Positions 1-64,000 of a stretch of DNA of 64,000 nucleotides are shown piece after piece. The first letter of the stretch is position 1. Every line of letters starts with the position of its first letter. The notes below the pieces were generated by a model. The model had not been told where the DNA came from and made no database searches. It was given only the letters and a program-made list of their open reading frames with translations. This stretch comes from Elusimicrobiota bacterium (lineage in GTDB: Bacteria > Elusimicrobiota > UBA5214 > JBBAAG01): the NCBI GenBank assembly GCA_041658405.1, contig JBBAAG010000006.1, positions 6,004 to 70,003 on the forward strand, written 5' to 3'. Position numbers and translations under genes: made by a program.

Positions 1-144
1 GTAGGGGACCGGTGGTACCCCAAAAAAATGGTGTTCAAGGACGCGCTTAAACGCGGAGACGGGACGGAGTTTATTATTAAGTCAATTGAGTTTGACGTCG
101 AGATACCCGCGCACGTGTTCTCCAAAGCATCGCTCCGGAGATAA
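1..144 (+). CDS. 3' end of an upstream CDS (partial; LolA-like/outer-membrane lipoprotein-sorting-like C-terminus?)
   Basis: Frame 1 is open from the window edge to TAA at 142-144. The peptide ends ...EFDVEIPAHVFSKASLRR, a beta-rich ending. The gene runs off the window so it cannot be classified. Confidence 0.3.
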   Translation, partial: VGDRWYPKKMVFKDALKRGDGTEFIIKSIEFDVEIPAHVFSKASLRR

Positions 145-223
145 TAACGATATAAACAAAAATTGGTATAATTATAGGCACTGATAATATTTAAAGAATA
201 ATAATAGAAGGGAAATAAACATT

Positions 224-1189
224 ATGTTCCGCCCGGAGATTAAGGTTATAGACTGTTCGATCCGCGACGGCGGGTTGATGAATAATTCGTATTTTACGTT
301 TGAAACTGTAAGAAACGTGTATAAAGCCGCTTGTGCTGCGGGGATTGATATCGTTGAGCTCGGGTATCGTAATAGTAAGATGAAATTTTCGGAGGCTGAG
401 TACGGCCCATGGCGGTTCTGTGACGAGAAACAGTTAAAAAAGGTTGCGGATGGTATTGACAAAAAAACTACGAAGCTCGCTATTATGCAGGACGCGCATA
501 AAGCTTTGGCGGAAGATATCGTGCCAAAGACGGAGAGTATAGTTGATGTTATCCGTATCGCTACGTATGTAAAAGATATTGATAAAGCAATACTTCTTGC
601 AAACAATGCAACGGATAAAGGGTATGAAGCGACTATAAACATAATGTCAATTTCGAAAGCGCTGGACCGCGAGCTTGACGAGGCGTTGCAGCAGATCGAG
701 GAAGAAACTAAAGTTATGGCGTGTTATATTGTTGATAGTTACGGCGCGTTGTATAGTGAAGATGTTGATTATTACGTGTCAAAATTCAAACGGTACCTTA
801 AGTCCAAAGAAATCGGGATTCATTGCCATAATAATAAACAATTGGCGTTTGCGAATACGATTGAAGGGATTATCAAGGGAGTGAATTACCTCGATGGAAC
901 GCTATACGGTATTGGCCGTGCGGCAGGGAATTGCCCGCTTGAACTCCTTATAAGTTTTCTTAAGAACCCGAAGTTTGATATCCTGCCGTTACTTGACGTT
1001 ATCAGCGAGTCAATTCTGCCGTTGGTGAAAGAAATGGCGTGGGGTTATAGTATACCCTACATGATAACCGGTGCGCTTAACCGTCATCCCGATGTTGCAA
1101 TGCAGATGATGAGCTTGCCGGATAGTGATAAAGCAAAGTTTGACTACCGCAAGTTTTACCTCAAACTCACCGAGGAAGGGCAGGAGTAA
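224..1189 (+). CDS. DRE-TIM metallolyase, DmpG/HMGL-like aldolase (pyruvate carboxyltransferase fold)
   Basis: ATG start. The N-terminal KVIDCSIRDGG motif and the IGIHCHNN His-x-His metal site match 4-hydroxy-2-oxovalerate aldolase/HMG-CoA-lyase-type TIM barrels. 321 aa. Confidence 0.7.
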   Translation: MFRPEIKVIDCSIRDGGLMNNSYFTFETVRNVYKAACAAGIDIVELGYRNSKMKFSEAEYGPWRFCDEKQLKKVADGIDKKTTKLAIMQDAHKALAEDIVPKTESIVDVIRIATYVKDIDKAILLANNATDKGYEATINIMSISKALDRELDEALQQIEEETKVMACYIVDSYGALYSEDVDYYVSKFKRYLKSKEIGIHCHNNKQLAFANTIEGIIKGVNYLDGTLYGIGRAAGNCPLELLISFLKNPKFDILPLLDVISESILPLVKEMAWGYSIPYMITGALNRHPDVAMQMMSLPDSDKAKFDYRKFYLKLTEEGQE

Positions 1190-1198
1190 AATCTCCGG

Positions 1199-2050
1199 AT
1201 GACGTTACTGGTTTTTTCGTTAGTCCTGATCACCGCGGTATTTCATGCGGCATGGAATTTCGCGGCAAAACGAGCAGCCGGGAATTTTTATGCGGTATAC
1301 ATTGGCCTTGCTGCGGTTAGCGTTGTGTTCTCTCCAATACTTCTAGTTTTATCTCCAACAGAACTTTTCAGGATAAAAGCTGTGCCTTACATCATAGCGT
1401 CAGGCGTGATACACGCAATATACTTTTCGTTACTGGGTAAAGCGTATAAGCACGGCGATATTTCTACGTCATACCCGATTGCCCGCGGGTCGGGTGTTGC
1501 AGAAACAGCGTTAACCGCGTTTTTTGTATTACAAGAAAAAATATCGGTCACCGGCGCAGCGGGTATCCTGGCGATAAGTACGGGAACAATACTGACAGGT
1601 TTGTGCCAGCCGGTTCATCCGAAAAGGATGAAGGGGTTAGTGTACGCATTACTTACCGGCGTATCAATCATGGGATACTCAATTGTTGACAAACTCGGGG
1701 TTGGAACGATAAGCCCCGTGGCGTATATTTACGAACTATACTTTGTAGCGGCGTTATGCTTAACCCCAATTGCGTTGTTCAATAAAACTAACCGCGGGGA
1801 ACTCGTTGATGCGTGGAAAAACTACCGGAATCATGGGTTTATCATCGGGATTGGGTCGTTACTGACATACTTGATAATCCTTTTTGTGTTCCGCCTTGCG
1901 CCAGTGAGTTACGTAGTTGCGCTTCGCGAGCTCGCAGTTGCTGTTGGCGCAATATTTGGTATAAAGTTTTTGGGTGAAAAATGTCCTCCTCTAAAAATAG
2001 CGGGGATTGTCCTTATCGTCGCAGGGATTATTGTCATCAAGCTCGCGTAA
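1199..2050 (+). CDS. EamA/DMT-family transporter (10 TM)
   Basis: 283-aa hydrophobic protein with two repeated five-helix halves. It starts 10 nt after the aldolase stop. Confidence 0.7.
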   Translation: MTLLVFSLVLITAVFHAAWNFAAKRAAGNFYAVYIGLAAVSVVFSPILLVLSPTELFRIKAVPYIIASGVIHAIYFSLLGKAYKHGDISTSYPIARGSGVAETALTAFFVLQEKISVTGAAGILAISTGTILTGLCQPVHPKRMKGLVYALLTGVSIMGYSIVDKLGVGTISPVAYIYELYFVAALCLTPIALFNKTNRGELVDAWKNYRNHGFIIGIGSLLTYLIILFVFRLAPVSYVVALRELAVAVGAIFGIKFLGEKCPPLKIAGIVLIVAGIIVIKLA

Positions 2051-2072
2051 ATATATTCGGAAAGGTTATTGC

Positions 2073-2921
2073 ATGAATAAAGTATTAACTGCAATTGCGT
2101 TTATCAGTGTATTTCTGGCAAGTAGTTCAGCGTATTCCGCGCAGGTGGATATTTCAACGGTTACGTTGTACAGCGATGCGTTGGGGTACAATACCACATA
2201 CTATGTTTATCTTCCTCCTAATCGCCAGCCCGGGGAAAAGTTTCCTGTCCTGTACATCCTCCACGGTGCGTGGGGGTATTACGGTGACTGGGTGGACCGT
2301 ACAAATGTTGAAGATCTGGCGGATAAGTACAAAATGGTACTCGTGTTTCCCGATTGCAGCCAGTTCGGGTGGTACCTCGACAGTAAGATTAAATCGAATT
2401 CTAAGTATGAAACGTATATCATAAAAGAACTCGTTCCGGAGGTTAACAAAAAGTTTCCTGTCCTTACGGGGAAAAACAAGTGCGGGATCATGGGGTTGAG
2501 TATGGGCGGTCACGGCGCAATGATCCTTACCGCGCACAACCCAAAGGTGTTCGGGTCCGCATCATCGTTATCGGGTATCCTGCAGCTTGAAGCGCATCCA
2601 ACCAAGCTTGACAGTTGGCACTTGCGTGAAATCCTTGGGGATCCTAATGATAAATCTAACAAAAAGCAGTGGAGTTGTTATTCCGTATACGCCCAGGCTA
2701 AGGTATTGAAGAAAAATGGTGTAAATCTATTGTTCGACTGCGGGGTGGATGATACAAAGACCGGTGCGATCACTGATGCACGGGCATTACACACAAAACT
2801 TGATGAGTTAAAAGTTAAGCATACCTACAACGAATACCCGGGGAACCATACCTGGGACTACTGGCAAGCACATCTTGAAGAACATTTGAAATTTCATTCC
2901 ACCGCGATGAGCGGAAAATAA
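2073..2921 (+). CDS. secreted esterase (esterase D/putative esterase family, alpha/beta hydrolase)
   Basis: The ATG at 2073 is preceded by AAAGG and followed by a signal peptide MNKVLTAIAFISVFLASSSAYSAQ. GLSMGGHGA is a GxSxG nucleophile elbow. The ORF track's 2007 start overlaps the upstream gene and was trimmed to 2073. Confidence 0.75.
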   Translation: MNKVLTAIAFISVFLASSSAYSAQVDISTVTLYSDALGYNTTYYVYLPPNRQPGEKFPVLYILHGAWGYYGDWVDRTNVEDLADKYKMVLVFPDCSQFGWYLDSKIKSNSKYETYIIKELVPEVNKKFPVLTGKNKCGIMGLSMGGHGAMILTAHNPKVFGSASSLSGILQLEAHPTKLDSWHLREILGDPNDKSNKKQWSCYSVYAQAKVLKKNGVNLLFDCGVDDTKTGAITDARALHTKLDELKVKHTYNEYPGNHTWDYWQAHLEEHLKFHSTAMSGK

Positions 2922-2934
2922 TAATATATATTTT

Positions 2935-2970
2935 GTGTAAAATTTGTTTGAGTTAGTTGTCTAACAGGAG
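2935..2970 (+). promoter_or_regulatory. candidate ECF-type promoter (GTCTAA -10-like element) plus AGGAG RBS upstream of the ECF sigma gene
   Basis: TGTCTAA lies at 2958-2964, followed by AGGAG at 2966-2970 and GTG at 2980. An AAAATTT lies about 16 nt upstream where an ECF -35 (GGAACTT) would sit, but the match is weak. Confidence 0.2.
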
Positions 2971-2979
2971 TAGGGAATA

Positions 2980-3597
2980 GTGCAAGGGAATAATGTTGAA
3001 CCAAAAGATACCGGTAATCGTGTGTGTAGCGAAAACGAGTTGATAACGAGCGCCATAAACGGCGACCGTAACGCGTTTGGTAAGATTGTAGAGTTGTACG
3101 CAGTACAAGTCTATAACCTTAGTTATCGTTTGACGGGTAACGAACCTGATGCGAAGGATCTTTCGCAGGAAGTGTTTTGCAGGGCATTAAAACTGATTGG
3201 CGAGTTTAAACAGGAAAGCAGTATCTCTACATGGCTGCACAGGATCGCTGTTAATTTGTGGTTGAATAATGTCAAGCACGGGAACATTGTTAAATATGAA
3301 TCTTTAGATAAGTCAGTGGTTAATGAAGAAGATAATGAAATAAAACGCGAATTTATGAGTAATGAACTTGGGCCGGAAGAAAAAGTTGTGGTAAAAGAGT
3401 TTAACCGGTTGTTGCAGGATGCGTTAAACGAGTTGACGCCGGAACAACGTGTAGCGTTTGTGTTGAAGTATATCGAAGGAAAATCGTTGAAGGAAATCGC
3501 AAAGATCTGTAATTGCAGCGTGTCGTTGGTAGGGGTGAGGTTGGCGCGCGCGTTGGTAACGCTGAACGGCAAGTTGAAGCAGTATTATAAAACGTGA
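2980..3597 (+). CDS. ECF-family RNA polymerase sigma-70 factor
   Basis: GTG start with an AGGAG RBS. It carries a region 2 (YRLTGNEPDAKDLSQEVFCRA) and a region 4 HTH (LTPEQRVAFVLKYIEGKSLKEIAKICNCSVSLVGVRLARA). 205 aa. Confidence 0.85.
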   Translation: MQGNNVEPKDTGNRVCSENELITSAINGDRNAFGKIVELYAVQVYNLSYRLTGNEPDAKDLSQEVFCRALKLIGEFKQESSISTWLHRIAVNLWLNNVKHGNIVKYESLDKSVVNEEDNEIKREFMSNELGPEEKVVVKEFNRLLQDALNELTPEQRVAFVLKYIEGKSLKEIAKICNCSVSLVGVRLARALVTLNGKLKQYYKT

Positions 3598-3609
3598 AAA
3601 CAAGGATAT

Positions 3610-4545
3610 ATGTTTATGATGAAATGCAGTGAAGTAAAGGATTTGTTGGTACTGTACGACGAGAAAGAGTTGGATGCTGAGAAACAACAACAGGTAGCGC
3701 AGCATTTGAATGAGTGTAAAGACTGTGCCGCGCTTTTAGCCGGGATGCATAATGTGACACAGTTATACAATTCTATGGGTAAAGAATCCTTACCGCCAAA
3801 CTTTGTGCGGGATGTTCAAAACAAAATCGATGTTGGCGTCGTTGTGCCAAACAAACCTGTTTCCATGATATACCGCCCGCAAACGTACGTGTATTCTGCA
3901 TTGTTGTTGATATGCCTCGCTTGCTTGTATTTTAATGTGAAACCCAAAACACAAATGCAGGCACAGGTACAACAAACGATAACGGCAGTTGTAATAAATG
4001 ATAGTAATCCTAACAAAACAAACGTCACATCTCCTGTAATAAAAGATGTTGCGAAAAAGACAGAAACCGTGGTTTTTCATCCTACGTCAACCGTAACAGA
4101 TGACACGCAAAAAATGGTTATCAACAAAACCGTTACCGTGTTCGCCAAACTACCTGAGGAACGCCAATCGACGTTGCTACGCGGGAAGTCGCAGAATGTT
4201 GATGTTAAACACGTTGTGAAACAATGGCAGGATGTGCGTAGCGGGATAAAAGAAAAAAAGGTGCTGATTATCAAAACCGAACAGGAATGGCGGGCGTTGT
4301 GGCAACAGCATAACGGTAATAACGCTTCGACGCTTCCTTTGCCGGATATAGATTTTGCGAAAAACATTGTGTTCGCAGCGTTTATGGGCGAGCAGCCCAC
4401 CGCGGGGTTTGGGATACAGATAAAAAATATTGAAGAGACTAACACTAAATATTATCTTGATATTGAAGAAGCCACGCCGGGAAGTGCAGCGACGCAAACG
4501 GGACAAAAGATACAACCGTATCATATTGTGGTTATAGATAAATAG
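3610..4545 (+). CDS. membrane anti-sigma factor (zinc-finger N-domain, single TM, PrcB-like C-terminal domain)
   Basis: It starts 12 nt after the sigma gene. HLNECKDCAALLAG is an H-x3-C-x2-C anti-sigma zinc motif. TM helix YVYSALLLICLACLYFNV. The C-terminal ~100 aa (EQEWRALWQQHNGN...YHIVVIDK) resembles the PrcB C-terminal domain. Confidence 0.65.
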   Translation: MFMMKCSEVKDLLVLYDEKELDAEKQQQVAQHLNECKDCAALLAGMHNVTQLYNSMGKESLPPNFVRDVQNKIDVGVVVPNKPVSMIYRPQTYVYSALLLICLACLYFNVKPKTQMQAQVQQTITAVVINDSNPNKTNVTSPVIKDVAKKTETVVFHPTSTVTDDTQKMVINKTVTVFAKLPEERQSTLLRGKSQNVDVKHVVKQWQDVRSGIKEKKVLIIKTEQEWRALWQQHNGNNASTLPLPDIDFAKNIVFAAFMGEQPTAGFGIQIKNIEETNTKYYLDIEEATPGSAATQTGQKIQPYHIVVIDK

Positions 4546-4555
4546 TATAGGTTGC

Positions 4556-7500
4556 ATGGATAGGAAATATATGAAGTTCAGAAGAAAACTGTTGTTGTTA
4601 ATATTAATAACCCTTATTCCGGTAAATGTGTACTCGCTGGGGTCTACGCCGACGGTGACTATTGACAGTATCGTCGGGTCAAGCGGGACGATACGGGTAA
4701 ACTATACCGCGTACGATACGGACGGGGACAGCGTTACTACTACCGAATGGCAATACAGCCGAGATAACGTTAATTGGAACGATATTTCGGAAGATACTAT
4801 CCGTAACAACTATTATAAAACACCAGGAACGTCGTATGTTAATTGGGTGAGTACATTATTCCTTTCCGGTTTCTATGATGATTCTATGTGGTTCAGGATG
4901 AAAGTAGTGGACAATTCTGGGAATGGAGATATCAATAATTTTGTTTATTCGCTAAATAAAGTTCCAATCCCTTCATATGGACATAATGCTGTAGTAAATA
5001 AAAACAGGATTTATCTCATAGGGGGGAATTCTAATAGTGGACATTTGGATACCGTTTATAATACAACAATTAATTCTGATGGAAACATCGGCGAATGGTT
5101 TCTTTCCGCAAACAGGATACCTCAAGAATCTTGTCTGCATTCTAGTACTTTATATAACAATTATCTTTATGTGACAGGAGGGGAACCCTACGGAAATGAT
5201 AATGTTTTTTATACAAAAATACACGATGATGGCAGTATTAGTAGTTTTCAAACGTCAGCGCATAAAATTCCCACAGGAGTAATGGGACATTCTTGTGTAG
5301 CATATAACGGATATTTATATATTATCGGTGGACTTGATTCTAATGTACATGCTGTTGATAAAATATATTATGCAAAAATAAACAATTCTAATGGTAGTAT
5401 ACAAGATTTTCAAACATCAACTATCACATTGCCAATTCCTTTGTATTACCTTTCTGGTACTGTGTATAATGGGTATGTATATATAACTGGTGGAAAAAAT
5501 AATTCTGTTAATTCATTTAAGGTCTACTATGCAAGATTGAGTGATGACGGAAGTATCGGTTCTTTTAATGAAGCAAATTCTATGGCTATAGAGCAACATT
5601 CAAGTGTGATTTACAACGATTGTCTTTATCTCGTAGGTGGAGGCAGAATATATTACGCAAAAATAAATAACAGTGGTGTCTTAAACACATTTGCCATTAT
5701 CACAAGCACCATCTCACTGCAACAAGCATTCTGTATAGCGAAAAATAACAAAATTTATGTTGTAGGAGGTTACATTAGTAGTAATTTATATCCCAGTGAT
5801 ACAGTATATTATGCAAATATACAAAGTGGGTTGGTGACCCAGGATTATTCAAATACTTTTTCATTGTTAATAAACAACAATGATTCTCCCATAGTGACAT
5901 TAAATGCATCGACGGGAATACAAACTACTTCGGATATAAATATTTCTTATACAATAACTGATACGTTTGCCGATAACTTATCGTTATACTGCGAATACTC
6001 TACCGACGGTGGAGCGAATTGGATCCGCGCGACGGTTAACGGGACAACGAGTTACTACAATGTTGTCAGCGCGTCGGGAACGGTAATATGGAAGTCGCAA
6101 GTCGACCTCGGGGTAAGCGTCTCTACGTTCACGGTAAGGTTCAGGATAACGCCGTCAGATTCACAGATTTTAGGTACGCCGGTAAGTACATCCGACTTCG
6201 GCGTTGACAACCGTCACAACCCGATTTTAACAATTTCCGGAATCAGTGATAATATGAAAGAACCCAGCGGGGTGATAAAAATCAGTTATACCTCTGTCGA
6301 TCCCGATGGTAACAATTTACAAACCTCCAATTGGCAATACAGCCGTGATAACGTAACCTGGTATGACATATCAAGTTCTGCAATAACTAATAATGAATTG
6401 AAACCTCTTGGGGCGTCGTATATTTTGTGGAACACCCAGTCAGGGACGAACAATCTTAACCTCGTAGAAGACGCAAGTGTATGGTACAGAATGAAACTTA
6501 CCGACGGCGTATTTTATTCGTGTTACCAAACCACGGGACCGTTTGCGGTGGACAACTACGTCAAACCGGTCATAACGTTATCGAATATATCCGGTGAGGT
6601 TACTAGTAATACAATTACGTTTAATTACACAATCACTGCGGCACCCGACGAAAACTTATCCTTGCTTTGCGAATATTCAGCTAACAACGGGACTGACTGG
6701 TCTCCCGCTATAATCAATAGTTCGACTTACAACATTACCAGCGGTCAGTTTAGCGGTAATCTTGTTTGGAACTGTGTGGGAAATATTTCAAGCGGGACTG
6801 ATAACAGCAACATTTACTTCCGTGTTACACCCTATGGCCGTGCGTTAGGATTGGCGACGACGTCGAATCTTATTCACGTGGACTACAATACCCCGCCCGC
6901 GGTTGTCGTGAATGACATATTTTCGGTGGTAAGAGACACAGTGGCGATTACTTATACTTTATCTGATACGAATAATGATGTGTTAAGCATAGTTTGTCAA
7001 TACTCTACCAACGGTGGGAGTACATGGAAACCCGCGACTGTGGTGGGGAGTACTGCAAATATTGATAGTAGCCATTATTCCGGTTCGCTGGTTTGGTACT
7101 CAAATTTGGATGAGCCGAATATCAACGTAACTACTACGAAGTTTAAAATTGTACCCTACGACAACGACCAAGGGACAGCGGATGATACTATTAATTTTCA
7201 AGTTGAAAACGTTGCTGAACCACCAAGTGTTACTATTACAAGCGTCGAGGGTACTAATGGAACAATAAAAATTAATTATACCGTTTCCGACCCCGATCCA
7301 GGGGAACAGGTTACTACTACTAAGTGGCAGTATAGCACCACTAGCAGCACCGGTCCCTGGTATGATATTGATTCAGAATATATTAGTAATAATTTTTATA
7401 AGCCAGTTGGGACATCGTATATTCAATGGAATAGTTTGGTTGCACTTAATGGTGTTTATGACGATAGTATCTGGTTTAAAATGAAAGTAGTGGATAATTC

Positions 7501-10165
7501 TGGAAATGGTAGTATAGGGAATTTTAGTACTTCTACAAATGTTATTCCGGTAGGTGTAAATGGCCATTCTAGTGTTGTTTACAATGGTTATTTATATATT
7601 ACAGCGGGTAATATGATATATTGTGCAAATCTCAATACTGATGGAAATGTGGGGAGTTTTATTACTACATCATCAACTAGTATGCCCACGAGTTACTCTC
7701 ATCATTCCAGTGTTGTTTATAATGGTTATCTATACATTACAGCTCGTAATACGGTATATTATGCGAAACTTAATACGGAGGGTAGTATAGGAAGTTTTAG
7801 CACTTCACCAAACCTTATCCCGACATCGTTGGGGTACCATTCCAGTGTGGTTAATAACGGATATCTGTATATTACAGGTGGAAACAATGGTAGTATTCTA
7901 AATACGATATATTATGCAAAAATTAACTGTGACGGTAGTATTGCTTCATTTCAGACGAATAGTAATACCATTCCCAGTCATTTGGATAGACATTCCAGTG
8001 TGGTTTATAACGGATATTTATATATTACAGGAGGTAATGGCGGCATAAGTTTGCTTAATACGGTATATTATGCGAAACTCAATGCCGATGGCAGTGTGGA
8101 AAGTTTTAATATTTCCTCAAACACTATTCCTACTTCGTTGTTTGCACATTCCAGTGTAGTGAATAACGGTTATTTATATGTTACCGGAGGATGTATTGGC
8201 GTTCCTACCAACTTAAACACCGTATATCTTGCGAAACTCAATGCTGATGGTAGTATAGGAAGTTTTAGTACTTTACCAAACACTATCCCGACTTCGTTGT
8301 ATGACCATTCCAGTGTAGTGAATAACGGCTATTTATATATTACCGGAGGGAGGAATAGTGAGCATGATGGCGTCGGTTTCAACACCATGTATTATTCCGC
8401 GTTTACTAATCTAACTAGTGGTTATGTGATTTCTTCATCGTTTCCAATCGATAATACTGACGAAACTTCGCCAACTGTACCGAGTTATATTTGGGATGGG
8501 ACAGGTGCTGATGTTGATACAACGCTATCACTTACGACATTATCCGCAAACTGGGGTACGTCGTACGACCCGGAGTCAGGAATTTCAAAATATTGGTATG
8601 CTATTGGTTTGACACAGGGAACGACAGATTTTGTCGAATGGACTGATGTTGGTCTTTCAACCTATGTCGTGAAAACAGAATTAACATTATCGTTAGGTAC
8701 AACATACTATTTCAGCGTCAAATCTGAAAACGGTTCTGGATTACAAAGTACTGCAACTGTTTCCGATGGAATATTAATAATCGGTGATATCACTCAACCA
8801 ACTAGACCAAGTTACATTTGGGACGGATTGGGAAACGACATTGATTTGTCAGTATCAACCACCACATTATCCGCGAACTGGGGTACGTCGTCCGATCCAG
8901 AGTCGGGAATCGCAAAATATTGGTACGCTATCGGTACAACACCAGGAACGACGGACTATCTCGACTGGACTGACATCGGATTGTCAACATATGTTATCAG
9001 AACAGGTTTAAACTTGAATTTTGGAACGACATATTATTTCACCGTAAAATCAGAGAACGGCGCGGGGTTGCAAAGCTCATTCCGTGTTTCCGATGGTATA
9101 TGTGTTATTTTAATTTCTACTGGCAGCAATCCGGTTGACCTTACTCCTCCGGCAACGCCCTTAATAACGTCAACCACACATCCAGAACACGATACCACGT
9201 ACGCAAACAGTTTCGCGAGGTTTACTTTTACAATGCCCAAAAGTGATGAGTCCGGGATTAGAGGGTATTATTATTTGTTAAACGGCAACAGTTCTACCTC
9301 GGTTATTCCGGAAACCGGGATTTTTGTTACGTGGGACACGATAACGTTGTCAAACTTAACCGACGGCGTGTTGTATCTCCACGCGATAGCGATCGATAAC
9401 GCGGGTAACTGGTCTTCTGCAAACACTGCGCATTACAAGTTTACCGTACGGCTTACGATTGACCCTGCGCAGGATACTGCGTTGGTATACAGCGACGGGT
9501 TAAAGATTGACGTTCCCGCGGGTACTGTGGCTGGTACCACGAAACTCGAGGTTACGCGTCCGGATATAATCAACCTCCCCCGGGTAATTAATGATCCTCA
9601 GGTTAAAGACACGAATATTGTAGTAGAAATCAAGTTTACCGACGGAACGACGGAGTTAGCAAAAGATATTACCATAAGTATTCCGTATACCGCTAACGAC
9701 ATTCCCGGGCTGGACGAGAAAAACCTTCGCGTGTTTTATTGGCATGAAACCAAGAACGGGTGGGTGTTGATCCCGGACTCTCACGTGGATACTGCTGCGA
9801 AAAACGTTATTGCGCGGGTGAACCATTTGTCGTTATTCAAAGTTATGGAATATATTCAGGGTGAGAATACTATAGAAAACTTGTCGAACTATCCTAACCC
9901 GTTCAAAGCGGGCAATGATGCGACAAAAATACGGTATATCCTCCAGAACGATTCCAACGTAAAAATCCGTATCTACGACTTAATCGGCGACTGTGTATGG
10001 GAACAAAACGTTGTTGCTGGGACTGTCGGGTCAAGCCTCGCGGGGCCGAACGAAGTGTACTGGGACGGTAGAAACAGCGCAGGCGATATTGTGGATATCG
10101 GGTCGTATATCTGTGTTGTTGAAGCAAGCGGCGTAGTGTTGAAGACGAGGATTGGAGTGAAATAG
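4556..10165 (+). CDS. 1869-aa secreted multidomain protein: signal peptide, Ig-like modules, two Kelch-type beta-propellers, three Fn3-like domains (two in tandem), C-terminal T9SS-type/FlgD-Ig-like sorting domain
   Basis: It starts 10 nt after the anti-sigma gene. Signal peptide KLLLLILITLIPVNVYS. Six or seven Kelch-like blades (HSSVVYNGYLYITGG...YYAKLNADGSIGSF) occur twice. Three Fn3-like modules follow. The C-terminus reads NYPNPFKAG...KIRIYDLIGDCVWEQ...GVK, typical of T9SS CTDs. Confidence 0.85.
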   Translation: MDRKYMKFRRKLLLLILITLIPVNVYSLGSTPTVTIDSIVGSSGTIRVNYTAYDTDGDSVTTTEWQYSRDNVNWNDISEDTIRNNYYKTPGTSYVNWVSTLFLSGFYDDSMWFRMKVVDNSGNGDINNFVYSLNKVPIPSYGHNAVVNKNRIYLIGGNSNSGHLDTVYNTTINSDGNIGEWFLSANRIPQESCLHSSTLYNNYLYVTGGEPYGNDNVFYTKIHDDGSISSFQTSAHKIPTGVMGHSCVAYNGYLYIIGGLDSNVHAVDKIYYAKINNSNGSIQDFQTSTITLPIPLYYLSGTVYNGYVYITGGKNNSVNSFKVYYARLSDDGSIGSFNEANSMAIEQHSSVIYNDCLYLVGGGRIYYAKINNSGVLNTFAIITSTISLQQAFCIAKNNKIYVVGGYISSNLYPSDTVYYANIQSGLVTQDYSNTFSLLINNNDSPIVTLNASTGIQTTSDINISYTITDTFADNLSLYCEYSTDGGANWIRATVNGTTSYYNVVSASGTVIWKSQVDLGVSVSTFTVRFRITPSDSQILGTPVSTSDFGVDNRHNPILTISGISDNMKEPSGVIKISYTSVDPDGNNLQTSNWQYSRDNVTWYDISSSAITNNELKPLGASYILWNTQSGTNNLNLVEDASVWYRMKLTDGVFYSCYQTTGPFAVDNYVKPVITLSNISGEVTSNTITFNYTITAAPDENLSLLCEYSANNGTDWSPAIINSSTYNITSGQFSGNLVWNCVGNISSGTDNSNIYFRVTPYGRALGLATTSNLIHVDYNTPPAVVVNDIFSVVRDTVAITYTLSDTNNDVLSIVCQYSTNGGSTWKPATVVGSTANIDSSHYSGSLVWYSNLDEPNINVTTTKFKIVPYDNDQGTADDTINFQVENVAEPPSVTITSVEGTNGTIKINYTVSDPDPGEQVTTTKWQYSTTSSTGPWYDIDSEYISNNFYKPVGTSYIQWNSLVALNGVYDDSIWFKMKVVDNSGNGSIGNFSTSTNVIPVGVNGHSSVVYNGYLYITAGNMIYCANLNTDGNVGSFITTSSTSMPTSYSHHSSVVYNGYLYITARNTVYYAKLNTEGSIGSFSTSPNLIPTSLGYHSSVVNNGYLYITGGNNGSILNTIYYAKINCDGSIASFQTNSNTIPSHLDRHSSVVYNGYLYITGGNGGISLLNTVYYAKLNADGSVESFNISSNTIPTSLFAHSSVVNNGYLYVTGGCIGVPTNLNTVYLAKLNADGSIGSFSTLPNTIPTSLYDHSSVVNNGYLYITGGRNSEHDGVGFNTMYYSAFTNLTSGYVISSSFPIDNTDETSPTVPSYIWDGTGADVDTTLSLTTLSANWGTSYDPESGISKYWYAIGLTQGTTDFVEWTDVGLSTYVVKTELTLSLGTTYYFSVKSENGSGLQSTATVSDGILIIGDITQPTRPSYIWDGLGNDIDLSVSTTTLSANWGTSSDPESGIAKYWYAIGTTPGTTDYLDWTDIGLSTYVIRTGLNLNFGTTYYFTVKSENGAGLQSSFRVSDGICVILISTGSNPVDLTPPATPLITSTTHPEHDTTYANSFARFTFTMPKSDESGIRGYYYLLNGNSSTSVIPETGIFVTWDTITLSNLTDGVLYLHAIAIDNAGNWSSANTAHYKFTVRLTIDPAQDTALVYSDGLKIDVPAGTVAGTTKLEVTRPDIINLPRVINDPQVKDTNIVVEIKFTDGTTELAKDITISIPYTANDIPGLDEKNLRVFYWHETKNGWVLIPDSHVDTAAKNVIARVNHLSLFKVMEYIQGENTIENLSNYPNPFKAGNDATKIRYILQNDSNVKIRIYDLIGDCVWEQNVVAGTVGSSLAGPNEVYWDGRNSAGDIVDIGSYICVVEASGVVLKTRIGVK
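4943..5850 (+). repeat. Kelch-type beta-propeller repeat array 1 (coding repeats)
   Basis: Repeated YLIGG/YVTGG/YIIGG...YYAKIN..GSI..F blades about 45-50 aa apart, preceded by an Ig-like module (WQYSRDNVNW). Confidence 0.6.
7561..8400 (+). repeat. Kelch-type beta-propeller repeat array 2 (6 blades of about 144-156 nt)
   Basis: Six near-identical units HSSVV(Y/N)NGYLYITGG...YYAKLN(A/T)DGSIGSF..N.IPTSL. The Ig-like module at 7221-7540 is about 60% identical to the one at 4636-4945, which indicates an internal duplication of module plus propeller. Confidence 0.7.
8471..9124 (+). repeat. tandem Fn3-like domain duplication (2 x 327 nt)
   Basis: PTVPSYIWDGTGADVDT...YYFSVKSENGSGLQSTATVSDGILI and PTRPSYIWDGLGNDIDL...YYFTVKSENGAGLQSSFRVSDGICV are roughly 70% identical. 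Confidence 0.7.
9878..10165 (+). other. T9SS-type C-terminal sorting domain (Por_Secre_tail/FlgD-Ig-like) of the 1869-aa protein
   Basis: NLSNYPNPFKAGNDATKIRYILQNDSNVKIRIYDLIGDCVWEQ...GSYICVVEASGVVLKTRIGVK follows the YPNPFN...V.L.IYD..G..V...G.Y CTD pattern. Confidence 0.6.
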
Positions 10166-10190
10166 TTTACTCAAGAAACTCGAAAATATT

Positions 10191-12200
10191 ATGAAAAAAG
10201 TATTGGCGTGGCTATTATTAATATCGGTTTGTGTTACGTGGTCTTCCGCGGCGGAGAATACCGGCGGGTTGCCCGGATACTTTCTTAACCTCGGTATTGG
10301 TACGCGCGTGTTGGGCATGGGCCGCGCGGGGACTGCTGTAGCGGATGATATCAGCGCGTTGTACTGGAACCCCGCAGGGTTGCGACAGATGCGGAATCTA
10401 GAGCTTATGTTTAACCACAACGAGTTGTTTGAGTTGACAAAGTATGAATGTATTGGAGTGGCAGTGCCGACGAAGTATAACTGGTCTTTTGGGTTAGGGC
10501 TAGTCCAAATGTTTTCCCCGGGTACGGTAAAACGTGACTATTTTAATACCGTTACCGGCGAGGTCAGCGACGTTAACAGCGCGTTGTTGTTTTCAAACGC
10601 GTTTTCTGTAACCGATAAATTACAGTTAGGTATTGGGACAAAGGTTGTGAACAAAAAGTTTGACGATATCGACTCCACATGGCTGGGGTTCGATTTTGGC
10701 GCGTTGTATACACTCACGGAAATTGTGAGGGTGGGGTTGGACATACAAAACATTTTTGTTTCAAGTTTCAGGCGTTACGATACCGACTATAAAGCGCCGA
10801 TGATGACTAGGGTTGGGGTGTCGTCCAGTTTGTTGGATAACGCTCTTATACTCACCGCCGACCTTGAACTTACCTCGTCGCAGTATTTGAAAATATATTG
10901 TGGCGCAGAATACCGAGTGTGGAACATTATGATGTTGCGTTTGGGGTACGATAGCAACAACCTTACAGCCGGGTTTGGCGTTGTGGTAAACAACTTCTTG
11001 TTTGACTACGCAATGCTCAGCCATACGTTAGGGTTAAGCCATCGCGCAGCGGTGACGTACCGGTTTGGAAAATACAAAAACATTACTCTCCCGGCCAAAG
11101 TTGATATTATCGTTCCGAAGAAAAAGATTGATTACGCAGTTACGGTTAACACAATGAAAGAAATACCTGTTGCGGTTTACCATTTGTTTGACGCGAAAAA
11201 TGTTGCTGTAACAAGTATCAATATCACTAATAGTACTAAGAAAGAAGTTAAGTTTAGCGTGTCAGCGCGTATAGATATCAAGAAAAGTGATGAGTTCTGG
11301 GAAGTAGTTGTCCCGCCCGGGGAAACAAAAGAACTGAATATTGTTCCATCTCTCACGCGAGAGGAAGTAAGAGCGGTCGAAGTTGTTCCTACTCTTAGCA
11401 AAATATCGGTGGAAGTGTATAAACTAAATGCTAAAGGTAAACCCGCGCTTTTGTTGCATAACATGTTACCCGTTACATTGTTGCCGTATGACCAGTTTGT
11501 CCAGGAAATTGTTGATGCGAAAAACGTGAAGTACGATATGATTGACACGCTTGCTACGTGGGTGACGTATAACGACAGGAGTTTGACGGACGTAATATCT
11601 AAAGCAAGCGAAAAAGGCGCGGCGAGTGTTCCACCGATAAAAATTGTGGGCGTCCAATCCCCTCATTTGTTTACCCGTCCTACTCCGGATTCAAGGTCAG
11701 TAGAAGAAAAGGATCAGGATTATTTAACGCAGGTAAAACTGATTTACGATACGTTAAAAGATAATTACGGGATGACATATATTAACCAGCCGATAGCGTA
11801 TGGTTTCTCACAACGCATAAAGTTGCCGTCTGAAGTGTTGAAGAATAAAGGCAACTGCGTAGAATTAGCAGTGCTGTTCTCGAGCTTGCTGGAAAGTATC
11901 GAGCTGGACCCCATAATATTGTTGTCAATCGAAGACGGCCACGCGGTGGTCGGCTGGCGAGTGGCTGGTGAAGAAAAAGATGTTTATCATTTGATGGAGA
12001 CCAGTTTGTTCGGCGAAGATTTTGATAAAGTGTTGAATCAAGGCAATGCGTTGATCGAACAGTACGGATTACAGCCAGAGTTTGCCGGCAAAATATCCTT
12101 TAACGCTAACGGCGTTTACAAAAAAGACGGCGATGTGTTGGTTTTAGATATTAAAAAAATCCATTCCTTTATTCCACCTAGTCCAAATATTTTGAGATGA
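10191..12200 (+). CDS. secreted fusion protein: N-terminal PorV/PorQ-like (FadL-like) outer-membrane beta-barrel, Ig-like linkers, C-terminal transglutaminase-like Cys-His domain
   Basis: Signal peptide MKKVLAWLLLISVCVTWSSA. GTRVLGMGRAGTAVADDISALYWNPAGL matches the PorV/PorQ family N-terminal signature. The C-terminus KGNCVELAVLFSSLLESIELDPIILLSIEDGHAVVGWRV is a transglutaminase-core Cys...His arrangement. Confidence 0.6.
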   Translation: MKKVLAWLLLISVCVTWSSAAENTGGLPGYFLNLGIGTRVLGMGRAGTAVADDISALYWNPAGLRQMRNLELMFNHNELFELTKYECIGVAVPTKYNWSFGLGLVQMFSPGTVKRDYFNTVTGEVSDVNSALLFSNAFSVTDKLQLGIGTKVVNKKFDDIDSTWLGFDFGALYTLTEIVRVGLDIQNIFVSSFRRYDTDYKAPMMTRVGVSSSLLDNALILTADLELTSSQYLKIYCGAEYRVWNIMMLRLGYDSNNLTAGFGVVVNNFLFDYAMLSHTLGLSHRAAVTYRFGKYKNITLPAKVDIIVPKKKIDYAVTVNTMKEIPVAVYHLFDAKNVAVTSINITNSTKKEVKFSVSARIDIKKSDEFWEVVVPPGETKELNIVPSLTREEVRAVEVVPTLSKISVEVYKLNAKGKPALLLHNMLPVTLLPYDQFVQEIVDAKNVKYDMIDTLATWVTYNDRSLTDVISKASEKGAASVPPIKIVGVQSPHLFTRPTPDSRSVEEKDQDYLTQVKLIYDTLKDNYGMTYINQPIAYGFSQRIKLPSEVLKNKGNCVELAVLFSSLLESIELDPIILLSIEDGHAVVGWRVAGEEKDVYHLMETSLFGEDFDKVLNQGNALIEQYGLQPEFAGKISFNANGVYKKDGDVLVLDIKKIHSFIPPSPNILR

Positions 12201-12277
12201 TACCCTCCCCTATAAAAAATAAATATCGCCAATAATCTATATGTATTGTAAAATACATCATGCAATAGGGGGATTTT

Positions 12278-14392
12278 ATGATATTGATACAAACAATATT
12301 GACTGCTGCAGTATTATTATTGACTACAATCTCAGGTTTTGCTGAATCAAAAGATTTTACGTTTATCCAGCTTACTGACGGGCATATGGAAAAAGGCGCG
12401 GTGTACCTATCGTCGACTATTGCCGAGATTAACAAGCTAACACCCGCGCCGGAGTTCGCGGTATTCACCGGCGATTTCGCGAATTACGGAACCGTACGTG
12501 AGTTCGATAAGTATGCGCAGATAATGGATGGACTTAACTATAAGTACTACACGGTTCTTGGTAATCACGAGACACAGAATAACGATGTCGGGTACTATAC
12601 GTACCAGCAACGTTACGGCAGTCCATACCATTCGTTCGACCACAACGGTATCCATTTTGTGTTACTCAACACCGGAGTGTCTTCAACCGGTGCAGGGTTT
12701 ATCACAGCTGCGCAGCTGGAGTGGTTGCGTTCTGACCTACAAAAAATAGGAACACAAATGCCGGTATTCCTGTTCTCCCACCACCTGCCAACGGATAGAG
12801 GTATTGGCAATAACGTGGAGGTTTATCAGGTGATTAAAGATTATAATATCCGCGCGTGGTTCACCGGGCATTTACATGCAACAAGGCATTTTATATGGAA
12901 TGGTATTCACGTGTTGGTAACCAAAGACACGCTTACCTGCGGCTATCGTATCATTCAGGTAAAAGGGGATAAGGTGTTCACTTATAACAAAGAAGTCGAT
13001 AAGCCTGAATCACCGGATAAAGTGGTGATTGGCCTGTATACAAAAAAATCTGCGCCCGAGTACGAACTCATATCTCCGGGGTATCAGGTTGATACTGCAA
13101 CGTCCATTACTTGTGCGGTTAAGTTTTCAACATTAACACTTACCGCAGTGAAAGCGTCCCTTCGCGCGAAGGTGGACCGCGATACAACATACACGCTTGT
13201 GTACTCTACGATAACACAGTTGTGGCAACAAAACATTCCAGTGATTCAGGGGAATCATACGTTGATAATACAGATGGTACTCACTGAGAAAACAACGTTT
13301 TATTCCGGCAACGTAGTGTCTACCGGCACAATAGGGTATATTTGGGAAAAATCTTATAACTTTACCGTCGGAGATAACGCAGTAGCGTGGAAGTACGCAA
13401 CTGGTGATATGGTGATATCAGCGCCGGTGGTTGAAAATGGAAATGTTTACTGCGGTTCAGCAGATGGAACAATGTATTGTTTATCTGCGAGTACCGGCGG
13501 AGTGAAGTGGAAATACGCAACTAACGGCATAATCTCCGGTGATCCTGTCATTTATAAGGACAAACTTATATTTGGTTCTCATGACGGTAATGTTTATGTG
13601 TTGGATAAAACCGCGGGGGCGTTGTACTGGAAATACACGAGTACTGTGCCGGTATATTCCACGCCGGTAGTAGCTGAGTCAAAGGATGGGGATTTTAATA
13701 ACACGCGGATCGTTGTTGCGCATGGAAACGGATTAATAGCAGGGCTTTCCTTTACCGACGGGACGGTATTGTGGCGATACAATACAAAATATGCGGTATC
13801 AATTTGCCCGGCATATAACCGTGAAAACGGTACCGTTTATTTCGGCGGGTGGGATGGGTATACCCGCGGGATTTCTGTTTCCACAGGCGGTGTGGTATGG
13901 TCCCGTCGTATTTATCGCGGAATGTGGGGCGCACCGGGGTCGAACTCGCCGGTGATTGACGGGGATAAACTGTACCTCAACGATATCGGTAAAGTGTACG
14001 CGTTAACCTTGTCCTCCGGCAGTACGGTATGGAGTTCGACTGTTACACATAGCACGTCAAAACCTGTGATTTATGGAGATAAAGTTATCGTATGTTCTTC
14101 TGACAATAAAGTACAGGCGTATGATAAAAGTACTGGCGCGTTGTTATGGCGGGTACAAGCTAAGCATGGGATCCACCGCGCACAACCGGTGATTTACAAC
14201 GATTATCTTGTGATATCCACATCCTGGGGTACGGTACATATTATGAATCCCGATACCGGCAAAATTGTGTATAATTACCAATTATCTGATTATCAGGTAA
14301 CATCAACACCGTGTATAATGTCAGGTAAGCTTTATATTGGCTCTTCTGACAAAAACGTGTATGCGGTTGAGCTTGATAGAATTATGAAGTAA
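12278..14392 (+). CDS. secreted calcineurin-like metallophosphoesterase fused to a PQQ/BamB-like beta-propeller
   Basis: Signal peptide. MPE motifs are LTDGHM, FTGDFANYG, LGNHE and GHLHATRH. The C-terminal PQQ-type repeats include AWKYATGDMVISAPVV, CLSASTGGVKWKY and VLDKTAGALYWKY. 704 aa. Confidence 0.75.
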   Translation: MILIQTILTAAVLLLTTISGFAESKDFTFIQLTDGHMEKGAVYLSSTIAEINKLTPAPEFAVFTGDFANYGTVREFDKYAQIMDGLNYKYYTVLGNHETQNNDVGYYTYQQRYGSPYHSFDHNGIHFVLLNTGVSSTGAGFITAAQLEWLRSDLQKIGTQMPVFLFSHHLPTDRGIGNNVEVYQVIKDYNIRAWFTGHLHATRHFIWNGIHVLVTKDTLTCGYRIIQVKGDKVFTYNKEVDKPESPDKVVIGLYTKKSAPEYELISPGYQVDTATSITCAVKFSTLTLTAVKASLRAKVDRDTTYTLVYSTITQLWQQNIPVIQGNHTLIIQMVLTEKTTFYSGNVVSTGTIGYIWEKSYNFTVGDNAVAWKYATGDMVISAPVVENGNVYCGSADGTMYCLSASTGGVKWKYATNGIISGDPVIYKDKLIFGSHDGNVYVLDKTAGALYWKYTSTVPVYSTPVVAESKDGDFNNTRIVVAHGNGLIAGLSFTDGTVLWRYNTKYAVSICPAYNRENGTVYFGGWDGYTRGISVSTGGVVWSRRIYRGMWGAPGSNSPVIDGDKLYLNDIGKVYALTLSSGSTVWSSTVTHSTSKPVIYGDKVIVCSSDNKVQAYDKSTGALLWRVQAKHGIHRAQPVIYNDYLVISTSWGTVHIMNPDTGKIVYNYQLSDYQVTSTPCIMSGKLYIGSSDKNVYAVELDRIMK

Positions 14393-14412
14393 TTGAAGGG
14401 GGAAGTACGGAA

Positions 14413-15156
14413 ATGCTTATCATAGGCCATCGCGGGTCAAGTTTTATCGCGCCGGAGAATACGTTAGCGTCAATTAATCTTGCATGGAAACAAGGAGCGG
14501 ATGCGGTTGAGATTGATATTAGGTTGACAAAAGACGGGCGTGTGGTTGCAAGCCATGACGCAAGCGCGTTAAGGATGGCTGGTGTGGATCTTACAATCGC
14601 AACCTCAACTTTCGCGGAATTACGCGCATTGGACTTCGGGAAAGTTAAGGATGAGAAGTATAAAGGCGAAACTATACCTTCACTTGAAGAAATTATTGAT
14701 ACTATCCCCGCAGGTAAGGTTTTGGTGGTAGAAATAAAAGCCGGGCTTGAGATTCTTAATGAATACTGCCGGATTGTTAATTCCAGCAGTAAGAAAGCGC
14801 AGGTATTGAGTATCGGGTTCGGGTACGAAACTATGGTTGAATGTAAGAAGATGATGCCTGATAATATTGCGTTGTATTTGGTTAGTACAAAAAAAGATAA
14901 GGATACCGGTATTTATGCGCCGTATGATATTGATGCGGTAATCGCAAAAACGGTAGAAGGTAAACTCGACGGGCTTGATGTTCATTATGTACCCGTGAAT
15001 TCCGAGTTTGTAGATAAAACTCTTGACGCAAACCTGCAGTTATACGTATGGACAGTGAATGAAGTAGTTGAAGCGCAGAGGCTAGATTCTATTGGAGTGG
15101 ATGGGTTGACGACGGATAAGCCGGATGTTATGCTGCGTAATCTCAATCGTAGATAG
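14413..15156 (+). CDS. glycerophosphodiester phosphodiesterase (GDPD family)
   Basis: LIIGHRGSSFIAPENTLASI...AVEIDIRLTKDGRVVASHD is the canonical GDPD HR(G)...E(N)T...E.D...DG..V..HD motif set. 247 aa. Confidence 0.8.
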   Translation: MLIIGHRGSSFIAPENTLASINLAWKQGADAVEIDIRLTKDGRVVASHDASALRMAGVDLTIATSTFAELRALDFGKVKDEKYKGETIPSLEEIIDTIPAGKVLVVEIKAGLEILNEYCRIVNSSSKKAQVLSIGFGYETMVECKKMMPDNIALYLVSTKKDKDTGIYAPYDIDAVIAKTVEGKLDGLDVHYVPVNSEFVDKTLDANLQLYVWTVNEVVEAQRLDSIGVDGLTTDKPDVMLRNLNRR

Positions 15157-15203
15157 GTGTGTGAGTATAATTTAATAAATTTGAGTATAAACCGGAGGAC
15201 AAC

Positions 15204-17144
15204 ATGACGTTCAGGTCTATAATTCTTGCATTAGTATTTGTTGTAATATCCGCATTGTGGGTATGGAAGTTTGAGTTAATGCTTTTGTCCTGCAACCTTA
15301 CAGAAGCCATCCCACCGATACCTGCGCTTGCCGGGTTGATATTTTTGGTAGTTCTTTACCCGCTGCTAAAATATCTGGGCGTAAAAAACCTGCTTACCCG
15401 CGGTGAAATTATGGTAGTGTTTATCTTCAACGTAATTGCAACGTTGATGTTCAGCATAGGCGTATTCCAGGCATTCCTGCCATACACCAGCGTGTTGTAT
15501 TACCACGATACTGTACTTAACAAATATGCTGATTTCAGGCAATATGTCCCGTCCTGGTTTGGCCCGCGGGATCCGGAAGTTATCCGCGGATTTTGGGAAG
15601 GTACGCCGGACGGCGCGGTACCCTGGGCACACTGGATTAAACCGTTGGCAGTATATCTCGGCTTCTTTTTATTGTACTGGTGGATCGCTACCTGTGTGTG
15701 GACAGTAATGAGAAAGCAGTGGGCGGAAAATGAGAGGTTGACATTTCCGTTGCTGAGTATTCCTCTGAGTTTGAGCGAAGAAGCGGCAGGAGAAAAGTTG
15801 CATGCTAAAGATGAGAAACCGTTTTTGTCCAACCCGTTAATGTGGCTGGGGTTCAGTATTGCCGGGATTAGCCAGGTGTTCAATCTGTTAAACACGATTG
15901 ACCCGTCGTTTCCAGCTTTAGGAAACTATTTCAGGTTCAGCACAATTTTTACGGAGCAGCCGCTGAAGTCAATTTCCGGGGTGATACTCGCGCACCGGCC
16001 GGAAGTCGTGGGGTTAGGATACCTTGTTCCGTCAGAAATATTGTTTTCCACCTGGATTTGTTATTGGATTGAACAGCTGGTAGTAGTGGCTGGCGCAGTG
16101 GTAAAAACTAATGTTCGAGGGTTTCCTCTAATCAATGAACAAGGTATTGGCGCGTACATGGCAATGGTAGTTATTGTGCTGTATGTTGCGCGGAAACATT
16201 TGTATATCGTTTTTAAGAAAGCGTTTACCAGCGCGCCGGAAATCGACGATAAAACTGAACCGTTACCTTACCGCGTAGCAGTTTTTGGCGGCCTGCTCGG
16301 GTTTATGGTGTTGATAGGTTTTTGTATGATCAGCGGGATGTCGCCATGGCTTGCGATCTTTTTCTTTGGTGTACTATTAAGTTTTGTGATGGTTTACGGC
16401 CGTATCCGCGCAGAGACAGGGATTCCGTCTGTTTGGACCTTGCCTATCTCACAAATAAAGAGCGCAACTTACCATATATGGGGGACGGATACGTTGACAT
16501 CGCTGGGCGGGTCGCTCTCAAGCCTAGCAATATTATCGTCATTTGGATTTATGATGAACGGCGGGTTTTTTAATCAAAGTACGGTGTATCAGCTTGAAAG
16601 TTTTCAATTAGGCGATAAAACCGGTGTTTCCCGCCGGCATATTGTGTGGCTAGGCCTCGGCGCAGTATTCACCGGGTTTATCCTGGGTGCAATAATGTAC
16701 CTCTCAACATATTACCAGTACGGGTTGAACAACCTAACAACGGGAACACGGACAACGTATAGCTTGCAGATATGGAATGAAGTTACTACCGCGGTGAGTA
16801 CGCCGCCAATTGCGTATTTTGCGCAAAAAGTTGCGTATGCCGCAGGGTTTGTGATTACGGGAATAATGTTTGTGATCCGCCAATTCGTATGGACAAAAAT
16901 GCCGTTGAACCCTATCGGATACCTCATTGCAACTAACGGCGCAGCTACGCATGTATGGTGGCCGTTTTTTGTCGCATGGGTGTGTAAAGGTATAATATTC
17001 AGGGTCGGCGGTGTGAAATTGTATAAAACATTGATCCCGACATTTTTGGGGTTGGTAATCGGGCAGTTTTTCTTTGCTGGAATATTCTGGGGATTTATTC
17101 ACTTATTCTTTCCGCAGTTGAAGTTCCATATATGGTTTACGTAA
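15204..17144 (+). CDS. large polytopic integral membrane protein of unknown function (>=12 TM)
   Basis: 646 aa, highly hydrophobic throughout, with no recognisable catalytic motif. It sits where a periplasmic adaptor would be expected, upstream of the OMF and RND genes. Confidence 0.6.
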   Translation: MTFRSIILALVFVVISALWVWKFELMLLSCNLTEAIPPIPALAGLIFLVVLYPLLKYLGVKNLLTRGEIMVVFIFNVIATLMFSIGVFQAFLPYTSVLYYHDTVLNKYADFRQYVPSWFGPRDPEVIRGFWEGTPDGAVPWAHWIKPLAVYLGFFLLYWWIATCVWTVMRKQWAENERLTFPLLSIPLSLSEEAAGEKLHAKDEKPFLSNPLMWLGFSIAGISQVFNLLNTIDPSFPALGNYFRFSTIFTEQPLKSISGVILAHRPEVVGLGYLVPSEILFSTWICYWIEQLVVVAGAVVKTNVRGFPLINEQGIGAYMAMVVIVLYVARKHLYIVFKKAFTSAPEIDDKTEPLPYRVAVFGGLLGFMVLIGFCMISGMSPWLAIFFFGVLLSFVMVYGRIRAETGIPSVWTLPISQIKSATYHIWGTDTLTSLGGSLSSLAILSSFGFMMNGGFFNQSTVYQLESFQLGDKTGVSRRHIVWLGLGAVFTGFILGAIMYLSTYYQYGLNNLTTGTRTTYSLQIWNEVTTAVSTPPIAYFAQKVAYAAGFVITGIMFVIRQFVWTKMPLNPIGYLIATNGAATHVWWPFFVAWVCKGIIFRVGGVKLYKTLIPTFLGLVIGQFFFAGIFWGFIHLFFPQLKFHIWFT

Positions 17145-17175
17145 AGTGTTGATGTAAACTATTTGTTATATATCG

Positions 17176-18444
17176 ATGTCTAATTATATTATGAGTTTAA
17201 AGACAGGTTTTTTGGTTATAGCAGTTGGTGTTATTATAAACACAACGGTGTTTGTACCGGTACACGCAGAACCTATGCCGTCATTAACTGAATGTGTTTC
17301 TTATACGATAACAAACCCTGAGTTGCTTAGGTTACAGGAACAAAAAGTTCGGCAGGTGAGCGAGCATATCGGGCAAGCACAGGGTGATCAATTCCCGGAT
17401 ATCCGCGCGGGATACAAAAATTACCTTACCGGTATAATATCTTCGAGGATGGCGGATGTGAACGAACCAAAGATTACGGTAACCCAGCCGCTATATTACG
17501 GCGGGAAAAAGAAGGTTGCGGTACAATCTGCTGAACATGAACTTACCCGCGAGAAAATGTTGTTGGAAAGCGTTAAACGCGATATAGCTGCAGGGGTTAC
17601 TGAAACGTTTTATAACATCGCGGAGTACGATATTGATATACGTAACACAGATGAAACTATTGAATTACTAAGGAAACGGGTAAAAGAACTGTCTGACCGT
17701 GTACGTATCGGTAAGTCGCGGGAAAGTGAAGTATTGACATTAGAATACCGTATCTCTCAATTTCTTGCGCAACGTGAACAGCTGGTGTATAACCGTAAGA
17801 CTTCGTTAGAAACATTGGCGTACTATACCGGCAAAAGTTTTGATGGTATTAACTATACCGTGAACGCAGGAAGTGTTACTGCCGTCACATTTGAAGATTG
17901 TTGTTCGAATATCAGGGGACGTTCTGACCTCAAAATGTTAAAGGAAGAGCTGGAACTCCAGTCATTACGCGTATTAACCGCAAAAGCGGGTTTATTACCA
18001 TCAGTATCACTGACTAACAGCTGGAACCTGTGGAAACTGGTGGAAGACGGGACCGGTTGGGACTTAACCCTGTCTATTGATTACCCGTTATACCGCGGCG
18101 GGATGATTAAATCGTTAGTGAAAGAAGAAGAGATTAAGAAAAGTATCGTCGAAGAACAAATCGCGAGGAAAGAACGGGATATACGGCTTGAACTCACGAG
18201 GATATATAATAACTATTCTTCTGCGATAGCGCAAATATCTCCTTTACGTAATGCGTATGAAAAATCTGTTAAAAACTATGAGCTTCAATTACAGGATTAT
18301 AAGTATAGCTTGGTGAATAACCTTGAAGTATTAACCGCGATGACTACGATGCTGGAACTCAAACGTGCGGCTGACCGCGCAGAAGTTCAGGTGGGCTATA
18401 ACGCATCAATGCTGAGGGTGTTAACTGAACAGTTTGGGATGTAA
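17176..18444 (+). CDS. TolC-like outer membrane efflux protein (OMF/OEP family)
   Basis: Signal peptide, two OEP repeats and a coiled-coil-rich sequence (TQPLYYGGKKKVAVQSAEHELTREKMLL...). 422 aa. Confidence 0.75.
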   Translation: MSNYIMSLKTGFLVIAVGVIINTTVFVPVHAEPMPSLTECVSYTITNPELLRLQEQKVRQVSEHIGQAQGDQFPDIRAGYKNYLTGIISSRMADVNEPKITVTQPLYYGGKKKVAVQSAEHELTREKMLLESVKRDIAAGVTETFYNIAEYDIDIRNTDETIELLRKRVKELSDRVRIGKSRESEVLTLEYRISQFLAQREQLVYNRKTSLETLAYYTGKSFDGINYTVNAGSVTAVTFEDCCSNIRGRSDLKMLKEELELQSLRVLTAKAGLLPSVSLTNSWNLWKLVEDGTGWDLTLSIDYPLYRGGMIKSLVKEEEIKKSIVEEQIARKERDIRLELTRIYNNYSSAIAQISPLRNAYEKSVKNYELQLQDYKYSLVNNLEVLTAMTTMLELKRAADRAEVQVGYNASMLRVLTEQFGM

Positions 18445-18463
18445 AAAGGAGTAATAACCAATA

Positions 18464-21400
18464 ATGTTGTCTGACATATCAATAAAAAACCCGGTATTCG
18501 GATGGATGCTATTGATTGGTATCATCGTATTTGGCGGCCTTTCGTTTATGACACTTGGCGTAAGCCAGTTACCCGACGTAGACGCGCCTGTATTGAGTAT
18601 AAGCGCGTCATGGGAAAACGCAGCGCCGGAGATTATTGAAACAACAATTACGGATATTATCGAAAGTACGGTTATTGGAATCCAGGGCGTGACAGAAATT
18701 AATTCTTCATCAAGAAAAGGGCAGGCATGGATAACTGTTACGTTTGATATCAATAAAAACATTGATGTTGCGTTACAAGAGGTTCAGAGCAAGCTTGCGC
18801 GGGCACAACACTCGTTACCGGAAGATATGGAACCCCCTACAATAATGAAGTCCAATCCGGAAGATCAGCCGATAGTATGGATAACCTTCTCAGGGAAACG
18901 CGGGATGAAAGAACTTATGCAGTTTACCCAGGATTATCTTAAGGACCAGTTCTCCACGATCCCTGGTGTTGGCGAAGTAACCCTTGGCGGGTTCGCGGAA
19001 CCGTGTTTGCGTGTATGGCTGAACTCAGATAAAATGTTGCAAAACGAACTCACAGTTGATGATGTTACCGCAGCGATCGGGTCGGAACATTCTGAAGTCC
19101 CCGCGGGATATATAGACACCGGGACAAAGGAACTTAATATCCGCGTAGTAGGCGAAGCCGGTAGCGTTGAAGAGTTTCAATCAATAATTATTCCTGGCCG
19201 CCGCGGTGCGCCTATGTGGAAAAAGTTCAGGATAAAAGATGTTGCGGATGTTGAAGACGGAATGGCAGATCTCAGGCATATAGCGAGAACGATGGGTGAG
19301 CAGTCGGTGGGGATCGGGATACGGAAACAGCGCGGGACAAATGCTGTGGAAGTTGCGAAAAATGTTAAGAAACGTATTGCGGAAATAAAAAAATTTCTTC
19401 CGGCAGACACAAATCTGTCTATACGGTTTGACACTACAAAGTTTGTTGAAGAATCTATAAAAGAAATGAATTTTGTGTTAATCCTTTCAGTTGTTCTGAC
19501 AGCGTTTGTGTGCTGGCTGTTCCTTGGTTCTATTAGTTCGGCAGTAAATATATTTCTGACAATTCCGATGTCGATTATTGGCGCGTTTTTTGTTATAAAA
19601 CTTTTTGGGTTTACGTTGAATACATTCACGTTATTAGCATTATCGCTGGTCGTAGGGATTGTGGTGGATGATGCTATTATGGTGCTTGAGAATATTACAC
19701 GCCACAGGGAAGCAGGCGAGCCGCGGATACGCGCTGCAATAAAAGGCGCACGGGAGATATCCTTTGCCGCGATTGCTGCTACGTTGTCGATACTCGCAAT
19801 ATTTATCCCCGTAATTTTTATGAAAGGCGTTATTGGCAAAAACTTTTTCCAGTTTGGCGTAACAATATCATCAGCAGTAATGATTTCTTTACTGGGAGCC
19901 TTGACATTAACCCCGATGTACAGCGCGCAGTTTTTGACCGTGGGCCACACAACGGGTATCGGCAGGTTGATGGACCGTATAATGGCGGTATTACGGAAAG
20001 TATATACCTCCCTGCTAGGCCAGTGCTTACGCCATCGCTGGAGGGTAATATTCGTGGCAGTAGTGTTTTTCACGGGGTCATTGTTTTTGTTTAATTTAGT
20101 TAAAAAAGAGTTTGCTCCTGCGCAGGACCAGAGTATGTTGAATGTCCGGATACAAACTGATATAGGGACATCATTGGAAATTACGGATAAAGTATTTGCC
20201 GCAGCAGAACTAGCTGTTATGCAAATACCCGAGTCGCAAACGTATTTCAGTAATTTCGGGGGTAGTGATTCTAACTCCGGCAATATTTCGTTAACACTAA
20301 AAAAACCCAAAACCCGGCCTATAAACAAAAAGAAAAACCGTGTGCTTACCCAGCAGGAAATAATTCCTATGGTCCGCGAGAAAATTAAGGCTGTCCCCGG
20401 TGTACGCAGGGTTACGGTTCAAGACCCGTCGTTGTTAAGTTTTGGCTCGCAACGCGGGTTCCCGGTTGAGTTTACGCTGCGCGGGCGTGACTGGGCAAAA
20501 CTTGCGGAGTTAAGCAAGGAAATGGCAAAACAAATGGATGCTTCCGGCGTTATGACTGATGTTGATAGCGATTATCGTATTGGCGTACCGGAACTCGCTG
20601 TATTACCTGACCGTAATAAAGCAGCGGAACGCGGGGTGAGTATTTCTACTATTGGCAACACAATAAACGCGTTGATTGCCGGTGTGCGTGCCGGTAAATA
20701 TACTGCCGGTGGGAGAAGGTATGATATTCGCGTACAGTTGGTATCGTCGGACCGTAAACAGGTTAAGGATATCAGCAGGATATGGGTACGTAATAACCGC
20801 GGGGAAACTGTGCGGTTATCTGATGTTGTTAGTATAGGCCAGCAGCCTAGTATGCTGTCAATTATGCGGCAAAACCGTGAACGCGCAATCCGCGTATTTG
20901 GCAATATCGCGCAGGGAAAGTCGCAGGGTGAAGCGTTACAGAAGGTTGAAGAAATAGCAAAAAAAGTATTGCCCGAGGGTTATAAAATCGTATTTTCGGG
21001 CAGTTCAAAAACGTTTAAGGAATCGTTTAATAGCTTATACGTTGCGTTAATTCTTGGGATTTTTGTGGCATACATGATACTTGGTGTGCAGTTTAATAGT
21101 TTTATTCATCCGTTCACCGTACTTCTTGCGTTACCGTTTAGTATTTCCGGTGCAGTTATTGCGTTATTGCTAACTCATAACTCGTTGAATATCTACAGCG
21201 CTATCGGTATAATACTTCTGATGGGCATTGTGAAAAAGAATTCTATATTGCTGGTAGATTTTACCAATCAGTTAAGGGAAAAAGGTGAGAATGTTAATGA
21301 CGCGTTGATGAAAGCATGTCCCATACGGTTAAGGCCGATTATTATGACGTCGTTCTCCACTATTGCCGGGGCGATACCTTCTGCTTTGGCGCTCGGGCCC

Positions 21401-21568
21401 GGTGCGGAGTCCAGAATACCAATGGCGGTAGTTATAATCGGCGGTGTATTGTTCTCTACGTTGTTAACCCTTTTTGTAGTTCCTTGTGCATATAGTTTAT
21501 TGTCGCGGCTTGAAAGCCGGGCGCATCAGCAGGAAGTGCATGAAGCTATTAAGGAACTCGGGCAATAA
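18464..21568 (+). CDS. RND efflux permease (AcrB/HAE-type)
   Basis: 1034 aa with 12 TM and two large periplasmic loops. Conserved motifs are VVGIVVDDAIMVLENI and KACPIRLRPIIMTSFSTIAGAIP. Confidence 0.85.
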   Translation: MLSDISIKNPVFGWMLLIGIIVFGGLSFMTLGVSQLPDVDAPVLSISASWENAAPEIIETTITDIIESTVIGIQGVTEINSSSRKGQAWITVTFDINKNIDVALQEVQSKLARAQHSLPEDMEPPTIMKSNPEDQPIVWITFSGKRGMKELMQFTQDYLKDQFSTIPGVGEVTLGGFAEPCLRVWLNSDKMLQNELTVDDVTAAIGSEHSEVPAGYIDTGTKELNIRVVGEAGSVEEFQSIIIPGRRGAPMWKKFRIKDVADVEDGMADLRHIARTMGEQSVGIGIRKQRGTNAVEVAKNVKKRIAEIKKFLPADTNLSIRFDTTKFVEESIKEMNFVLILSVVLTAFVCWLFLGSISSAVNIFLTIPMSIIGAFFVIKLFGFTLNTFTLLALSLVVGIVVDDAIMVLENITRHREAGEPRIRAAIKGAREISFAAIAATLSILAIFIPVIFMKGVIGKNFFQFGVTISSAVMISLLGALTLTPMYSAQFLTVGHTTGIGRLMDRIMAVLRKVYTSLLGQCLRHRWRVIFVAVVFFTGSLFLFNLVKKEFAPAQDQSMLNVRIQTDIGTSLEITDKVFAAAELAVMQIPESQTYFSNFGGSDSNSGNISLTLKKPKTRPINKKKNRVLTQQEIIPMVREKIKAVPGVRRVTVQDPSLLSFGSQRGFPVEFTLRGRDWAKLAELSKEMAKQMDASGVMTDVDSDYRIGVPELAVLPDRNKAAERGVSISTIGNTINALIAGVRAGKYTAGGRRYDIRVQLVSSDRKQVKDISRIWVRNNRGETVRLSDVVSIGQQPSMLSIMRQNRERAIRVFGNIAQGKSQGEALQKVEEIAKKVLPEGYKIVFSGSSKTFKESFNSLYVALILGIFVAYMILGVQFNSFIHPFTVLLALPFSISGAVIALLLTHNSLNIYSAIGIILLMGIVKKNSILLVDFTNQLREKGENVNDALMKACPIRLRPIIMTSFSTIAGAIPSALALGPGAESRIPMAVVIIGGVLFSTLLTLFVVPCAYSLLSRLESRAHQQEVHEAIKELGQ

Positions 21569-21588
21569 ACAGTTGATTGTTCCCGGGT

Positions 21589-23103
21589 TTAACTTTCGTA
21601 AAGTTTTGTTGTTGAAAACTGCGGGTCGCTCGTGAGGTTTACCCCAAGTTTTTTTAATCCGGCGTCATCTCCCGGTGTGGGGATATGCGTGGTATGAACT
21701 TCACAACCCTGTAAATCCTTGAGTTTTTCCATCGCAAGCTGTGCTGCGGGATTTGATGCGGAACTTATACTCAACGCTATAAGCGTTTCTTCCAGGTCGA
21801 GGCTGACATTTTTTGCGCCTAATATAGTTTTTTTGAATTTACCTATGGATTCCAGGATGTTAGGCGATAATAAATGTATATTTTTAGGTATCCCCGCAAG
21901 TTTTTTTGTTGCGTTCAGTACAAGGCATGATGCTGCGTGCATCAACGCAGAATTTTTGCCGGTAACTACGGTACCGTCTTGCAGCTCAATCGCTGCACCG
22001 CAGTAAATACCGTTATGCCCTTTTTTCTTTGTTTCCGCATCTTTTGCAGCTTCACGTGCCGGTGCGACAACACTGCGGGCTTCAGGTTTCAGCCCGAGTT
22101 GTTCCATCAGCATTTCTTCACGCTGGACAGTATCTCTTTCTTCCAACCCCATAGCATACTCGCAACACGCACGGAAGTAGCGCCGTATAACTTCCTGTTT
22201 TGCCGCGTCCTTCACAATTTCGTCGTCAGTTATTCCGAAGCCTGCACGGTTGACACCCATATCCGTAGGTGATTTATACACATCTTTGGTACCCATTATT
22301 TTTTCTAGTATACGACGTATCACAGGAAATACTTCTACATCGCGGTTGTAGTTTATCAAGGTTTCCCCGTATGCTTCAAGGTGGTGAGAGTCAATCATAT
22401 TAAAATCTTTGATATCCGCGGTAGCGGCTTCATACGCAACGTTGACCGGATGCTTAAGCGGGATGTTCCAGATAGGGAATGTTTCGAATTTAGCGTAGCC
22501 CGAGTTTTTGCCGTGCTGGTGGTCATGATAAAGCTGGGAGAGGCACGTGGCGAGCTTCCCACTGCCGGGGCCCGGTGCGGTGACAACAACTAACGGCTTA
22601 TTTGTTTTTATATACGGATTAGCGCCGTACCCGTCTTTACTGACGATTGTGTCAATATCGGTTGGGTATCCTTTGATTGCGAAGTGAGTATATACGTTAA
22701 CCCCGCGGCGTTCAAGTTTGGTTTTAAACAATTTCGCAGCGGGTTGGTTGCCGAACCGCGTGATTACAACCGCGAGGACGTTTATATCCCATTCTTTGAG
22801 GTCGTCAATAAGCTTCATAGCGTCAACGTCGTAGGTGATCCCGAAATCTGCACGGATTTTACGGCGTTCAATATCACCGGCGTAGATGCATAGTATGATA
22901 TCCGCATTGTCTTTAAGTTTTTGGAGTAACCGCATTTTTACGTTGGGGTCAAAACCGGGTAGTACGCGCGCAGCATGGTAGTCATAAATAATTTTTCCGC
23001 CGAACTCAAGATAAAGTTTGTTATCAAACCTTTTTGCGCGTTCCATAATCGCTGCAGTTTGTTCGTTAAGGTATTTTTCGTTGTCAAACCCTGTTTTTCT
23101 CAT
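21589..23103 (-). CDS. DUF1846 (UPF0371) family protein
   Basis: 504 aa. The N-terminus [49 protein letters not shown] is characteristic of UPF0371/DUF1846. It is convergent with the RND gene. Confidence 0.65.
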
Positions 23104-23494
23104 CTTGGCATGCTCCTTCTTTTATTTTTTTTGTTTTAAACACATAAATTTGGTTTGCCAGGCGGTACCAACCCTGGACGCTGTTCTCGAGTTTGAAGTA
23201 GTGGATAATATAGGGAATCAGGAGTATAAAAAATAACGCGTCTACAATAATGAAGCCAGTATTTTTGGAGTAAAGAGTGAAAAATACTGTTAACAGAGAC
23301 ATTATGGCAAACGCGAGGGTTACTAATAAATGTATTAACCGTTCATGCTGCAGGTATTTTATCTGCTGGTTATGGAATCTGTAGAGCTCTTCCCAGTCGT
23401 ATGCCGGGTCATAGTTTTCTATCAACGTGCGGATATGTGTTTCGTGTTTCTTCAAATATGCGTTCATATTTTTATCAAATAAATACCCCTTCAA
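23084..23494 (-). CDS. small membrane protein (2 TM), hypothetical
   Basis: 136-aa ORF overlapping the DUF1846 start by 20 nt. It has two hydrophobic helices ([23 protein letters not shown] and [17 protein letters not shown]). Confidence 0.4.
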
Positions 23495-23652
23495 TTATGA
23501 TAACGCCATTGTTTAAAAGTAATTATAGTACCCGTTTTCCTATGTTGCAACAATAATGTTAAAAATATTTATACTGAGTACAATTTTATATAATTATAAA
23601 ATTAGAGCGCGGGTGTTGATTATACATAAGTTCATATCAGGAGATTTTCTGT

Positions 23653-25938
23653 ATGCTATCAAAAAGGTTTCAGCAGTTTAAACTTGAAGCGGAGAAGGAT
23701 GTAGGGAGTAAACAGCGGTATGACTTTCTGCTTGACCGCGCTGTATTGTTGACGGAAGGGTATAAGCTTAACACTGCCGTACCGTTCGAACTTAGACGTG
23801 CAAAAGCGTTGGCGTACCTCATAGCAAATACTAAACCGCGGATGGATGAATCATCAATTATTGCGGGGTATTACCCGCATGTAAACGGTATGATGATCGC
23901 ATATCCCGAATTATTTGGGTCAGGGGTGAAAGATATAAATGATTATGTTTCGAAAAAACCATACAAAGGAAAACAAAAAGCGCAGCTTGTCGACGTTCTT
24001 GAGTTTTGGACACGGCAGGCGCCGGTGAGTTTAAATACTGCTATTTCTGATCCCAAAATAGGAAGTTATCGATATAACGGCATATTTATGGGTTCTGGTT
24101 GGTGTAACGGGCATTGTGTGCCGAATCACGAAAAAATTTTAAAGATAGGGTATTCCGGTGTAGCTAAAGAAGCAATTGCTGTAATTAAGAAATTAAAACC
24201 TGAAGCACCAGGTTTTTATGAGCATAAACTGTTTTTAGACGGGATTATCGATATTTGTAATGCTGTAAAAGTTTTTGGGGAGAACTATGCTGCGGAACTT
24301 GAACTACGTGCAAATAAATGTGGTGGTACAGAACGCCAGAGGTTGTTAATACTTGCGGATACCTGCCGCCGGGTGCCGTACTATCCTGCGGAAAGTTTTA
24401 TCGATGCTGTGCAATCATTATGGTTCCAGCATATGATGATTACTATGGAAGACCAGCCTAACGCGCAATCACCCGGCAGGATAGACCAGTTTCTTTATCC
24501 TTACTTCAAAAAGGATAAGGTTGATGACGCGACAGCTACTGAATTAATGACAGACTTGTTTTTGAAATACTGGAAACCCTATGATGTGCAGAACACGATG
24601 GTTGGCGGGCAGAGGGTTGACGGTACTGACGCAGTAAATGAGTTGTCGTATATCACTCTAAAAGTGCTGAAGGATTTGCATATGATCCGCCCGGTATCCG
24701 TTAGATATCACAAGAAAACGGATTTCGGGTTAATTGAAGCTGCTGCGGATGTTATCTCTGACGGTATGGGTGTTCCCATGATGTTCAACGACGATATTAT
24801 AATCCCGTCATTGCTGGATAAAGGTATTTCTTTGGAAGACGCGAGGGATTATGCGATTATCGGGTGTATTGAAGTGACTATCTCCGGGAAAGCCAACCCC
24901 CGAGCGGTGAGTCATTTAATGAACCTCGGAAAATGTTTTGAGCTCGCAATAAATAATGGTAAAGACATGCGTACTGGCGGACAGCTTGGAGTAGAAACCG
25001 GGTATCTATATAACTGTAAGAACTCTGCGCAGTTAATGAGAATATATAAGCAACAGGTTGAATATTTTGCGAAGTACGCGGTTGCAATGTCGAATACCGG
25101 CGAAAAAATTCAGGCGTCAACTTATCCTATGCCTATCCTCTCTGCGATGACGGATGATTGTGTATCCCGCGGGGTGGACATCACAAAAGGCGGAGCAAGG
25201 TATAACTACCATAGTACCTGCGGGATCGGTGTGCCAAATGTTGCGGACTCAATCGCTGCGGTTGATACTTTATGTTTTAAAACAAAAAAGTTGTCATTAC
25301 GCAAGGTGTATAACGCATTAAAAAGTAATTATAAGGACACTGAACCTGTGCGCCTGTTGTTGCTAAACCACGCGCCAAAGTACGGTAATGATATTGACTA
25401 TGTGGATAAGTACGCACGTGAAGTTGCGGGGCATTACTGCGACGTTATGAGTAAACACCGCAGCCCTACCGGGCAGTATTTTACGCACCTGTTTTCGTTC
25501 CGGTGGCACCTTGATCCGTGCGGGAAAAATTGCTGGGCAACGCCTGACGGGCGCAGGGCCGGTGATCCGCTGGCATACAGTATTTCCGCAACACAGGGAC
25601 GGGATATTATCGGTGCGACAGCTGTGTGTAATTCAGTTGCAAAAATTGACCATCGGAAGTCCGCGGCAGGGACGTCGTTTATTATTGAACTTCATCCCAG
25701 CGTGTTTGATGATGATGGATACAAAAAAGTTGCGGCACTGATGAAAACCTTTTTTGATAACGGCGGGGGTCAGTTGCAGTTCAATGTTGCCTCCGCGGAT
25801 ACTTTAAAAAAAGCACAGGAGAAACCTGAGGATTATAAAAACCTTTTTGTCCGGGTATCAGGTTTCAGCAGCCAGTTTGTTACGCTTGATAAAGAAATGC
25901 AGGATCATATTATTGCACGGACTAAGCATAGAAGGTGA
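23653..25938 (+). CDS. glycyl radical enzyme (PFL-like fold), eliminase-type Cys-x-Glu thiyl loop
   Basis: 761 aa. The C-terminal glycyl-radical motif is FVRVSGFSSQFVTLDKEMQDHIIARTKH. The thiyl loop is IGCIEVTISG, a single Cys followed by Glu as in choline lyase and glycerol or Hyp dehydratases, not the PFL Cys-Cys. Confidence 0.8.
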   Translation: MLSKRFQQFKLEAEKDVGSKQRYDFLLDRAVLLTEGYKLNTAVPFELRRAKALAYLIANTKPRMDESSIIAGYYPHVNGMMIAYPELFGSGVKDINDYVSKKPYKGKQKAQLVDVLEFWTRQAPVSLNTAISDPKIGSYRYNGIFMGSGWCNGHCVPNHEKILKIGYSGVAKEAIAVIKKLKPEAPGFYEHKLFLDGIIDICNAVKVFGENYAAELELRANKCGGTERQRLLILADTCRRVPYYPAESFIDAVQSLWFQHMMITMEDQPNAQSPGRIDQFLYPYFKKDKVDDATATELMTDLFLKYWKPYDVQNTMVGGQRVDGTDAVNELSYITLKVLKDLHMIRPVSVRYHKKTDFGLIEAAADVISDGMGVPMMFNDDIIIPSLLDKGISLEDARDYAIIGCIEVTISGKANPRAVSHLMNLGKCFELAINNGKDMRTGGQLGVETGYLYNCKNSAQLMRIYKQQVEYFAKYAVAMSNTGEKIQASTYPMPILSAMTDDCVSRGVDITKGGARYNYHSTCGIGVPNVADSIAAVDTLCFKTKKLSLRKVYNALKSNYKDTEPVRLLLLNHAPKYGNDIDYVDKYAREVAGHYCDVMSKHRSPTGQYFTHLFSFRWHLDPCGKNCWATPDGRRAGDPLAYSISATQGRDIIGATAVCNSVAKIDHRKSAAGTSFIIELHPSVFDDDGYKKVAALMKTFFDNGGGQLQFNVASADTLKKAQEKPEDYKNLFVRVSGFSSQFVTLDKEMQDHIIARTKHRR

Positions 25939-25956
25939 ATAGGTAATACAATTTAA

Positions 25957-26775
25957 GTGGAGAAAGCCGTAATCTTTGATATCCAGCGGTTCTCGGTTCA
26001 TGACGGGTACGGTATACGTACTACCGTATTTTTTAAGGGATGCACTCTTAATTGCGTATGGTGCCAGAACCCGGAATCGATTTCCGCGAAAAAACAGTTG
26101 TTGTTTCATTCCGAACTTTGTATTACCTGCGGTGCGTGCGCAATAATTTGTGGTAACGGGCATAAGATTTTACATAATAAACATGTATTCAATCGCAGGC
26201 CTTGTATATCGTGCGGGAAATGTACGTCCGCGTGCTTGACAAAAGCGTTGGTGGTTTCCGGGAAGGAAGTTACTGTAAACGATATCTGTGATGAAGTGGT
26301 GAAGGATAAAAAGTTTTATAGTTCTTCCGGTGGGGGTGTAACATTTTCGGGGGGTGAGCCTCTGGTATACTCATTGTTTATCCGCAGGGTAATGGATAAA
26401 TTGAAGAAAGTAAAGGTCGGGGTTGCAATCCAAACCGCGGGGAATGTTAAATGGGAAAATATTGAACGCGTGATCGATGCTGATATTTTTATGTATGACC
26501 TTAAACTTATGGATCCCGGGCTTCATAAAAAGTATACAGGATATTCCAATGACCTTATACTCCAGAATCTCAGGAAATTATCTGCCCTGCGTAAAGTAGT
26601 TGTGCGGACACCGTTAATCCCCGGGATCACTGATACCAAAAAAAATGTTGCTGCTATAAAACGTTTTGTGTCTGCACTACCAAACGTTATAGAATTAAAG
26701 TTCCTGCCTTATAACGAATTCACGCCGGCAAAATATAATGCGTTAGGGCTTAAATATAAACTTCGCAGCATTTAA
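25957..26775 (+). CDS. glycyl-radical enzyme activating enzyme (radical SAM)
   Basis: GTG start 18 nt after the GRE stop. CTLNCVWC is the CxxxCxxC radical-SAM motif. A ferredoxin-like Cys cluster CITCGACAIIC is present. The N-terminus IFDIQRFSVHDGYGIRTTVFFKGC is typical of GRE activases. Confidence 0.85.
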   Translation: MEKAVIFDIQRFSVHDGYGIRTTVFFKGCTLNCVWCQNPESISAKKQLLFHSELCITCGACAIICGNGHKILHNKHVFNRRPCISCGKCTSACLTKALVVSGKEVTVNDICDEVVKDKKFYSSSGGGVTFSGGEPLVYSLFIRRVMDKLKKVKVGVAIQTAGNVKWENIERVIDADIFMYDLKLMDPGLHKKYTGYSNDLILQNLRKLSALRKVVVRTPLIPGITDTKKNVAAIKRFVSALPNVIELKFLPYNEFTPAKYNALGLKYKLRSI

Positions 26776-26824
26776 TATTTCATAGTATTTACAAAAATAT
26801 TTAAATGTGATATATTTTTTTATT

Positions 26825-27928
26825 ATGAAAACGCCATATTATTTTATCGACGAAAATAAGTTGATGTATAATCTTCTTAAAATAGAGAAGTTGCGCAAAC
26901 TTTCCGGGACAAAGTCAGTGCTCGCGCTTAAATGTTTTTCTACATGGTCAGTATTCAACCTTATGCGTAAGTATATGGATGGAACCACAAGTAGTTCGTT
27001 GTACGAAGCAAGGCTTGGGCATGAAAAGTTTGGGAAAGAAGTTCATGCGTACAGTGTTGCATGGAAGGATAACGAAATCAGTGAAGTAAAAAAGTATGCA
27101 AGTAAGGTTATCTTCAATTCTATTTCTCAATTAAACCGTTTTTATAGAGAAGTCAGGACGTTGCCTTTGGGTTTACGTGTGAACCCCGGGATTAGTTATT
27201 CGCATTTTGACCTTGCAAATCCTGTACGTAAATATTCGCGGTTAGGCGTGTGCAGTATTAATGATGTAGAACGCGTGCTTCCAAAAATATCCGGGTTAAT
27301 GTTTCATTATAACTGCGAGAATAATGACTATAAAAACATCTGCCAAAACCTTAGTTTCATCGCGGATAAATACGGGAAAATACTGAAAAAACTTGACTGG
27401 GTAAGCCTTGGCGGCGGGTATTATTTTACGCAGAAAGGGTTCCCGCTTGAAAAGTTTGCACATAAACTCAAGGAGTTTAGCACAACTTTTGGTGTGCAGG
27501 TATACCTTGAACCCGGGGAAAGTTCTATCACTCAAAGCGCAGAGCTTGTCACTACAGTCGTAGATATTGTGCGTAACAAAAAAAGTGTTGCGATAGTCGA
27601 CGCATCAACGGAAGCGCATATGCTTGACCTCCTGATCTACCGCATCCCGGCGAAGATGGAATACGGTATAAGTAAAACCGGAAAGCATAGGTACATCGTT
27701 GCGGGACGGTCATGTTTAGCGGGTGATATTTTTGGTGAGTACTCTTTTAAATCGCCGTTGCGGATAGGCAGTGAACTGCGTATTACCGACGCTGCGGGGT
27801 ATACTATGGTGAAAAAAAACTGGTTCAACGGTTTACAAATGCCGTCGATTGTAGTGAAAAGGTTAAACGGTAAATTGGACATCATAAAAAGTTTTAGTTA
27901 TAATGATTTTAAAGATAGTTTGTCGTAA
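26825..27928 (+). CDS. nspC: carboxynorspermidine/carboxyspermidine decarboxylase (fold-III PLP decarboxylase)
   Basis: About 368 aa. The N-terminus MKTPYYFIDENKL and the adjacent CANSDH gene fit the alternative spermidine pathway. The ORF track offers a GTG at 26807; the ATG at 26825 is preferred. Confidence 0.6.
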   Translation: MKTPYYFIDENKLMYNLLKIEKLRKLSGTKSVLALKCFSTWSVFNLMRKYMDGTTSSSLYEARLGHEKFGKEVHAYSVAWKDNEISEVKKYASKVIFNSISQLNRFYREVRTLPLGLRVNPGISYSHFDLANPVRKYSRLGVCSINDVERVLPKISGLMFHYNCENNDYKNICQNLSFIADKYGKILKKLDWVSLGGGYYFTQKGFPLEKFAHKLKEFSTTFGVQVYLEPGESSITQSAELVTTVVDIVRNKKSVAIVDASTEAHMLDLLIYRIPAKMEYGISKTGKHRYIVAGRSCLAGDIFGEYSFKSPLRIGSELRITDAAGYTMVKKNWFNGLQMPSIVVKRLNGKLDIIKSFSYNDFKDSLS

Positions 27929-27953
27929 TATGAAACAAGGAGATTAAGTTTAG

Positions 27954-29189
27954 ATGAGAAAGAACGTGTTGATCATCGGTGCGGGCGGTGTTTCGCATGT
28001 AGCAGCGCATAAGGCTGCAATGCATAACGACGTATTAGGCGATATCTGTATAGCGTCACGGACACAAAAAAAGTGTGATGCTATAATAGAAAGCGTTAAC
28101 CGAAAAAATAATGTTAAGGATAAAAGTAAAAAACTGTATTCCCGCCAGGTCAACGCATTAGACGTAGCTGCAACAAGTAAGCTTATCAAAGAAACAAAAT
28201 CTGATATCGTCCTTAACCTCGGGCAGGCGTATGTTAATATGTCAGTCCTTGAAGCATGTATCAATACCGGTGCGGTGTATATGGATACCGCAATACATGA
28301 AGATCCGGGTAAGGTATGCGAGGACCCGCCCTGGTACGCGAACTACGAATGGAAACGCCGTGACCGGTGTAAGGACAATAAGGTTACAGCAATCCTTGGG
28401 GTTGGGTTTGATCCCGGTATAGTCAACGCATGGTGCGCGCTTGCGGTAAAGCATTACTTCGACAAGATTGATACCATCGATATTATGGATGTCAACGCAG
28501 GTAGTCACGGTAAATATTTCGCAACAAACTTTGATCCTGAGATAAACTTCCGTGAGTTCAAAAAAGTGTGGACATGGATTGACCGTAAATGGGTGGAAGC
28601 TAAAGTACATGATGTGAAACGGTTCTACAACTTCCCGGTTGTCGGTAAACTGCCGATATATCTTAACGGCCATGACGAACTTCATTCGTTATCAAAAAAT
28701 ATTGATGCTAATAGTATCCGTTTTTGGATGGGTTTCGGGGATCATTATATTAATGTGTTCACAGTACTTACCAAGCTCGGGTTAACCTCCGAGAAACCGA
28801 TTAAGACCGCGGAAGGTGTTGAGGTTATACCGCTGAAAGTCCTGAAAGCATTACTTCCCGACCCGTCGTCATTAGCGCCGGGGTATACCGGTAAAACGTG
28901 TATCGGTAATCTTATTAAAGGAACTAAAGACGGGAAACCTAAGAAAGTGTTTATCTACAATATCTGTGACCATGCGGAGTGTTATAAAGAAATTGAAGCA
29001 CAGGCAATTTCGTATACTGCCGGAGTGCCGCCCATAGCTGCAGCGATGCTTGTCGCTAACGGTAAGTGGGATGTCAAACGTATGGTCAATGTTGAAGAAC
29101 TTGACCCGGACCCGTTTATTGAACTGCTAAACGGTATGGGCTTACCAACAGAAGTGTTGGAGAACCCGCCTGAACAGGAAATGCCATAA
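27954..29189 (+). CDS. carboxynorspermidine synthase/dehydrogenase (saccharopine dehydrogenase family)
   Basis: AAGGAG RBS. The N-terminal Rossmann motif is VLIIGAGGVSHVAAHKAA. The 411-aa length and the neighbouring nspC fit a CANSDH. Confidence 0.65.
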   Translation: MRKNVLIIGAGGVSHVAAHKAAMHNDVLGDICIASRTQKKCDAIIESVNRKNNVKDKSKKLYSRQVNALDVAATSKLIKETKSDIVLNLGQAYVNMSVLEACINTGAVYMDTAIHEDPGKVCEDPPWYANYEWKRRDRCKDNKVTAILGVGFDPGIVNAWCALAVKHYFDKIDTIDIMDVNAGSHGKYFATNFDPEINFREFKKVWTWIDRKWVEAKVHDVKRFYNFPVVGKLPIYLNGHDELHSLSKNIDANSIRFWMGFGDHYINVFTVLTKLGLTSEKPIKTAEGVEVIPLKVLKALLPDPSSLAPGYTGKTCIGNLIKGTKDGKPKKVFIYNICDHAECYKEIEAQAISYTAGVPPIAAAMLVANGKWDVKRMVNVEELDPDPFIELLNGMGLPTEVLENPPEQEMP

Positions 29190-29208
29190 TATATTTTCTG
29201 TAGAGTGT

Positions 29209-30393
29209 TTATGTGCGTATCTTCAACGTAAACACAAGGTTTACCAGTGCGAGTACTGCGCCGCTGAGGAAAATGTATTCGTACCCGAACCGAGTCCATA
29301 CAATACCGCCGAGTAATGCAACACTTATCGAGAATACGTGGTCAATCGACGTTCCTGCGGATAATGTTGCGGTAACGTCCTGCGGAGATAATGCTACTTT
29401 CTTAAGATACGTAGCGCGGGCCATACTCACAGACATTAGCAGCTGGTCTATGATATAACACCCGCTGATGATTGCCAGTGCAACACCATGGCTGAACATT
29501 TTACCTGCAAATCCATAGAATACGCAGACAAATACTGTCATCACGGTTTCTATAGAAAGGATCACGCGTTCACCGTACTTATCGATCCATCTCCCGAGTA
29601 AGGGTTTGAATACTATACCTATAATCCCGCCGATAGTGAGCAACGTTGCGATTGCCTGTGTTGGCTGCATATACACGGTGATCAATACCCACGGAGCGAA
29701 GGTCATGAATAACTGTTTTCTCGTGCCGAACATCACGGTTAGGATGTAATACAAATAGTACTCTTTCCGGTAAACAAGTTTTGTTTTAAACGGGACGGGC
29801 ATATTTTTTTTCATCCCGAATATTAACCCCGCAGCGAGAAGCAGGAATACAGCGGAAATTATGAATGCCGTGGGAAAGTTTAACCTCAAATATTTGAACC
29901 CCAGAAAAATAAAGAAACTACCGGCAATCGCTGCGAAATTACCCGCACCCTGTAACTGCCCAAGCCGGCGGCCGGTCTTCCCATCCCTCGCGAGTTCCAT
30001 CCCGATATCCGAGGTTAACGGCAAAAATATGTGCTGGCCTAAACTGAAGATAAACAGCCAGGCAAGCATTACAGAAAAACTTTTTGCTGTAAGGGCAATT
30101 AATAATATCCCGATGGCAGCAAGAACCTGTGATACCGCTGCCAAAGTGCGGTTACAAAAGAAAAATAGTAGTGCAGATATAAAAACTACCATCACACCGG
30201 GAAGTTCACGCGGGAGTTCAATCACTGTCCTCTGCAGGCTCGTGATAGCGTATTGTTCATTCAAGAAGTTGTTGAATGTAGACTCCACAATACTTGACGC
30301 AAAGCCAATGAATACAGTTGCCAGTAAAAATAGCCAGAAGTCGCGGGGTAATGATCTTGCTTTATCTTTAAACTGTTCAATATACTTTTTCAA
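29209..30393 (-). CDS. MFS transporter (12 TM)
   Basis: 394-aa hydrophobic protein convergent with the CANSDH gene. It has a GRRLGQLQG-type MFS loop. Confidence 0.7.
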   Translation of the reverse strand: MKKYIEQFKDKARSLPRDFWLFLLATVFIGFASSIVESTFNNFLNEQYAITSLQRTVIELPRELPGVMVVFISALLFFFCNRTLAAVSQVLAAIGILLIALTAKSFSVMLAWLFIFSLGQHIFLPLTSDIGMELARDGKTGRRLGQLQGAGNFAAIAGSFFIFLGFKYLRLNFPTAFIISAVFLLLAAGLIFGMKKNMPVPFKTKLVYRKEYYLYYILTVMFGTRKQLFMTFAPWVLITVYMQPTQAIATLLTIGGIIGIVFKPLLGRWIDKYGERVILSIETVMTVFVCVFYGFAGKMFSHGVALAIISGCYIIDQLLMSVSMARATYLKKVALSPQDVTATLSAGTSIDHVFSISVALLGGIVWTRFGYEYIFLSGAVLALVNLVFTLKIRT

Positions 30394-30465
30394 AAAATAA
30401 TCCTTATGTTCTGTTGATACTATAGTTTATAACAAAAAATGTGTTAAGTTGTTATAATATTGATT

Positions 30466-32409
30466 ATGAATATATTTATCGTAGTTATAATTTTACTCTG
30501 TATCCCTGTTACGGGATATACCGCCACGTCAATCGATGCGGATAATACAAATATACAGTATATCGGCCGGATAGATTTTAGTAACCCAAAAAAACCTGCG
30601 TTTGACTGGTCCGGCGCGTATATTTACGCAAGGTTTACCGGTACCTCATGTAAGATCAGGGTACAGGAGCCAATGGCGGATTGTTGGTATAACGTTTTTG
30701 TTGATAACGCAGCGCAGCCGCTGGTTATTGGTTCGACAGTAGCAGCGGCAGTGGTATATCCTGTTGCCAGCGGGCTAGCGGATACCACGCATTCAATACT
30801 TATCACGCGAAGAAATGAAGCGTCACTCGGGAAAACACAGTTTCTCGGGTTTATCCTCGATACTGGGGAGGCATTACAGGCATGTCCCGCGCGTCCCACA
30901 CGGAGGATTGAAGCAATCGGTGATTCAATCACCTGCGGGTATGGCAATATGGGCGCCGCGACGGATACTTTTAAAAAGTCTACGGAAAACAATTATCTTA
31001 CTTACGAAGCAATAGCTGCACGGGCGTTAAACGCAGATTTTACAGTTGTTGCATGGTCAGGGAAGGGTGTTATACGCAACTACGACGATTCAGTAACGGC
31101 TTCCGCTACGCCATTACCTATGTATTATTACCGTACATTGGGGAATAGTGTTAATTCCTCAACCTGGACTTTTATACCTCAACCACAGGTTATTACGATA
31201 CATCTTGGGACTAATGATTTCTCAACTAGCCCGAATCCCAGCCAAACACAGTTTGAGAACGCGTACCTCGCATTTGTCCAACAGATACGGTTAAGGAATC
31301 CTGATGCGCATATCGTATGTATTTACAGTACATTAATAAAAAGCGCGGTCAAGCCGTATATCCAGGATGTGGTAACACAATCGGGGGATAGTAAAGTACA
31401 TTTCGCGGATCTCGGAGTTACGCTTAACTATCCCGCAGACTGGGGTGCCAGCGGGCATCCAAACGTAAGCGGGCATCAGAAAATGGCAAATGCGCTGGTA
31501 CCGTTGATACAAAACTTTTTTGTTGCGGATTCAACTCCGGTTAATACCGCACCGGAAACGCCGTATACACTTACCGGCAGCAGTTATACTCTGACGAATA
31601 CCACCTGCACGTTTAATACTGCCGCCACCGATCCTGATGGTGATAATGTGAAGTACCGGTACGACTGGGGTGACGGAACTACAACGGAGACTACACTGCA
31701 AACTTCTGGAGTAACGGTATCCGTACAGCATTCATGGCCCGCAATCGGGCAGTATAGTGTTAAAACAAAAGCTGTTGATGAGCATAACGAAGAATCCGCG
31801 TGGTCAGCTGTATTAACCGTGAGGGTATCTTCCGTAACGTATTACTGCACTCTCAGCACCTCAATAAACCAGGTTGAGTGGGGATACATAACAAAAACAC
31901 CGGAGAAAAGTGTTTATATTAAAGGTGAACAATTACAACTTACTGCTGTCCCGTCTGAAGGTTATAGGTTCACGAGTTGGTCCGGCGGGGTGACGAGCGA
32001 AACAAATCCATTGACCTTAGCATTGGCTACCAATACCGCAGTAACCGCAAATTTTGAGATCATCATCCAAAGTACTTTTAGTTTAACCATAAATATATCC
32101 CCTACCGGTGCGGGGGCCGTTACAAAACAGCCGAATATGATACATTACTCATCGGGGACTACGGTAACGCTTACCGCAAAAGCGGCAGAGGGTTATGCTT
32201 TTAAAGAATGGGCCGGTGATGTTATGAGTACGTCTAATCCAGTAACGTTTAAGATGTCTTCCCCAAAAACTCTTACCGCCGTATTTGACGTGCGGGCGGT
32301 TGAGCAAGAAGATACTGTAAAACCTGCGGAAGTTCATATCGGTTCAAGCGGGGGTATCCGCAAAAAAATCGGTGAGTTAAAACAAAAAATGTCTTCCACA
32401 GGACAGTGA
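30466..32409 (+). CDS. secreted SGNH/GDSL hydrolase fused to a PKD domain and two divergent InlB B-repeat (Listeria-Bacteroides repeat) domains
   Basis: ATG at 30466 after a TATAAT. Signal peptide. IEAIGDSITCGYG is a GDS(L) motif. KYRYDWGDGTT is a PKD motif. YRFTSWSGGVTSETNPLTLALATNTAVTANF and YAFKEWAGDVMSTSNPVTFKMSSPKTLTAVF are the LBR-type repeats. Confidence 0.75.
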   Translation: MNIFIVVIILLCIPVTGYTATSIDADNTNIQYIGRIDFSNPKKPAFDWSGAYIYARFTGTSCKIRVQEPMADCWYNVFVDNAAQPLVIGSTVAAAVVYPVASGLADTTHSILITRRNEASLGKTQFLGFILDTGEALQACPARPTRRIEAIGDSITCGYGNMGAATDTFKKSTENNYLTYEAIAARALNADFTVVAWSGKGVIRNYDDSVTASATPLPMYYYRTLGNSVNSSTWTFIPQPQVITIHLGTNDFSTSPNPSQTQFENAYLAFVQQIRLRNPDAHIVCIYSTLIKSAVKPYIQDVVTQSGDSKVHFADLGVTLNYPADWGASGHPNVSGHQKMANALVPLIQNFFVADSTPVNTAPETPYTLTGSSYTLTNTTCTFNTAATDPDGDNVKYRYDWGDGTTTETTLQTSGVTVSVQHSWPAIGQYSVKTKAVDEHNEESAWSAVLTVRVSSVTYYCTLSTSINQVEWGYITKTPEKSVYIKGEQLQLTAVPSEGYRFTSWSGGVTSETNPLTLALATNTAVTANFEIIIQSTFSLTINISPTGAGAVTKQPNMIHYSSGTTVTLTAKAAEGYAFKEWAGDVMSTSNPVTFKMSSPKTLTAVFDVRAVEQEDTVKPAEVHIGSSGGIRKKIGELKQKMSSTGQ

Positions 32410-32410
32410 T

Positions 32411-32881
32411 ATGAACTTATACAAAAAAATATGTACTACCGCGGTTCTGGTGTATATCCTCGCAATCCCTTCTTCTGTGGTAGCTGCCTCAAAGATGGAT
32501 CTCGGGGTAACATTAGGTACTTACGGTATCGGCGCAAAGGTTGGGTTTACCAATAATTTTGCAGCGGAACTACGGTATGCACTTGAACCAGATGTGCATA
32601 ACACATCCTTCCGTGGATGTTATTTGTTCTTACAAAATAAGAATTTGTCACCGTTTGCCGGGGTTGAGTACGGGTTGATAGATTTTGTAGCGGAAGATAT
32701 CACGGGTACTGGGAATATGATGAACGCTTTTATCGGGAGTGAATTACGGTTAAAACCCTGGCTTGCATTAAATATTGACCTCGCGTATTCGTATGTCACG
32801 CTTACCTCGGGGGATTATAGTGTTGCCGGGCCGGAATGGTTGTTCAATGCAGGTATTGTGTTTTACCTTAAAACTAATTAA
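32411..32881 (+). CDS. small outer-membrane beta-barrel protein (8-strand OmpA-TM/OMP_b-brl-like)
   Basis: Translationally coupled (TGAtATG) to the upstream gene. It has a signal peptide and alternating amphipathic strands. It is a paralogue of the ORF at 51457-51933 (shared SPFAGVEYG / LPFAGVEVD). Confidence 0.6.
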   Translation: MNLYKKICTTAVLVYILAIPSSVVAASKMDLGVTLGTYGIGAKVGFTNNFAAELRYALEPDVHNTSFRGCYLFLQNKNLSPFAGVEYGLIDFVAEDITGTGNMMNAFIGSELRLKPWLALNIDLAYSYVTLTSGDYSVAGPEWLFNAGIVFYLKTN

Positions 32882-32914
32882 TAATTATAGAATAAGGATG
32901 GGGGTAATAAAAGA

Positions 32915-35314
32915 ATGAGAGAACAAAAAATGTGTGTTTTAGCAGCGGTATTGGTAGCTTTAACTGTAATACCGGTACTTGCAGCGGATGATGAACCCGA
33001 GGATGTGAGCTCAACAATAACAGCGGCGGTACAACCGGTGAGTATAACAGTATCGGGTGCTGTGTTTATTGACAAAAACGGGAATAATGTTATGGATCCC
33101 GGCGAAAACGGTATTGAAGGTATACAAATAACTGATGGTGTAAGTATTATCCTTACCGGCAAAGACGGGACGTACAAAATCGTTGCAGACTACATAAAAT
33201 CACCGTTTGTATATGCCACCCAGCCTAACGGTTACAGATTCGCAGGGAAGTTTTATACATATATCACAACAGTAACTGCTGTGATGACGTCAAACTTCGG
33301 GATTGTCCCGGTTGAGGGTTCAACCTCACCTGATCATACGTTTGTGCATATAACGGATATCCATATCGGCAGAGGCGGGCTTGGCACTGTTTATGATAAT
33401 GCAGTGAAAGAGATTAACGGATTAACCCCAAAACCTGCGTTTATAACAGCTACCGGCGATCTTGTGAATGCAGGGAAGGATACAAAAAGTTATGAAAAGT
33501 ATGCCGATATCATAAGTAAGTTTAACCTTCCGATATACAACGTTTTGGGAAACCACGATATACCGGTAAAGAATTATGAAATGTTCTTAGGCCCTGCGTA
33601 TTACTCCTTTGATTACGGTACCCGGCATTTTGTTGTGGTCAACTGCAAAGAAGAGAACAGGTATACGCCATGGCTTATGCAGGACCTGGAATTGAATAAA
33701 GACAAAGAAATTGTGGTGTTCCAGCACTACCACCCGGAGAAAAAGTTGCTGGATTTACTGTCAAAATATAACACCAGGGCATTATTATTCGGGCACTGGC
33801 ATTCTACACGGACAATAATGTACGGTAAGATAATGATTATCGCTACACAATCATGGTTATTCGGGGGTATAGACTTTTCACCAAAAGGTTTCCGTGTGAT
33901 AACATTCAAAAACGGTAAATTATCGGCCGAAATTAAGTACTCTGGAATTACGCGCCACGCAGTTATCGCAAGTCCCGCACAGGAAGTTCGGGCAGGTGAG
34001 GATATAGATATACGTGTTAACCTGTACGATACGGTATCCGGTATCGCTGCGGTTGAGGCGAAGATCGATAACGGTAAATCTTTGGTATTAACCCCGCAAG
34101 GCGGATGGTTATGGAAAACCCAGGTACCTGTCCCGGGTAAAAAGTTGTCAACGGGTAAACACATAGTATCTATAAAAGTTCACGGGGTGGATGGTTCAAC
34201 ACTAGGCATGTCTTCTGAGTTTATGATAACTAAAACCCCGGTGGTAACTTCCCCGAAGTTGGTTAGCACAGTGTATGCCGGTAACAATACAGCGTTCTCA
34301 TCACCGGCAATATACAAAAACACAACAATTGTTGGAACACAGGATGATAGGACAGTAGATACCAGCGCAATTGTTGCAGTTGATAACACAGCGGGTAAAG
34401 TTGTGTGGAAGTACGGTACTGACAGTGCGGTCATCGGCAGTGTTGTGATAAACAACGGTATTGCTTATGGTATTTCCGTTACGGGTACGTTGTACGCGGT
34501 AAACGCAGAGGACGGTGTATTACGCTGGAAGTATACATTGAACGCTCCGGAACAGCGCTGGGTATACAATGCTCCGGAAGTAAAGGACGGGGTTGTATAT
34601 TTTGGTGTACCGTCACAGTTTGTTGCGTTAGATGCGAATACCGGATACCAAGTATGGGCATCAACGGGGTTAGGCAGTACGGACTGGATAAGTACGAGGA
34701 TGGCACCGTATAGCGACGGAAAAAATGTGTATATTGCATTTAACTGGCACGGCGTGCTTAACGCTGTGGATAAAACTACCGGGAGTACTGTTTGGCGGTA
34801 TAAGTTCGGCGGGCGGTATACCAGCGCAAAAGTCGCGGAGAACGGTAACTTAATATACTTCACAGCGGATAAAAAATTATACGCTATCGATAAAAGTACA
34901 GGCGGTGTAGTGTGGGCGTACACGGTTAAATCGCTGTGGAACGCATCAGAGCCGGTAGTAACCTCCGACGGGACCGGGCTTATCATCGGTACATCCGATG
35001 GGCAGGTGGTTAGATTAAACACCGCAGCGGGAACAAAAGTGTGGGAGTATCAAACCGGTAAAGAAATCGGGTGTTCATTACCCTACCGCAGTGCGGGTGT
35101 CAGCGCAGTGATGTCCTCACCGTTAATAGTAAATAATATGGTGTATGTCGGTTCAAATGATGGTAATGTTTACGCGCTGGATGCCGGGACAGGTGAAAAA
35201 AAGTGGGGATACACTCTTGGCGTGCCGGTAGTATCAAAACCGGTAGTTGAAGGGGATAAGGTTGTTATCGCAGCTACAGACGGGAATATCTATACACTCG
35301 AACAACCTAAATAG
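32915..35314 (+). CDS. secreted SdrD-B-like domain + calcineurin-like metallophosphoesterase + PQQ/BamB-like beta-propeller fusion
   Basis: Signal peptide. VSGAVFIDKNGNNVMDPGENGIEGIQITDG is an SdrD B-like/CnaB-type motif. MPE motifs are HITDIHIG, ATGDLVNAG, LGNHD and GHWHS. PQQ repeats fill the C-terminal half. It is a paralogue of the gene at 12278-14392. Confidence 0.75.
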   Translation: MREQKMCVLAAVLVALTVIPVLAADDEPEDVSSTITAAVQPVSITVSGAVFIDKNGNNVMDPGENGIEGIQITDGVSIILTGKDGTYKIVADYIKSPFVYATQPNGYRFAGKFYTYITTVTAVMTSNFGIVPVEGSTSPDHTFVHITDIHIGRGGLGTVYDNAVKEINGLTPKPAFITATGDLVNAGKDTKSYEKYADIISKFNLPIYNVLGNHDIPVKNYEMFLGPAYYSFDYGTRHFVVVNCKEENRYTPWLMQDLELNKDKEIVVFQHYHPEKKLLDLLSKYNTRALLFGHWHSTRTIMYGKIMIIATQSWLFGGIDFSPKGFRVITFKNGKLSAEIKYSGITRHAVIASPAQEVRAGEDIDIRVNLYDTVSGIAAVEAKIDNGKSLVLTPQGGWLWKTQVPVPGKKLSTGKHIVSIKVHGVDGSTLGMSSEFMITKTPVVTSPKLVSTVYAGNNTAFSSPAIYKNTTIVGTQDDRTVDTSAIVAVDNTAGKVVWKYGTDSAVIGSVVINNGIAYGISVTGTLYAVNAEDGVLRWKYTLNAPEQRWVYNAPEVKDGVVYFGVPSQFVALDANTGYQVWASTGLGSTDWISTRMAPYSDGKNVYIAFNWHGVLNAVDKTTGSTVWRYKFGGRYTSAKVAENGNLIYFTADKKLYAIDKSTGGVVWAYTVKSLWNASEPVVTSDGTGLIIGTSDGQVVRLNTAAGTKVWEYQTGKEIGCSLPYRSAGVSAVMSSPLIVNNMVYVGSNDGNVYALDAGTGEKKWGYTLGVPVVSKPVVEGDKVVIAATDGNIYTLEQPK

Positions 35315-35382
35315 ACAGTCCTTGATTTATTCGTGAGTATGTTTTATAATACTCTGCGTTCCGGTTTTTTGGGAGCACGGAT

Positions 35383-35455
35383 TCCCCGGTAGCTCAATTG
35401 GTAGAGCACCTGACTGTTAATCAGGTGGTTGATGGTTCGAGTCCACCCCGGGGAG
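35383..35455 (+). tRNA. tRNA-Asn (anticodon GTT)
   Basis: Manual fold: acceptor TCCCCGG/CCGGGGA, D-arm GCTC-AATTGGTA-GAGC, anticodon arm CCTGA-CTGTTAA-TCAGG, T-arm GATGG-TTCGAGT-CCACC, discriminator G, no encoded CCA. It closely resembles E. coli tRNA-Asn. Confidence 0.85.
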
Positions 35456-35657
35456 TTTTTTAGTTATAGTCCTACTCATTTCAAAACGTTTCACTAGTGC
35501 CATCTTTTACCATCCTGTACATTTTACCGCTTTAAGTACACTATACCTTTGACTACAAAGATGTTTCAATTTGTTTCACTGTTATCATTTAGTAATGGGG
35601 AACGTGCATGTTTTTATTGAAAGGGGGATTTATATGTGTACAGGTATTCGGATTTTG

Positions 35658-36941
35658 TTAAGTTAAGTTAATACTTTTTCTAGGATTCCTGAAAAAATCC
35701 GCTATAGTTATATACTGAAAATCTCCTTTATCCTTTATTAAGTTATTTGTTTGTAGAATGACTGTTTTCTGTGTCTTTTTATATCTTCTTCCAAACAAAT
35801 CTAGTGAAGTTAAAAGTACAGGAGAATTTCCAGATTTTACTTCTATGGCAATTAATTTGTCTCCGGCTTGAATTACGAAATCTACTTCATCGTCTCTGTC
35901 ACGCCAATAAAAAAGTTCACCACCTATTTCTTGAGCAATAGCTAGTAGTTTCACTCCTATAGCATTTTCAGTCAATCTACCCATCAACGCTTTGTCCTTC
36001 AGCGTAACCTTATAACCAGTGCCTCTCGTGGCAGTAACTAATGAATTATCCCATACCAATATTTTTGGGGTGGATCCTCTCTGCTTGATTCTGCTGCCGC
36101 TGTATTTCTCCAGAGGGGATAATAGAAACGCATTAGATAATAACCTTAGATAAGACGCTATTGTTGTAGTATTCCCGGCATCCTGCAACTGGCCAAGCAT
36201 TTTTTGGTAGCTGATTATTTCAGCAGGATGTACCAGCCCAATGCCGAGTAGCTGGCGTAACAATGCGGGTTTGGTAATCGCCGACATGAGCAGTACATCT
36301 TTTGACAGGACAGTTTCTATCAACGAATCTCTGATATATTTTGACCATCTTGGCTCATCATCACGCAAAGGAATTGCTCCGGGGTATCCTCCAAAATAAA
36401 GGTATTCCTCTATTTTCATTTTAAAGTATTCTTCACATTCAGGAAATGACCAGTGGGTATGCCTGTGGATTTCAAAACGTCCGGCTAGGCTTTCAGTCAA
36501 CCCTTTTTGCACTAAAAGTGATGAAGAACCTAAAAGAATAACTCGTATCGATTTTTTTGTTCTCTTATCTTCATCAAACAATTTTTTTACAACTTCACTC
36601 CAGCGCGGTATTTTTTGTACTTCATCAAGTATAAGAAGTGTTTTACTTCTTTTCTTCTCGTATAATACCCTGGCTTCATCCCATTGCGCTGTAATCCAAT
36701 CAATAGTAGGGGTATTCGGCAAGTCTGCGGTTTTATAAAGTTTTGGCCCGGCCCACTTCTTGTATAACTGCAGAACGAGAGTTGTTTTTCCAACCTGTCG
36801 CGGCCCTATAACAACCTGAATTAGATTCGGTTCTCCATGCGACCTTTTATCCAGTTCATCAAACAGGAACTTTCTGATATATTCTTTCATAATGCAAAAA
36901 TAATAGCATGTCAGGAAACATCTGTCAAACGAATAACTCAA
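35658..36941 (-). CDS. AAA+ ATPase with C-terminal DUF4143-like domain
   Basis: Walker A GPRQVGKTTL and Walker B LLILDEVQ. The architecture is typical of the AAA_14 + DUF4143 family. The true start may be the internal Met at about 36890. Confidence 0.65.
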   Translation of the reverse strand: MSYSFDRCFLTCYYFCIMKEYIRKFLFDELDKRSHGEPNLIQVVIGPRQVGKTTLVLQLYKKWAGPKLYKTADLPNTPTIDWITAQWDEARVLYEKKRSKTLLILDEVQKIPRWSEVVKKLFDEDKRTKKSIRVILLGSSSLLVQKGLTESLAGRFEIHRHTHWSFPECEEYFKMKIEEYLYFGGYPGAIPLRDDEPRWSKYIRDSLIETVLSKDVLLMSAITKPALLRQLLGIGLVHPAEIISYQKMLGQLQDAGNTTTIASYLRLLSNAFLLSPLEKYSGSRIKQRGSTPKILVWDNSLVTATRGTGYKVTLKDKALMGRLTENAIGVKLLAIAQEIGGELFYWRDRDDEVDFVIQAGDKLIAIEVKSGNSPVLLTSLDLFGRRYKKTQKTVILQTNNLIKDKGDFQYITIADFFRNPRKSINLT

Positions 36942-37132
36942 TCCATTGAGTTATTCGTTAATATTACCACAGAAGCGTTTATGTATTAAATGGATGTGTT
37001 TTAACATTGAAAAGTGACCCACTTCTAACATCCAATATTGACCCAGTCTGTAGTTATTGTTACCGTCGCAATCGTTATACATACTCCCGTGTCATTTCTG
37101 AAGATTAAATTGGGGCAATTACCAGGGCTATT

Positions 37133-39232
37133 TTACAATGTTATCTTCACAACTTCGTACTCTCCAATTCTTGGGAGTACAAACTTTACAGTATTTCCTT
37201 TTTGCGTGAATTTAAGTTTTTTCCCGGACCACAACGCGGTGACAGATTGTATTTTGTTCTTAACCTTGAGTTCAACCTCGACGTAGTGCACAGGTATAAT
37301 TTGTTCAATCGGCCGTTTAGTTTCGGATGTGAAGTTCACGAAGTATGCATAAACATCACCGGTTTCTTTACTTTTCCTTACCGTAATCTCGATAGATGTC
37401 GGTGTATTGGTAAGTTTTACCTCAACCCCGGCTAATGATTTCAATATATTCCTTGTTATACGATAAAAGTCGGGAAGGTTAAACCTGGCTAATGCATGTC
37501 CTACAGTTCCGGCAAAAAAGATTGACCGTCCTTTACCATACTTGTTCTCAATAAGGAACGGTTTCTCAGACTTCTTCGGTGCACCGGCATACCGTCCCAG
37601 CAGCGGTTCATAAAACTTTATTGGCGCTGCGAGTTTGGTGGTTACATTCAACCCGTGGATGGTAGAGACAATATAGTTTCGTTTATTCAACCCCTTTACA
37701 CTAAAATGGTTAGGATTTGCTGCGTAAATAAAGTCCCAGTTCAGCGGGCCGAACGGCGTACCAACACTTTGAATACCCATAACATCTGCTAGTTGCAGGT
37801 TTTTACACTTCTTTCCTTTTTCATCGTACAACGATGTTTCAAACGAAGACAAAATGTTCCCGCCGGAATTGACAAACTTTTTCACGCCGGTAACAACATT
37901 CTTTGACATACACGCAACATTGGGGAATACTACCAGTTTGTACTTCGGGTCGATATTCTCAAGCGCTTTTTCGTCGATAACATCAAACGGTACATGGTTC
38001 CTCGCAAGAATAGCGTAGAACCCGTAAAACTCTTCCAGTACATTCCCAGCTTTTTCAGCTTTCATCTCTTTTGTAAAATCGGTCAGCGGTATTTCAGAAC
38101 CGGTATAATAATTCCCTGTTTGAGCAGGCCACACCAACGCAACGGATGCCAACGACGCGGTGTTTATAAACAGTTCAGGATACTTTTTGATAAACGCATT
38201 GTATTTCTGCAGTACCTTCATCTCGTTCGGGTAACACTCCGGATCATCCGAATACGAAATATTCACGTTCGATTGATGCGTAATTGTTTGGCTGTACAGA
38301 ATACTGATCTCACCAGCGGGTAAGGTTGAGAAATTCCAGGGTTTATGCCCCGTTGCACAGAAAACTACTGATGGTTTACCGCCCGCCAGTCCATTGATCA
38401 ATTTCGAGGTAGCTCCGGGTTTGTAAATAGACTCGCGTAGCTCGCCGATAAGAAACCCGCCCTCTGTTCCGAGCATATCGGTAACTTCGATGATTTTACG
38501 GTTATTCCTGCCTGTTGGCCAGTCCGGAGATATCGTGTTGCCGTTCATGTAAAGCAACGTATCAGGGTTCGCTTGTTTTATCACGCGGTTGGATTCAGCA
38601 AGAAACGCGTGCATACTTTCCGACTGGAACTCTAAGAGATCGTACCACTGAGGGTTATCGCGCTGGGAAACAAGCTTAGTTTTCGAAGGTAGTTCATACC
38701 CATACTTTTTTTGGAACGCGGTTTTGCACGCGGTGCAATAACACGTGTCCGCCAAAAATATAGGCCCGTCAAAAAATATGCCGTCCACCCCGCAGGACGC
38801 GAGGTCACGTACGACTTTGAATACCCGTTCCCGCCATGGACTGTTGATGCAAAATGAAGTATTTCTGCTGTAGAGGTTGTCTACGGCAATGCCGTCCTCT
38901 TTCCTCTGTACCCAAGCCGGCATAAGATCGATATACTTAGTATTTTCGGAGTGAACGTTGTAGTACACGATTACCCGCGTTTTTTGTTTCCGTGCATGCT
39001 CAAGATATTTTTTTAAGGATACTGAATCAATTTCTAGAGAATGGTCCCATGGTACATGAAATATTTCTTCAGGAAGATCGCTTCCCCCGCGTTTAAACGC
39101 GTAGTTTATCAAATGTTCGGCATTACCGCCGAGTTTTTTAAGGGTTTGTATTTTCTTTGTAAAATCATCAAACTTATCCGGGAATTTTATTATCCGTATC
39201 GGCTCCGTAAGCCACCATTTCTTTTCGCTCAT
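37133..39232 (-). CDS. cytoplasmic putative glycoside hydrolase (GHL-type TIM barrel + beta-galactosidase-trimerisation-like domain)
   Basis: 699 aa with no signal peptide. The C-terminal region VVFPNVACMSKNVVTGVKKFVNSGGNIL resembles the class-I amidotransferase-like trimerisation domain of GH42/GHL proteins. The family assignment is tentative. Confidence 0.45.
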   Translation of the reverse strand: MSEKKWWLTEPIRIIKFPDKFDDFTKKIQTLKKLGGNAEHLINYAFKRGGSDLPEEIFHVPWDHSLEIDSVSLKKYLEHARKQKTRVIVYYNVHSENTKYIDLMPAWVQRKEDGIAVDNLYSRNTSFCINSPWRERVFKVVRDLASCGVDGIFFDGPIFLADTCYCTACKTAFQKKYGYELPSKTKLVSQRDNPQWYDLLEFQSESMHAFLAESNRVIKQANPDTLLYMNGNTISPDWPTGRNNRKIIEVTDMLGTEGGFLIGELRESIYKPGATSKLINGLAGGKPSVVFCATGHKPWNFSTLPAGEISILYSQTITHQSNVNISYSDDPECYPNEMKVLQKYNAFIKKYPELFINTASLASVALVWPAQTGNYYTGSEIPLTDFTKEMKAEKAGNVLEEFYGFYAILARNHVPFDVIDEKALENIDPKYKLVVFPNVACMSKNVVTGVKKFVNSGGNILSSFETSLYDEKGKKCKNLQLADVMGIQSVGTPFGPLNWDFIYAANPNHFSVKGLNKRNYIVSTIHGLNVTTKLAAPIKFYEPLLGRYAGAPKKSEKPFLIENKYGKGRSIFFAGTVGHALARFNLPDFYRITRNILKSLAGVEVKLTNTPTSIEITVRKSKETGDVYAYFVNFTSETKRPIEQIIPVHYVEVELKVKNKIQSVTALWSGKKLKFTQKGNTVKFVLPRIGEYEVVKITL

Positions 39233-39251
39233 GATATCCTCCTACAAAATA

Positions 39252-39446
39252 TTATCTTTGCAATTTCCATACATCTTTCCCCATATTGTTTCCTGCAACC
39301 ACCCATAAAGCATCGTTGTGCGGATTCCAGCCGCCGATAAGCCACATTTTTCCTTTAAATACCAGCGCGCCTGCCCCGTCCCGTGGTGCATAAGTTGTTG
39401 TAGTTACCGACGATAGGATTATACACATCCTTGTGTCAAAATTCAA
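39252..39446 (-). pseudogene. possible gene fragment (Kelch/beta-propeller-like remnant) upstream of the GHL gene
   Basis: 64-aa ORF ...KGKMWLIGGWNPHNDALWVVAGNN. It is too short for a domain and ends 19 nt before the next gene. Confidence 0.2.
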
Positions 39447-39676
39447 TGCAATAATGGGTCGTATTTGGATGCAAACTCACAGGCGTTTATCGGCTGTTAT
39501 TCCAATCCCGTTTTTTACTCTTTCACAAAAAATAGGTATAATATTTGCAATCAAATCGGAGGAACGGACTATGAGTACAAAACACAGCGAAAATAGAACA
39601 ACAATAAAGAGCAAATCCTCTACTCTACTGATAGACGCGAGAATCAAAGAGCTGGACGACTGGAGAGGCAAGACGC

Positions 39677-40660
39677 TCAATCACACTTAACGATTTCAAT
39701 GCTTATATGCGCCAGTTCGTGTACTTCTTTCAGCAATTCCTTGTATACATCCAATTCTTTAGGCTCTTTTGCAACCAAAGATATAATGCACGAATACCTG
39801 TTTTGTTCTACTTTCCAAAGATGTAAGTCAGATATTTTTGTGTCATTATCATTTTCTACTATCCCTTTGATTTCTTGCTGTAACTCTTCATTGTTTCCGC
39901 TGTCCAACAAAATCGTTGCAGTATCTCTCAATAATTGAAATGACCAGCGGAAGATTAGTATCGAACTTACAATACCCATCAACGGGTCAAGAAAGTTTAA
40001 CTGCATAAGTTTTGCACCTAATAACGCGACAATCGCGAAAACAGAAGTTAATGCATCAGCGATCACATGTAGATACGCCGATTTCATGTTCAAGTCGTGT
40101 TCCAGCTGGTGGGTATGACCGTGTTCATGGTTGTGGTCATTATGATGATCATGATGGTGATGATGTTGTCCCTGCTTATCGAAACTTAGTATCGCTGCGC
40201 AGGCAACGTTTACAAGTAATCCCAAACCCGCAACTAGTAATGCTTGGTTATACTGGATAACCAGGGGATGCAATATTCTATCAACAGAAAAGTATACTAC
40301 GCACAGGCCAACTATTCCGAGCAAGATTGCGCTTGTATATGCCCCGAGAATTTCGATTTTCCATGTACCAAAAGTATAATCAGTATTATTCTTCTGTTTT
40401 TTCGCTATAAGGTACGCAAAAAGCGTAATTGTTAAAGCGCTGGCATGAGTTGCCATGTGCCATCCATCAGAAAGTAAAGCCATTGAGTTAAAAATGTAGC
40501 CAAACACGATTTCAGCCAGCATGGTTAGTTCGGTGATTATGATAACAACAAAAACTTTTCTAAAATTTGATTCTTTGACTTCATGAAAGTTGTGCGGGTG
40601 CTGATAAACTTGTATATTACTGTGGTGCATTTCGGTATTTATACTCCCTTTATTAAACAA
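39677..40660 (-). CDS. cation diffusion facilitator (CDF) metal efflux transporter, His-rich loop
   Basis: Six TM helices, a His-rich cytoplasmic loop QGQHHHHHDHHNDHNHEHGHTHQLEH and a C-terminal cytoplasmic domain. 327 aa. Confidence 0.8.
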   Translation of the reverse strand: MFNKGSINTEMHHSNIQVYQHPHNFHEVKESNFRKVFVVIIITELTMLAEIVFGYIFNSMALLSDGWHMATHASALTITLFAYLIAKKQKNNTDYTFGTWKIEILGAYTSAILLGIVGLCVVYFSVDRILHPLVIQYNQALLVAGLGLLVNVACAAILSFDKQGQHHHHHDHHNDHNHEHGHTHQLEHDLNMKSAYLHVIADALTSVFAIVALLGAKLMQLNFLDPLMGIVSSILIFRWSFQLLRDTATILLDSGNNEELQQEIKGIVENDNDTKISDLHLWKVEQNRYSCIISLVAKEPKELDVYKELLKEVHELAHISIEIVKCD

Positions 40661-40780
40661 CTCATATCACAAGCATTATAACAAAAATCAGTATTATAAG
40701 GTAATTATCAAACCTTAACAAGAGGGTCAAATATTGCTATAATTTAAACATACACAAGCATGAAAGGATAAATACAGCCT

Positions 40781-40978
40781 ATGATAAAGCGACGTGTCCG
40801 CTCAGGCTCTGAATTCTGCAATAAGTGCGGTATAGCAAATAATAGCGAACACTCTTGGTTACGCTCCCGGTCCAGTTTTCGATACATCCCTATACTTTGC
40901 CCCAAATGTTCGAAGACATTATCCAAGGATGTAAAAGAATTTATTAAGAACTGGCTGCATTTCAATCTCCCGCGTTGA
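40781..40978 (+). CDS. small zinc-ribbon protein (two CxxC pairs), hypothetical
   Basis: 65-aa ORF with CNKCG and CPKCS. It overlaps an antisense 73-aa ORF (40744-40965). Neither has a strong RBS. Confidence 0.3.
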   Translation: MIKRRVRSGSEFCNKCGIANNSEHSWLRSRSSFRYIPILCPKCSKTLSKDVKEFIKNWLHFNLPR

Positions 40979-42194
40979 CAATATAAACATCAGACCGTCC
41001 CCCATGGGCGGCAGTATAAGATATCCAGTTGCCGGAAGCGTCTGTTAACGGATGCGGGTGGGAATACTGCCCCGGGAGGCTTCCCCACTCGGTATTGTGC
41101 AAACAAATAGGTTCCAATTTCGGCTCGCTTTCTGTGCCATCTCCATAATATAACCATTGAAGCTTGTCACGGGAAAAGAATCCGTCGATGATCAGCGCCG
41201 GCTTGTTTGGTAACGGCGTATTGTGTCCATAAAAACTGGATTCAGGAAATACCCTCTCCCAGACTGTGTTACCGGTTGGCGTGGCCACTCCGAAATACTC
41301 CCCGCCGCTTTCCGCTTTTCCATGATAGCACATGGCAGACCCGTCCCAGAGCCACGCTTGGTGGCTTTGAAAATATCCTGGATAATATGTCTTCAACGGG
41401 CGGATCTTTCCTGTCTGTATGTCAAGCAACCAGATGCGCGATGTATGTCCGTCGCCCTTACCCCAGTATCCCGGCGGGAGATCCAGATCGAAATACAGCA
41501 GCCCGCCGTTGGACGGACAGAACGCGCAATGAGCGGACTGGGCCGGCGAAGGGTGTTCGTAAAGAATATCCATTATACCGCTTCCATCCATTGGTACACG
41601 GATCAAACGAAGGCGGTGTAAATATTCGCGATAGCGTTTTTGAGGAATTAGTGGCCATTGGCTGCCCCGCATCTCCGGGTGAGCTGAGCTTAGTGTGATT
41701 CCCACGTACTTCTCATCGGGAGAAACGCTTGGCGCTCCGAATATCCATTCATCGCCGCAGTCGTCCAAGATAATCCGCGCATCGCAGGTGTGAATATCCA
41801 CTGCCATGATGCGCCTCTCAATAGTGAACACTACTACACCAGATTTCGGGGCAATGCTGACACGGTTACCGCAAATTCCGCGGCCATCAACGTCGGCAAA
41901 GGTGAGGCACATCCCGCGGTGAATATAATTACGGTCGCCGACGCCCGGTGCGCGCCAAAGCGCTTTCAAGTCGCCTGTCTCGGCCTCTGCGGCAATAACC
42001 CATGTAGATCCTTCACGAACGGAGACGAACACCATGTATCGTCCGTCAGCGGAAAAACCTGAATTCGTATGATACGTAGGAGTCTGATTGATCCGTCCGG
42101 TGGTGGTCAAACGACGCACGGAGCGCCCGGTCAACGCATCACTATAAGTTTCTGACTCATTCCAAGTATCGCCGATCTTCATGCCTTCCTCCAA
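40962..42194 (-). CDS. oligogalacturonide-lyase-like beta-propeller protein (PL22-like)
   Basis: 410 aa, cytoplasmic. The N-terminal motif TYSDALTGRSVRRLTTTG matches the Ogl (D.TG..V.RLT) signature. WD/TolB-like propeller blades follow. Confidence 0.5.
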   Translation of the reverse strand: MEEGMKIGDTWNESETYSDALTGRSVRRLTTTGRINQTPTYHTNSGFSADGRYMVFVSVREGSTWVIAAEAETGDLKALWRAPGVGDRNYIHRGMCLTFADVDGRGICGNRVSIAPKSGVVVFTIERRIMAVDIHTCDARIILDDCGDEWIFGAPSVSPDEKYVGITLSSAHPEMRGSQWPLIPQKRYREYLHRLRLIRVPMDGSGIMDILYEHPSPAQSAHCAFCPSNGGLLYFDLDLPPGYWGKGDGHTSRIWLLDIQTGKIRPLKTYYPGYFQSHQAWLWDGSAMCYHGKAESGGEYFGVATPTGNTVWERVFPESSFYGHNTPLPNKPALIIDGFFSRDKLQWLYYGDGTESEPKLEPICLHNTEWGSLPGQYSHPHPLTDASGNWISYTAAHGGRSDVYIVNAGD

Positions 42195-42229
42195 CTAACA
42201 CCTTTTTCTTTGTAGGATTCTACACAGAC

Positions 42230-42514
42230 TTATAATTTCTCAACCATTTGGTGGAAACGTTTTTCAATTTCATTACAGAAAACAGTATCTGACAACCTGA
42301 TATTCATCATTTCTTCATCGCTCAAAGGTTTTGTTTTTGGCGATAATAACTTAATTGATAACGCTTCTGCGAACACAAGTTTATTCCCAGCCAGCGCTTT
42401 GACTTCTTTGAAAACATTTTCGTATCCGAATGTAGTATCCTTATTCTCTTCATCACTTCCGCAAGTGGTTACAAAAATAAGTTCCACGATACTTTTCATA
42501 AGCGCGAGGTCCAC
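42230..42514 (-). pseudogene. 3' fragment of a flavodoxin-family gene (duplicate of the 3' end of the gene at 49171-49617)
   Basis: GTG-initiated 94-aa ORF. Residues 6-55 (MKSIVELIFVTTCGSDEENKDTTFGYENVFKEVKALAGNKLVFAEALSIKLLS) match the C-terminus of the flavodoxin-like ORF about 7 kb downstream. The N-terminal FMN-binding half is missing. Confidence 0.45.
42349..42499. repeat. direct repeat copy 1 (about 150 bp, about 85% identical to 49188-49345)
   Basis: Aligned by eye: ...gctttgacttctttgaaaacattttcgtatccgaatgtagtatccttattctcttcatcacttccgcaagtggttacaaaaata... against the copy at about 49.2 kb. Confidence 0.65.
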
Positions 42515-42701
42515 GAAAATTACTCCAATTTATTTTACTCGGTTTTTGTTTTTCGCGCCACAGGGGGTACCCCTTGTGATGTTACTAGTTCCTTAATATT
42601 TAATAGGTATCTAACTTAAGGTCACTAACGCTGAGAAATTGGGATCCTTATACCCAATCAAACAGGTTATGACATCGTTTAGTTGTCAATTGAGTTGAAA
42701 A

Positions 42702-43370
42702 TTGAATATTGATATACTTAAATCAAAGAACTGGGAAAGACATTTGAGAATAGATATTTATCAGGTTATAAAGGACAATTATACCGTGCGGACTACCGGC
42801 GTATTTAATGACAAACTGCTTACCGTATCAATAATATTATCGATTACGGTACATTTTCTTATGTTTTACTTACCGAGGGTAATGATTGTTGAAGACGAGA
42901 TTAATCCGTTGGACTATAAACTTGTACAGTTAGTGGACATGGAACCTCTGCTTCCAATGATGCTGAAATCTGAAAATGCAGACGGCGAACTTAAACCCGT
43001 AGAGCAAACTCCCAAAGAAGTAAAGGAACTACCCAGAGAAGTAGCAAAACCAGTTACTGAATTGCAAAATTATTCTAACTACCTGCCCTTTTTTCAAGTA
43101 GCAAGGCTGCCTGAATTTATACAAAAAGTTAAGCCGGAATATCCATTAACCGCAAGGGTAAGAGACATTGAATCTAGTGTAATTGCGGAAGGATATATTG
43201 ATGCTGAAGGTAAGATGAGGAAAGTTGTTATTGTGAAAAGCGGTAGTACAGAATTTGATGCCGCAGTTATTGCTGCTTTGTACAAATCAAAATTTAAGCC
43301 AGCAATTTCGAAAGAAGGGAAGCCGGTAGCTGTTAAAGTACGGATTCCTTTTAAGTTTGAACTTGAATAA
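42702..43370 (+). CDS. tonB: TonB-family energy transducer (N-terminal TM anchor, C-terminal TonB domain)
   Basis: TTG start (ORF track). TM helix LLTVSIILSITVHFLMFYL. The C-terminus YPLTARVRDIESSVIAEGYIDAEGKMRKVVIVKSGSTEFDAAVIAALYKSKFKPA is a TonB_C fold. Confidence 0.6.
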   Translation: MNIDILKSKNWERHLRIDIYQVIKDNYTVRTTGVFNDKLLTVSIILSITVHFLMFYLPRVMIVEDEINPLDYKLVQLVDMEPLLPMMLKSENADGELKPVEQTPKEVKELPREVAKPVTELQNYSNYLPFFQVARLPEFIQKVKPEYPLTARVRDIESSVIAEGYIDAEGKMRKVVIVKSGSTEFDAAVIAALYKSKFKPAISKEGKPVAVKVRIPFKFELE

Positions 43371-43391
43371 CAGATTAGGAGGAAATGTTTT

Positions 43392-44021
43392 ATGGCAGGA
43401 ATGTCGTTTCTTGAATGGTTTAAAATGGGCGGAATATTCATGTGGCCGCTACTGATATTTTCAATAATTGGCCTGGCATACATAATAGAACGAAGCGCCG
43501 TCTTTCTTATGGTTAAAATACAACCGGGAATGGAAATTGAAGATATGTTTGCAAAACTCGACGAAAAAGATGTTGAATCTGCGAAAAAAGTGTTGGCTAA
43601 GCACAAAAACGCATATATTACAGAAGTCATGGCGGCAGGGCTTGATATGCTGGACCAGACAATTGAAAGAATGGAAAAATCGATGGAAGCGTGTATCAAT
43701 ATTAAAATAAAAATTCTTGAAAAACGGCTAAACATGCTCGTAGTAATCAGCAACCTCGCGCCACTAACCGGATTTTTGGGAACCGTATCCGGTATGATAA
43801 ACGCGTTCAAATCTATTGCCGTAGCAGAAGAAGTTTCTACCCAGCTTGTTGCCGCGGGTATTTATGAAGCGCTGATTACAACAGTTGCCGGGCTTGTTAT
43901 AGCTATAGTGGTGGTAAGCGCGCATAGCGTTTTTATGAACACTGTGGATAACTTTATCAACGATTCTGAACGGTTAACAAATAGGTTGGTTGAAGTGCTT
44001 ATAGAAAAAAAGATTAAGTAA
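43392..44021 (+). CDS. exbB: MotA/TolQ/ExbB proton-channel protein
   Basis: AGGAGG RBS at 43377-43382. Three TM helices. LAPLTGFLGTVSGMINAF is the ExbB/TolQ signature. Confidence 0.8.
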   Translation: MAGMSFLEWFKMGGIFMWPLLIFSIIGLAYIIERSAVFLMVKIQPGMEIEDMFAKLDEKDVESAKKVLAKHKNAYITEVMAAGLDMLDQTIERMEKSMEACINIKIKILEKRLNMLVVISNLAPLTGFLGTVSGMINAFKSIAVAEEVSTQLVAAGIYEALITTVAGLVIAIVVVSAHSVFMNTVDNFINDSERLTNRLVEVLIEKKIK

Positions 44022-44033
44022 GAAGAGTTTTTT

Positions 44034-44402
44034 ATGATCAAAGTAAGGCGCAGAAATAACGAGATACCGATGTCGTCAATGTCAGACATAGCATTTTTAC
44101 TTATAATATTTTTTATTGTCACAATGTCTTTTGTATACAAAAGCGGGTTGAATATACTGCTTCCAAAAAAGGGCGCGCAACCGCGGGTGGTAAGTGTTAA
44201 TGAAGTGTTCCAGCTTGAACTTAACGCTGTCGGGCGGTTGTCTCAAAACAAGATAAATATTAGCCTTGATAGCATGAAGTTTGGTACCAGAACCGGTGCT
44301 ATTATCAAGGTGGATAAAGCGTGTAAGTATGCAAATGTTATTGCGTTGATTGAACATTTGCAGAAAAACGGGGTTTACAGGATCTCGCTTAAAACATTAT
44401 GA
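44034..44402 (+). CDS. exbD: ExbD/TolR biopolymer transport protein (copy 1)
   Basis: N-terminus RRRNNEIPMSSMSDIAFLLIIFFIVT with a single TM. 122 aa. Confidence 0.75.
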   Translation: MIKVRRRNNEIPMSSMSDIAFLLIIFFIVTMSFVYKSGLNILLPKKGAQPRVVSVNEVFQLELNAVGRLSQNKINISLDSMKFGTRTGAIIKVDKACKYANVIALIEHLQKNGVYRISLKTL

Positions 44403-44818
44403 TAAAGATTAGGCGTAGAAAAGTTAATATTCCGGTCTCGTCAATGTCAGACATTGCGTTTTTATTATTAATATTCTTGATGGTAACTACACTGACATCG
44501 TCACAAAAAGCTGTTACTGTAACTCTGCCGCAGGTTGTAAAAGCGAGTAAAATAGACGCAAAGAAACGGATAAATGTGTATATAAAAAAAGACGGGAAGT
44601 TGTTTTACAACAGTAAGCAGGTAGATACGGATAAACTTATGGATATACTGGAAAACCTGGCAGTGTTCAACAAACACGCAACTGTTTTTTTGTACAGCGA
44701 CGTTGATACTGAGTATCGGCACGTTGATTCCGTAATACAGATACTAAAAAATGTTCAGATACGAAACTGCGTGTTTGCAACGAAGAATGTAACTTCGCAG
44801 GTTAATAATGCTAAGTAA
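44399..44818 (+). CDS. exbD: ExbD/TolR biopolymer transport protein (copy 2, tandem paralogue)
   Basis: ATGA overlap with copy 1. N-terminus RRRKVNIPVSSMSDIAFLLLIFLMVT. 139 aa. Confidence 0.75.
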   Translation: MIKIRRRKVNIPVSSMSDIAFLLLIFLMVTTLTSSQKAVTVTLPQVVKASKIDAKKRINVYIKKDGKLFYNSKQVDTDKLMDILENLAVFNKHATVFLYSDVDTEYRHVDSVIQILKNVQIRNCVFATKNVTSQVNNAK

Positions 44819-44839
44819 ACTATCAAGGTGTAATTGACA

Positions 44840-47164
44840 ATGGCAACAAAACTTAACTATCTACTAATACTATCATTCATTCTCATACATGTTTCTACAG
44901 GTTATTCATATGAAATAACGGGGAAACTGTACGATTCTGTTACAAACATCGTGTTGACTGACGGGTATATTGAAATATACGGTACAGAAAAATATGCACA
45001 AACTTCTGCTGACGGTACGTATGTATTGACAATTCAGCCTACAGGGCATTACCTGTTGTCATTCCATGCAATGGGATATGAATCAAAACAAACGGAAGTT
45101 GATGTTATCGCTGATATTAATCTCGATGTTGCACTACATGAGGGGAACGTCCCGTCTCTTAACGAAATAGTGGTTTCTGCAGAAAAAGAAAAAGCTGTTG
45201 TTTCAAAACAGGAAGTTAGGAAAGAAGAAATTCAGCGTGCAATGAAAAACTATTTTGATGATCCATTAAAGATATTGCAGACAATGCCTGGTGTAGTACG
45301 TGCAAATTATTTTAGTTCAATGATGTACGTACGCGGGGGAGAACCTTGGGAAAACGCAGGTGTTTGGGATGGTATTTACCTGCCGGTACTATACCATTAC
45401 GGCGGCTTGTTAAGCGTGTATAACCTCTCACTTATTGAAAACATAGCGTTTTATACCGGTGCATATCCCGCTATTTACGGTAATGCATTATCGTCAGTAA
45501 TAAATGTAAATAACCGGAGAGGGGATTATAAAAAAATTAAAGGTTCATTCACTCTTGGGTTGATAAGTTCTAGTTTGAACCTTGAGGTACCGGTGCCATT
45601 GCTGGAAGAATCGTCGTTTATCATCGGGATGAGAAGGACTTACTATGACCTTCTTCTCAACCTGCTTATAAATAAACAGGGAATAATGTTTCCTTATTAC
45701 TACGATATTCAAGGTAACTTTACTTTCAAAACCGGGAAAAGCAAGTTTACGTTATCCGGCTTGTATTCTTTTGAGGAGATTAACATGGCTGTAAATCCCA
45801 GTACCGGTATTGCAGCCGGAGTTTCAGTCTCAGCATTGTCATTGAGCGAAACGCCTGTGGTGTCATTACAGTGGCTGTACAAACCAGCGGAAAGTTTTTA
45901 TCTTAACCTTATTGCCGGATGGACTAAACAATACTCAAAAAGTGATTTAAGCGCTGACCTATCCAGTTTTTCAATCACTGATGAATTAAACATATCCGCA
46001 ACTAAAGTACAATACTTTTATTTGTATAACTACAGTACGTCATATCTTTACAACGTGAAGCCGGTATTTCATTTCATACCTTCGGAAATACAGCATTTAC
46101 AGGCGGGGATTGATGTCCAGCAGTATCCCGATATCAAAGAAGTGTTTGATATGGAATATAGCTATACCAATCTGAATAACAGAAACCGGGTAGTAAAAAC
46201 TGTGATGGAATCTACTTCTACCGCAACTCTTTACTGCCCGTTTATTCAGGATGAGATAAGCTTGTTCAATGAAAAACTTACGCTCCTTCCGGGTTGCCGG
46301 ATGACTTACCTGGACTTTAATGGACAGACTGTCACTGAGCCACGGTTTTCTGCTGAGTACAGTATTTCACAAAACGATACTGTAAAACTTGCAGTTGGGA
46401 AAGTTACACAGTTTATCGCTGAACCGCGGGTGTTAAAAGATAAGGATAAATCTGGTTTAAAGCTTCCGGAAGCATGGCATTATGTTGCTGGTTATGAAAA
46501 AGATATTGCAGAAGGAGTTTTATTACGGACAGAACTGTTCTATAAAGATTATAGTAACCTGATATTATTTGAAAGTAATAATTTTAATTCTACTGCTTCT
46601 AATAATATGTACGGCTATTCCCGGGGCCTGGAATTATTTGTTGAAAAGAAAAAAAGTGGTAATACAAACTTGTCCGGATGGATAAGCGCAGCGTTGCTTG
46701 ACTCGCGGCGTGTTATTTCATCTAAACTTTCATCAGGTAGTATTATTCCTGTGAATGAAGAGTTTTATCCGGATCAAGACAGGCGGTTTAATATGTCTAT
46801 TGTAGTGGACTGGAAAATATCAACGAAACTGATGTTATATTCTGAGTTTGATTATACTACCGGCAGCCCGTATACTCCAATAACCGGTGCTACAAAAAGA
46901 GTATATAGTTCCGGGAACGTGTCGTATCAGCCTGTATACGGTAAGTATAATTCAGAACGGCTTCCTGACTACCATACGCTTGACGTCAAGCTGGATTATA
47001 AGTTTAAATCGTTTGGCATAGAGTCATCATGTTTTTTACAGGTTAATAACTTATATAATCATACAAATGTTATGGGTTACGATTACTCCCGCGATTATTC
47101 AGTAAAAACAGAACGAAGTTACCTGGGATTATTGATAGTTACCGGCCTGGAATTTGTATGGTAA
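44840..47164 (+). CDS. TonB-dependent outer-membrane receptor with N-terminal carboxypeptidase-regulatory-like domain
   Basis: ATG at 44840 after AAGGTG. Signal peptide. YEITGKLYDSVTNIVLTDGYIEIYG...DGTYVLT is a CarboxypepD_reg-type motif. A plug and a long beta-barrel follow. The terminal residue is aromatic (..GLEFVW). Confidence 0.7.
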   Translation: MATKLNYLLILSFILIHVSTGYSYEITGKLYDSVTNIVLTDGYIEIYGTEKYAQTSADGTYVLTIQPTGHYLLSFHAMGYESKQTEVDVIADINLDVALHEGNVPSLNEIVVSAEKEKAVVSKQEVRKEEIQRAMKNYFDDPLKILQTMPGVVRANYFSSMMYVRGGEPWENAGVWDGIYLPVLYHYGGLLSVYNLSLIENIAFYTGAYPAIYGNALSSVINVNNRRGDYKKIKGSFTLGLISSSLNLEVPVPLLEESSFIIGMRRTYYDLLLNLLINKQGIMFPYYYDIQGNFTFKTGKSKFTLSGLYSFEEINMAVNPSTGIAAGVSVSALSLSETPVVSLQWLYKPAESFYLNLIAGWTKQYSKSDLSADLSSFSITDELNISATKVQYFYLYNYSTSYLYNVKPVFHFIPSEIQHLQAGIDVQQYPDIKEVFDMEYSYTNLNNRNRVVKTVMESTSTATLYCPFIQDEISLFNEKLTLLPGCRMTYLDFNGQTVTEPRFSAEYSISQNDTVKLAVGKVTQFIAEPRVLKDKDKSGLKLPEAWHYVAGYEKDIAEGVLLRTELFYKDYSNLILFESNNFNSTASNNMYGYSRGLELFVEKKKSGNTNLSGWISAALLDSRRVISSKLSSGSIIPVNEEFYPDQDRRFNMSIVVDWKISTKLMLYSEFDYTTGSPYTPITGATKRVYSSGNVSYQPVYGKYNSERLPDYHTLDVKLDYKFKSFGIESSCFLQVNNLYNHTNVMGYDYSRDYSVKTERSYLGLLIVTGLEFVW

Positions 47165-47191
47165 CGGAACAAATTCATAAGTCTTTTGTTT

Positions 47192-49009
47192 TCATTTGAC
47201 AGGAAATTCAGTAATCCTTAAATTTGTCCATCCGTAAGGGATTAATTCAAGATCTTCAACTTGTTTAGAGTTATTAATTTTTTGGCCTTTAACTTTTACT
47301 GTAACCGGTACTTTTGCAGATTTAAAAACAAAATCATTTATTTTATAATCAATAAATTTTAAATTACTAACATTTTTTTTCATAAGTGCATAATTCCATG
47401 GAGTTGTTGGCCGGATTTCCCAATCAGCATGAGGGAGTTCCCTGTATGGTGTATTTTCATTTATACGTTTCCATTTTTCACCGATTTTTAATGAATAAAT
47501 AATTGGCCCGCGTTTTATTGCTACGGTATTATTCGGTCTTTTCAGAACCTCTGGTTGCATCGGATATTTTAGCGTAATTATAGTCAACCCGCTCCACTTT
47601 TTGTTAATCCTAAAAAAATGGCCGGGTTTCACAGTATCTCCCAGTGTTTTATTATTAACTTTAATAAGTGCTTTCCTGGCCCACGATGGGATTCGTAAAG
47701 ATAAAGGAAATCTTACTGTTTTATCAGTTTTAAGTTTTATTGTTATAGTATCGCTGAAAGGATAGCTTGTTTCTATACTTGCTTCTATCTTACTGCCGTT
47801 GATATTAGTGATTACTTTACTCGGAGCGTAAGCACAAACTGCTAAACCGTTATCTTTTGATTTCATCCATAAATGCGCAGTGAATTTAGGCCATCCCTGG
47901 CTCAGATTTGCGGTACAACACCCGAAGTGAGGTTCTAGCCCAAAGATATTTGCATCAGGCCCGTTTGTTGTCCACACAGGGTTGGGATTTATTACACACT
48001 CAATTTGATTAACCTGCTGATCGTATTGGTGTGCCCACATATCAGGTGAAAATGTTGCGGGTAATGCATTAAACGCAATTAGTTCCAGCCTATCTCCAAA
48101 AACTGTATCTCCTAAAATTGATAATAATATTTCTAATGAATACATATATTCTACAACTGCGCATAGCTCTGTTCCCTGAACAGGATTTAACCCTGCTAAA
48201 CACTCATCACCTGAAAAAACACCTGTAACCATTCCATGATATTTATCAAGTTTATCGATCATCTCATACACTGTTTGTTTGTCAATATTATCGCCGGTCA
48301 TCTGATAAATTAATGCGTGCGACTTTACTGCCATTGCGTTATTCACAACGTGGCCCATGTAATTCCATCCACCCTTGGGTGTTGCTTTTGTTATTGGCCA
48401 GTTTTTAAAGTAATTACCCCAGTTAAAACCCTGAGCATATAATTTTATGGCTAATCTCAGCAGCCAGTCTTCCTTCGTTTTCTGATATAACCAATAAATT
48501 GGTATCAGTGCCTCGAACCATCTGGAATGCGCCCAGTTATTTACTGTGTTTTTGTTTATATGAACATTAATATTCTTACATGCTTTTTTTACTACATCTA
48601 CAATTTTTTCATTTTTGGTTACGTCATAATACTGTGTCAGGACTTTTAACACTAAAAACTGTCCCCATAAATCATAATTTTTGTAATACGGCCCAAGCCA
48701 TCCGTCGTCCTTCTGGTTGGAAATAATATAAGACATGTATTTATTTACTTTATTTATTAGTTTTTTATCCCGTAATAAATAGGCAAGAGGTAGAACACCG
48801 TCCAGCCAGTACGGAGCCCTCTCCCATCCTTCGGCATCACCGCCGAACCATTTACTGTTTTTTATATCAGGCCAAAATTCGTCAACTTTCCCGCTTAAGC
48901 TTTTTGCCTGGAGTTTAAGTTGATTTTTTAACCATCCCGAAGGCTGGATTTCTGTGATTGAAAGCGGAGTAAAAACAGGTTCTTTTATTAGCTTCATAAA
49001 ACTTATCAC
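47192..49009 (-). CDS. GH127-family (DUF1680) beta-L-arabinofuranosidase-like six-hairpin glycosidase
   Basis: 605 aa, cytoplasmic. The GH127 Zn-site arrangement Glu-x-Cys (GTELCAVVE) ... Cys-Cys (HFGCCTANLSQGW) is present. Confidence 0.55.
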   Translation of the reverse strand: MISFMKLIKEPVFTPLSITEIQPSGWLKNQLKLQAKSLSGKVDEFWPDIKNSKWFGGDAEGWERAPYWLDGVLPLAYLLRDKKLINKVNKYMSYIISNQKDDGWLGPYYKNYDLWGQFLVLKVLTQYYDVTKNEKIVDVVKKACKNINVHINKNTVNNWAHSRWFEALIPIYWLYQKTKEDWLLRLAIKLYAQGFNWGNYFKNWPITKATPKGGWNYMGHVVNNAMAVKSHALIYQMTGDNIDKQTVYEMIDKLDKYHGMVTGVFSGDECLAGLNPVQGTELCAVVEYMYSLEILLSILGDTVFGDRLELIAFNALPATFSPDMWAHQYDQQVNQIECVINPNPVWTTNGPDANIFGLEPHFGCCTANLSQGWPKFTAHLWMKSKDNGLAVCAYAPSKVITNINGSKIEASIETSYPFSDTITIKLKTDKTVRFPLSLRIPSWARKALIKVNNKTLGDTVKPGHFFRINKKWSGLTIITLKYPMQPEVLKRPNNTVAIKRGPIIYSLKIGEKWKRINENTPYRELPHADWEIRPTTPWNYALMKKNVSNLKFIDYKINDFVFKSAKVPVTVKVKGQKINNSKQVEDLELIPYGWTNLRITEFPVK

Positions 49010-49170
49010 CTTTTCTGATGTACTATGATATCTAGAGTACTCCCCATTGTCAATACCAGTCTATGAGATGAACAAGATATAGCCGTAGTCGTAATTTCTC
49101 TTTCCTTTTTGCTACTTTTTCCTTTCTCTTTGTTAATTCTGTGCATACTGTGGATAACCCATTTCTGTCT

Positions 49171-49617
49171 TTACTGTTTCGTTCCTGACGACAATAATTT
49201 TATTGACAACGCTTCTGTAAGCATAAGTTTGTCCTCTACTAGCGTTTTGACTTCTTTGAAAACATTTTCGGATCCAAATTTTGTATCCTTATTCTCCTCA
49301 TCACTTCTGCAAGTGGTCACAAAAATATGTTTCCCGATACTTTTCATGTGTTTCCGTATAAACCCGCGTATCGGCGAGACAAGTTGGCCCATCCAGATAG
49401 GGGTTAGGATAATTACCCGGTCATAAGGCGCAGGATCGTGACTGGTACGTTTTGTCATTGTTCCTATACGCATAAGGGAGAGTAAGATTAATAACGGGAA
49501 TAATTTTGGAACTGGTACTATAGCTTCAACATCGCACTGTAGTTCCCGGGCAAGCCGTTTCGCGGCGTATTCATTATTTCCCGTGAATGAATAATAATAA
49601 ACTACCGTTTTTTTATA
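49171..49617 (-). pseudogene. flavodoxin-family protein gene with no in-frame start codon upstream of the flavodoxin N-terminus
   Basis: The ORF track calls an ATG at 49473, but the reading frame is open upstream to a TAA at 49618-49620. The extension (Y)KKTVVYYYSFTGNNEYAAKRLARELQCDVEAIV... is the canonical flavodoxin N-terminus and FMN phosphate loop. No ATG/GTG/TTG precedes it (TAA TAT AAA AAA ACG GTA), and it sits next to an A7 homopolymer. Confidence 0.45.
49188..49345. repeat. direct repeat copy 2 (matches 42349-42499)
   Basis: ...cgttttgacttctttgaaaacattttcggatccaaattttgtatccttattctcctcatcacttctgcaagtggtcacaaaaata... Confidence 0.65.
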
Positions 49618-49671
49618 TTACCACTACTACATTTACACCCGTTCTATTTTGTTGTTACCCGGGAAGTTTCA

Positions 49672-50508
49672 TTACCAATGATAACTCAAACATGGAGACA
49701 GTAATAGTGTTGTAGTAGAACCTGAGTGTACAGTTTCTTTTCCGATGAACAGTTTGGCATCCAGCCTTAAATGCATATTGTGCTTAGCCCAAAACTCAAT
49801 CCCAGTACTCATAATCGGCATAGGACCCTCAACGAATTCGTCATAACTGTATGTATAAGTAAGCCAGTAAGCATGAACTTCGTTATAATACAACCCTGCC
49901 CCAAAATATACCGAGAAATTAGTATCATAAAAAAAATGGTATTTCACAAGCATGGGAAACGAATAATGGCGGTCATTACCGAATCCTGTGTGCCTATATA
50001 TATCATCTGGAAAATAGTTGTATGAATCACTTCGTGTATACGCACTTGAATTTAGTTCAACACCCCAGCCTTTAGGCCCTACAAACTCATAAAATATTCC
50101 AAAACCGTATACGGTAGATGAAGATAAATGAAAAACATCTCCGCCTGCTGTTATTCCTGCTCCCCCGACTTTAAGTTTTATTCCTGTATAGACAACTATA
50201 TTTCCTGGTTCTACACGCCCGGTGTAATTATGAATTACCCTGCCAATAGATTTGTGGGCTTGTACTCTAGTGATTCGCAGTTGCCCAATTTTTGTGTTTT
50301 TATTCCAAATATCGAATACCTGTCTTTTTTCAATGTCGTCCAGCATCCCGCTGCCAACTGTTACAGTTCTCCCATCAACTTCTGTGATTTGTATCTGTTT
50401 AGTTAGACTGGTATCCAATTTTGTGGTACTAATTTCTGCTTGTGCTTTTGTGTTTATACCCACAATAAATATACTACAAAACAGTAATAAAACACATATT
50501 TTTTTCAT
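49672..50508 (-). CDS. outer-membrane beta-barrel protein with N-terminal soluble domain, hypothetical
   Basis: Signal peptide MKKICVLLLFCSIFIVGINTKAQA. The C-terminal half has alternating aromatic/hydrophobic strands ending ...LSYHW. It is co-directional with the DUF3494 gene 26 nt upstream. Confidence 0.55.
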   Translation of the reverse strand: MKKICVLLLFCSIFIVGINTKAQAEISTTKLDTSLTKQIQITEVDGRTVTVGSGMLDDIEKRQVFDIWNKNTKIGQLRITRVQAHKSIGRVIHNYTGRVEPGNIVVYTGIKLKVGGAGITAGGDVFHLSSSTVYGFGIFYEFVGPKGWGVELNSSAYTRSDSYNYFPDDIYRHTGFGNDRHYSFPMLVKYHFFYDTNFSVYFGAGLYYNEVHAYWLTYTYSYDEFVEGPMPIMSTGIEFWAKHNMHLRLDAKLFIGKETVHSGSTTTLLLSPCLSYHW

Positions 50509-50534
50509 TCTTCTAATTCCCTCTATCCCTTGCC

Positions 50535-51413
50535 TTACGGGGCAGGTTGTACAACCGTGTTGGAATCAAGAGTTACCGCAGTCTGCGACAATAATCTGCC
50601 GTTTATCGTTGCACCAGTATTCAGCGTAATTGCTGTTTGTGACAGTATCACCCCTTCAAAATGCGCGGTCGTATCAAGGGATACAGCACCAAAGGCCTGC
50701 CAGAAAATGTTTTTGGGTAGTGCACCGCCAGATAGTATCACATTCTTCGCAGCGGCAATGGTTAGATCTCCCGATATCTGGAAGATCCATACATCGTTTG
50801 GCCCACCCGAGAGCGTAACATCCGTCGGGATTAAAAGACTGGTACCCCATTTATATGTACCCGCGGGTAGTGTCATCCCGCCAATATTTCCCGCACCAAT
50901 TTCGGTAAAATCAGCAGCTCGTCCTGCGGCATTGGTGTACGCAGTTTCCATATTGCTTACAGCTGTTGTCAGGTTAGCAGGGGTTGGAACCGCATAGTCG
51001 GCAGCGTATATCCTTCCAGTAACTTGAGTGGCAATTGAAAATTGATTTGAGACATCCATTGCTTCTGAAAATCCTGTGATACCGATCGCTGCGATGGGAC
51101 TCACTCCGATATTACCAGTGATTGCGGAGGTTGGAATGGTTGAAATACCTGATTTTGATAGAATCACATAATTTCCAGCTGTTCCAAGAACCACTGGTAC
51201 TGGGCCTGCTCCTAAGCCGTCTCTACCCGTTCCGTCGCCTGGAGTTGTTGGGGCGACGATCTTTTCCTTGTTTTTATCTACCACTTTCTTATCCAACTCT
51301 ACCACTTTTTGTTTTATTGCGCCTGTCATACCAAATCTTAAACCTGCAGCAGTTAAAACAGAACATGTAAAAATACAAATCGTAAAAACTAAAAACACTT
51401 TTTCAAATTTCAT
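50535..51413 (-). CDS. DUF3494 ice-binding-protein family (IBP-1 fold) secreted protein
   Basis: The start ATG at 51413 carries a GGAGGAG RBS. Signal peptide. Family-characteristic segments are LGTAGNYVILSKSGISTIPTSAITGNIGVSPIAAIGITGF, LPAGTYKWGTSLLIPTDVTLSGGPNDVWIFQI, KNIFWQAFGAVSLDTTAHFEGVILSQTAITLNTGATINGRLLSQTAVTL. Confidence 0.75.
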   Translation of the reverse strand: MKFEKVFLVFTICIFTCSVLTAAGLRFGMTGAIKQKVVELDKKVVDKNKEKIVAPTTPGDGTGRDGLGAGPVPVVLGTAGNYVILSKSGISTIPTSAITGNIGVSPIAAIGITGFSEAMDVSNQFSIATQVTGRIYAADYAVPTPANLTTAVSNMETAYTNAAGRAADFTEIGAGNIGGMTLPAGTYKWGTSLLIPTDVTLSGGPNDVWIFQISGDLTIAAAKNVILSGGALPKNIFWQAFGAVSLDTTAHFEGVILSQTAITLNTGATINGRLLSQTAVTLDSNTVVQPAP

Positions 51414-51418
51414 TTTAT

Positions 51419-51425
51419 CTCCTCC
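51419..51425 (-). promoter_or_regulatory. Shine-Dalgarno (GGAGGAG) of the DUF3494 gene
   Basis: ctcctcc on the + strand, 5-7 nt upstream of the ATG (51411-51413 complement). Confidence 0.5.
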
Positions 51426-51456
51426 GATAATTATCATATTTCATCTATTACAGCTA

Positions 51457-51933
51457 TCATTTTTTCCCAAAATAATAATTTATTCCGAAATTAACCACGT
51501 ATTCCAAGTCGTTGACAGACTCTGATGAGCCTTTGTCTGTAAGTGATACAATGGCAGGGCCAAAATCTAATTGAACCGAAAAACTTTTTACAAAAAAATG
51601 CTCAATACCGGCAAAAACTTCTCCTGTTATTCCCGTTCCCTCGCTATTGTTTCCCTTAAACGAAGCATAGTCTACTTCCACACCCGCAAAAGGCAGAATT
51701 GTTTTTATAGGCCTAAAATACCAATATCCTCTAAAACCGCCGAGAATAATGTTGTTTTCACTCTGGCTTTTCAGTTCAAGAGATATTTTATCACTTAAAA
51801 AATACCTTACCCCGACTCCCGGATAATTTAATCCTAATCCAATATCACCTTTTACAACTTCTCCATAAACAACAGGTGCAAGAAACAATAAACTACATCC
51901 TAGAAACAAGCAAACCAACTTTTGAGTTTTCAT
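51457..51933 (-). CDS. small outer-membrane beta-barrel protein (paralogue of 32411-32881)
   Basis: Signal peptide MKTQKLVCLFLGCSLLFLAPVVYG. Eight predicted strands. It shares LPFAGVEVDYASF...GTGITGEVFAGIE with the other small barrel and ends in F-rich strands (NYYFGKK). Confidence 0.6.
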   Translation of the reverse strand: MKTQKLVCLFLGCSLLFLAPVVYGEVVKGDIGLGLNYPGVGVRYFLSDKISLELKSQSENNIILGGFRGYWYFRPIKTILPFAGVEVDYASFKGNNSEGTGITGEVFAGIEHFFVKSFSVQLDFGPAIVSLTDKGSSESVNDLEYVVNFGINYYFGKK

Positions 51934-51984
51934 CTAAATAACTTCCTTTACTTTCCTTTGTTTTTAAAACTTCATTCTGCTAAA

Positions 51985-52082
51985 TATAATGATACTTAAA
52001 GCAAAAATATAGATGAATCGGCTGGTTCTGCTTTTGTCTGACTTATTTCTGCTTATTCAGCTGTATTTGATATAATACAACT
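51985..52082 (+). repeat. about 100-nt intergenic element copy 1, containing a conserved hydrophobic mini-ORF (52013-52075: MNRLVLLLSDLFLLIQLYLI)
   Basis: About 85% identical over roughly 55 nt to 62530-62590, with weaker similarity in the flanks. The mini-ORF stop lies 8 nt before the FG-GAP gene ATG at 52083. Confidence 0.5.
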
Positions 52083-54134
52083 ATGAAAGATATTACACAG
52101 AATGACAATTATCCGAAATTTGGATTACCAATACCGCAACCGTTGTTAAGCAATTACGGGCCAATAATGTTTGGCGGCTGCGGCGCAAAGTTTCGTGTAG
52201 TACATTGGCGCAAGAACGGTAAACGCGGTATAATTTGTGGCGGTGTTGGCGGTGCAACAAATCCAATACGGTACTATGAGGAACGACCTAACTCTCGGAG
52301 CGAACTACAGTTTGTTTACATTAAAACATTAGCACCGTACAACCCTGACTACATAACTTACCCGACAGTGATAGACTGGAGTGGTAACGGTACACGCGAT
52401 ATAATATTTAATACACGTAATACTATGCTATATCTCAGCCGCTCGACAAACAATGACGAACTGCCTGATTATGCTCAACCGGAACCGGTTAAAGATATTG
52501 ACGGCATACCTTTTTCTTTTGAATACCACCATCCTGATCACGAGATTGATACCCTTAACGGTTATACTGATGAACGGTACCACAATTATTTATGTACTGA
52601 AGTGTTTGATTGGTATGGAGATGGAGGCCGTGATTTGTTGGTTGGTGACGAAACCGGCGTGATTTGGCTGTTGGAAGATGTTTCACAGGATAGAGGCGAA
52701 CCAAAATACCATAGTGAACATTATACGAAACGTTCACGACGTGATGACCCAACCTCGCCGTCGTACAAAAAATCGCGGTTTGAAGAAACAACCGGGCAGG
52801 TGTTTGCAAAACCAACCCGGATGCTGACAGACATTGACGGCAAAACTATTCGTGTCGGCCATGGTTGCTGGGGCAACGCGAAGTTAGCCGGGTTTTGTGC
52901 GAAACCGAGTATAGTTGATTGGGATAGAGACGGCAACCCTGACCTGTTGATACCCTGTGGTGACCGGAAAGATTCGGAGATAGTGTTTTATCGTAATGTA
53001 GGCAAATCAAAAGACGGGTCACCGTTATTGAAATATGAAGGACAAATCTGTGATTACCAGGGTAACAAACTTGGATTACCGCGGCACGATTTTATTGTTG
53101 TTACTGACTGGTTTGGGAACGGCAGAAACGATATGTTGCTTGGTGATAGAGGACATATAAAGGTTTATAAAAACATTTCAGATGATGCACGGAACCCCAC
53201 TCTAAAATTTGAAAGTTACCTTTGCCAGGAAAACGTGCAGATGGCAATTAACATGAAACTACACATTTGCGATTATAATAACGACGGTAAAAATGATATC
53301 GTTGAAGGCGGGACTGATGGAATGGTAAGGGTACGGTTTAATGTTGGTACAACAACCACCCCGTTATTCTCAGCAGACCCGGTTTTCTTAACTGATGATA
53401 AAGGCAACAAAATCCGTGTTTTTGGCGAGACTGACCCTACTGCGGTTGAGGAGTACGGTGACTCATCACCGTTGGTAACCGACTGGGACAATGACGGCAT
53501 ACCTGACCTGCTGTTAGGCAGTGATACGGGCCATATATATTTCTATAAAGGAATGTTAGATAAAAGCCAAAAATATCCCACCAAATTTGTTGATAAAGGC
53601 AAACTTTGTGATGGGACCGGAAAAATAATTAAAGTTCATAACCGCACGGACATTTGTTTACTAGACATTGACGGTGACGGTACTGACGAACTGTTAATCA
53701 GCGGGGTAACGTACCAGCTAGGACACAAAACTGATACTGATATTGGCGGCGATGTAGTGTACTTCAAAATTGTTGGGCGTAATAGTGACGGTGTACCGAT
53801 ACTATCCGAACGTCAACCGTTCATCGTTGACGGTAAACCCATTAAAATCATGCCAAACCAGAATACACGTATAAAACCCGGCGATTTTAACCACGACGGC
53901 AAAATCGAGCTTTTTTTCTGGTGCAACTCGATGGGTAACAACATAATCCGGTACCGTAATGGTAAAACAGGTTCGCGTGAATGGTATTTTGCGGAAACTA
54001 TTGCCGGCGGGTTCGGCCTCGGAGTACCCGGTGATATAGATAATGATGGGTGGGTAGAATTTGTCTATGGCGGCGGTGAGTCTGGTCGCGGGGTGTACTA
54101 CTCAAACTTCTGGAAAGATAAGGATGTAAGTTAA
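52083..54134 (+). CDS. FG-GAP/VCBS-repeat beta-propeller protein (integrin-alpha-like), no recognisable signal peptide
   Basis: Repeated Ca-binding DxDxDG-type loops: DWDRDGNPDLL, DYNNDGKNDIV, DWDNDGIPDLLLG, DIDGDGTDELLISG, DFNHDGKIELF, DIDNDGWVEFVYGG. 683 aa. Confidence 0.7.
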   Translation: MKDITQNDNYPKFGLPIPQPLLSNYGPIMFGGCGAKFRVVHWRKNGKRGIICGGVGGATNPIRYYEERPNSRSELQFVYIKTLAPYNPDYITYPTVIDWSGNGTRDIIFNTRNTMLYLSRSTNNDELPDYAQPEPVKDIDGIPFSFEYHHPDHEIDTLNGYTDERYHNYLCTEVFDWYGDGGRDLLVGDETGVIWLLEDVSQDRGEPKYHSEHYTKRSRRDDPTSPSYKKSRFEETTGQVFAKPTRMLTDIDGKTIRVGHGCWGNAKLAGFCAKPSIVDWDRDGNPDLLIPCGDRKDSEIVFYRNVGKSKDGSPLLKYEGQICDYQGNKLGLPRHDFIVVTDWFGNGRNDMLLGDRGHIKVYKNISDDARNPTLKFESYLCQENVQMAINMKLHICDYNNDGKNDIVEGGTDGMVRVRFNVGTTTTPLFSADPVFLTDDKGNKIRVFGETDPTAVEEYGDSSPLVTDWDNDGIPDLLLGSDTGHIYFYKGMLDKSQKYPTKFVDKGKLCDGTGKIIKVHNRTDICLLDIDGDGTDELLISGVTYQLGHKTDTDIGGDVVYFKIVGRNSDGVPILSERQPFIVDGKPIKIMPNQNTRIKPGDFNHDGKIELFFWCNSMGNNIIRYRNGKTGSREWYFAETIAGGFGLGVPGDIDNDGWVEFVYGGGESGRGVYYSNFWKDKDVS

Positions 54135-54162
54135 CCCAATACCGCGTTCAATTTTCAATATC

Positions 54163-54657
54163 TTAATTATTTTTTATGGCTTTCTGTTGGGGTAAATAGA
54201 GAAATAGAAGAATAACAGCGCTTATTAATATCATAGCTCCAAAAAAATGTATAGATTCTGATATTAACTGACAGCGTGACAATAATCCTGCTTTTGAAAG
54301 TAACCAGTTCCAATCGTGGATATCTCCGCCTACCAAAGGAAGTACTTGAGCCTGCGCATCTCCCAAATACCATGCTATATTCATTACATTTTCTCCGAAC
54401 CATATTCCGCAAATCGCAGCTTCATATTTCTGTCCACGGCTTACAAATCTTAAGCAAAAGACAGTTGGGAAAAATAATTGCCCTAAAGTACCACCTAAAA
54501 ACCTAATGGTATCTCCGAAAAAAATGAAGATATAATGCCCAGCTTCATGAAAAATTAGATTCACTCCATCGATGAAGTTATATTGGTAGAAGAATATCAA
54601 CCAAATAACATATGGGACAACGCAAATAGAAAAGATTTTTTTTATACCAAAATTCAT
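54163..54657 (-). CDS. small polytopic membrane protein with HExxH motif (putative membrane zinc metalloprotease)
   Basis: 164 aa with four or five TM helices. HEAGHYIF lies at the end of TM1. Confidence 0.45.
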   Translation of the reverse strand: MNFGIKKIFSICVVPYVIWLIFFYQYNFIDGVNLIFHEAGHYIFIFFGDTIRFLGGTLGQLFFPTVFCLRFVSRGQKYEAAICGIWFGENVMNIAWYLGDAQAQVLPLVGGDIHDWNWLLSKAGLLSRCQLISESIHFFGAMILISAVILLFLYLPQQKAIKNN

Positions 54658-54836
54658 TTGTATTATTTCACTATACCGCTCCTATATAAGATTATAACAG
54701 AAATTGGTAAAATAACGCCTTGGGAAAACGTGTCACACGGCTTGTAATTAAACTTTCAAAGTAATGTTAATAAACATTGACACTTCAATCTCTGAAGAAA
54801 AAATATCAGTACGTAACGAAATAATTGATCCTGTTA

Positions 54837-55526
54837 TCAGAGCGTTATTGTCCCGTCTCTCATATTGACAATCCTGCCCGCCGATTCTGCGAGTTGAGTA
54901 TTATGAGTGACCATAATTATTGTCAGGCCTTCATTTTTGTTTAATCTTTTTAAAAGATCGCCAATTTCCCCGCTTCTTTTGGTATCAAGATTCCCGGTGG
55001 GCTCATCTGCAAATAATATACGGGGTTTATTTATAATCGCACGGGCAATCGCAACCCTCTGCATTTCACCGCCGGACAGCTGTGAAGGGAGATGGTTAAT
55101 CCTGTCTCCAAGGCCCAGCATCTCAAGAATTTTCATTACATCATCCTTGGATACAGTTTTTTTGGAGAAGGTTAGCGGAAGAATTGTGCTCTCGTACACT
55201 GTAAGAGTTGGTATTAAATAAAAACTCTGGAAAATATAACCAAAATATTCTCTTCTTATCTTTGTGAAAGCCGTTTCTGATAATACTTTATCTTTCGAAA
55301 AAACAGTATTTCCTGCGATAGTTAATCGTCCTGAACTCGGGTTATCAAGGCATCCCAGTATATTAATAAGTGTTGTCTTGCCCGAACCTGAGGGGCCTAA
55401 GAATGAAATAAAATCGCCGGTTTGGACCTTAAGCGAGACAGTATTCAACGCAAGGATATCCTCACTCCCGCGTGTATATTTTTTTGTAATATTTTCAGCA
55501 TCAATAATGATATTATTTTCTATCAT
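54837..55526 (-). CDS. ABC transporter ATP-binding protein (MacB/LolD-like)
   Basis: Walker A GPSGSGKTTL, signature LSGGEMQRVAIARA, Walker B ILFADEPTGNLD. 229 aa. Confidence 0.85.
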   Translation of the reverse strand: MIENNIIIDAENITKKYTRGSEDILALNTVSLKVQTGDFISFLGPSGSGKTTLINILGCLDNPSSGRLTIAGNTVFSKDKVLSETAFTKIRREYFGYIFQSFYLIPTLTVYESTILPLTFSKKTVSKDDVMKILEMLGLGDRINHLPSQLSGGEMQRVAIARAIINKPRILFADEPTGNLDTKRSGEIGDLLKRLNKNEGLTIIMVTHNTQLAESAGRIVNMRDGTITL

Positions 55527-55528
55527 AA

Positions 55529-56719
55529 CTATACACCCTCCGATTTTATAGCTTCAATAGGCCTTATACTTGCTGCTTTCCACGCGGGATATAAACCGCT
55601 GAGTAGTCCTACCACCACCACAACAAGTATTCCGGCAAGGACTAGCCTGCCATCTATTAAAATAAGTTCACCTGTGGGTGTATAAGGTAATATACGTCTT
55701 ATCAGTAGATCCGTAAGTTTTGACAGCCCGAGAGCCATTAGGTTTCCTAATATACCGCCCGCAAAACAAAGAATCGTTGTTTCAAACATGACAAGTTTGA
55801 ATATATCGGCAGGCATTGCACCGATACTTTTTAGAATTCCTATCTCCTGGAAACGTTCAAAAACAGACATAAGTATTGTATTAATTACGCCTATCATTGC
55901 GATGAGTATGGCAATAATTGCAATAGAAAAAACCATGATCTTTGCCGTTCCGATAAGGCTTATAATAGTCTCTTTTACCTGAGCAAGAGACACGACCTGG
56001 ACATCGGGCAGGTTATAGAGTTGTTCTTCAAGTTTGTCCATATCAGCTTTTTTCGTTGCTTTAATACCGATACCGGTAAGACGCCCGGTCATCCCAAATG
56101 TTTTCTGCAGGACCCTTATCGGCACAAATATGGTTCCATCATCCTGGGTTCCGGTTCTTTTTAGTATACCTGTTACCTTGAGTTCCACGTTTTTTTCCGG
56201 GATAAGAATCATATCTCCGAGCTCCCTTTGTTCAAGTTCTGCTGCTTCATATCCCATAACAACCTCATAGGCATCCGGGTTGTTGAACCATGTTCCGGTC
56301 GAGAATTTTAAATATGATTTCATTGCAGGAAATGTTTCAGGATCAATCCCGAGATATGATGTTATCCCGCCGCTTTCCCCTTTGTTCGGGTCAAACACAG
56401 CCTGCATCAGCATCGGTGTTGTCTTCTCAATTTCTTTATATTTTGTTAATTCCCTTAAAATATTTTCTTCCATGTACCGCAGCCCGGTCCCGCCTTTCAG
56501 CATCAATGTTGCAGCTTCATACGGGCATCCTTTTGCAGTTACAAGTAAATTGAAGCCCATATTATCAATATCCTTATTAAGCGCTCTCTCGTACCCTTTA
56601 TTGAATCCGAGCAGGCTTACTAAAACCCAGGTTGAGAGCGATATACCAATAATTGTTAAAACCGTTCTAGTTTTTTTCCTTAACAGGTTCTTATAAGCGA
56701 CCTGATATATTTTTAGCAT
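55529..56719 (-). CDS. ABC transporter permease, FtsX-like (MacB/LolE-type, 4 TM with large periplasmic domain)
   Basis: 396 aa. It has an N-terminal TM, a roughly 200-aa periplasmic domain and a C-terminal FtsX three-TM bundle. It ends 2 nt upstream of the ATPase gene. Confidence 0.8.
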   Translation of the reverse strand: MLKIYQVAYKNLLRKKTRTVLTIIGISLSTWVLVSLLGFNKGYERALNKDIDNMGFNLLVTAKGCPYEAATLMLKGGTGLRYMEENILRELTKYKEIEKTTPMLMQAVFDPNKGESGGITSYLGIDPETFPAMKSYLKFSTGTWFNNPDAYEVVMGYEAAELEQRELGDMILIPEKNVELKVTGILKRTGTQDDGTIFVPIRVLQKTFGMTGRLTGIGIKATKKADMDKLEEQLYNLPDVQVVSLAQVKETIISLIGTAKIMVFSIAIIAILIAMIGVINTILMSVFERFQEIGILKSIGAMPADIFKLVMFETTILCFAGGILGNLMALGLSKLTDLLIRRILPYTPTGELILIDGRLVLAGILVVVVVGLLSGLYPAWKAASIRPIEAIKSEGV

Positions 56720-56722
56720 ATT

Positions 56723-57364
56723 TCAGTTACCTTTCTTGAATAATGGAAGATGTTTGTTGCTATATATAAATACATCCATAAGGATAAGATTTTTTTTAAC
56801 GGCTCTTAACACAGCTTTAAAATCCTTTACTGATTGCGGATCAGGATTATTGATTATAACCATAGAATCCGGTATATTGAACGTGCCGGATGAAACATCG
56901 TAACTATAAAATTCTTTCAAAGAAAGGTTTATAAATTGCCCGCCAAATGAACTATCCCTGAATTTTGAAGCATACTTTGCTGTTAATTTTTGAATATAAA
57001 AATTCTTGATTACGCTTTTAAGGTCAAGAGCCAGAAATACCTGTATACCCCCGTATACGCCTTTTTGGTTTATACCGTGTATATACCCTATAGTCACTGT
57101 TCCTTTAGAGATCTCATAAATTGTATAGGGTACATCTATTTTTTCATATATGCCGTTAAACTTATCGCCAAGCCTTTCTTCTATCTCCTTAAAAAGTTCA
57201 TTCCCGCCTTTTTTGTCAATGGAAACATACTTGGTTTTATATCCTGTTGACCCGGGAAATAGTCTTTTAACATCCCTGTCAGGGTCGTTTAAATCACAAC
57301 CCACCGCGGCAAAAATATTAGTAGCACTTAAAAGTAAAATCAGGCATAATACGATAGTTCTCAT
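56723..57364 (-). CDS. secreted lipoprotein, possible FMN-binding-like domain
   Basis: Signal/lipobox LLLSATNIFAAVGC. GINQKGVYGGIQVFLALD...YDVSSGTFNIPDSMV loosely resembles FMN_bind domains, but the D-x-x-S/T-G-A-T/S flavinylation motif is imperfect. Confidence 0.4.
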   Translation of the reverse strand: MRTIVLCLILLLSATNIFAAVGCDLNDPDRDVKRLFPGSTGYKTKYVSIDKKGGNELFKEIEERLGDKFNGIYEKIDVPYTIYEISKGTVTIGYIHGINQKGVYGGIQVFLALDLKSVIKNFYIQKLTAKYASKFRDSSFGGQFINLSLKEFYSYDVSSGTFNIPDSMVIINNPDPQSVKDFKAVLRAVKKNLILMDVFIYSNKHLPLFKKGN

Positions 57365-57390
57365 TTATCCTATCCTCCCATAAAAAAGTA

Positions 57391-58413
57391 TCAGATTATT
57401 TTGTATAAATATAACTGGCAAATGATTTTTCCATCTCCTGTTGCCTGGCTATAATTATACATGCTCCTTAGTGTCAGGTATTCATTAATAATGAACGTAA
57501 CTGCGGTATAAAACTTAAAAAATTCATTTTGTCCCGCGGTTTTTTCTAATACAGGCTGAAACTCAATTTTTAACCTGTTCTCATCAAAAAAATTTATGCC
57601 GTATCTGAAAAGAAAACCGTGGACATAATCATTCTGCATATCTCCAATAACGGATTCTAGCCTGAATTCATGGTTATTAACGAAATATGAACAATCAATG
57701 CCCGTCAGAACGGTCCTGGACAATCCGGGGTTCATTCTGTGATAACCCATAAAATCAGCTGTGTTCCCGAAACCAATACTTAACCCGATATTAAAATTAT
57801 CTCTTTCAATAACCCCGTATGCTGTACGCAAATTAATAAGGTAATTTCCTTCAGATATAAACGGCATACCCGAACCTGAAGTTAAGGACAGGTTAATATC
57901 GCCGTTGTTGTAAACCTTGTATAACCCTGCTCCCCAGTCTCTGTCATAACCGAATCCTTCCATTGAAAGGTTCTGAAGCAGATGCGCATGTGTGTCAAGA
58001 TATGAAGACAATCCAAAAGCCGGCCTGCTGTGGCCGAACCATATATCTGCAAACCCAAGTTTTCCTCTGATGTAAGCATTATATACCTGTGTTTCAAAAT
58101 TGTTTTGAAACATATTATTCCATGCAATTCTTCCCTGGAGTGCCAGTATTATACGGTCACCGTAATCCGAAGAAAAACGGTGAAGATAATCAAATCCCAA
58201 AGAAGGCTTCTGCATCGGGTGATTGTATGAAAATGAATAATATTCAAGCTCAGCTTTTGTTGACGAATATCCCAGAACAAACTGTGATTCCAGAAAAAAC
58301 AGCGAATCTGATGCTTCTACCGGCTGGACTGATAAAAGTATTGTGAATACTATTACTATTAGATTTATCAACTTAACCAACATTAAACCTGATTGTGTCG
58401 CTGTATATTTCAT
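57391..58413 (-). CDS. outer-membrane beta-barrel (porin-like) protein, hypothetical
   Basis: 340 aa. The likely start is an internal Met (MLVKLINL...) followed by a signal peptide. Aromatic-rich alternating strands. Confidence 0.5.
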   Translation of the reverse strand: MKYTATQSGLMLVKLINLIVIVFTILLSVQPVEASDSLFFLESQFVLGYSSTKAELEYYSFSYNHPMQKPSLGFDYLHRFSSDYGDRIILALQGRIAWNNMFQNNFETQVYNAYIRGKLGFADIWFGHSRPAFGLSSYLDTHAHLLQNLSMEGFGYDRDWGAGLYKVYNNGDINLSLTSGSGMPFISEGNYLINLRTAYGVIERDNFNIGLSIGFGNTADFMGYHRMNPGLSRTVLTGIDCSYFVNNHEFRLESVIGDMQNDYVHGFLFRYGINFFDENRLKIEFQPVLEKTAGQNEFFKFYTAVTFIINEYLTLRSMYNYSQATGDGKIICQLYLYKII

Positions 58414-58792
58414 CCTGGTTCTTCAGGAACTTTATTTTGACTTCCCATTTGCCTGGCATAACGACATTCACGGGCAGTAGATAGTCGCCTTTTGTGTTCT
58501 GCTTAAATTCTATTTCCTGTGAATCATGCGCGCCTTTCATTGAGGGCATTCCTGAGATACCTGTTATTGTATATTCATTATTATTTTTCCCGTTGGAGTC
58601 AAAAACATTGATTTTAACAATAACCATGCCAAGTGCCGGGTTTTTGTCAAAATCATACTGGAAATAATCTCCGCCGGTTATTTGCACTTTTTCACCGGGT
58701 TTTATTGAGTGTATTTCCCCTGATTTTGTGCATCCCAAAAGTGTACTGAAGATAAGAATTAATACAGTTTTTAGAATAAACTTGTTTTTCAT
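58373..58792 (-). CDS. lipoprotein, hypothetical (YtkA/CopC-like beta-sandwich?)
   Basis: Lipobox FSTLLGC after a signal peptide. 139 aa. Confidence 0.5.
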   Translation of the reverse strand: MKNKFILKTVLILIFSTLLGCTKSGEIHSIKPGEKVQITGGDYFQYDFDKNPALGMVIVKINVFDSNGKNNNEYTITGISGMPSMKGAHDSQEIEFKQNTKGDYLLPVNVVMPGKWEVKIKFLKNQDEIYSDTIRFNVG

Positions 58793-58828
58793 ATTCGCCT
58801 CCTTTACGTTAATTATAGCACACTACTC

Positions 58829-59251
58829 TTAACTTTTTGTTTTACCCTTATTTCCCAGTAATTCTATTTTTGTAATTACATCCAGCGGGTTAAACGGTTT
58901 TATTAAGCATTCATCCAGTCCATACATTTTCCTTATATACTCATAACTATCAGTTAAATAATAACCGGTCATCGCGATTATAGGTATTCCCGATGTTTCT
59001 TCTTTCTTTCTTAATTCATCAGCTACTTGAAACCCGTTTTTTCCTTCCATTTTGAGATCCAGTAAGATAACGTCCGGTTTATGCTTAATTACATTTTCCA
59101 GCGCTTTAGTTCCGTCACTAAATGTTATGGTTTTATACCCGCTTAATTTAAGTGTTTCTTTTAATTCTTCTAAAAACACTTTTTCATCATCAATTATCAT
59201 TACCTTCGTTTTTTTTGTTTTCATTCTTATTGAATTACCTTTCATTCTCAT
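58829..59251 (-). CDS. stand-alone response-regulator receiver domain (CheY-like)
   Basis: KVMIIDDE..., phospho-acceptor loop VILLDLKMEG and IIAMTGY. The start may be the internal ATG at about 59224 (MKTKKTKVMII). Confidence 0.75.
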   Translation of the reverse strand: MRMKGNSIRMKTKKTKVMIIDDEKVFLEELKETLKLSGYKTITFSDGTKALENVIKHKPDVILLDLKMEGKNGFQVADELRKKEETSGIPIIAMTGYYLTDSYEYIRKMYGLDECLIKPFNPLDVITKIELLGNKGKTKS

Positions 59252-59450
59252 AAATCATACGGTTATTATCATAAACTATCCTAATTACAAAAGGGATTGC
59301 TAAATTCCGTATATTATTGATTTTATTCTATGTTAATATGAGATTTATTTGCGGATAAAAGTCAGTAAAAAGCAGAGTTCACCAATTGTATTGTTAGACA
59401 AGTTGAAATATACTTTTAAATTAGATATGAAAATACTGGGGAAGTAAATA

Positions 59451-61121
59451 ATGAATGAAATTTCTGTATTAATTGCAGGTAAAGCCGGATATGGAATCGA
59501 TAAGTCCGGTTCAATAATCGCAAGCCTATTCAACCATTTGGGATACAGGATATATATATACAGGGATTACCCGTCACTTATAAGAGGCGGGCATACTTTT
59601 TCTATTATCCGGGCATCAGGCCAAAAGATCAGTACTCATAGGAACAACGTCGATTTTTTACTTGCATTAAATCAGGATACTATAGACTTTCATAAACAAA
59701 GGTTGAAAGACAATTCTATTATAATTTACGATTCTGATTCAGTCAAACTTCCATCTTTTCCCGTTGAGATACAATCATTTGGTATACCTGTTGCTAAAAT
59801 CCTAAAAACGGAAAACGCAGCTGATATTATGCGTAATACCTGCATCATAGGCGCTTTCTGCAAGGCAGCAGGTATCGGGAAAGATATTATGGAAAAAGTT
59901 ATCAAGAAAAGTATGGCTAAGGAAACAGAGTTAAACACAAAAATTGCAGTCAAAGGGTTTGACGAAACCGGGGTATCCAAACAAATAGATGTTATCGCAC
60001 AAGTTAGCCTGCCAATAATCACGGGTAATGAAGCTATAAGTTTAGGCTTGATTAAAGGCGGATTACAAGCATATATTTCGTATCCCATGACACCGTGTTC
60101 CGGTATTCTCCATTTTTTGGCTGAGATGGCTGAAGAATTTTCGTTGAAAGTCGTTCATCCGGAAAATGAGATTTCTGTGATGCTCATGGCTCTAGGATTT
60201 TCGTATATGGGAGAGAAAGTGGCGGTGGGTACTTCAGGCGGCGGGTTTTGTTTAATGACAGAAGGTTTTAGTTTCAGCGGGATGGCAGAACTACCGGTGG
60301 TTGTTATCGTTGGCCAGCGTCCCGGCCCAAGCACAGGCTTGCCTACGTACACAGGCCAGACCGAACTACATTTTGTGCTTAACGCCGGTCAAGGCGAATT
60401 CTGCCGATTCGTAGTTGCGCCGGGCGATGCGGAGGAAGCATATTATTGGTCCGGAATATCAATGAATATTGCACAGAAATACCAGACTCCTGCGATTATA
60501 TTGTCAGATAAAACATTATCCGAAGGCGCGAGTAGTTTTGATATTGCACAAACAGGGCCGGTAGATGATGAAAAAGGTTTTTTGTGGGACAGAAAAGGCG
60601 AGTATAAACGTTACCTAAATTCAGAGACGGGAATCTCTCAGTTGGCGTTCCCTCCTGACAAAGATGTTGTTATAAAGGTTAATAGTTACGAACATGACGA
60701 ATCGGGAATCACGGCTGAAGAGGCCGGGGTCACAAACAAAATGTTGGAAAAACGGATGCGTAAAGAAGCGTATCTATCATCGGAATTGGAAGATTACAAA
60801 ACAGTGAATGTCGCAGGAAACAGGGATTCACCCACAGGTGTGGTATGCTGGGGGTCAAATAAAGGCGTAGTTTTTGAAGCTGCTGCTAACCTGGGTTTAC
60901 GCGCAATCCATCCGGTGGTACTCTGGCCATTTCCCAGAAAACAGTTTCAGGATGCATTGAACGGAATCACAAAACTTGTCTGTGTGGAAAACAATGCAAC
61001 AGGACAGTTAGCGAAGCTTATCTCCCAATTGGGATACAAAGTGGACCACACAATGTTGCGTTATGACGGCCGGCCGTTTTCCCTGGATGAACTGGAAGAA
61101 AAGTTGAGGATGGAGATATGA
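59451..61121 (+). CDS. 2-oxoacid:ferredoxin oxidoreductase alpha subunit (gamma-alpha fused)
   Basis: The N-terminal gamma-like domain (GKAGYGIDKSGSIIASLFNHLGYRIYIYRDYPSLIRGGHTFSIIRA) is followed by the alpha domain (ISYPMTPCSGILHFLAE). 556 aa. Confidence 0.8.
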   Translation: MNEISVLIAGKAGYGIDKSGSIIASLFNHLGYRIYIYRDYPSLIRGGHTFSIIRASGQKISTHRNNVDFLLALNQDTIDFHKQRLKDNSIIIYDSDSVKLPSFPVEIQSFGIPVAKILKTENAADIMRNTCIIGAFCKAAGIGKDIMEKVIKKSMAKETELNTKIAVKGFDETGVSKQIDVIAQVSLPIITGNEAISLGLIKGGLQAYISYPMTPCSGILHFLAEMAEEFSLKVVHPENEISVMLMALGFSYMGEKVAVGTSGGGFCLMTEGFSFSGMAELPVVVIVGQRPGPSTGLPTYTGQTELHFVLNAGQGEFCRFVVAPGDAEEAYYWSGISMNIAQKYQTPAIILSDKTLSEGASSFDIAQTGPVDDEKGFLWDRKGEYKRYLNSETGISQLAFPPDKDVVIKVNSYEHDESGITAEEAGVTNKMLEKRMRKEAYLSSELEDYKTVNVAGNRDSPTGVVCWGSNKGVVFEAAANLGLRAIHPVVLWPFPRKQFQDALNGITKLVCVENNATGQLAKLISQLGYKVDHTMLRYDGRPFSLDELEEKLRMEI

Positions 61122-61972
61122 TGCAGGAAAAAAATTGGGGAACAAACGCTATTAATACCTGGTGTCCTGGCTGCGGTAATTTTGCAATTTTGAATTCAAT
61201 AAAATCAGTACTAAAGTCGCTGGTTGCGGATAATATATTGGCGGAAAACATAGTCCTTGTTTCCGGAATAGGCTGCGGTGCCAAGATCGTTGATTATATC
61301 AATGCCAACAGTGTTTACTCAATTCACGGCCGGGTTCTTCCTGTGGCAGAAGGAATCAAACTTGCTAACCCGCAGATGAAAGTAATTGGTTTAGCCGGTG
61401 ATGGCGACACTTATGGAGAAGGAATGGAACACCTTGTTTTCGCTGCAAAAAGAAATATTGATATTACCATGATTGTCCACAATAACAGGGTGTATGGGTT
61501 GACTACAGGACAGTACACGCCAACATCGCCGTTGGGTTATAAAGGGCGGTCTACACCTCAAGGGAGTAAGGAGACACCGATAAACCCTCTGGAAATCATG
61601 CTTGCAAGCGGCGCAAGTTTTATTAGCCGCGGTACATCTACTACTATGGAATTGCTAAAAAAACTTATGAGGGAAGCAATAATGCATAAAGGGTTTGCAC
61701 TCGTGGATATCCTGCAGGTATGCGTAACATTTTTTAATATGTATGAATACTACAACAAAAACGTGTATGAACTAGCCGGACATGATCCCGCTGATTACGG
61801 AAAGGCAATGCAGAGAATCAGGGAATGGAATTATAGTAATACCGATGCTAAAATACCGCTAGGAGTTTTTTATAAAAAAGAAATACCGACGTTTGAAGAA
61901 TATTATTTACACCTAGGTAAGGAGACAGAACGCAGTCAAAAAATACATAAAATATTGGAGAATACAATATAA
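61118..61972 (+). CDS. 2-oxoacid:ferredoxin oxidoreductase beta subunit (TPP-binding)
   Basis: ATGA overlap with the alpha subunit gene. WCPGCGNFAILNSI and the GDGDTYGEG TPP motif are present. Confidence 0.85.
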   Translation: MMQEKNWGTNAINTWCPGCGNFAILNSIKSVLKSLVADNILAENIVLVSGIGCGAKIVDYINANSVYSIHGRVLPVAEGIKLANPQMKVIGLAGDGDTYGEGMEHLVFAAKRNIDITMIVHNNRVYGLTTGQYTPTSPLGYKGRSTPQGSKETPINPLEIMLASGASFISRGTSTTMELLKKLMREAIMHKGFALVDILQVCVTFFNMYEYYNKNVYELAGHDPADYGKAMQRIREWNYSNTDAKIPLGVFYKKEIPTFEEYYLHLGKETERSQKIHKILENTI

Positions 61973-62037
61973 AATTGTTACAACCCCCCAAAATAATTAT
62001 ACCAACTGAATTTCTATACTAATCATATTGCTGAATA

Positions 62038-62442
62038 TTATTTTGGAAAGTATTTACGGACTTTTGCTGCAATCTGATGATCCGTCATTTTATCAACTGT
62101 TTCAACGCCAACAATACGGCTGCCGAGGTTGTGTATTTTAAGCCGTTTTATAAGTTCTCCCTTTGCCTCACCGGGGCCAAATATAAGAAGAGCTCCTGCA
62201 TTACGAATACATGCAATTACTGCATCGTAGTATATATTTAGATGTGCTGTAAAAGTTTTCTGGCGGATATCACTTGATGGAACTTTAAGTGATTCATATC
62301 TGCCCTTAAGAGGTGAATCTCCGGAACGACGTAGCTGTTTTTCTACCTTTGATATTATCAGTTTTATCTCTTCCCCTTCGTTCGTAACAGCAAAAATAAT
62401 AGCTTTTCTGTGATCAACCCATAAACCCATTTTTGTTTTCAT
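62038..62442 (-). CDS. hypothetical protein, possible baeRF/Host_attach-like (eRF1-related) fold
   Basis: 134 aa. The N-terminus MGLWVDHRKAIIFAV resembles the conserved start of Host_attach-family proteins. Tentative. Confidence 0.35.
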   Translation of the reverse strand: MKTKMGLWVDHRKAIIFAVTNEGEEIKLIISKVEKQLRRSGDSPLKGRYESLKVPSSDIRQKTFTAHLNIYYDAVIACIRNAGALLIFGPGEAKGELIKRLKIHNLGSRIVGVETVDKMTDHQIAAKVRKYFPK

Positions 62443-62514
62443 CGCATTCCTCCCATAAACTTTTTAAGTCGTCTTTAAAATGTGATCAACTTTCTTTTAT
62501 TAAAAGTCAATAAC

Positions 62515-62605
62515 TTAATAATACTGGTAGATAAAAAATATATGAATTGGCTGGTTCTGCTTTTATGTGACTATTTTCCGCTTATGCAGAATTAATACAC
62601 GTTAG
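62515..62605 (+). repeat. about 100-nt intergenic element copy 2, containing mini-ORF 62542-62595 (MNWLVLLLCDYFPLMQN)
   Basis: tatgaattggctggttctgcttttatgtgactattttccgcttatgcag aligns to 52012-52060. It lies between two minus-strand genes. Confidence 0.5.
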
Positions 62606-62659
62606 CACACATCAGTTCTTTAAGATAAAGTAGTTAATACTCAACAAAAATCCTGTTTT

Positions 62660-63124
62660 TCAAATATTTCTAATTATCCTTGCAGATAAGACTAGTTCCT
62701 TAATTTCTGGCGGTAACTTTTTATTCTGCCATTTTCGTTCTGATTCTACAGGCTTCCCTGCACTTTTCACGGCTTTTAAAGCATACCATGCCGGGCCTAA
62801 CGAATGATCAGCCATATGTGCAGTAGCAACAGCATGGCCTACAGCGCGAGCTACTGCAATTGCTTCCGGGGTTGAAGCTTCACGTGCTACCGCTATTGCG
62901 TCTAATGCCGCTTTTCTCGCATCGCCAACTGAAGCTTTTCCTTGTTTCCATTTTTTTGCTACATCCAGCGTGTTTATTAACCGTTTATCAATTTTCTTGC
63001 CGAAAAGATGTAATACATGTTTTGCACAGGAACATGCCCAGGCCATTAACTGGTAGTGCCGGGCTTTTGTTAGTGGCCCGCCACGGTGTACTGCAATAAA
63101 TCGTTTATCTCTCATATTTTTCAT
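62660..63124 (-). CDS. hypothetical Ala-rich all-alpha cytoplasmic protein (immunity-protein-like?)
   Basis: 154 aa. Repeated A-x-x-A helices (ARKAALDAIAVAREASTPEAIAVARAVGHAVATAHMADH). No family assigned. Confidence 0.4.
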   Translation of the reverse strand: MKNMRDKRFIAVHRGGPLTKARHYQLMAWACSCAKHVLHLFGKKIDKRLINTLDVAKKWKQGKASVGDARKAALDAIAVAREASTPEAIAVARAVGHAVATAHMADHSLGPAWYALKAVKSAGKPVESERKWQNKKLPPEIKELVLSARIIRNI

Positions 63125-63375
63125 GAATCCGTTTATCTTAATAAATCTAATGATAGATCGTTAATGACATTTTACTAACAACACATGTTCATTTCAATCT
63201 GTATTCCATATTGTGTACTATATTTTGTTTGTGTATATATTTTCACAATTGACTTTTTACACTACTAAGCCTTATAATTTTAATACTAATGTTAATATAC
63301 ACTTTGATTGCTTTACTGAACAAAAATGCTGTAAGTATAGAATCCAGGAACGGTATTTCTATTTTCAGTAGTTTT

Positions 63376-64000
63376 ATGTATCAATACAACAAAAATATCG
63401 GATATTTACTTGCTGCAGTTTTATTAATGTTGCCAATATCTGTATATGCGCGGGTGGATTCAATAGATATTACAGACGGCGGGATTACAGATTATAATAA
63501 TGCTGCATACATGCTGGTATTAAACGATCCTAAGGAAACAAGTACTTTCGCTGATATTGACGATGTTTATACCGCACACACATCAACACAATTGTACATA
63601 AGTTTTAAAAATCAAGCTAAACTCAATAAAGGCGCAGCTGGGCGTAACACTTACGATTATTTTATCTATATAGATAAAGACCAGTCTGCCGGTACGGGGT
63701 ATCCTATAAACGGTGCAGGCGCGGATTATTTGCTTACTGCCAACGTGATTACTGTTGACGGTATACGCGTAAAAACCAGTAAATTAAAAAAATGGGACGG
63801 GTACAGTTGGAGTATTTCAACCTCCACAAACCTTGAAGCGTATACTCAGGATACGGGTTCGTATGCAGTGGAATTTAAAATAAACTGGACAGAACTCAAC
63901 GGCGCGGATGGTGATTCTCATACAGGCTTGCCTCCCACCGGCAGAATGAACTTCGTGTTTTATGCTGAGATAAACGGTGCTAGCGGCGATTATGCGCCGG
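63376..64000 (+). CDS. secreted protein, 5' partial (runs off window end)
   Basis: ATG at 63376. Signal peptide MYQYNKNIGYLLAAVLLMLPISVYA. The frame is open to the window end. It is beta-rich and may be carbohydrate-binding-like. It is missing from the ORF track because it has no stop. Confidence 0.55.
   Translation, partial: MYQYNKNIGYLLAAVLLMLPISVYARVDSIDITDGGITDYNNAAYMLVLNDPKETSTFADIDDVYTAHTSTQLYISFKNQAKLNKGAAGRNTYDYFIYIDKDQSAGTGYPINGAGADYLLTANVITVDGIRVKTSKLKKWDGYSWSISTSTNLEAYTQDTGSYAVEFKINWTELNGADGDSHTGLPPTGRMNFVFYAEINGASGDYAP

Follow-up and report, generated by a model that had tools for sequence, protein, structure and literature searches.

The locus described here lies in a 64,000-nt stretch of DNA from an uncultured Elusimicrobiota bacterium (the window) and consists of a 6.7 kb block of genes bracketed by two pieces of a flavodoxin-like gene (Table 1). 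The initial annotation had described the enclosed genes as those for TonB, ExbB, two ExbD proteins, a TonB-dependent receptor and a GH127-like protein, and all of these were recovered above Pfam cut-offs. The Ton set, comprising TonB_C, MotA_ExbB, ExbD and a receptor with a Plug domain, forms one array on the + strand (42702-47164). The receptor barrel domain had no match in the window protein but was matched in relatives, and the nearest non-self relative of the receptor is 27% identical. In the GH127-like protein the C-terminal domain scores below cut-off (16.5 bits), and the catalytic and middle domains assign the predicted product to GH127, with a putative activity. A predicted sigma-70-like promoter ahead of this gene (TTGACA-17-TATCAT, 49053-49025) is the best match in the region. 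Neither spacer between the block and its flanking remnants matched a known RNA element in Rfam. The palindrome next to the TonB gene was rejected as a terminator because it lacks a T run and has a fold z-score of -1.1.

Table 1. Features at the locus and their positions in the window.
Feature	Position	Strand	Remarks
Oligogalacturonate-lyase-like / PD40 gene	40962..42194	-	GC 52.9% vs 36-40%
Gene remnant 1	42230..42514	-	core and C-terminal third, profile 92-179 of 183
Repeat copy 1 (segment B')	42328..42499	-	172 nt, codons for MKSIVELIFVTTCGSDEENKDT...LLSPKTK
Spacer, remnant 1 / TonB	42515..42701	.	flanking genes divergent; palindrome CACAGGGGGTACCCCTTGTG at 42559-42578
TonB-like protein	42702..43370	+	TonB_C, 57.3 bits
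ExbB	43392..44021	+	MotA_ExbB, 96.4 bits
ExbD, first copy	44034..44402	+	Pfam (two ExbD copies: 69.2/86.9 bits)
ExbD, second copy	44399..44818	+	Pfam (two ExbD copies: 69.2/86.9 bits)
TonB-dependent receptor	44834..47164	+	CarboxypepD_reg-like domain and Plug (27.0 bits)
GH127-like (DUF1680) glycoside hydrolase	47192..49009	-	catalytic 65.6, middle 63.2 bits
Spacer, remnant 2 / GH127	49010..49170	-	sigma-70-like promoter match
Gene remnant 2	49171..49617	-	148-codon open frame; N-terminus, middle and core, profile 2-146
Repeat copy 2 (segment B)	49176..49347	-	172 nt
OMP gene	49672-50508

The two pieces share a direct repeat that aligns without gaps over 172 nt at 83% identity, with 29 differences (blastn E 3e-47). 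Its copies lie 6848 nt apart, start to start, their longest shared exact run is 25 nt, and no third copy occurs in the 64,000-nt window. The pairwise alignment thus bears out the direct repeats noticed at the outset, although at 172 nt rather than the ~150 bp first given. Both copies are read from the minus strand, in frame, as fragments of a flavodoxin-fold family of ~180 aa. The layout, in a single orientation, reads A-B-[6.7 kb block]-B'-C. The repeat had been thought to derive from the 3' end of the gene; it maps instead to the middle-to-late third (profile 92-146).

A profile built from outside relatives only was run against six frames of the whole window and matched the two remnants and nothing further: 42233-42529 at positions 91-179 (E 5e-31) and 49174-49617 at positions 2-143 (E 4e-56). 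Remnant 1 is indeed the truncated 94-aa ORF (42230-42514) that had been proposed, covering only profile positions 91/92-179 of 183/184 and lacking the first ~91 family positions, FMN-phosphate loop included. A GTG stands at 42514 with GGAG 8 nt upstream, while NCBI annotates the remnant as an 89-aa hypothetical protein, WC955_02325, from the ATG at 42499. Remnant 2, which had been taken for a full-length flavodoxin-like gene, covers profile positions 2-146 only; the C-terminal ~33 family positions are gone, and so is the start codon. At the family start position it reads TAA TAT AAA AAA ACG where relatives have M-K-K-T: TAT (49615-49617) takes the place of their ATG, directly before an A7 run, and no ATG, GTG or TTG is found there. 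Its TAA stop (49171-49173) falls 2 nt past the end of homology, and the annotation WC955_02360 (95 or 100 aa) takes in just the part from an internal ATG onward. No trace of the missing N-terminus was detected in spacer 42515-42701, nor of the C-terminus in spacer 49010-49170, and neither remnant is a translatable gene with a complete flavodoxin domain, copy 2 spanning profile positions 2-146 without a start and copy 1 positions 92-179.

Each relative of the remnants is one protein of 175-190 aa, and its alignment to a composite of both is contiguous. A hypothetical join across the repeats gives a frame of 178 codons with a score of 215-227 bits, where the family averages 223; as judged from these translations, the joined remnants are exactly one normal family member. 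The family-like frame of the join argues that a flavodoxin-like coding region is interrupted by the block. The ~180-aa family has no curated model and no characterized member. Against the Flavodoxin_5 model (PF12724, cut-off 27 bits) the ORF of remnant 2 scores 25.3 bits and the composite 24.4; the NCBIfam model of EFR1-family ferredoxins (NF038196), through its N-terminal domain, gives 33-34 bits, under a cut-off of 75. The family shares with both an N-terminal beta-strand followed by an S-x-T-G-N-N phosphate-loop motif, and weak profile matches, but differs in its size of ~180 aa, a hydrophobic stretch after the first helix, and the sub-cut-off scores. Profile matches to flavodoxin/WrbA-like chains in the PDB (2mwm, E 2.7e-7), together with an uncurated family of 118 relatives, point to flavodoxin membership at the fold or superfamily level only. 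The frame of copy 2 carries the FMN-phosphate loop VVYYYSFTGNN, in which the family alignment shows almost no variation at S9, G12 and N14; the motif is missing from copy 1.

The 29 substitutions that separate the repeat copies comprise 13 synonymous and 16 non-synonymous changes, with no indels and no stops (dN/dS 0.26, dS 0.50). A simulation of neutral change that included the observed transition bias gave P(>=13 synonymous) = 0.03-0.04, a weaker signal than the plain binomial test (P = 0.003) that it supersedes; the selection signal, drawn from 57 codons only, is moderately significant (P ~0.03). The copies are each other's nearest relatives, with 75% amino acid identity (43/57) compared to at most 49% to all other sequences. 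In held-out profile scoring all four segments fell within the range of intact members (38th-73rd percentile). Indels arise about one-tenth as often as substitutions (PMC6054270). At that rate ~3 would be expected in the repeat under neutral decay and ~6 in the 711 nt of remnant frames; none is seen in either. The synonymous excess, the lack of indels and stops, and the intact-like scores argue that the copies diverged as functional genes, that is, as two homologues and not one gene. By this pattern of divergence they would be two diverged homologous genes that were truncated recently. The copies are not alike at conserved sites: copy 1 has no departures and copy 2 has five radical residues. 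Four of these (L>H, G>R, Y>S and G>E) have no counterpart in any of 47 relatives, and at the fifth, P>S, serine is also found in 5 of the 47. Adenine mutagenesis in the style of diversity-generating retroelements was rejected as a source of the differences, the spectrum being symmetric (8 G>A, 8 A>G).

Several signs of mobility were sought. Pfam scans found no recombinase, transposase or integrase domains in the block genes or their neighbors. Transposon-like termini were rejected, as neither direct nor inverted repeats at the block ends exceeded those in shuffled sequence. The GC content of the block (37.5%, compared to 38.8-42.4% in the flanks) likewise led us to reject a foreign composition; only the adjoining lyase-like gene deviates. 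A tRNA-linked island was rejected too, since the only tRNA, tRNA-Asn at 35382-35456, lies 7 kb away and its 3' end is without a repeat. The block thus shows none of the integrase, the att, terminal or tRNA repeats, or the distinct composition of an integrative element or genomic island. The repeats also depart from a target-site duplication, which implies identical origin and neutral divergence, in their dN/dS of 0.26 (P ~0.03) and lack of indels and stops. Recombination between direct repeats can delete the intervening DNA but cannot invert it, so that the inversion proposed earlier is ruled out by the geometry. The proposed excision is unlikely at 17% divergence: transformation in B. subtilis declines logarithmically up to 15% divergence (PMC6382021), and at 17%, with no exact run beyond 25 nt, RecA-type recombination is strongly disfavored.

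Public data were searched for comparable loci, and no relative of the Elusimicrobiota lineage was found in them. The composite flavodoxin query hit only two self clusters among 5.8 billion protein clusters, including four assemblies of the same population. A metagenome scan for the flavodoxin-like family gave 80 loci at 38-49% identity; two copies were present in one of the 80, and there was no recurrent linkage to Ton or GH127 genes among them. The two closest flavodoxin-like relatives have their contexts on short contigs. The OMP gene beyond remnant 2 had no relative, and a genome scan with the lyase-like protein returned only non-syntenic Verrucomicrobiota, Lentisphaeria and Planctomycetaceae MAGs. 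An independent ENA assembly has the identical arrangement, with 2 mismatches in 22 kb. In Logan, a contig spans the copy-2 junction, and there is a break in the assembly (42544-42569) at the block's left edge. Two findings led to the rejection of an assembly chimera: the copies share no exact stretch longer than 25 nt, and independent assemblies reproduce the junctions.

We lean towards reading the repeats as the overlapping middles of two diverged homologues, most simply paralogues, of one ~180-aa gene, both now relics, and the block as a chromosomal uptake locus of the ordinary kind, with predicted promoters of its own. Both flavodoxin-fold copies would have been functional until fairly recently, and would initially have lain adjacent in the same orientation. 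A single illegitimate insertion-with-deletion may then have brought in the TonB-ExbB-ExbD-ExbD-receptor operon, together with the convergent GH127 gene, across the copy junction, costing the first copy its 3' end and the second its 5' two-thirds. The upstream copy would have kept its N-terminus, middle and core and lost the C-terminal ~33 residues and start codon, and the downstream copy would have kept core and C-terminus only. As a variant, two separate small deletions could have occurred in copies already flanking the block. The repeats would now be functionless and too diverged for efficient recombination. Tandem or multiple copies are rare in the family (the one locus in 80), which gives adjacent paralogues a low prior. 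Nor does one simultaneous truncation predict radical residues in the proportion of 5 in copy 2 to none in copy 1; this asymmetry suggests either an earlier inactivation of copy 2 or separate events. The remnants resemble truncated bacterial pseudogenes in their 3' and 5' losses, abrupt ends of homology, loss of a start codon and "hypothetical protein" labels; they differ in being complementary, with a 172-nt overlap at 83% identity, in deriving from two diverged copies, and in having no frameshifts.

The paralogue relics have as their main competitor a Campbell-type or homology-assisted integration, in which a resident A-B-C gene crossed over within B with a circle from a related organism carrying the block plus B'; the 17% would then be the divergence between donor and recipient. 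We consider this unlikely as a whole. The geometry is exactly that of insertion-duplication, down to the A-B-[insert]-B-C product in direct orientation, the complementary truncation of both copies, the abrupt ends of homology and the lack of remnants beyond B. Divergence under selection would suit orthologues of two lineages, and the lyase-like gene indicates that the neighborhood has taken up foreign DNA. However, the repeats here differ by 17%, no signature of a vector, plasmid or recombinase is present, and the insert has the composition of its flanks. The donor circle would also have to carry an isolated internal 172-nt fragment between the GH127 and TonB upstream regions; such a fragment would arise naturally only by excision from an identical arrangement, so that the model pushes the problem back. 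Moreover, recombination is very inefficient at 17% divergence and at most 25 nt of exact identity (PMC6382021), and the 5:0 ratio of radical changes is at odds with the equal decay expected after integration.

Less probable still is a single gene into which an insertion duplicated 172 bp of target, by staggered breaks or replicative repair, with the copies then drifting as pseudogenes. A-B-[insert]-B-C is most simply read in this way, the fragments total exactly one gene, and copy 2 has the lost start codon and radical residues of a decaying sequence. It is difficult to reconcile with the synonymous excess (P ~0.03 even with transition bias), the absence of stops from both copies, and the count of no indels in 711 nt of remnant frames when ~6 are expected (PMC6054270). 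All segments score as intact, copy 1 has no conserved-site departures, and the block lacks a transposase and terminal repeats. We know of no transposition mechanism that makes a 172-bp target duplication. The initial proposal that the block was inserted into, or duplicated together with part of, the flavodoxin gene is thus retained as far as the interrupted coding region is concerned, and is opposed by these data as regards a duplication made by the insertion.

We give very little credence to the block being a recombinase-free cassette that enters and leaves in Campbell fashion through a portable flavodoxin-like segment, its excision regenerating the gene; if that were true, the Logan break at the left junction would be a population polymorphism. 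Hardly credible at all is a regulated or reversible interruption, whether excision restores a working gene or both ORFs are functional short proteins: excision would give an in-frame 178-codon family member, GGAG lies 8 nt before the GTG of remnant 1, and the Logan break falls at the left edge of the block, but no recombinase lies in or near it, the repeats are long and 83% identical instead of short and exact, a start codon would be missing even from the restored frame, no intact allele is present in the 5.8 billion protein clusters with their four assemblies of the population, and neither fragment alone could form a complete flavodoxin fold. Interruptions by several kilobases in which deletion between flanking direct repeats restores the frame are known from skin in sigK of B. 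subtilis and from nifD, fdxN and hupL of Anabaena. Skin and the nifD-type elements each encode a site-specific recombinase and are bordered by short exact repeats, whereas the locus here has no recombinase, repeats of 172 nt at 83% identity, and a restored gene without a start codon.

The flavodoxin-like pieces are a real but ordinary rearrangement scar, neither mobile element nor switch, and the scar opens no long-standing question. For annotation, WC955_02325 and WC955_02360 are to be treated as pseudogene fragments of one flavodoxin-like family and not counted as genes. The locus also provides a worked example of applying synonymous and non-synonymous counts, the absence of indels and held-out scores to a short repeat; these measures can tell a duplication made by insertion from two older homologues that were later truncated. 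It further documents genome flux at a local scale, beside a clearly foreign gene, in an Elusimicrobiota lineage that is deeply isolated. The lyase-like gene, which begins 35 nt past the stop of remnant 1, marks the area by its foreign composition as a site of repeated rearrangement.

A direct repeat of 172 nt, ungapped and 83% identical (29 differences, E = 3e-47), was found by blastn and a repeat search on either side of a 6.7 kb block of Ton, receptor and GH127 genes, and no third copy was detected in the window. The initial annotation had recognized the pair correctly, although its coordinates, 42349-42499 and 49188-49345, were somewhat short. Similarity ends sharply at both repeat borders, and the two copies, both on the minus strand, share one reading frame and fall within ORFs annotated as hypothetical proteins in the Elusimicrobiota MAG.

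Features of the repeat-bracketed locus and its surroundings (window positions)
Feature	Position	Strand	Details
Repeat copy 1	42328-42499	-
Repeat copy 2	49176-49347	-
ORF1, with copy 1	42230-42514	-	94 aa; WC955_02325
ORF2, with copy 2	49171-49473	-	100 aa; WC955_02360
TonB_C	42702-43370		Pfam
MotA_ExbB	43392-44021		Pfam
ExbD, two genes	44034-44402 and 44399-44818		Pfam
Receptor (CarboxypepD_reg, Plug)	44834-47164		Pfam
GH127 catalytic and middle domains	47192-49009	opposite to Ton/receptor genes	Pfam
Sigma factor, ECF-type	2980-3597
Anti-sigma-like protein, zf-HC2	3610-4545
Kelch-repeat protein	4556-10165	+	1869 aa
Glycyl-radical enzyme and activase	23653-26775	+
tRNA-Asn(GTT)	35382-35456	+
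AAA_14/DUF4143 ATPase	35658-36941	-
Oligogalacturonate-lyase-like / PD40	40962-42194	-
OMP beta-barrel protein	49672-50508		278 aa
Ice_binding-like protein (PF11999)	50535-51437	-	E 2.6e-73
2-oxoacid:ferredoxin/flavodoxin oxidoreductase pair	59451-61972
Imm5-like putative immunity protein	62660-63124	-	E 6e-40

All six frames of the window were searched with a profile of the flavodoxin-like family, built from outside relatives only. Region 49174-49617 matched profile positions 2-143 (E = 4e-56) and 42233-42529 matched positions 91-179 (E = 5e-31); there were no further family matches. Thus the copy 2 gene consists of N-terminus, middle and core, with no start codon and a stop 2 nt beyond the end of homology, and is not the full-length gene previously supposed. 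The copy 1 gene consists of core and C-terminus, in agreement with its earlier description as a C-terminal part. No trace of the missing parts was found in spacers 42515-42701 and 49010-49170. On translation, the ORF2 frame remains open upstream to 49617, without an ATG, GTG or TTG upstream of 49473; this extension reads YKKTVVYYYSFTGNNEYAAKRLARELQ..., matches the N-terminus of the relatives (MKKxVVYYS.TGNN) residue by residue, and encodes the flavodoxin-type phosphate loop. At the family start position (49600-49620, minus strand) the codon TAT stands between a TAA and a run of seven A residues (TAA TAT AAA AAA ACG); loss of the G from an ancestral ATG would give exactly such a sequence. Joined across the repeat, the two fragments form a frame of 178 codons that spans profile positions 2-179 and scores 215-227 bits; 47 intact relatives average 223. 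The main value of these results is a corrected annotation for the two hypothetical proteins.

The copies differ at 13 synonymous and 16 non-synonymous sites over 57 shared codons (Nei-Gojobori dN/dS 0.26, dS 0.50), with no indels or stop codons. The synonymous excess is significant in a simple binomial test (P = 0.003); transitions make up 22 of the 29 changes, and in a simulation keeping this bias 8.5-8.7 synonymous changes are expected under neutrality, 13 or more having a probability of 0.03-0.04. Indel mutations are about one tenth as frequent as substitutions (PMC6054270), so neutral decay to 17% divergence should have left about 3 indels in the repeat and about 6 over the 711 nt of remnant frames; neither contains any. 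In held-out scoring all four segments fell within the range of intact family members: the N-terminal part of the copy 2 gene at the 73rd percentile, the repeat in copy 2 at the 38th, the repeat in copy 1 at the 73rd, and the C-terminal part of the copy 1 gene at the 48th. The synonymous excess, the lack of indels and stops and the intact-like scores indicate that most of the divergence predates loss of function in both genes, and thus that the repeats are the overlap of two diverged homologues, recently truncated, rather than a target duplication. Each copy has the other as its closest relative (75% amino acid identity, 43/57 residues, versus at most 49% elsewhere), which fits either paralogy within the lineage or copies that come from close relatives. 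Copy 2 deviates from the family at five conserved sites, at all of which copy 1 carries the consensus. Four of its residues (L>H, G>R, Y>S and G>E) are absent from all 47 relatives, G being present in 41/47 at the G>R site and Y in 40/47 at the Y>S site; at the fifth site, P>S, the serine is shared with 5/47. This asymmetry and the loss of the start codon suggest that copy 2 has been inactive longer than copy 1.

The locus has the character of an ordinary rearrangement scar that contains two truncated pseudogenes. We lean slightly toward the view that rearrangement cut short two homologous genes, of which these are the relics. What was observed directly is the identity of the fragments, how they complement each other, the type of divergence and the lack of mobility signatures; as the ancestral arrangement we infer two adjacent flavodoxin-like copies on the same strand. 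A single insertion-with-deletion of the block over their junction would be the most economical history, and two separate deletions a variant of it. Integration of a homeologous fragment by a Campbell-type or homology-assisted route fits the geometry but appears unlikely: the donor circle would have to carry an internal fragment standing alone, and recombination would have to proceed despite 17% divergence. In Bacillus subtilis recombination drops logarithmically up to 15% divergence (PMC6382021). Insertion-duplication has the same geometry as this locus, and the initial annotation had proposed that the block was inserted into the flavodoxin gene or duplicated with part of it. A single gene with a 172-bp insertion-linked duplication that then drifted is nevertheless improbable, being countered by the departure from neutrality (P = 0.03-0.04), the absence of indels and stops, and the intact-like segment scores, which point to two diverged homologues. 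A regulated excisable interruption, or a pair of functional mini-proteins, is very improbable given no recombinase, no start codon and a complete fold from neither fragment.

The locus lacks the defining features of target-site duplications, integrative elements and skin/nifD-type interrupting elements. Neither the block nor the rest of the window encodes recombinase, transposase or phage-type domains, the GC content of the block (37.5%) is similar to that of its flanks (38.8-42.4%), and comparison of its ends revealed neither direct nor inverted repeats beyond those in shuffled controls. The sole tRNA gene, followed by an ATPase gene, lies at a distance of 7 kb; no second copy of the tRNA 3' end occurs elsewhere in the window. 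Spacers had no matches to Rfam families, and the best promoter-like site of the region is directly upstream of the GH127 gene. Between repeats in direct orientation, recombination can produce only deletions, never inversions, which disposes of the inversion suggested earlier. Excision had also been suggested, but the longest exact run between the copies is 25 nt, so even deletion should be rare. The enclosed genes were all confirmed by Pfam matches. The adjacent ExbD genes share 91 nt at their 5' ends (44032-44122 and 44397-44487, 75% identical) and are an old tandem duplicate inside the Ton operon.

The arrangement recurs in the ENA assembly k141_60030 (89 kb), where 22 kb contain 2 mismatches, and a Logan contig crosses the copy 2/GH127 junction identically. 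Logan contigs of SRR8449812 break between copy 1 and TonB, one ending at 42569 and the other starting at 42544. This overlap falls within a near-perfect palindrome, CACAGGGGGTACCCCTTGTG (42559-42578), about 125 nt upstream of TonB and without a following T run on either strand. The palindrome may serve as an operator, or may mark a coverage artefact or polymorphic junction, and the break may reflect coverage, a hairpin or polymorphism. No intact flavodoxin-like allele was present in the protein collection.

With the two fragments joined as one query, a word-indexed search recovered no proteins other than the window's own pair; exhaustive searching by HMMER, using a profile made from ORF1 and ORF2, identified 118 relatives. 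Full-length relatives have 175-190 aa, and the composite (131 positions) aligns contiguously to residues ~50-178 of single proteins. The family is a distant member of the flavodoxin fold: Flavodoxin_5 scored 25.3 bits, short of its 27-bit cut-off, flavodoxin and EFR1 models from NCBIfam scored far under theirs, and the top PDB profile match was 2mwm (E = 2.7e-7). Among 80 metagenome loci encoding family members, Ton, receptor or GH127 genes showed no recurrent association, and just one locus, L038, carries two copies (127-687 and 1516-2076, with identical profile scores), reflecting a recent tandem duplication or else an assembly repeat. The window also encodes a glycyl-radical enzyme resembling pyruvate-formate lyase, the radical-SAM activase of that enzyme, and an oxidoreductase pair. 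These might draw on low-potential electron carriers, in a genome where the flavodoxin-like gene of this locus is broken.

The lyase-like gene, which starts 35 nt beyond the stop of remnant 1, is probably a recent horizontal acquisition. It has a GC content of 52.9% (GC3 55%), versus 36-40% in all neighbours, and its product shares 69% and 64% amino acid identity with proteins from MAGs of Verrucomicrobiota and Lentisphaeria, with no synteny in common. In public data the lineage stands very much alone, with no relatives in the searched collections; among 5.8 billion protein clusters the closest relative of the receptor has at most 27% identity, and the beta-barrel protein has none but itself. 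Other genes encode an Imm5-like protein, a secreted Ice_binding-like protein (GC locally elevated to 45%), and, downstream of sigma and anti-sigma-like genes, a protein with many Kelch repeats, one BNR/Asp-box and a FlgD_ig-like C-terminal domain.

Follow-up and report, generated by a model that had tools for sequence, protein, structure and literature searches.

Several structures have been solved for ice-binding proteins of the IBP-1 family (DUF3494, PF11999), including 4nu2/4nu3, 3uyu, 3vn3, 3wp9 and 9lhs. Whether an ice-binding protein is anchored or free decides its role, ie adhesin or secreted ice-structuring agent. The RTX adhesin of Marinomonas primoryensis keeps its ice-binding module at the cell envelope (PMC5014055, PMC5550230), and a Shewanella frigidimarina protein with Ig-domain and DUF3494 (PDB 6bg8) is given as a cell-bound example in PMC7783341, as is a Nostoc PEP-CTERM protein whose ice-binding module is held at the envelope. 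A further means of fixing a protein at the outer membrane is provided by RcsF, which forms interlocked lipoprotein/beta-barrel complexes with OmpA, OmpC and OmpF (PMC4942254). Our literature search found no paper treating Elusimicrobia together with ice-binding, and none for the PDB entries 9lhs, 9li0, 9lhn and 9lhr.

The window analysed here is a 64,000-nt stretch of DNA from an Elusimicrobiota bacterium, in which a gene for an IBP-1 protein lies between two genes for outer-membrane barrels (Table 1). A sequence-only reading of the window had described a co-directional trio with gaps of 43 and 26 nt, and this is correct: all three ORFs are on the minus strand, with 43 nt between the 158-aa and 292-aa genes and 26 nt between the 292-aa and 278-aa genes. 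An alternative in-frame ATG at 51437 would extend the ice-binding protein to 300 aa. On sequence grounds the 292-aa start is the better one, because there is an SD-like GGAGGAG 7 nt 5' of the ATG at 51413 and because the signal peptide and N-terminus that follow from it recur in the homologues. Promoter and terminator counts from a scan of 49000-52300 were not above those of shuffled sequence. Judged by their spacing alone, the three genes may be co-transcribed.

Table 1. Features of the ice-binding locus and of the second cassette, in window coordinates.
Feature	Coordinates	Strand	Basis
Small outer-membrane barrel gene, 158 aa	51457..51933	-	ORF
DUF3494 ice-binding protein gene, 292 aa	50535..51413	-	ORF
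Signal peptide, aa 1-24, MKFEKVFLVFTICIFTCSVLTAAG	51342..51413	-	Read from sequence: hydrophobic core then A-A-G
Conserved tag, aa ~25-48, LRFGMTGAIKQKVVELDKKVVDKN	51270..51341	-	Motif HMM
Low-complexity linker, aa ~49-70, KEKIVAPTTPGDGTGRDGLGAG	51204..51269	-	Outside PF11999 and PDB alignments
DUF3494 / IBP-1 ice-binding-like domain, aa ~71-292 + stop codon	50535..51203	-	PF11999, PDB matches
Second barrel gene, 278 aa	49672..50508	-	ORF
Tag-like motif VHIGSSGGIRKKIGELKQK, C-terminus of esterase protein	32332..32388	+	Motif HMM
Paralogous small barrel, 156 aa	32411..32881	+	A2 family HMM, E 7e-23

The DUF3494 identity of the 292-aa protein was borne out by a profile search, in which PF11999 (Ice_binding) matched at E 2.6e-73 with 246.6 bits, against a cut-off of 28.7, over profile positions 1-207 of 208. 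The segments from which the family had been recognised, GTAGNYVILSKSGIST, DVWIFQI and KNIFWQ...GVIL, are all found in the protein. The match had been said to run over the whole length; this holds for residues ~71-292 but not for residues 1 to ~70, where the signal peptide, tag and linker are outside the family model. At the sequence level, 25 PDB sequences match at E <= 1e-3, and solved ice-binding and antifreeze proteins align to residues 69-290 with E values from 4e-79 to 1e-57. The top match is 9lhs_A (E 4e-79, residues 69-287); 4nu3_A, deposited as 'ice-binding protein', aligns with residues 74-290 (E 5e-73) at about 60% identity over 217 residues, and several entries deposited as 'antifreeze protein' match the domain at E 1e-57 to 1e-66. 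The score against the NCBIfam equivalog model IBP_CFB (NF045625), 249.1 bits, is below the curated cut-off of 400, and by this measure the protein is related to the CFB-group protein, not its equivalog.

Ice-binding activity is not readable from a DUF3494 sequence and, to our knowledge, the ice-binding sites in the IBP-1 family are not defined by conserved residues. That circumstance, the score below the equivalog cut-off and the adhesin-like or enzyme modules found as cargo at the related loci described below would all agree with a domain that does not bind ice here and acts as a generic beta-helix adhesin or carbohydrate-binding module. Such a role concerns the cargo and is independent of the anchor question. 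We consider it rather unlikely in view of the identity to 4nu3 and the strength of the antifreeze matches; moreover, many close homologues are from MAGs, and the isolate names, which are the sole guide to habitat, suggest glacier, permafrost, Antarctic or groundwater sources. From the homology we infer that the protein probably binds ice.

The 158-aa protein upstream consists of a ~24-aa signal peptide and a minimal 8-stranded barrel, with ...VVNFGINYYFGKK as its C-terminal end. An AlphaFold2 model made with 45 homologues (pLDDT 86.9) shows 8 strands joined by very short loops; in Foldseek the PDB entry it matched best was OmpW (E 9e-5), with NspA, OmpA-TM, OprG and OmpX also matched. The score against Pfam OMP_b-brl (PF13505) is 17.6 bits, below the cut-off of 28.7, and the protein matches the HMM of its own family, here called A2, at E 4.5e-72. 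This family consists of 45 protein clusters, all the named ones (six named records) being from Elusimicrobia/Elusimicrobiota, and its C-terminus is an invariant ...NYYF followed by 1-3 residues. The pattern of the strands predicts an interior filled with conserved polar side chains. Conservation differs little between the extracellular loops (2.6-3.8 bits) and the periplasmic turns (2.1-2.8 bits).

In the 278-aa protein a signal peptide is followed by a small FlgT_C-like beta-domain (residues ~39-100) and an 8-strand OmpA/OmpX-like barrel (residues ~104-278, ending ...SYHW). The model (pLDDT 86.7) matched the OmpA transmembrane domain best (E 1.5e-7), as well as Ail, OmpX and OmpW, and the OMP_b-brl score of 28.4 bits is just under the cut-off of 28.7. 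Both flanking proteins are therefore outer-membrane barrels, as had been claimed, each with 8 strands and a closed antiparallel OmpA/OmpX/OmpW-like fold for which the top Foldseek matches (OmpW, NspA, OmpA-TM, OmpX, Ail) have a probability of 1.00; by inspection, each also has a hydrophobic leader as signal peptide and a C-terminal aromatic beta-signal. The 278-aa protein was an orphan in a word-indexed search, and a full HMMER search recovered 33 remote relatives, which have an extra CsgG/LpoB-like N-terminal domain.

The co-directional arrangement, the short gaps and the shared 8-strand fold are what would be expected if both barrels jointly anchored the ice-binding protein and the trio were a conserved DUF3494-specific operon, as was first proposed. 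However, none of 58 related barrel loci contains a relative of the 278-aa barrel, whose closest relative elsewhere is located among glycolysis genes with no ice-binding gene nearby. Other loci with a barrel and a tagged ice-binding protein have different third genes, encoding a BON protein, a protein of unknown function or argininosuccinate synthase, and among the 102 genes immediately beside 80 DUF3494 genes of other phyla, OMP_b-brl does not recur as a family. The trio is not conserved as a unit, and on that point the sequence-only reading fails by its own standard; the joint two-barrel anchor is largely refuted, and we give it hardly any weight. On the evidence of these loci the 278-aa gene is not a conserved part of the cassette, and it may be co-transcribed in the window. 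A barrel-based envelope anchor, as such, is a sensible proposal. The best explanation is that the locus is a lineage-specific two-gene cassette with ice-binding cargo, and that the third gene, also for an outer-membrane protein, is unrelated to it.

The signal peptide and the tag make up the first ~45 residues of the ice-binding protein, with the tag given as GLRFGMTGAIKQKVVELDKKV, and the same signal-peptide layout is present in all tagged homologues. The tag is built from a short alternating hydrophobic stretch, G-x-x-G and a Lys-rich amphipathic helix-like segment. Its consensus of ~21-25 residues is (G)LRFGMTGAIKQKVVELDKKV, or, as a pattern behind the signal peptide, G-[LF]-x-[FLI]-G-M-[TP]-G-A-V-K-x-K-V-K-E-L-D-x-K-V. 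A motif HMM made from 36 distinct loci matched the window copy at E 7e-15. No model covering the tag was found in Pfam or NCBIfam, and no description of it in the literature. The cleavage site has the consensus ...AAG|LRFG, ie [AG][AG]G then L/F-x-F/L-G, with no conserved lipobox Cys. A pilin-type class III leader was considered and rejected, as the elements are in the wrong order, the hydrophobic core coming before G-[LF]-x-[FL]-G. The codons used for the tag differ synonymously between loci, which indicates that selection acts on the peptide and is not a matter of conservation at the DNA level. In two Elusimicrobia proteins, P0003 and P0012, a Big_5 Ig-like domain takes the place of the linker. 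The tag is also of use in spotting wrongly called starts: at NCBI the protein of the ice-binding gene is truncated to 210 aa and has neither signal peptide nor tag.

In tblastn searches the genes downstream of barrel homologues matched only residues ~1-60 of the ice-binding protein, and among the best 120 homologues of that protein the tag is present only in two Elusimicrobia proteins. Of the 52 loci with readable downstream sequence, 44 have a tagged gene behind the barrel gene, with the tag on the same strand and 57-213 nt past the barrel end; all 44 counted tags start within 213 nt of that end and pass a domain threshold of i-E < 0.01. Counted by non-redundant barrel clusters (90% identity), the linkage was found in 40 of 50, compared with none of the 80 ice-binding-only loci (Fisher p 3e-27). 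In about 1.1 Mb of loci, every tag match passing the threshold belonged to a locus with a barrel; neither barrel nor tag occurred at the 80 DUF3494 loci from other phyla. The linkage is near-obligate across barrels that have diverged to 35-70% identity, and the sequences thus compared indicate that the upstream barrel is conserved with the N-terminal tag, not with the DUF3494 domain. Many of the gaps between barrel and tagged genes measure -16 to +20 nt, in keeping with co-expression. Barrel and cargo are not two parts of one split gene, since each has its own signal peptide and, where they overlap, they are in different reading frames.

The cargo behind the tag varies and, as predicted from its domains, resembles surface proteins or adhesins: PKD (5), fn3 (5), PQQ-propeller (4) and Ice_binding (3), with Big_5, CARDB, DUF11, InlK_D3 and Lcl_C also present. 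With a cassette defined as an A2-family barrel followed by a same-strand gene with signal peptide and tag, the window locus is a cassette, and it is one of four independent loci in which the barrel is paired with a tagged ice-binding protein (the window locus, re-found as L001, and L082/83, L141 and L093). A barrel homologue of 66% identity is found directly upstream of the closest tagged ice-binding protein. The GC content of the DUF3494 domain is 0.476, compared with 0.36-0.39 in the tag and the two barrel genes, which fits domain recruitment, and the best reading is that a horizontally mobile DUF3494 domain would have been recruited into the tag cassette.

A second cassette in the window has the reverse gene order. 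A 649-aa CE2/GDSL esterase-PKD protein (gene 30460-32409), the stop codon of which is 2 nt before the ATG of the paralogous barrel, ends in a tag-like motif with E 4e-5 when only the last 42 residues are searched and E 0.9 in a window-wide six-frame search. In both versions, N-terminal and C-terminal, the tag is at the terminus nearest to the barrel gene. The C-terminal variant is a single weak instance and is best called tag-like: the loci examined contained no further A2-family paralogues, and none of the genes upstream of the barrel in the 58 barrel loci ends with a tag. A scan of viral_contigs with the 156-aa paralogue gave no match.

The position of the tag next to the barrel, and the genetic linkage itself, would be the same if the barrel served specifically for export or assembly and recognised the tag as a signal, with cargo passing through the outer membrane, or being inserted there, before its release, in the manner of a miniature two-partner or type V-like secretion system and not of a permanent anchor. 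The cargo is of an extracellular type, and an ice-binding protein has to get outside to meet ice. However, barrels known to conduct proteins are built of 12-16 strands or more, or are oligomeric channels. The barrel here has only 8 strands and very short loops, its interior is predicted from the strand pattern to be full of conserved polar side chains, and no POTRA or TPS domains were found with Pfam and NCBIfam; we regard export as an improbable function. A similarly low probability is assigned to a tag that works independently of the barrel, either as a Lys-rich amphipathic helix binding LPS, phospholipid or peptidoglycan or as a sorting signal for other machinery, the genes being neighbours for no other reason than that barrel, signal peptide and tag are passed on together as a recombination 'handle' by which cargo is swapped. 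Mutual information (with APC) between barrel and tag over 33 pairs is dominated by phylogeny, the top pairs tracking subclades, as such independence would allow, and the divergent members with a periplasmic CsgG/LpoB-like domain imply that the barrel proteins may have some separate function. The near-obligate linkage across such divergent barrels and the peptide-level selection on the tag argue against independence, as does the tag-like motif on the opposite terminus exactly where a cargo gene abuts the paralogous barrel.

The reading to which we incline, with modest confidence, is that a lineage-specific barrel-plus-tag module tethers varied cargo to the outer membrane, and that the ice-binding domain has been recruited into it. 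The first gene supplies the minimal 8-strand barrel. The product of the second would be exported by Sec, and on cleavage of the signal peptide the tag, with its short beta-like hydrophobic stretch and Lys-rich amphipathic helix, would become the mature N-terminus. It would then dock non-covalently onto or into the partner barrel, probably during barrel assembly, so that the cargo stays at the outer membrane instead of diffusing away. PKD, fn3, Ig-like, beta-propeller and esterase domains are interchangeable as cargo in related genomes, and the horizontally mobile DUF3494 domain has been fused behind the tag here and at no fewer than three other loci. The ice-binding protein would thereby be cell-bound, serving either as an ice adhesin or as a local coat that structures ice. 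The analysis establishes the folds, the families, the presence of the tag and the near-obligate linkage; physical binding of tag to barrel, the side of the membrane, exposure at the surface and ice binding are presumed. An 8-strand barrel is too narrow to contain a helix or to let a folded domain through, and the tether could be in the periplasm. The fuller proposal, that Elusimicrobiota have a display system in which a dedicated 8-strand barrel captures a ~21-25-residue N- or C-terminal tag and so shows interchangeable cargo on the surface, with the ice-binding protein as a barrel-anchored ice adhesin, is put forward tentatively, as somewhat doubtful.

The comparisons point to a barrel-plus-tag module which is undescribed in the models and literature searched. 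The locus offers a concrete case of how a horizontally acquired DUF3494 domain may become cell-bound in a diderm outside the well-studied phyla, and the barrel-tag linkage, with 40 non-redundant examples and swappable cargo, suggests a compact form of outer-membrane addressing without lipidation. If docking is real, a ~25-residue tag and a 135-residue barrel would together make a surface-display module that is portable and very small, and the display system, if true, would be a 'split', tag-addressed functional analogue of autotransporters or of lipoprotein-barrel complexes.

Both flanking proteins resemble the OMP_b-brl barrels (OmpW, OmpA-TM, OmpX, NspA and Ail) in fold and in having an N-terminal signal peptide. 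They differ in scoring under the Pfam cut-off, the 158-aa protein being minimal with very short loops, and the 278-aa protein adding a FlgT_C-like beta-domain, with a CsgG/LpoB-like domain in its relatives. With type V secretion the cassettes share an outer-membrane barrel genetically coupled to a variable passenger, and a short linker or helix segment beside the barrel; the barrel-then-passenger order of the ice-binding cassette resembles that of inverse autotransporters, and the passenger-then-barrel order of the second cassette that of classical autotransporters. However, the barrel has 8 strands, not 12 (Va/Vc/Ve) or 16 with POTRA (Vb). The passenger is made as a polypeptide apart from the barrel, and both have a signal peptide. 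As Pfam and NCBIfam gave no autotransporter match either, the cassettes do not belong to type V.

In the RcsF/OMP complexes, as in the docking proposed here, a Sec-exported protein joins a barrel that is being assembled, by way of a short stretch close to its own N-terminus; it is thereby held at the outer membrane and can be exposed at the surface. RcsF, which is lipidated, does this with general porins, whereas the partner here would be a dedicated barrel encoded by the adjacent gene. As an IBP-1 protein, the window protein is a clear full-length member over residues ~71-292, with the signal peptide in front that is usual for the family; it is unlike the others in having an extra N-terminal tag and linker outside the family model, and its gene has a small barrel gene as partner, an arrangement not seen at the 80 loci from other phyla. 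With the cell-bound proteins of Marinomonas, Shewanella and Nostoc it would share the joining of an ice-binding module to an envelope-retaining device, and its Elusimicrobia relatives P0003 and P0012 have an Ig-like (Big_5) spacer as well. The proposed anchor is unlike theirs: in place of an RTX/T1SS plug, a lipobox or PEP-CTERM, it would consist of a 21-25-aa N-terminal tag and a separately encoded 8-strand barrel.

The gene for the 292-aa ice-binding protein (IBP) lies, as the sequence-only reading had it, between two co-directional barrel genes, with gaps of 43 nt to the 158-aa gene upstream and 26 nt to the 278-aa gene downstream. That observation is confirmed; the interpretation placed on it is partly supported. 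Starting instead at the in-frame ATG at 51437 would lengthen the IBP to 300 aa; the 292-aa start is preferred because GGAGGAG lies 7 nt 5' of it and its N-terminus is common to the homologues. The locus also turns up in ENA, on a metagenome contig of 89 kb. There the gene is called at 292 aa; the NCBI protein (P0007, 210 aa, MILSKSG...) is an N-terminally truncated call of the same gene, missing the signal peptide, the conserved peptide that follows it (the tag) and the first part of the DUF3494 domain. Divergent from the barrel-IBP unit, across a common intergenic region of 149 nt, is a gene for a 683-aa FG-GAP/VCBS-repeat protein (52083-54134, +) with no obvious signal peptide at its called start. 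Some 200 nt past the 3' end of the 278-aa gene lies a 100-aa ORF (49171-49473, -) that has only a weak Flavodoxin_5 match in the precomputed annotation and may be a gene remnant.

Barrel genes and their neighbours at two loci in the window
Feature	Positions	Strand	Basis
158-aa ORF (gene 1, small barrel)	51457-51933	-	ORF reading
292-aa ORF (gene 2, IBP)	50535-51413	-	ORF reading
278-aa ORF (gene 3, second barrel)	49672-50508	-	ORF reading
156-aa paralogous small barrel	32411-32881	+	family HMM, E 7e-23
649-aa CE2/GDSL esterase with PKD and InlB-B repeats (cargo, upstream of barrel)	30460-32409	+	domain content

The gene 2 product is a Sec-type precursor consisting of tag, linker and DUF3494 domain. 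The Pfam profile search matched it to PF11999 (Ice_binding) at E 2.6e-73, bearing out the family assignment made earlier, and 25 solved chains of ice-binding, antifreeze or DUF3494 proteins match it as well, among them 9lhs_A (E 4e-79) and 4nu3_A, 'ice-binding protein' (E 5e-73, about 60% identity over residues 74-290). Judged by these matches it is a clear and ordinary member of the DUF3494 family, but not an equivalog of the NCBIfam IBP_CFB group, since it scores 249 bits against a cut-off of 400. For the flanking proteins Pfam alone was equivocal (against an OMP_b-brl cut-off of 28.7 bits the 158-aa protein scored 17.6 and the 278-aa protein 28.4), and it is structure prediction that settles both as outer-membrane barrels, as had been proposed. 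The 158-aa protein, modelled with 45 homologues (mean pLDDT 86.9), is a minimal barrel of eight strands, closest in the PDB to OmpW, NspA, the OmpA transmembrane domain, OprG and OmpX. The model of the 278-aa protein, made with 29 remote homologues (pLDDT 86.7), has a small beta-domain at about residues 39-100 and, after it, a barrel at about 104-277 that resembles OmpX, OmpW, Ail and the transmembrane domain of OmpA (E 1.5e-7 for the last).

Conservation of the three genes together was not borne out. A genome scan for DUF3494 relatives gave 80 loci from many phyla (55-73% identity), none of which contained a relative of either barrel protein. Nor was OMP_b-brl, which the sequence-only reading had suggested surveying beside DUF3494 genes, among the recurrent families in a Pfam scan of the 102 immediate neighbours at these loci; those were Crp-type regulators (7/102), response regulators (6) and sigma-54 activators (4). 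GH45 was seen three times among them and MIP aquaporin-type channels twice, and the DUF3494 genes are often tandemly duplicated. A word-indexed search of 5.8 billion proteins with the 278-aa protein returned itself alone, and full HMMER found 33 relatives among 1.84 billion representatives (best 41% identity, E 1e-44). Most are about 410-440 aa and combine an N-terminal CsgG/LpoB/TolB_N-like domain, which passes the PF03783 cut-off, with a beta-domain of FlgT_C type and a barrel resembling OmpW/OMP_b-brl; the window protein is without the CsgG-like domain. The nearest relative sits in a glycolysis neighbourhood, beside another CsgG-like gene, and no IBP is close to it. A CsgG/LpoB-like domain is also fused N-terminally to divergent barrels of the 158-aa family (loci L120, L124, L126, L127 and L134-136). 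Because the relatives of each share this domain, both window barrels probably belong to one broader superfamily, which suggests a wider 'CsgG_N-like + 8-strand barrel' grouping. Among divergent members the periplasmic domain is either fused to the small barrel or encoded nearby (including L113/L114, 2405-3626).

What is conserved is the upstream barrel together with the tag, carrying swappable cargo. The closest tagged IBP homologue (P0003, 81% identity, from an Elusimicrobia MAG) is directly preceded by a 159-aa protein 66% identical to the window 158-aa barrel. This barrel family comprises 45 protein clusters, only one with a Pfam assignment, and all six named records are Elusimicrobia or Elusimicrobiota. 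A metagenome scan with the family alignment yielded 55 loci, at which the gene directly 3' of the barrel usually matches, by tblastn, IBP residues 1 to about 60 only and not the DUF3494 domain. The aligned N-termini show a signal peptide ending [AG][AG]G and then the tag, [LF]-x-[FLI]-G-M-[TP]-G-A-V-K-x-K-V-K-E-L-D-x-K-V (GLRFGMTGAIKQKVVELDKKV in the window), for which Pfam and NCBIfam have no model. With a tag HMM, 44 of the 52 loci having at least 250 nt of sequence downstream of the barrel carried the tag on the same strand, 57-213 nt past the barrel end (40/50 when barrels were clustered at 90% identity), against 0/80 of the IBP-only loci (Fisher p = 3e-27). Every match at i-E < 0.01 in about 1.1 Mb of locus sequence falls in a barrel locus, the 44 counted starting no more than 213 nt from the barrel end. 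The tag codons vary synonymously across loci, so it is the peptide and not the DNA that is selected. The genetic coupling of tag and barrel holds over wide divergence, with the cargo changing. Of the earlier suggestion of surface anchoring by the barrels, the part concerning an anchor at the upstream barrel gains from this linkage; the 278-aa type occurs at no other cassette locus (small barrel gene plus tagged cargo gene). At two loci (L129 and L130, 4956-5472) the match of the barrel homologue is split between two overlapping frames, from a frameshift (pseudogene) or from faulty assembly, yet the downstream tagged gene is intact.

Four independent loci pair the barrel with a tagged IBP: the window, L082/83, L141, with a barrel truncated at the contig edge that still finishes ...VVNFGINYYFWK, and L093, whose IBP has only 49% identity. 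The third gene differs at each, being the 278-aa barrel in the window and elsewhere a BON protein, a 199-aa protein or argininosuccinate synthase. Among the best 120 IBP homologues the tag is found in two Elusimicrobia proteins only. The DUF3494 domain has a GC content of 0.476 (GC3 0.39), compared with 0.36-0.39 (GC3 0.28-0.31) for the tag and two barrels; the gap, to which amino-acid composition contributes too, is in keeping with a mobile domain having been recruited. When 33 distinct tagged proteins were scanned against Pfam, the commonest cargo was PKD (5), fn3 (5) and PQQ-type beta-propeller (4), followed by Ice_binding (3), PEBP, CarboxypepD_reg, RGI-lyase Ig and InlK_D3 (2 each) and Big_5, CARDB, DUF11 and Lcl_C (1 each), a repertoire of surface or adhesin type.

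A second cassette in the window has the reverse order. The esterase ends ...VHIGSSGGIRKKIGELKQKMSSTGQ, 2 nt before the ATG of the 156-aa barrel, and the terminus abutting the barrel gene bears a tag-like motif, VHIGSSGGIRKKIGELKQK (tag HMM, E 4e-5 for the last 42 residues alone, E 0.9 window-wide). The tag thus seems usable at the C-terminus as well as the N-terminus, and such a motif, if real, favours a docking module complete in itself over threading of a chain through the barrel. A search for further C-terminal-tag cassettes found none, leaving the esterase a single instance. Directly after this cassette is one of two paralogous metallophosphatase and PQQ/BamB-like beta-propeller proteins (12278-14392, + and 32915-35314, +); this second copy carries a normal signal peptide but lacks the tag, and PQQ-type propellers are recurrent tagged cargo at other loci. 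A 1869-aa Kelch-repeat protein and, after it, a 669-aa protein with weak matches of UPF0164/FadL type (4556-12200, +) may be a further case of a large surface protein paired with one of the outer membrane.

We consider it slightly better than an even chance that the tag docks on the barrel and so holds the cargo at the outer membrane. The tag has a short alternating hydrophobic stretch and then an amphipathic, Lys-rich segment whose hydrophobic residues are spaced 4-3-4; on the strand pattern, the lumen-facing positions of the barrel would be rich in invariant Glu, Asp and Gly and would complement this basic peptide. Given such an anchor, the balance tips modestly towards display at the surface, as the cargo is adhesin-type and an ice-binding domain, which must meet external ice, has been recruited repeatedly. 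However, an eight-strand barrel cannot translocate a folded domain, and for that reason a periplasmic tether, or re-binding of the cargo after secretion, is possible.

The barrel-tag partnership is the interesting part of the locus and is directly testable. Neither tag nor barrel family is described in the family libraries (Pfam, NCBIfam) or literature searched, and a barrel partnered by a terminal tag with swappable cargo appears undescribed. Cell-bound ice-binding proteins include an RTX adhesin (PMC5014055, PMC5550230), a PEP-CTERM IBP (PMC7783341) and, cited in the latter paper, the Ig-domain DUF3494 protein 6bg8. The anchoring proposed for the window IBP resembles these in idea, but its device differs from all of them. 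Type V secretion works somewhat alike, with 12 or 16 strands instead of eight, whereas here barrel and cargo are separate polypeptides with no POTRA or TPS domains. The interlocked RcsF-OMP complexes (PMC4942254) are also somewhat similar in their working, the tagged protein differing in having no lipobox.
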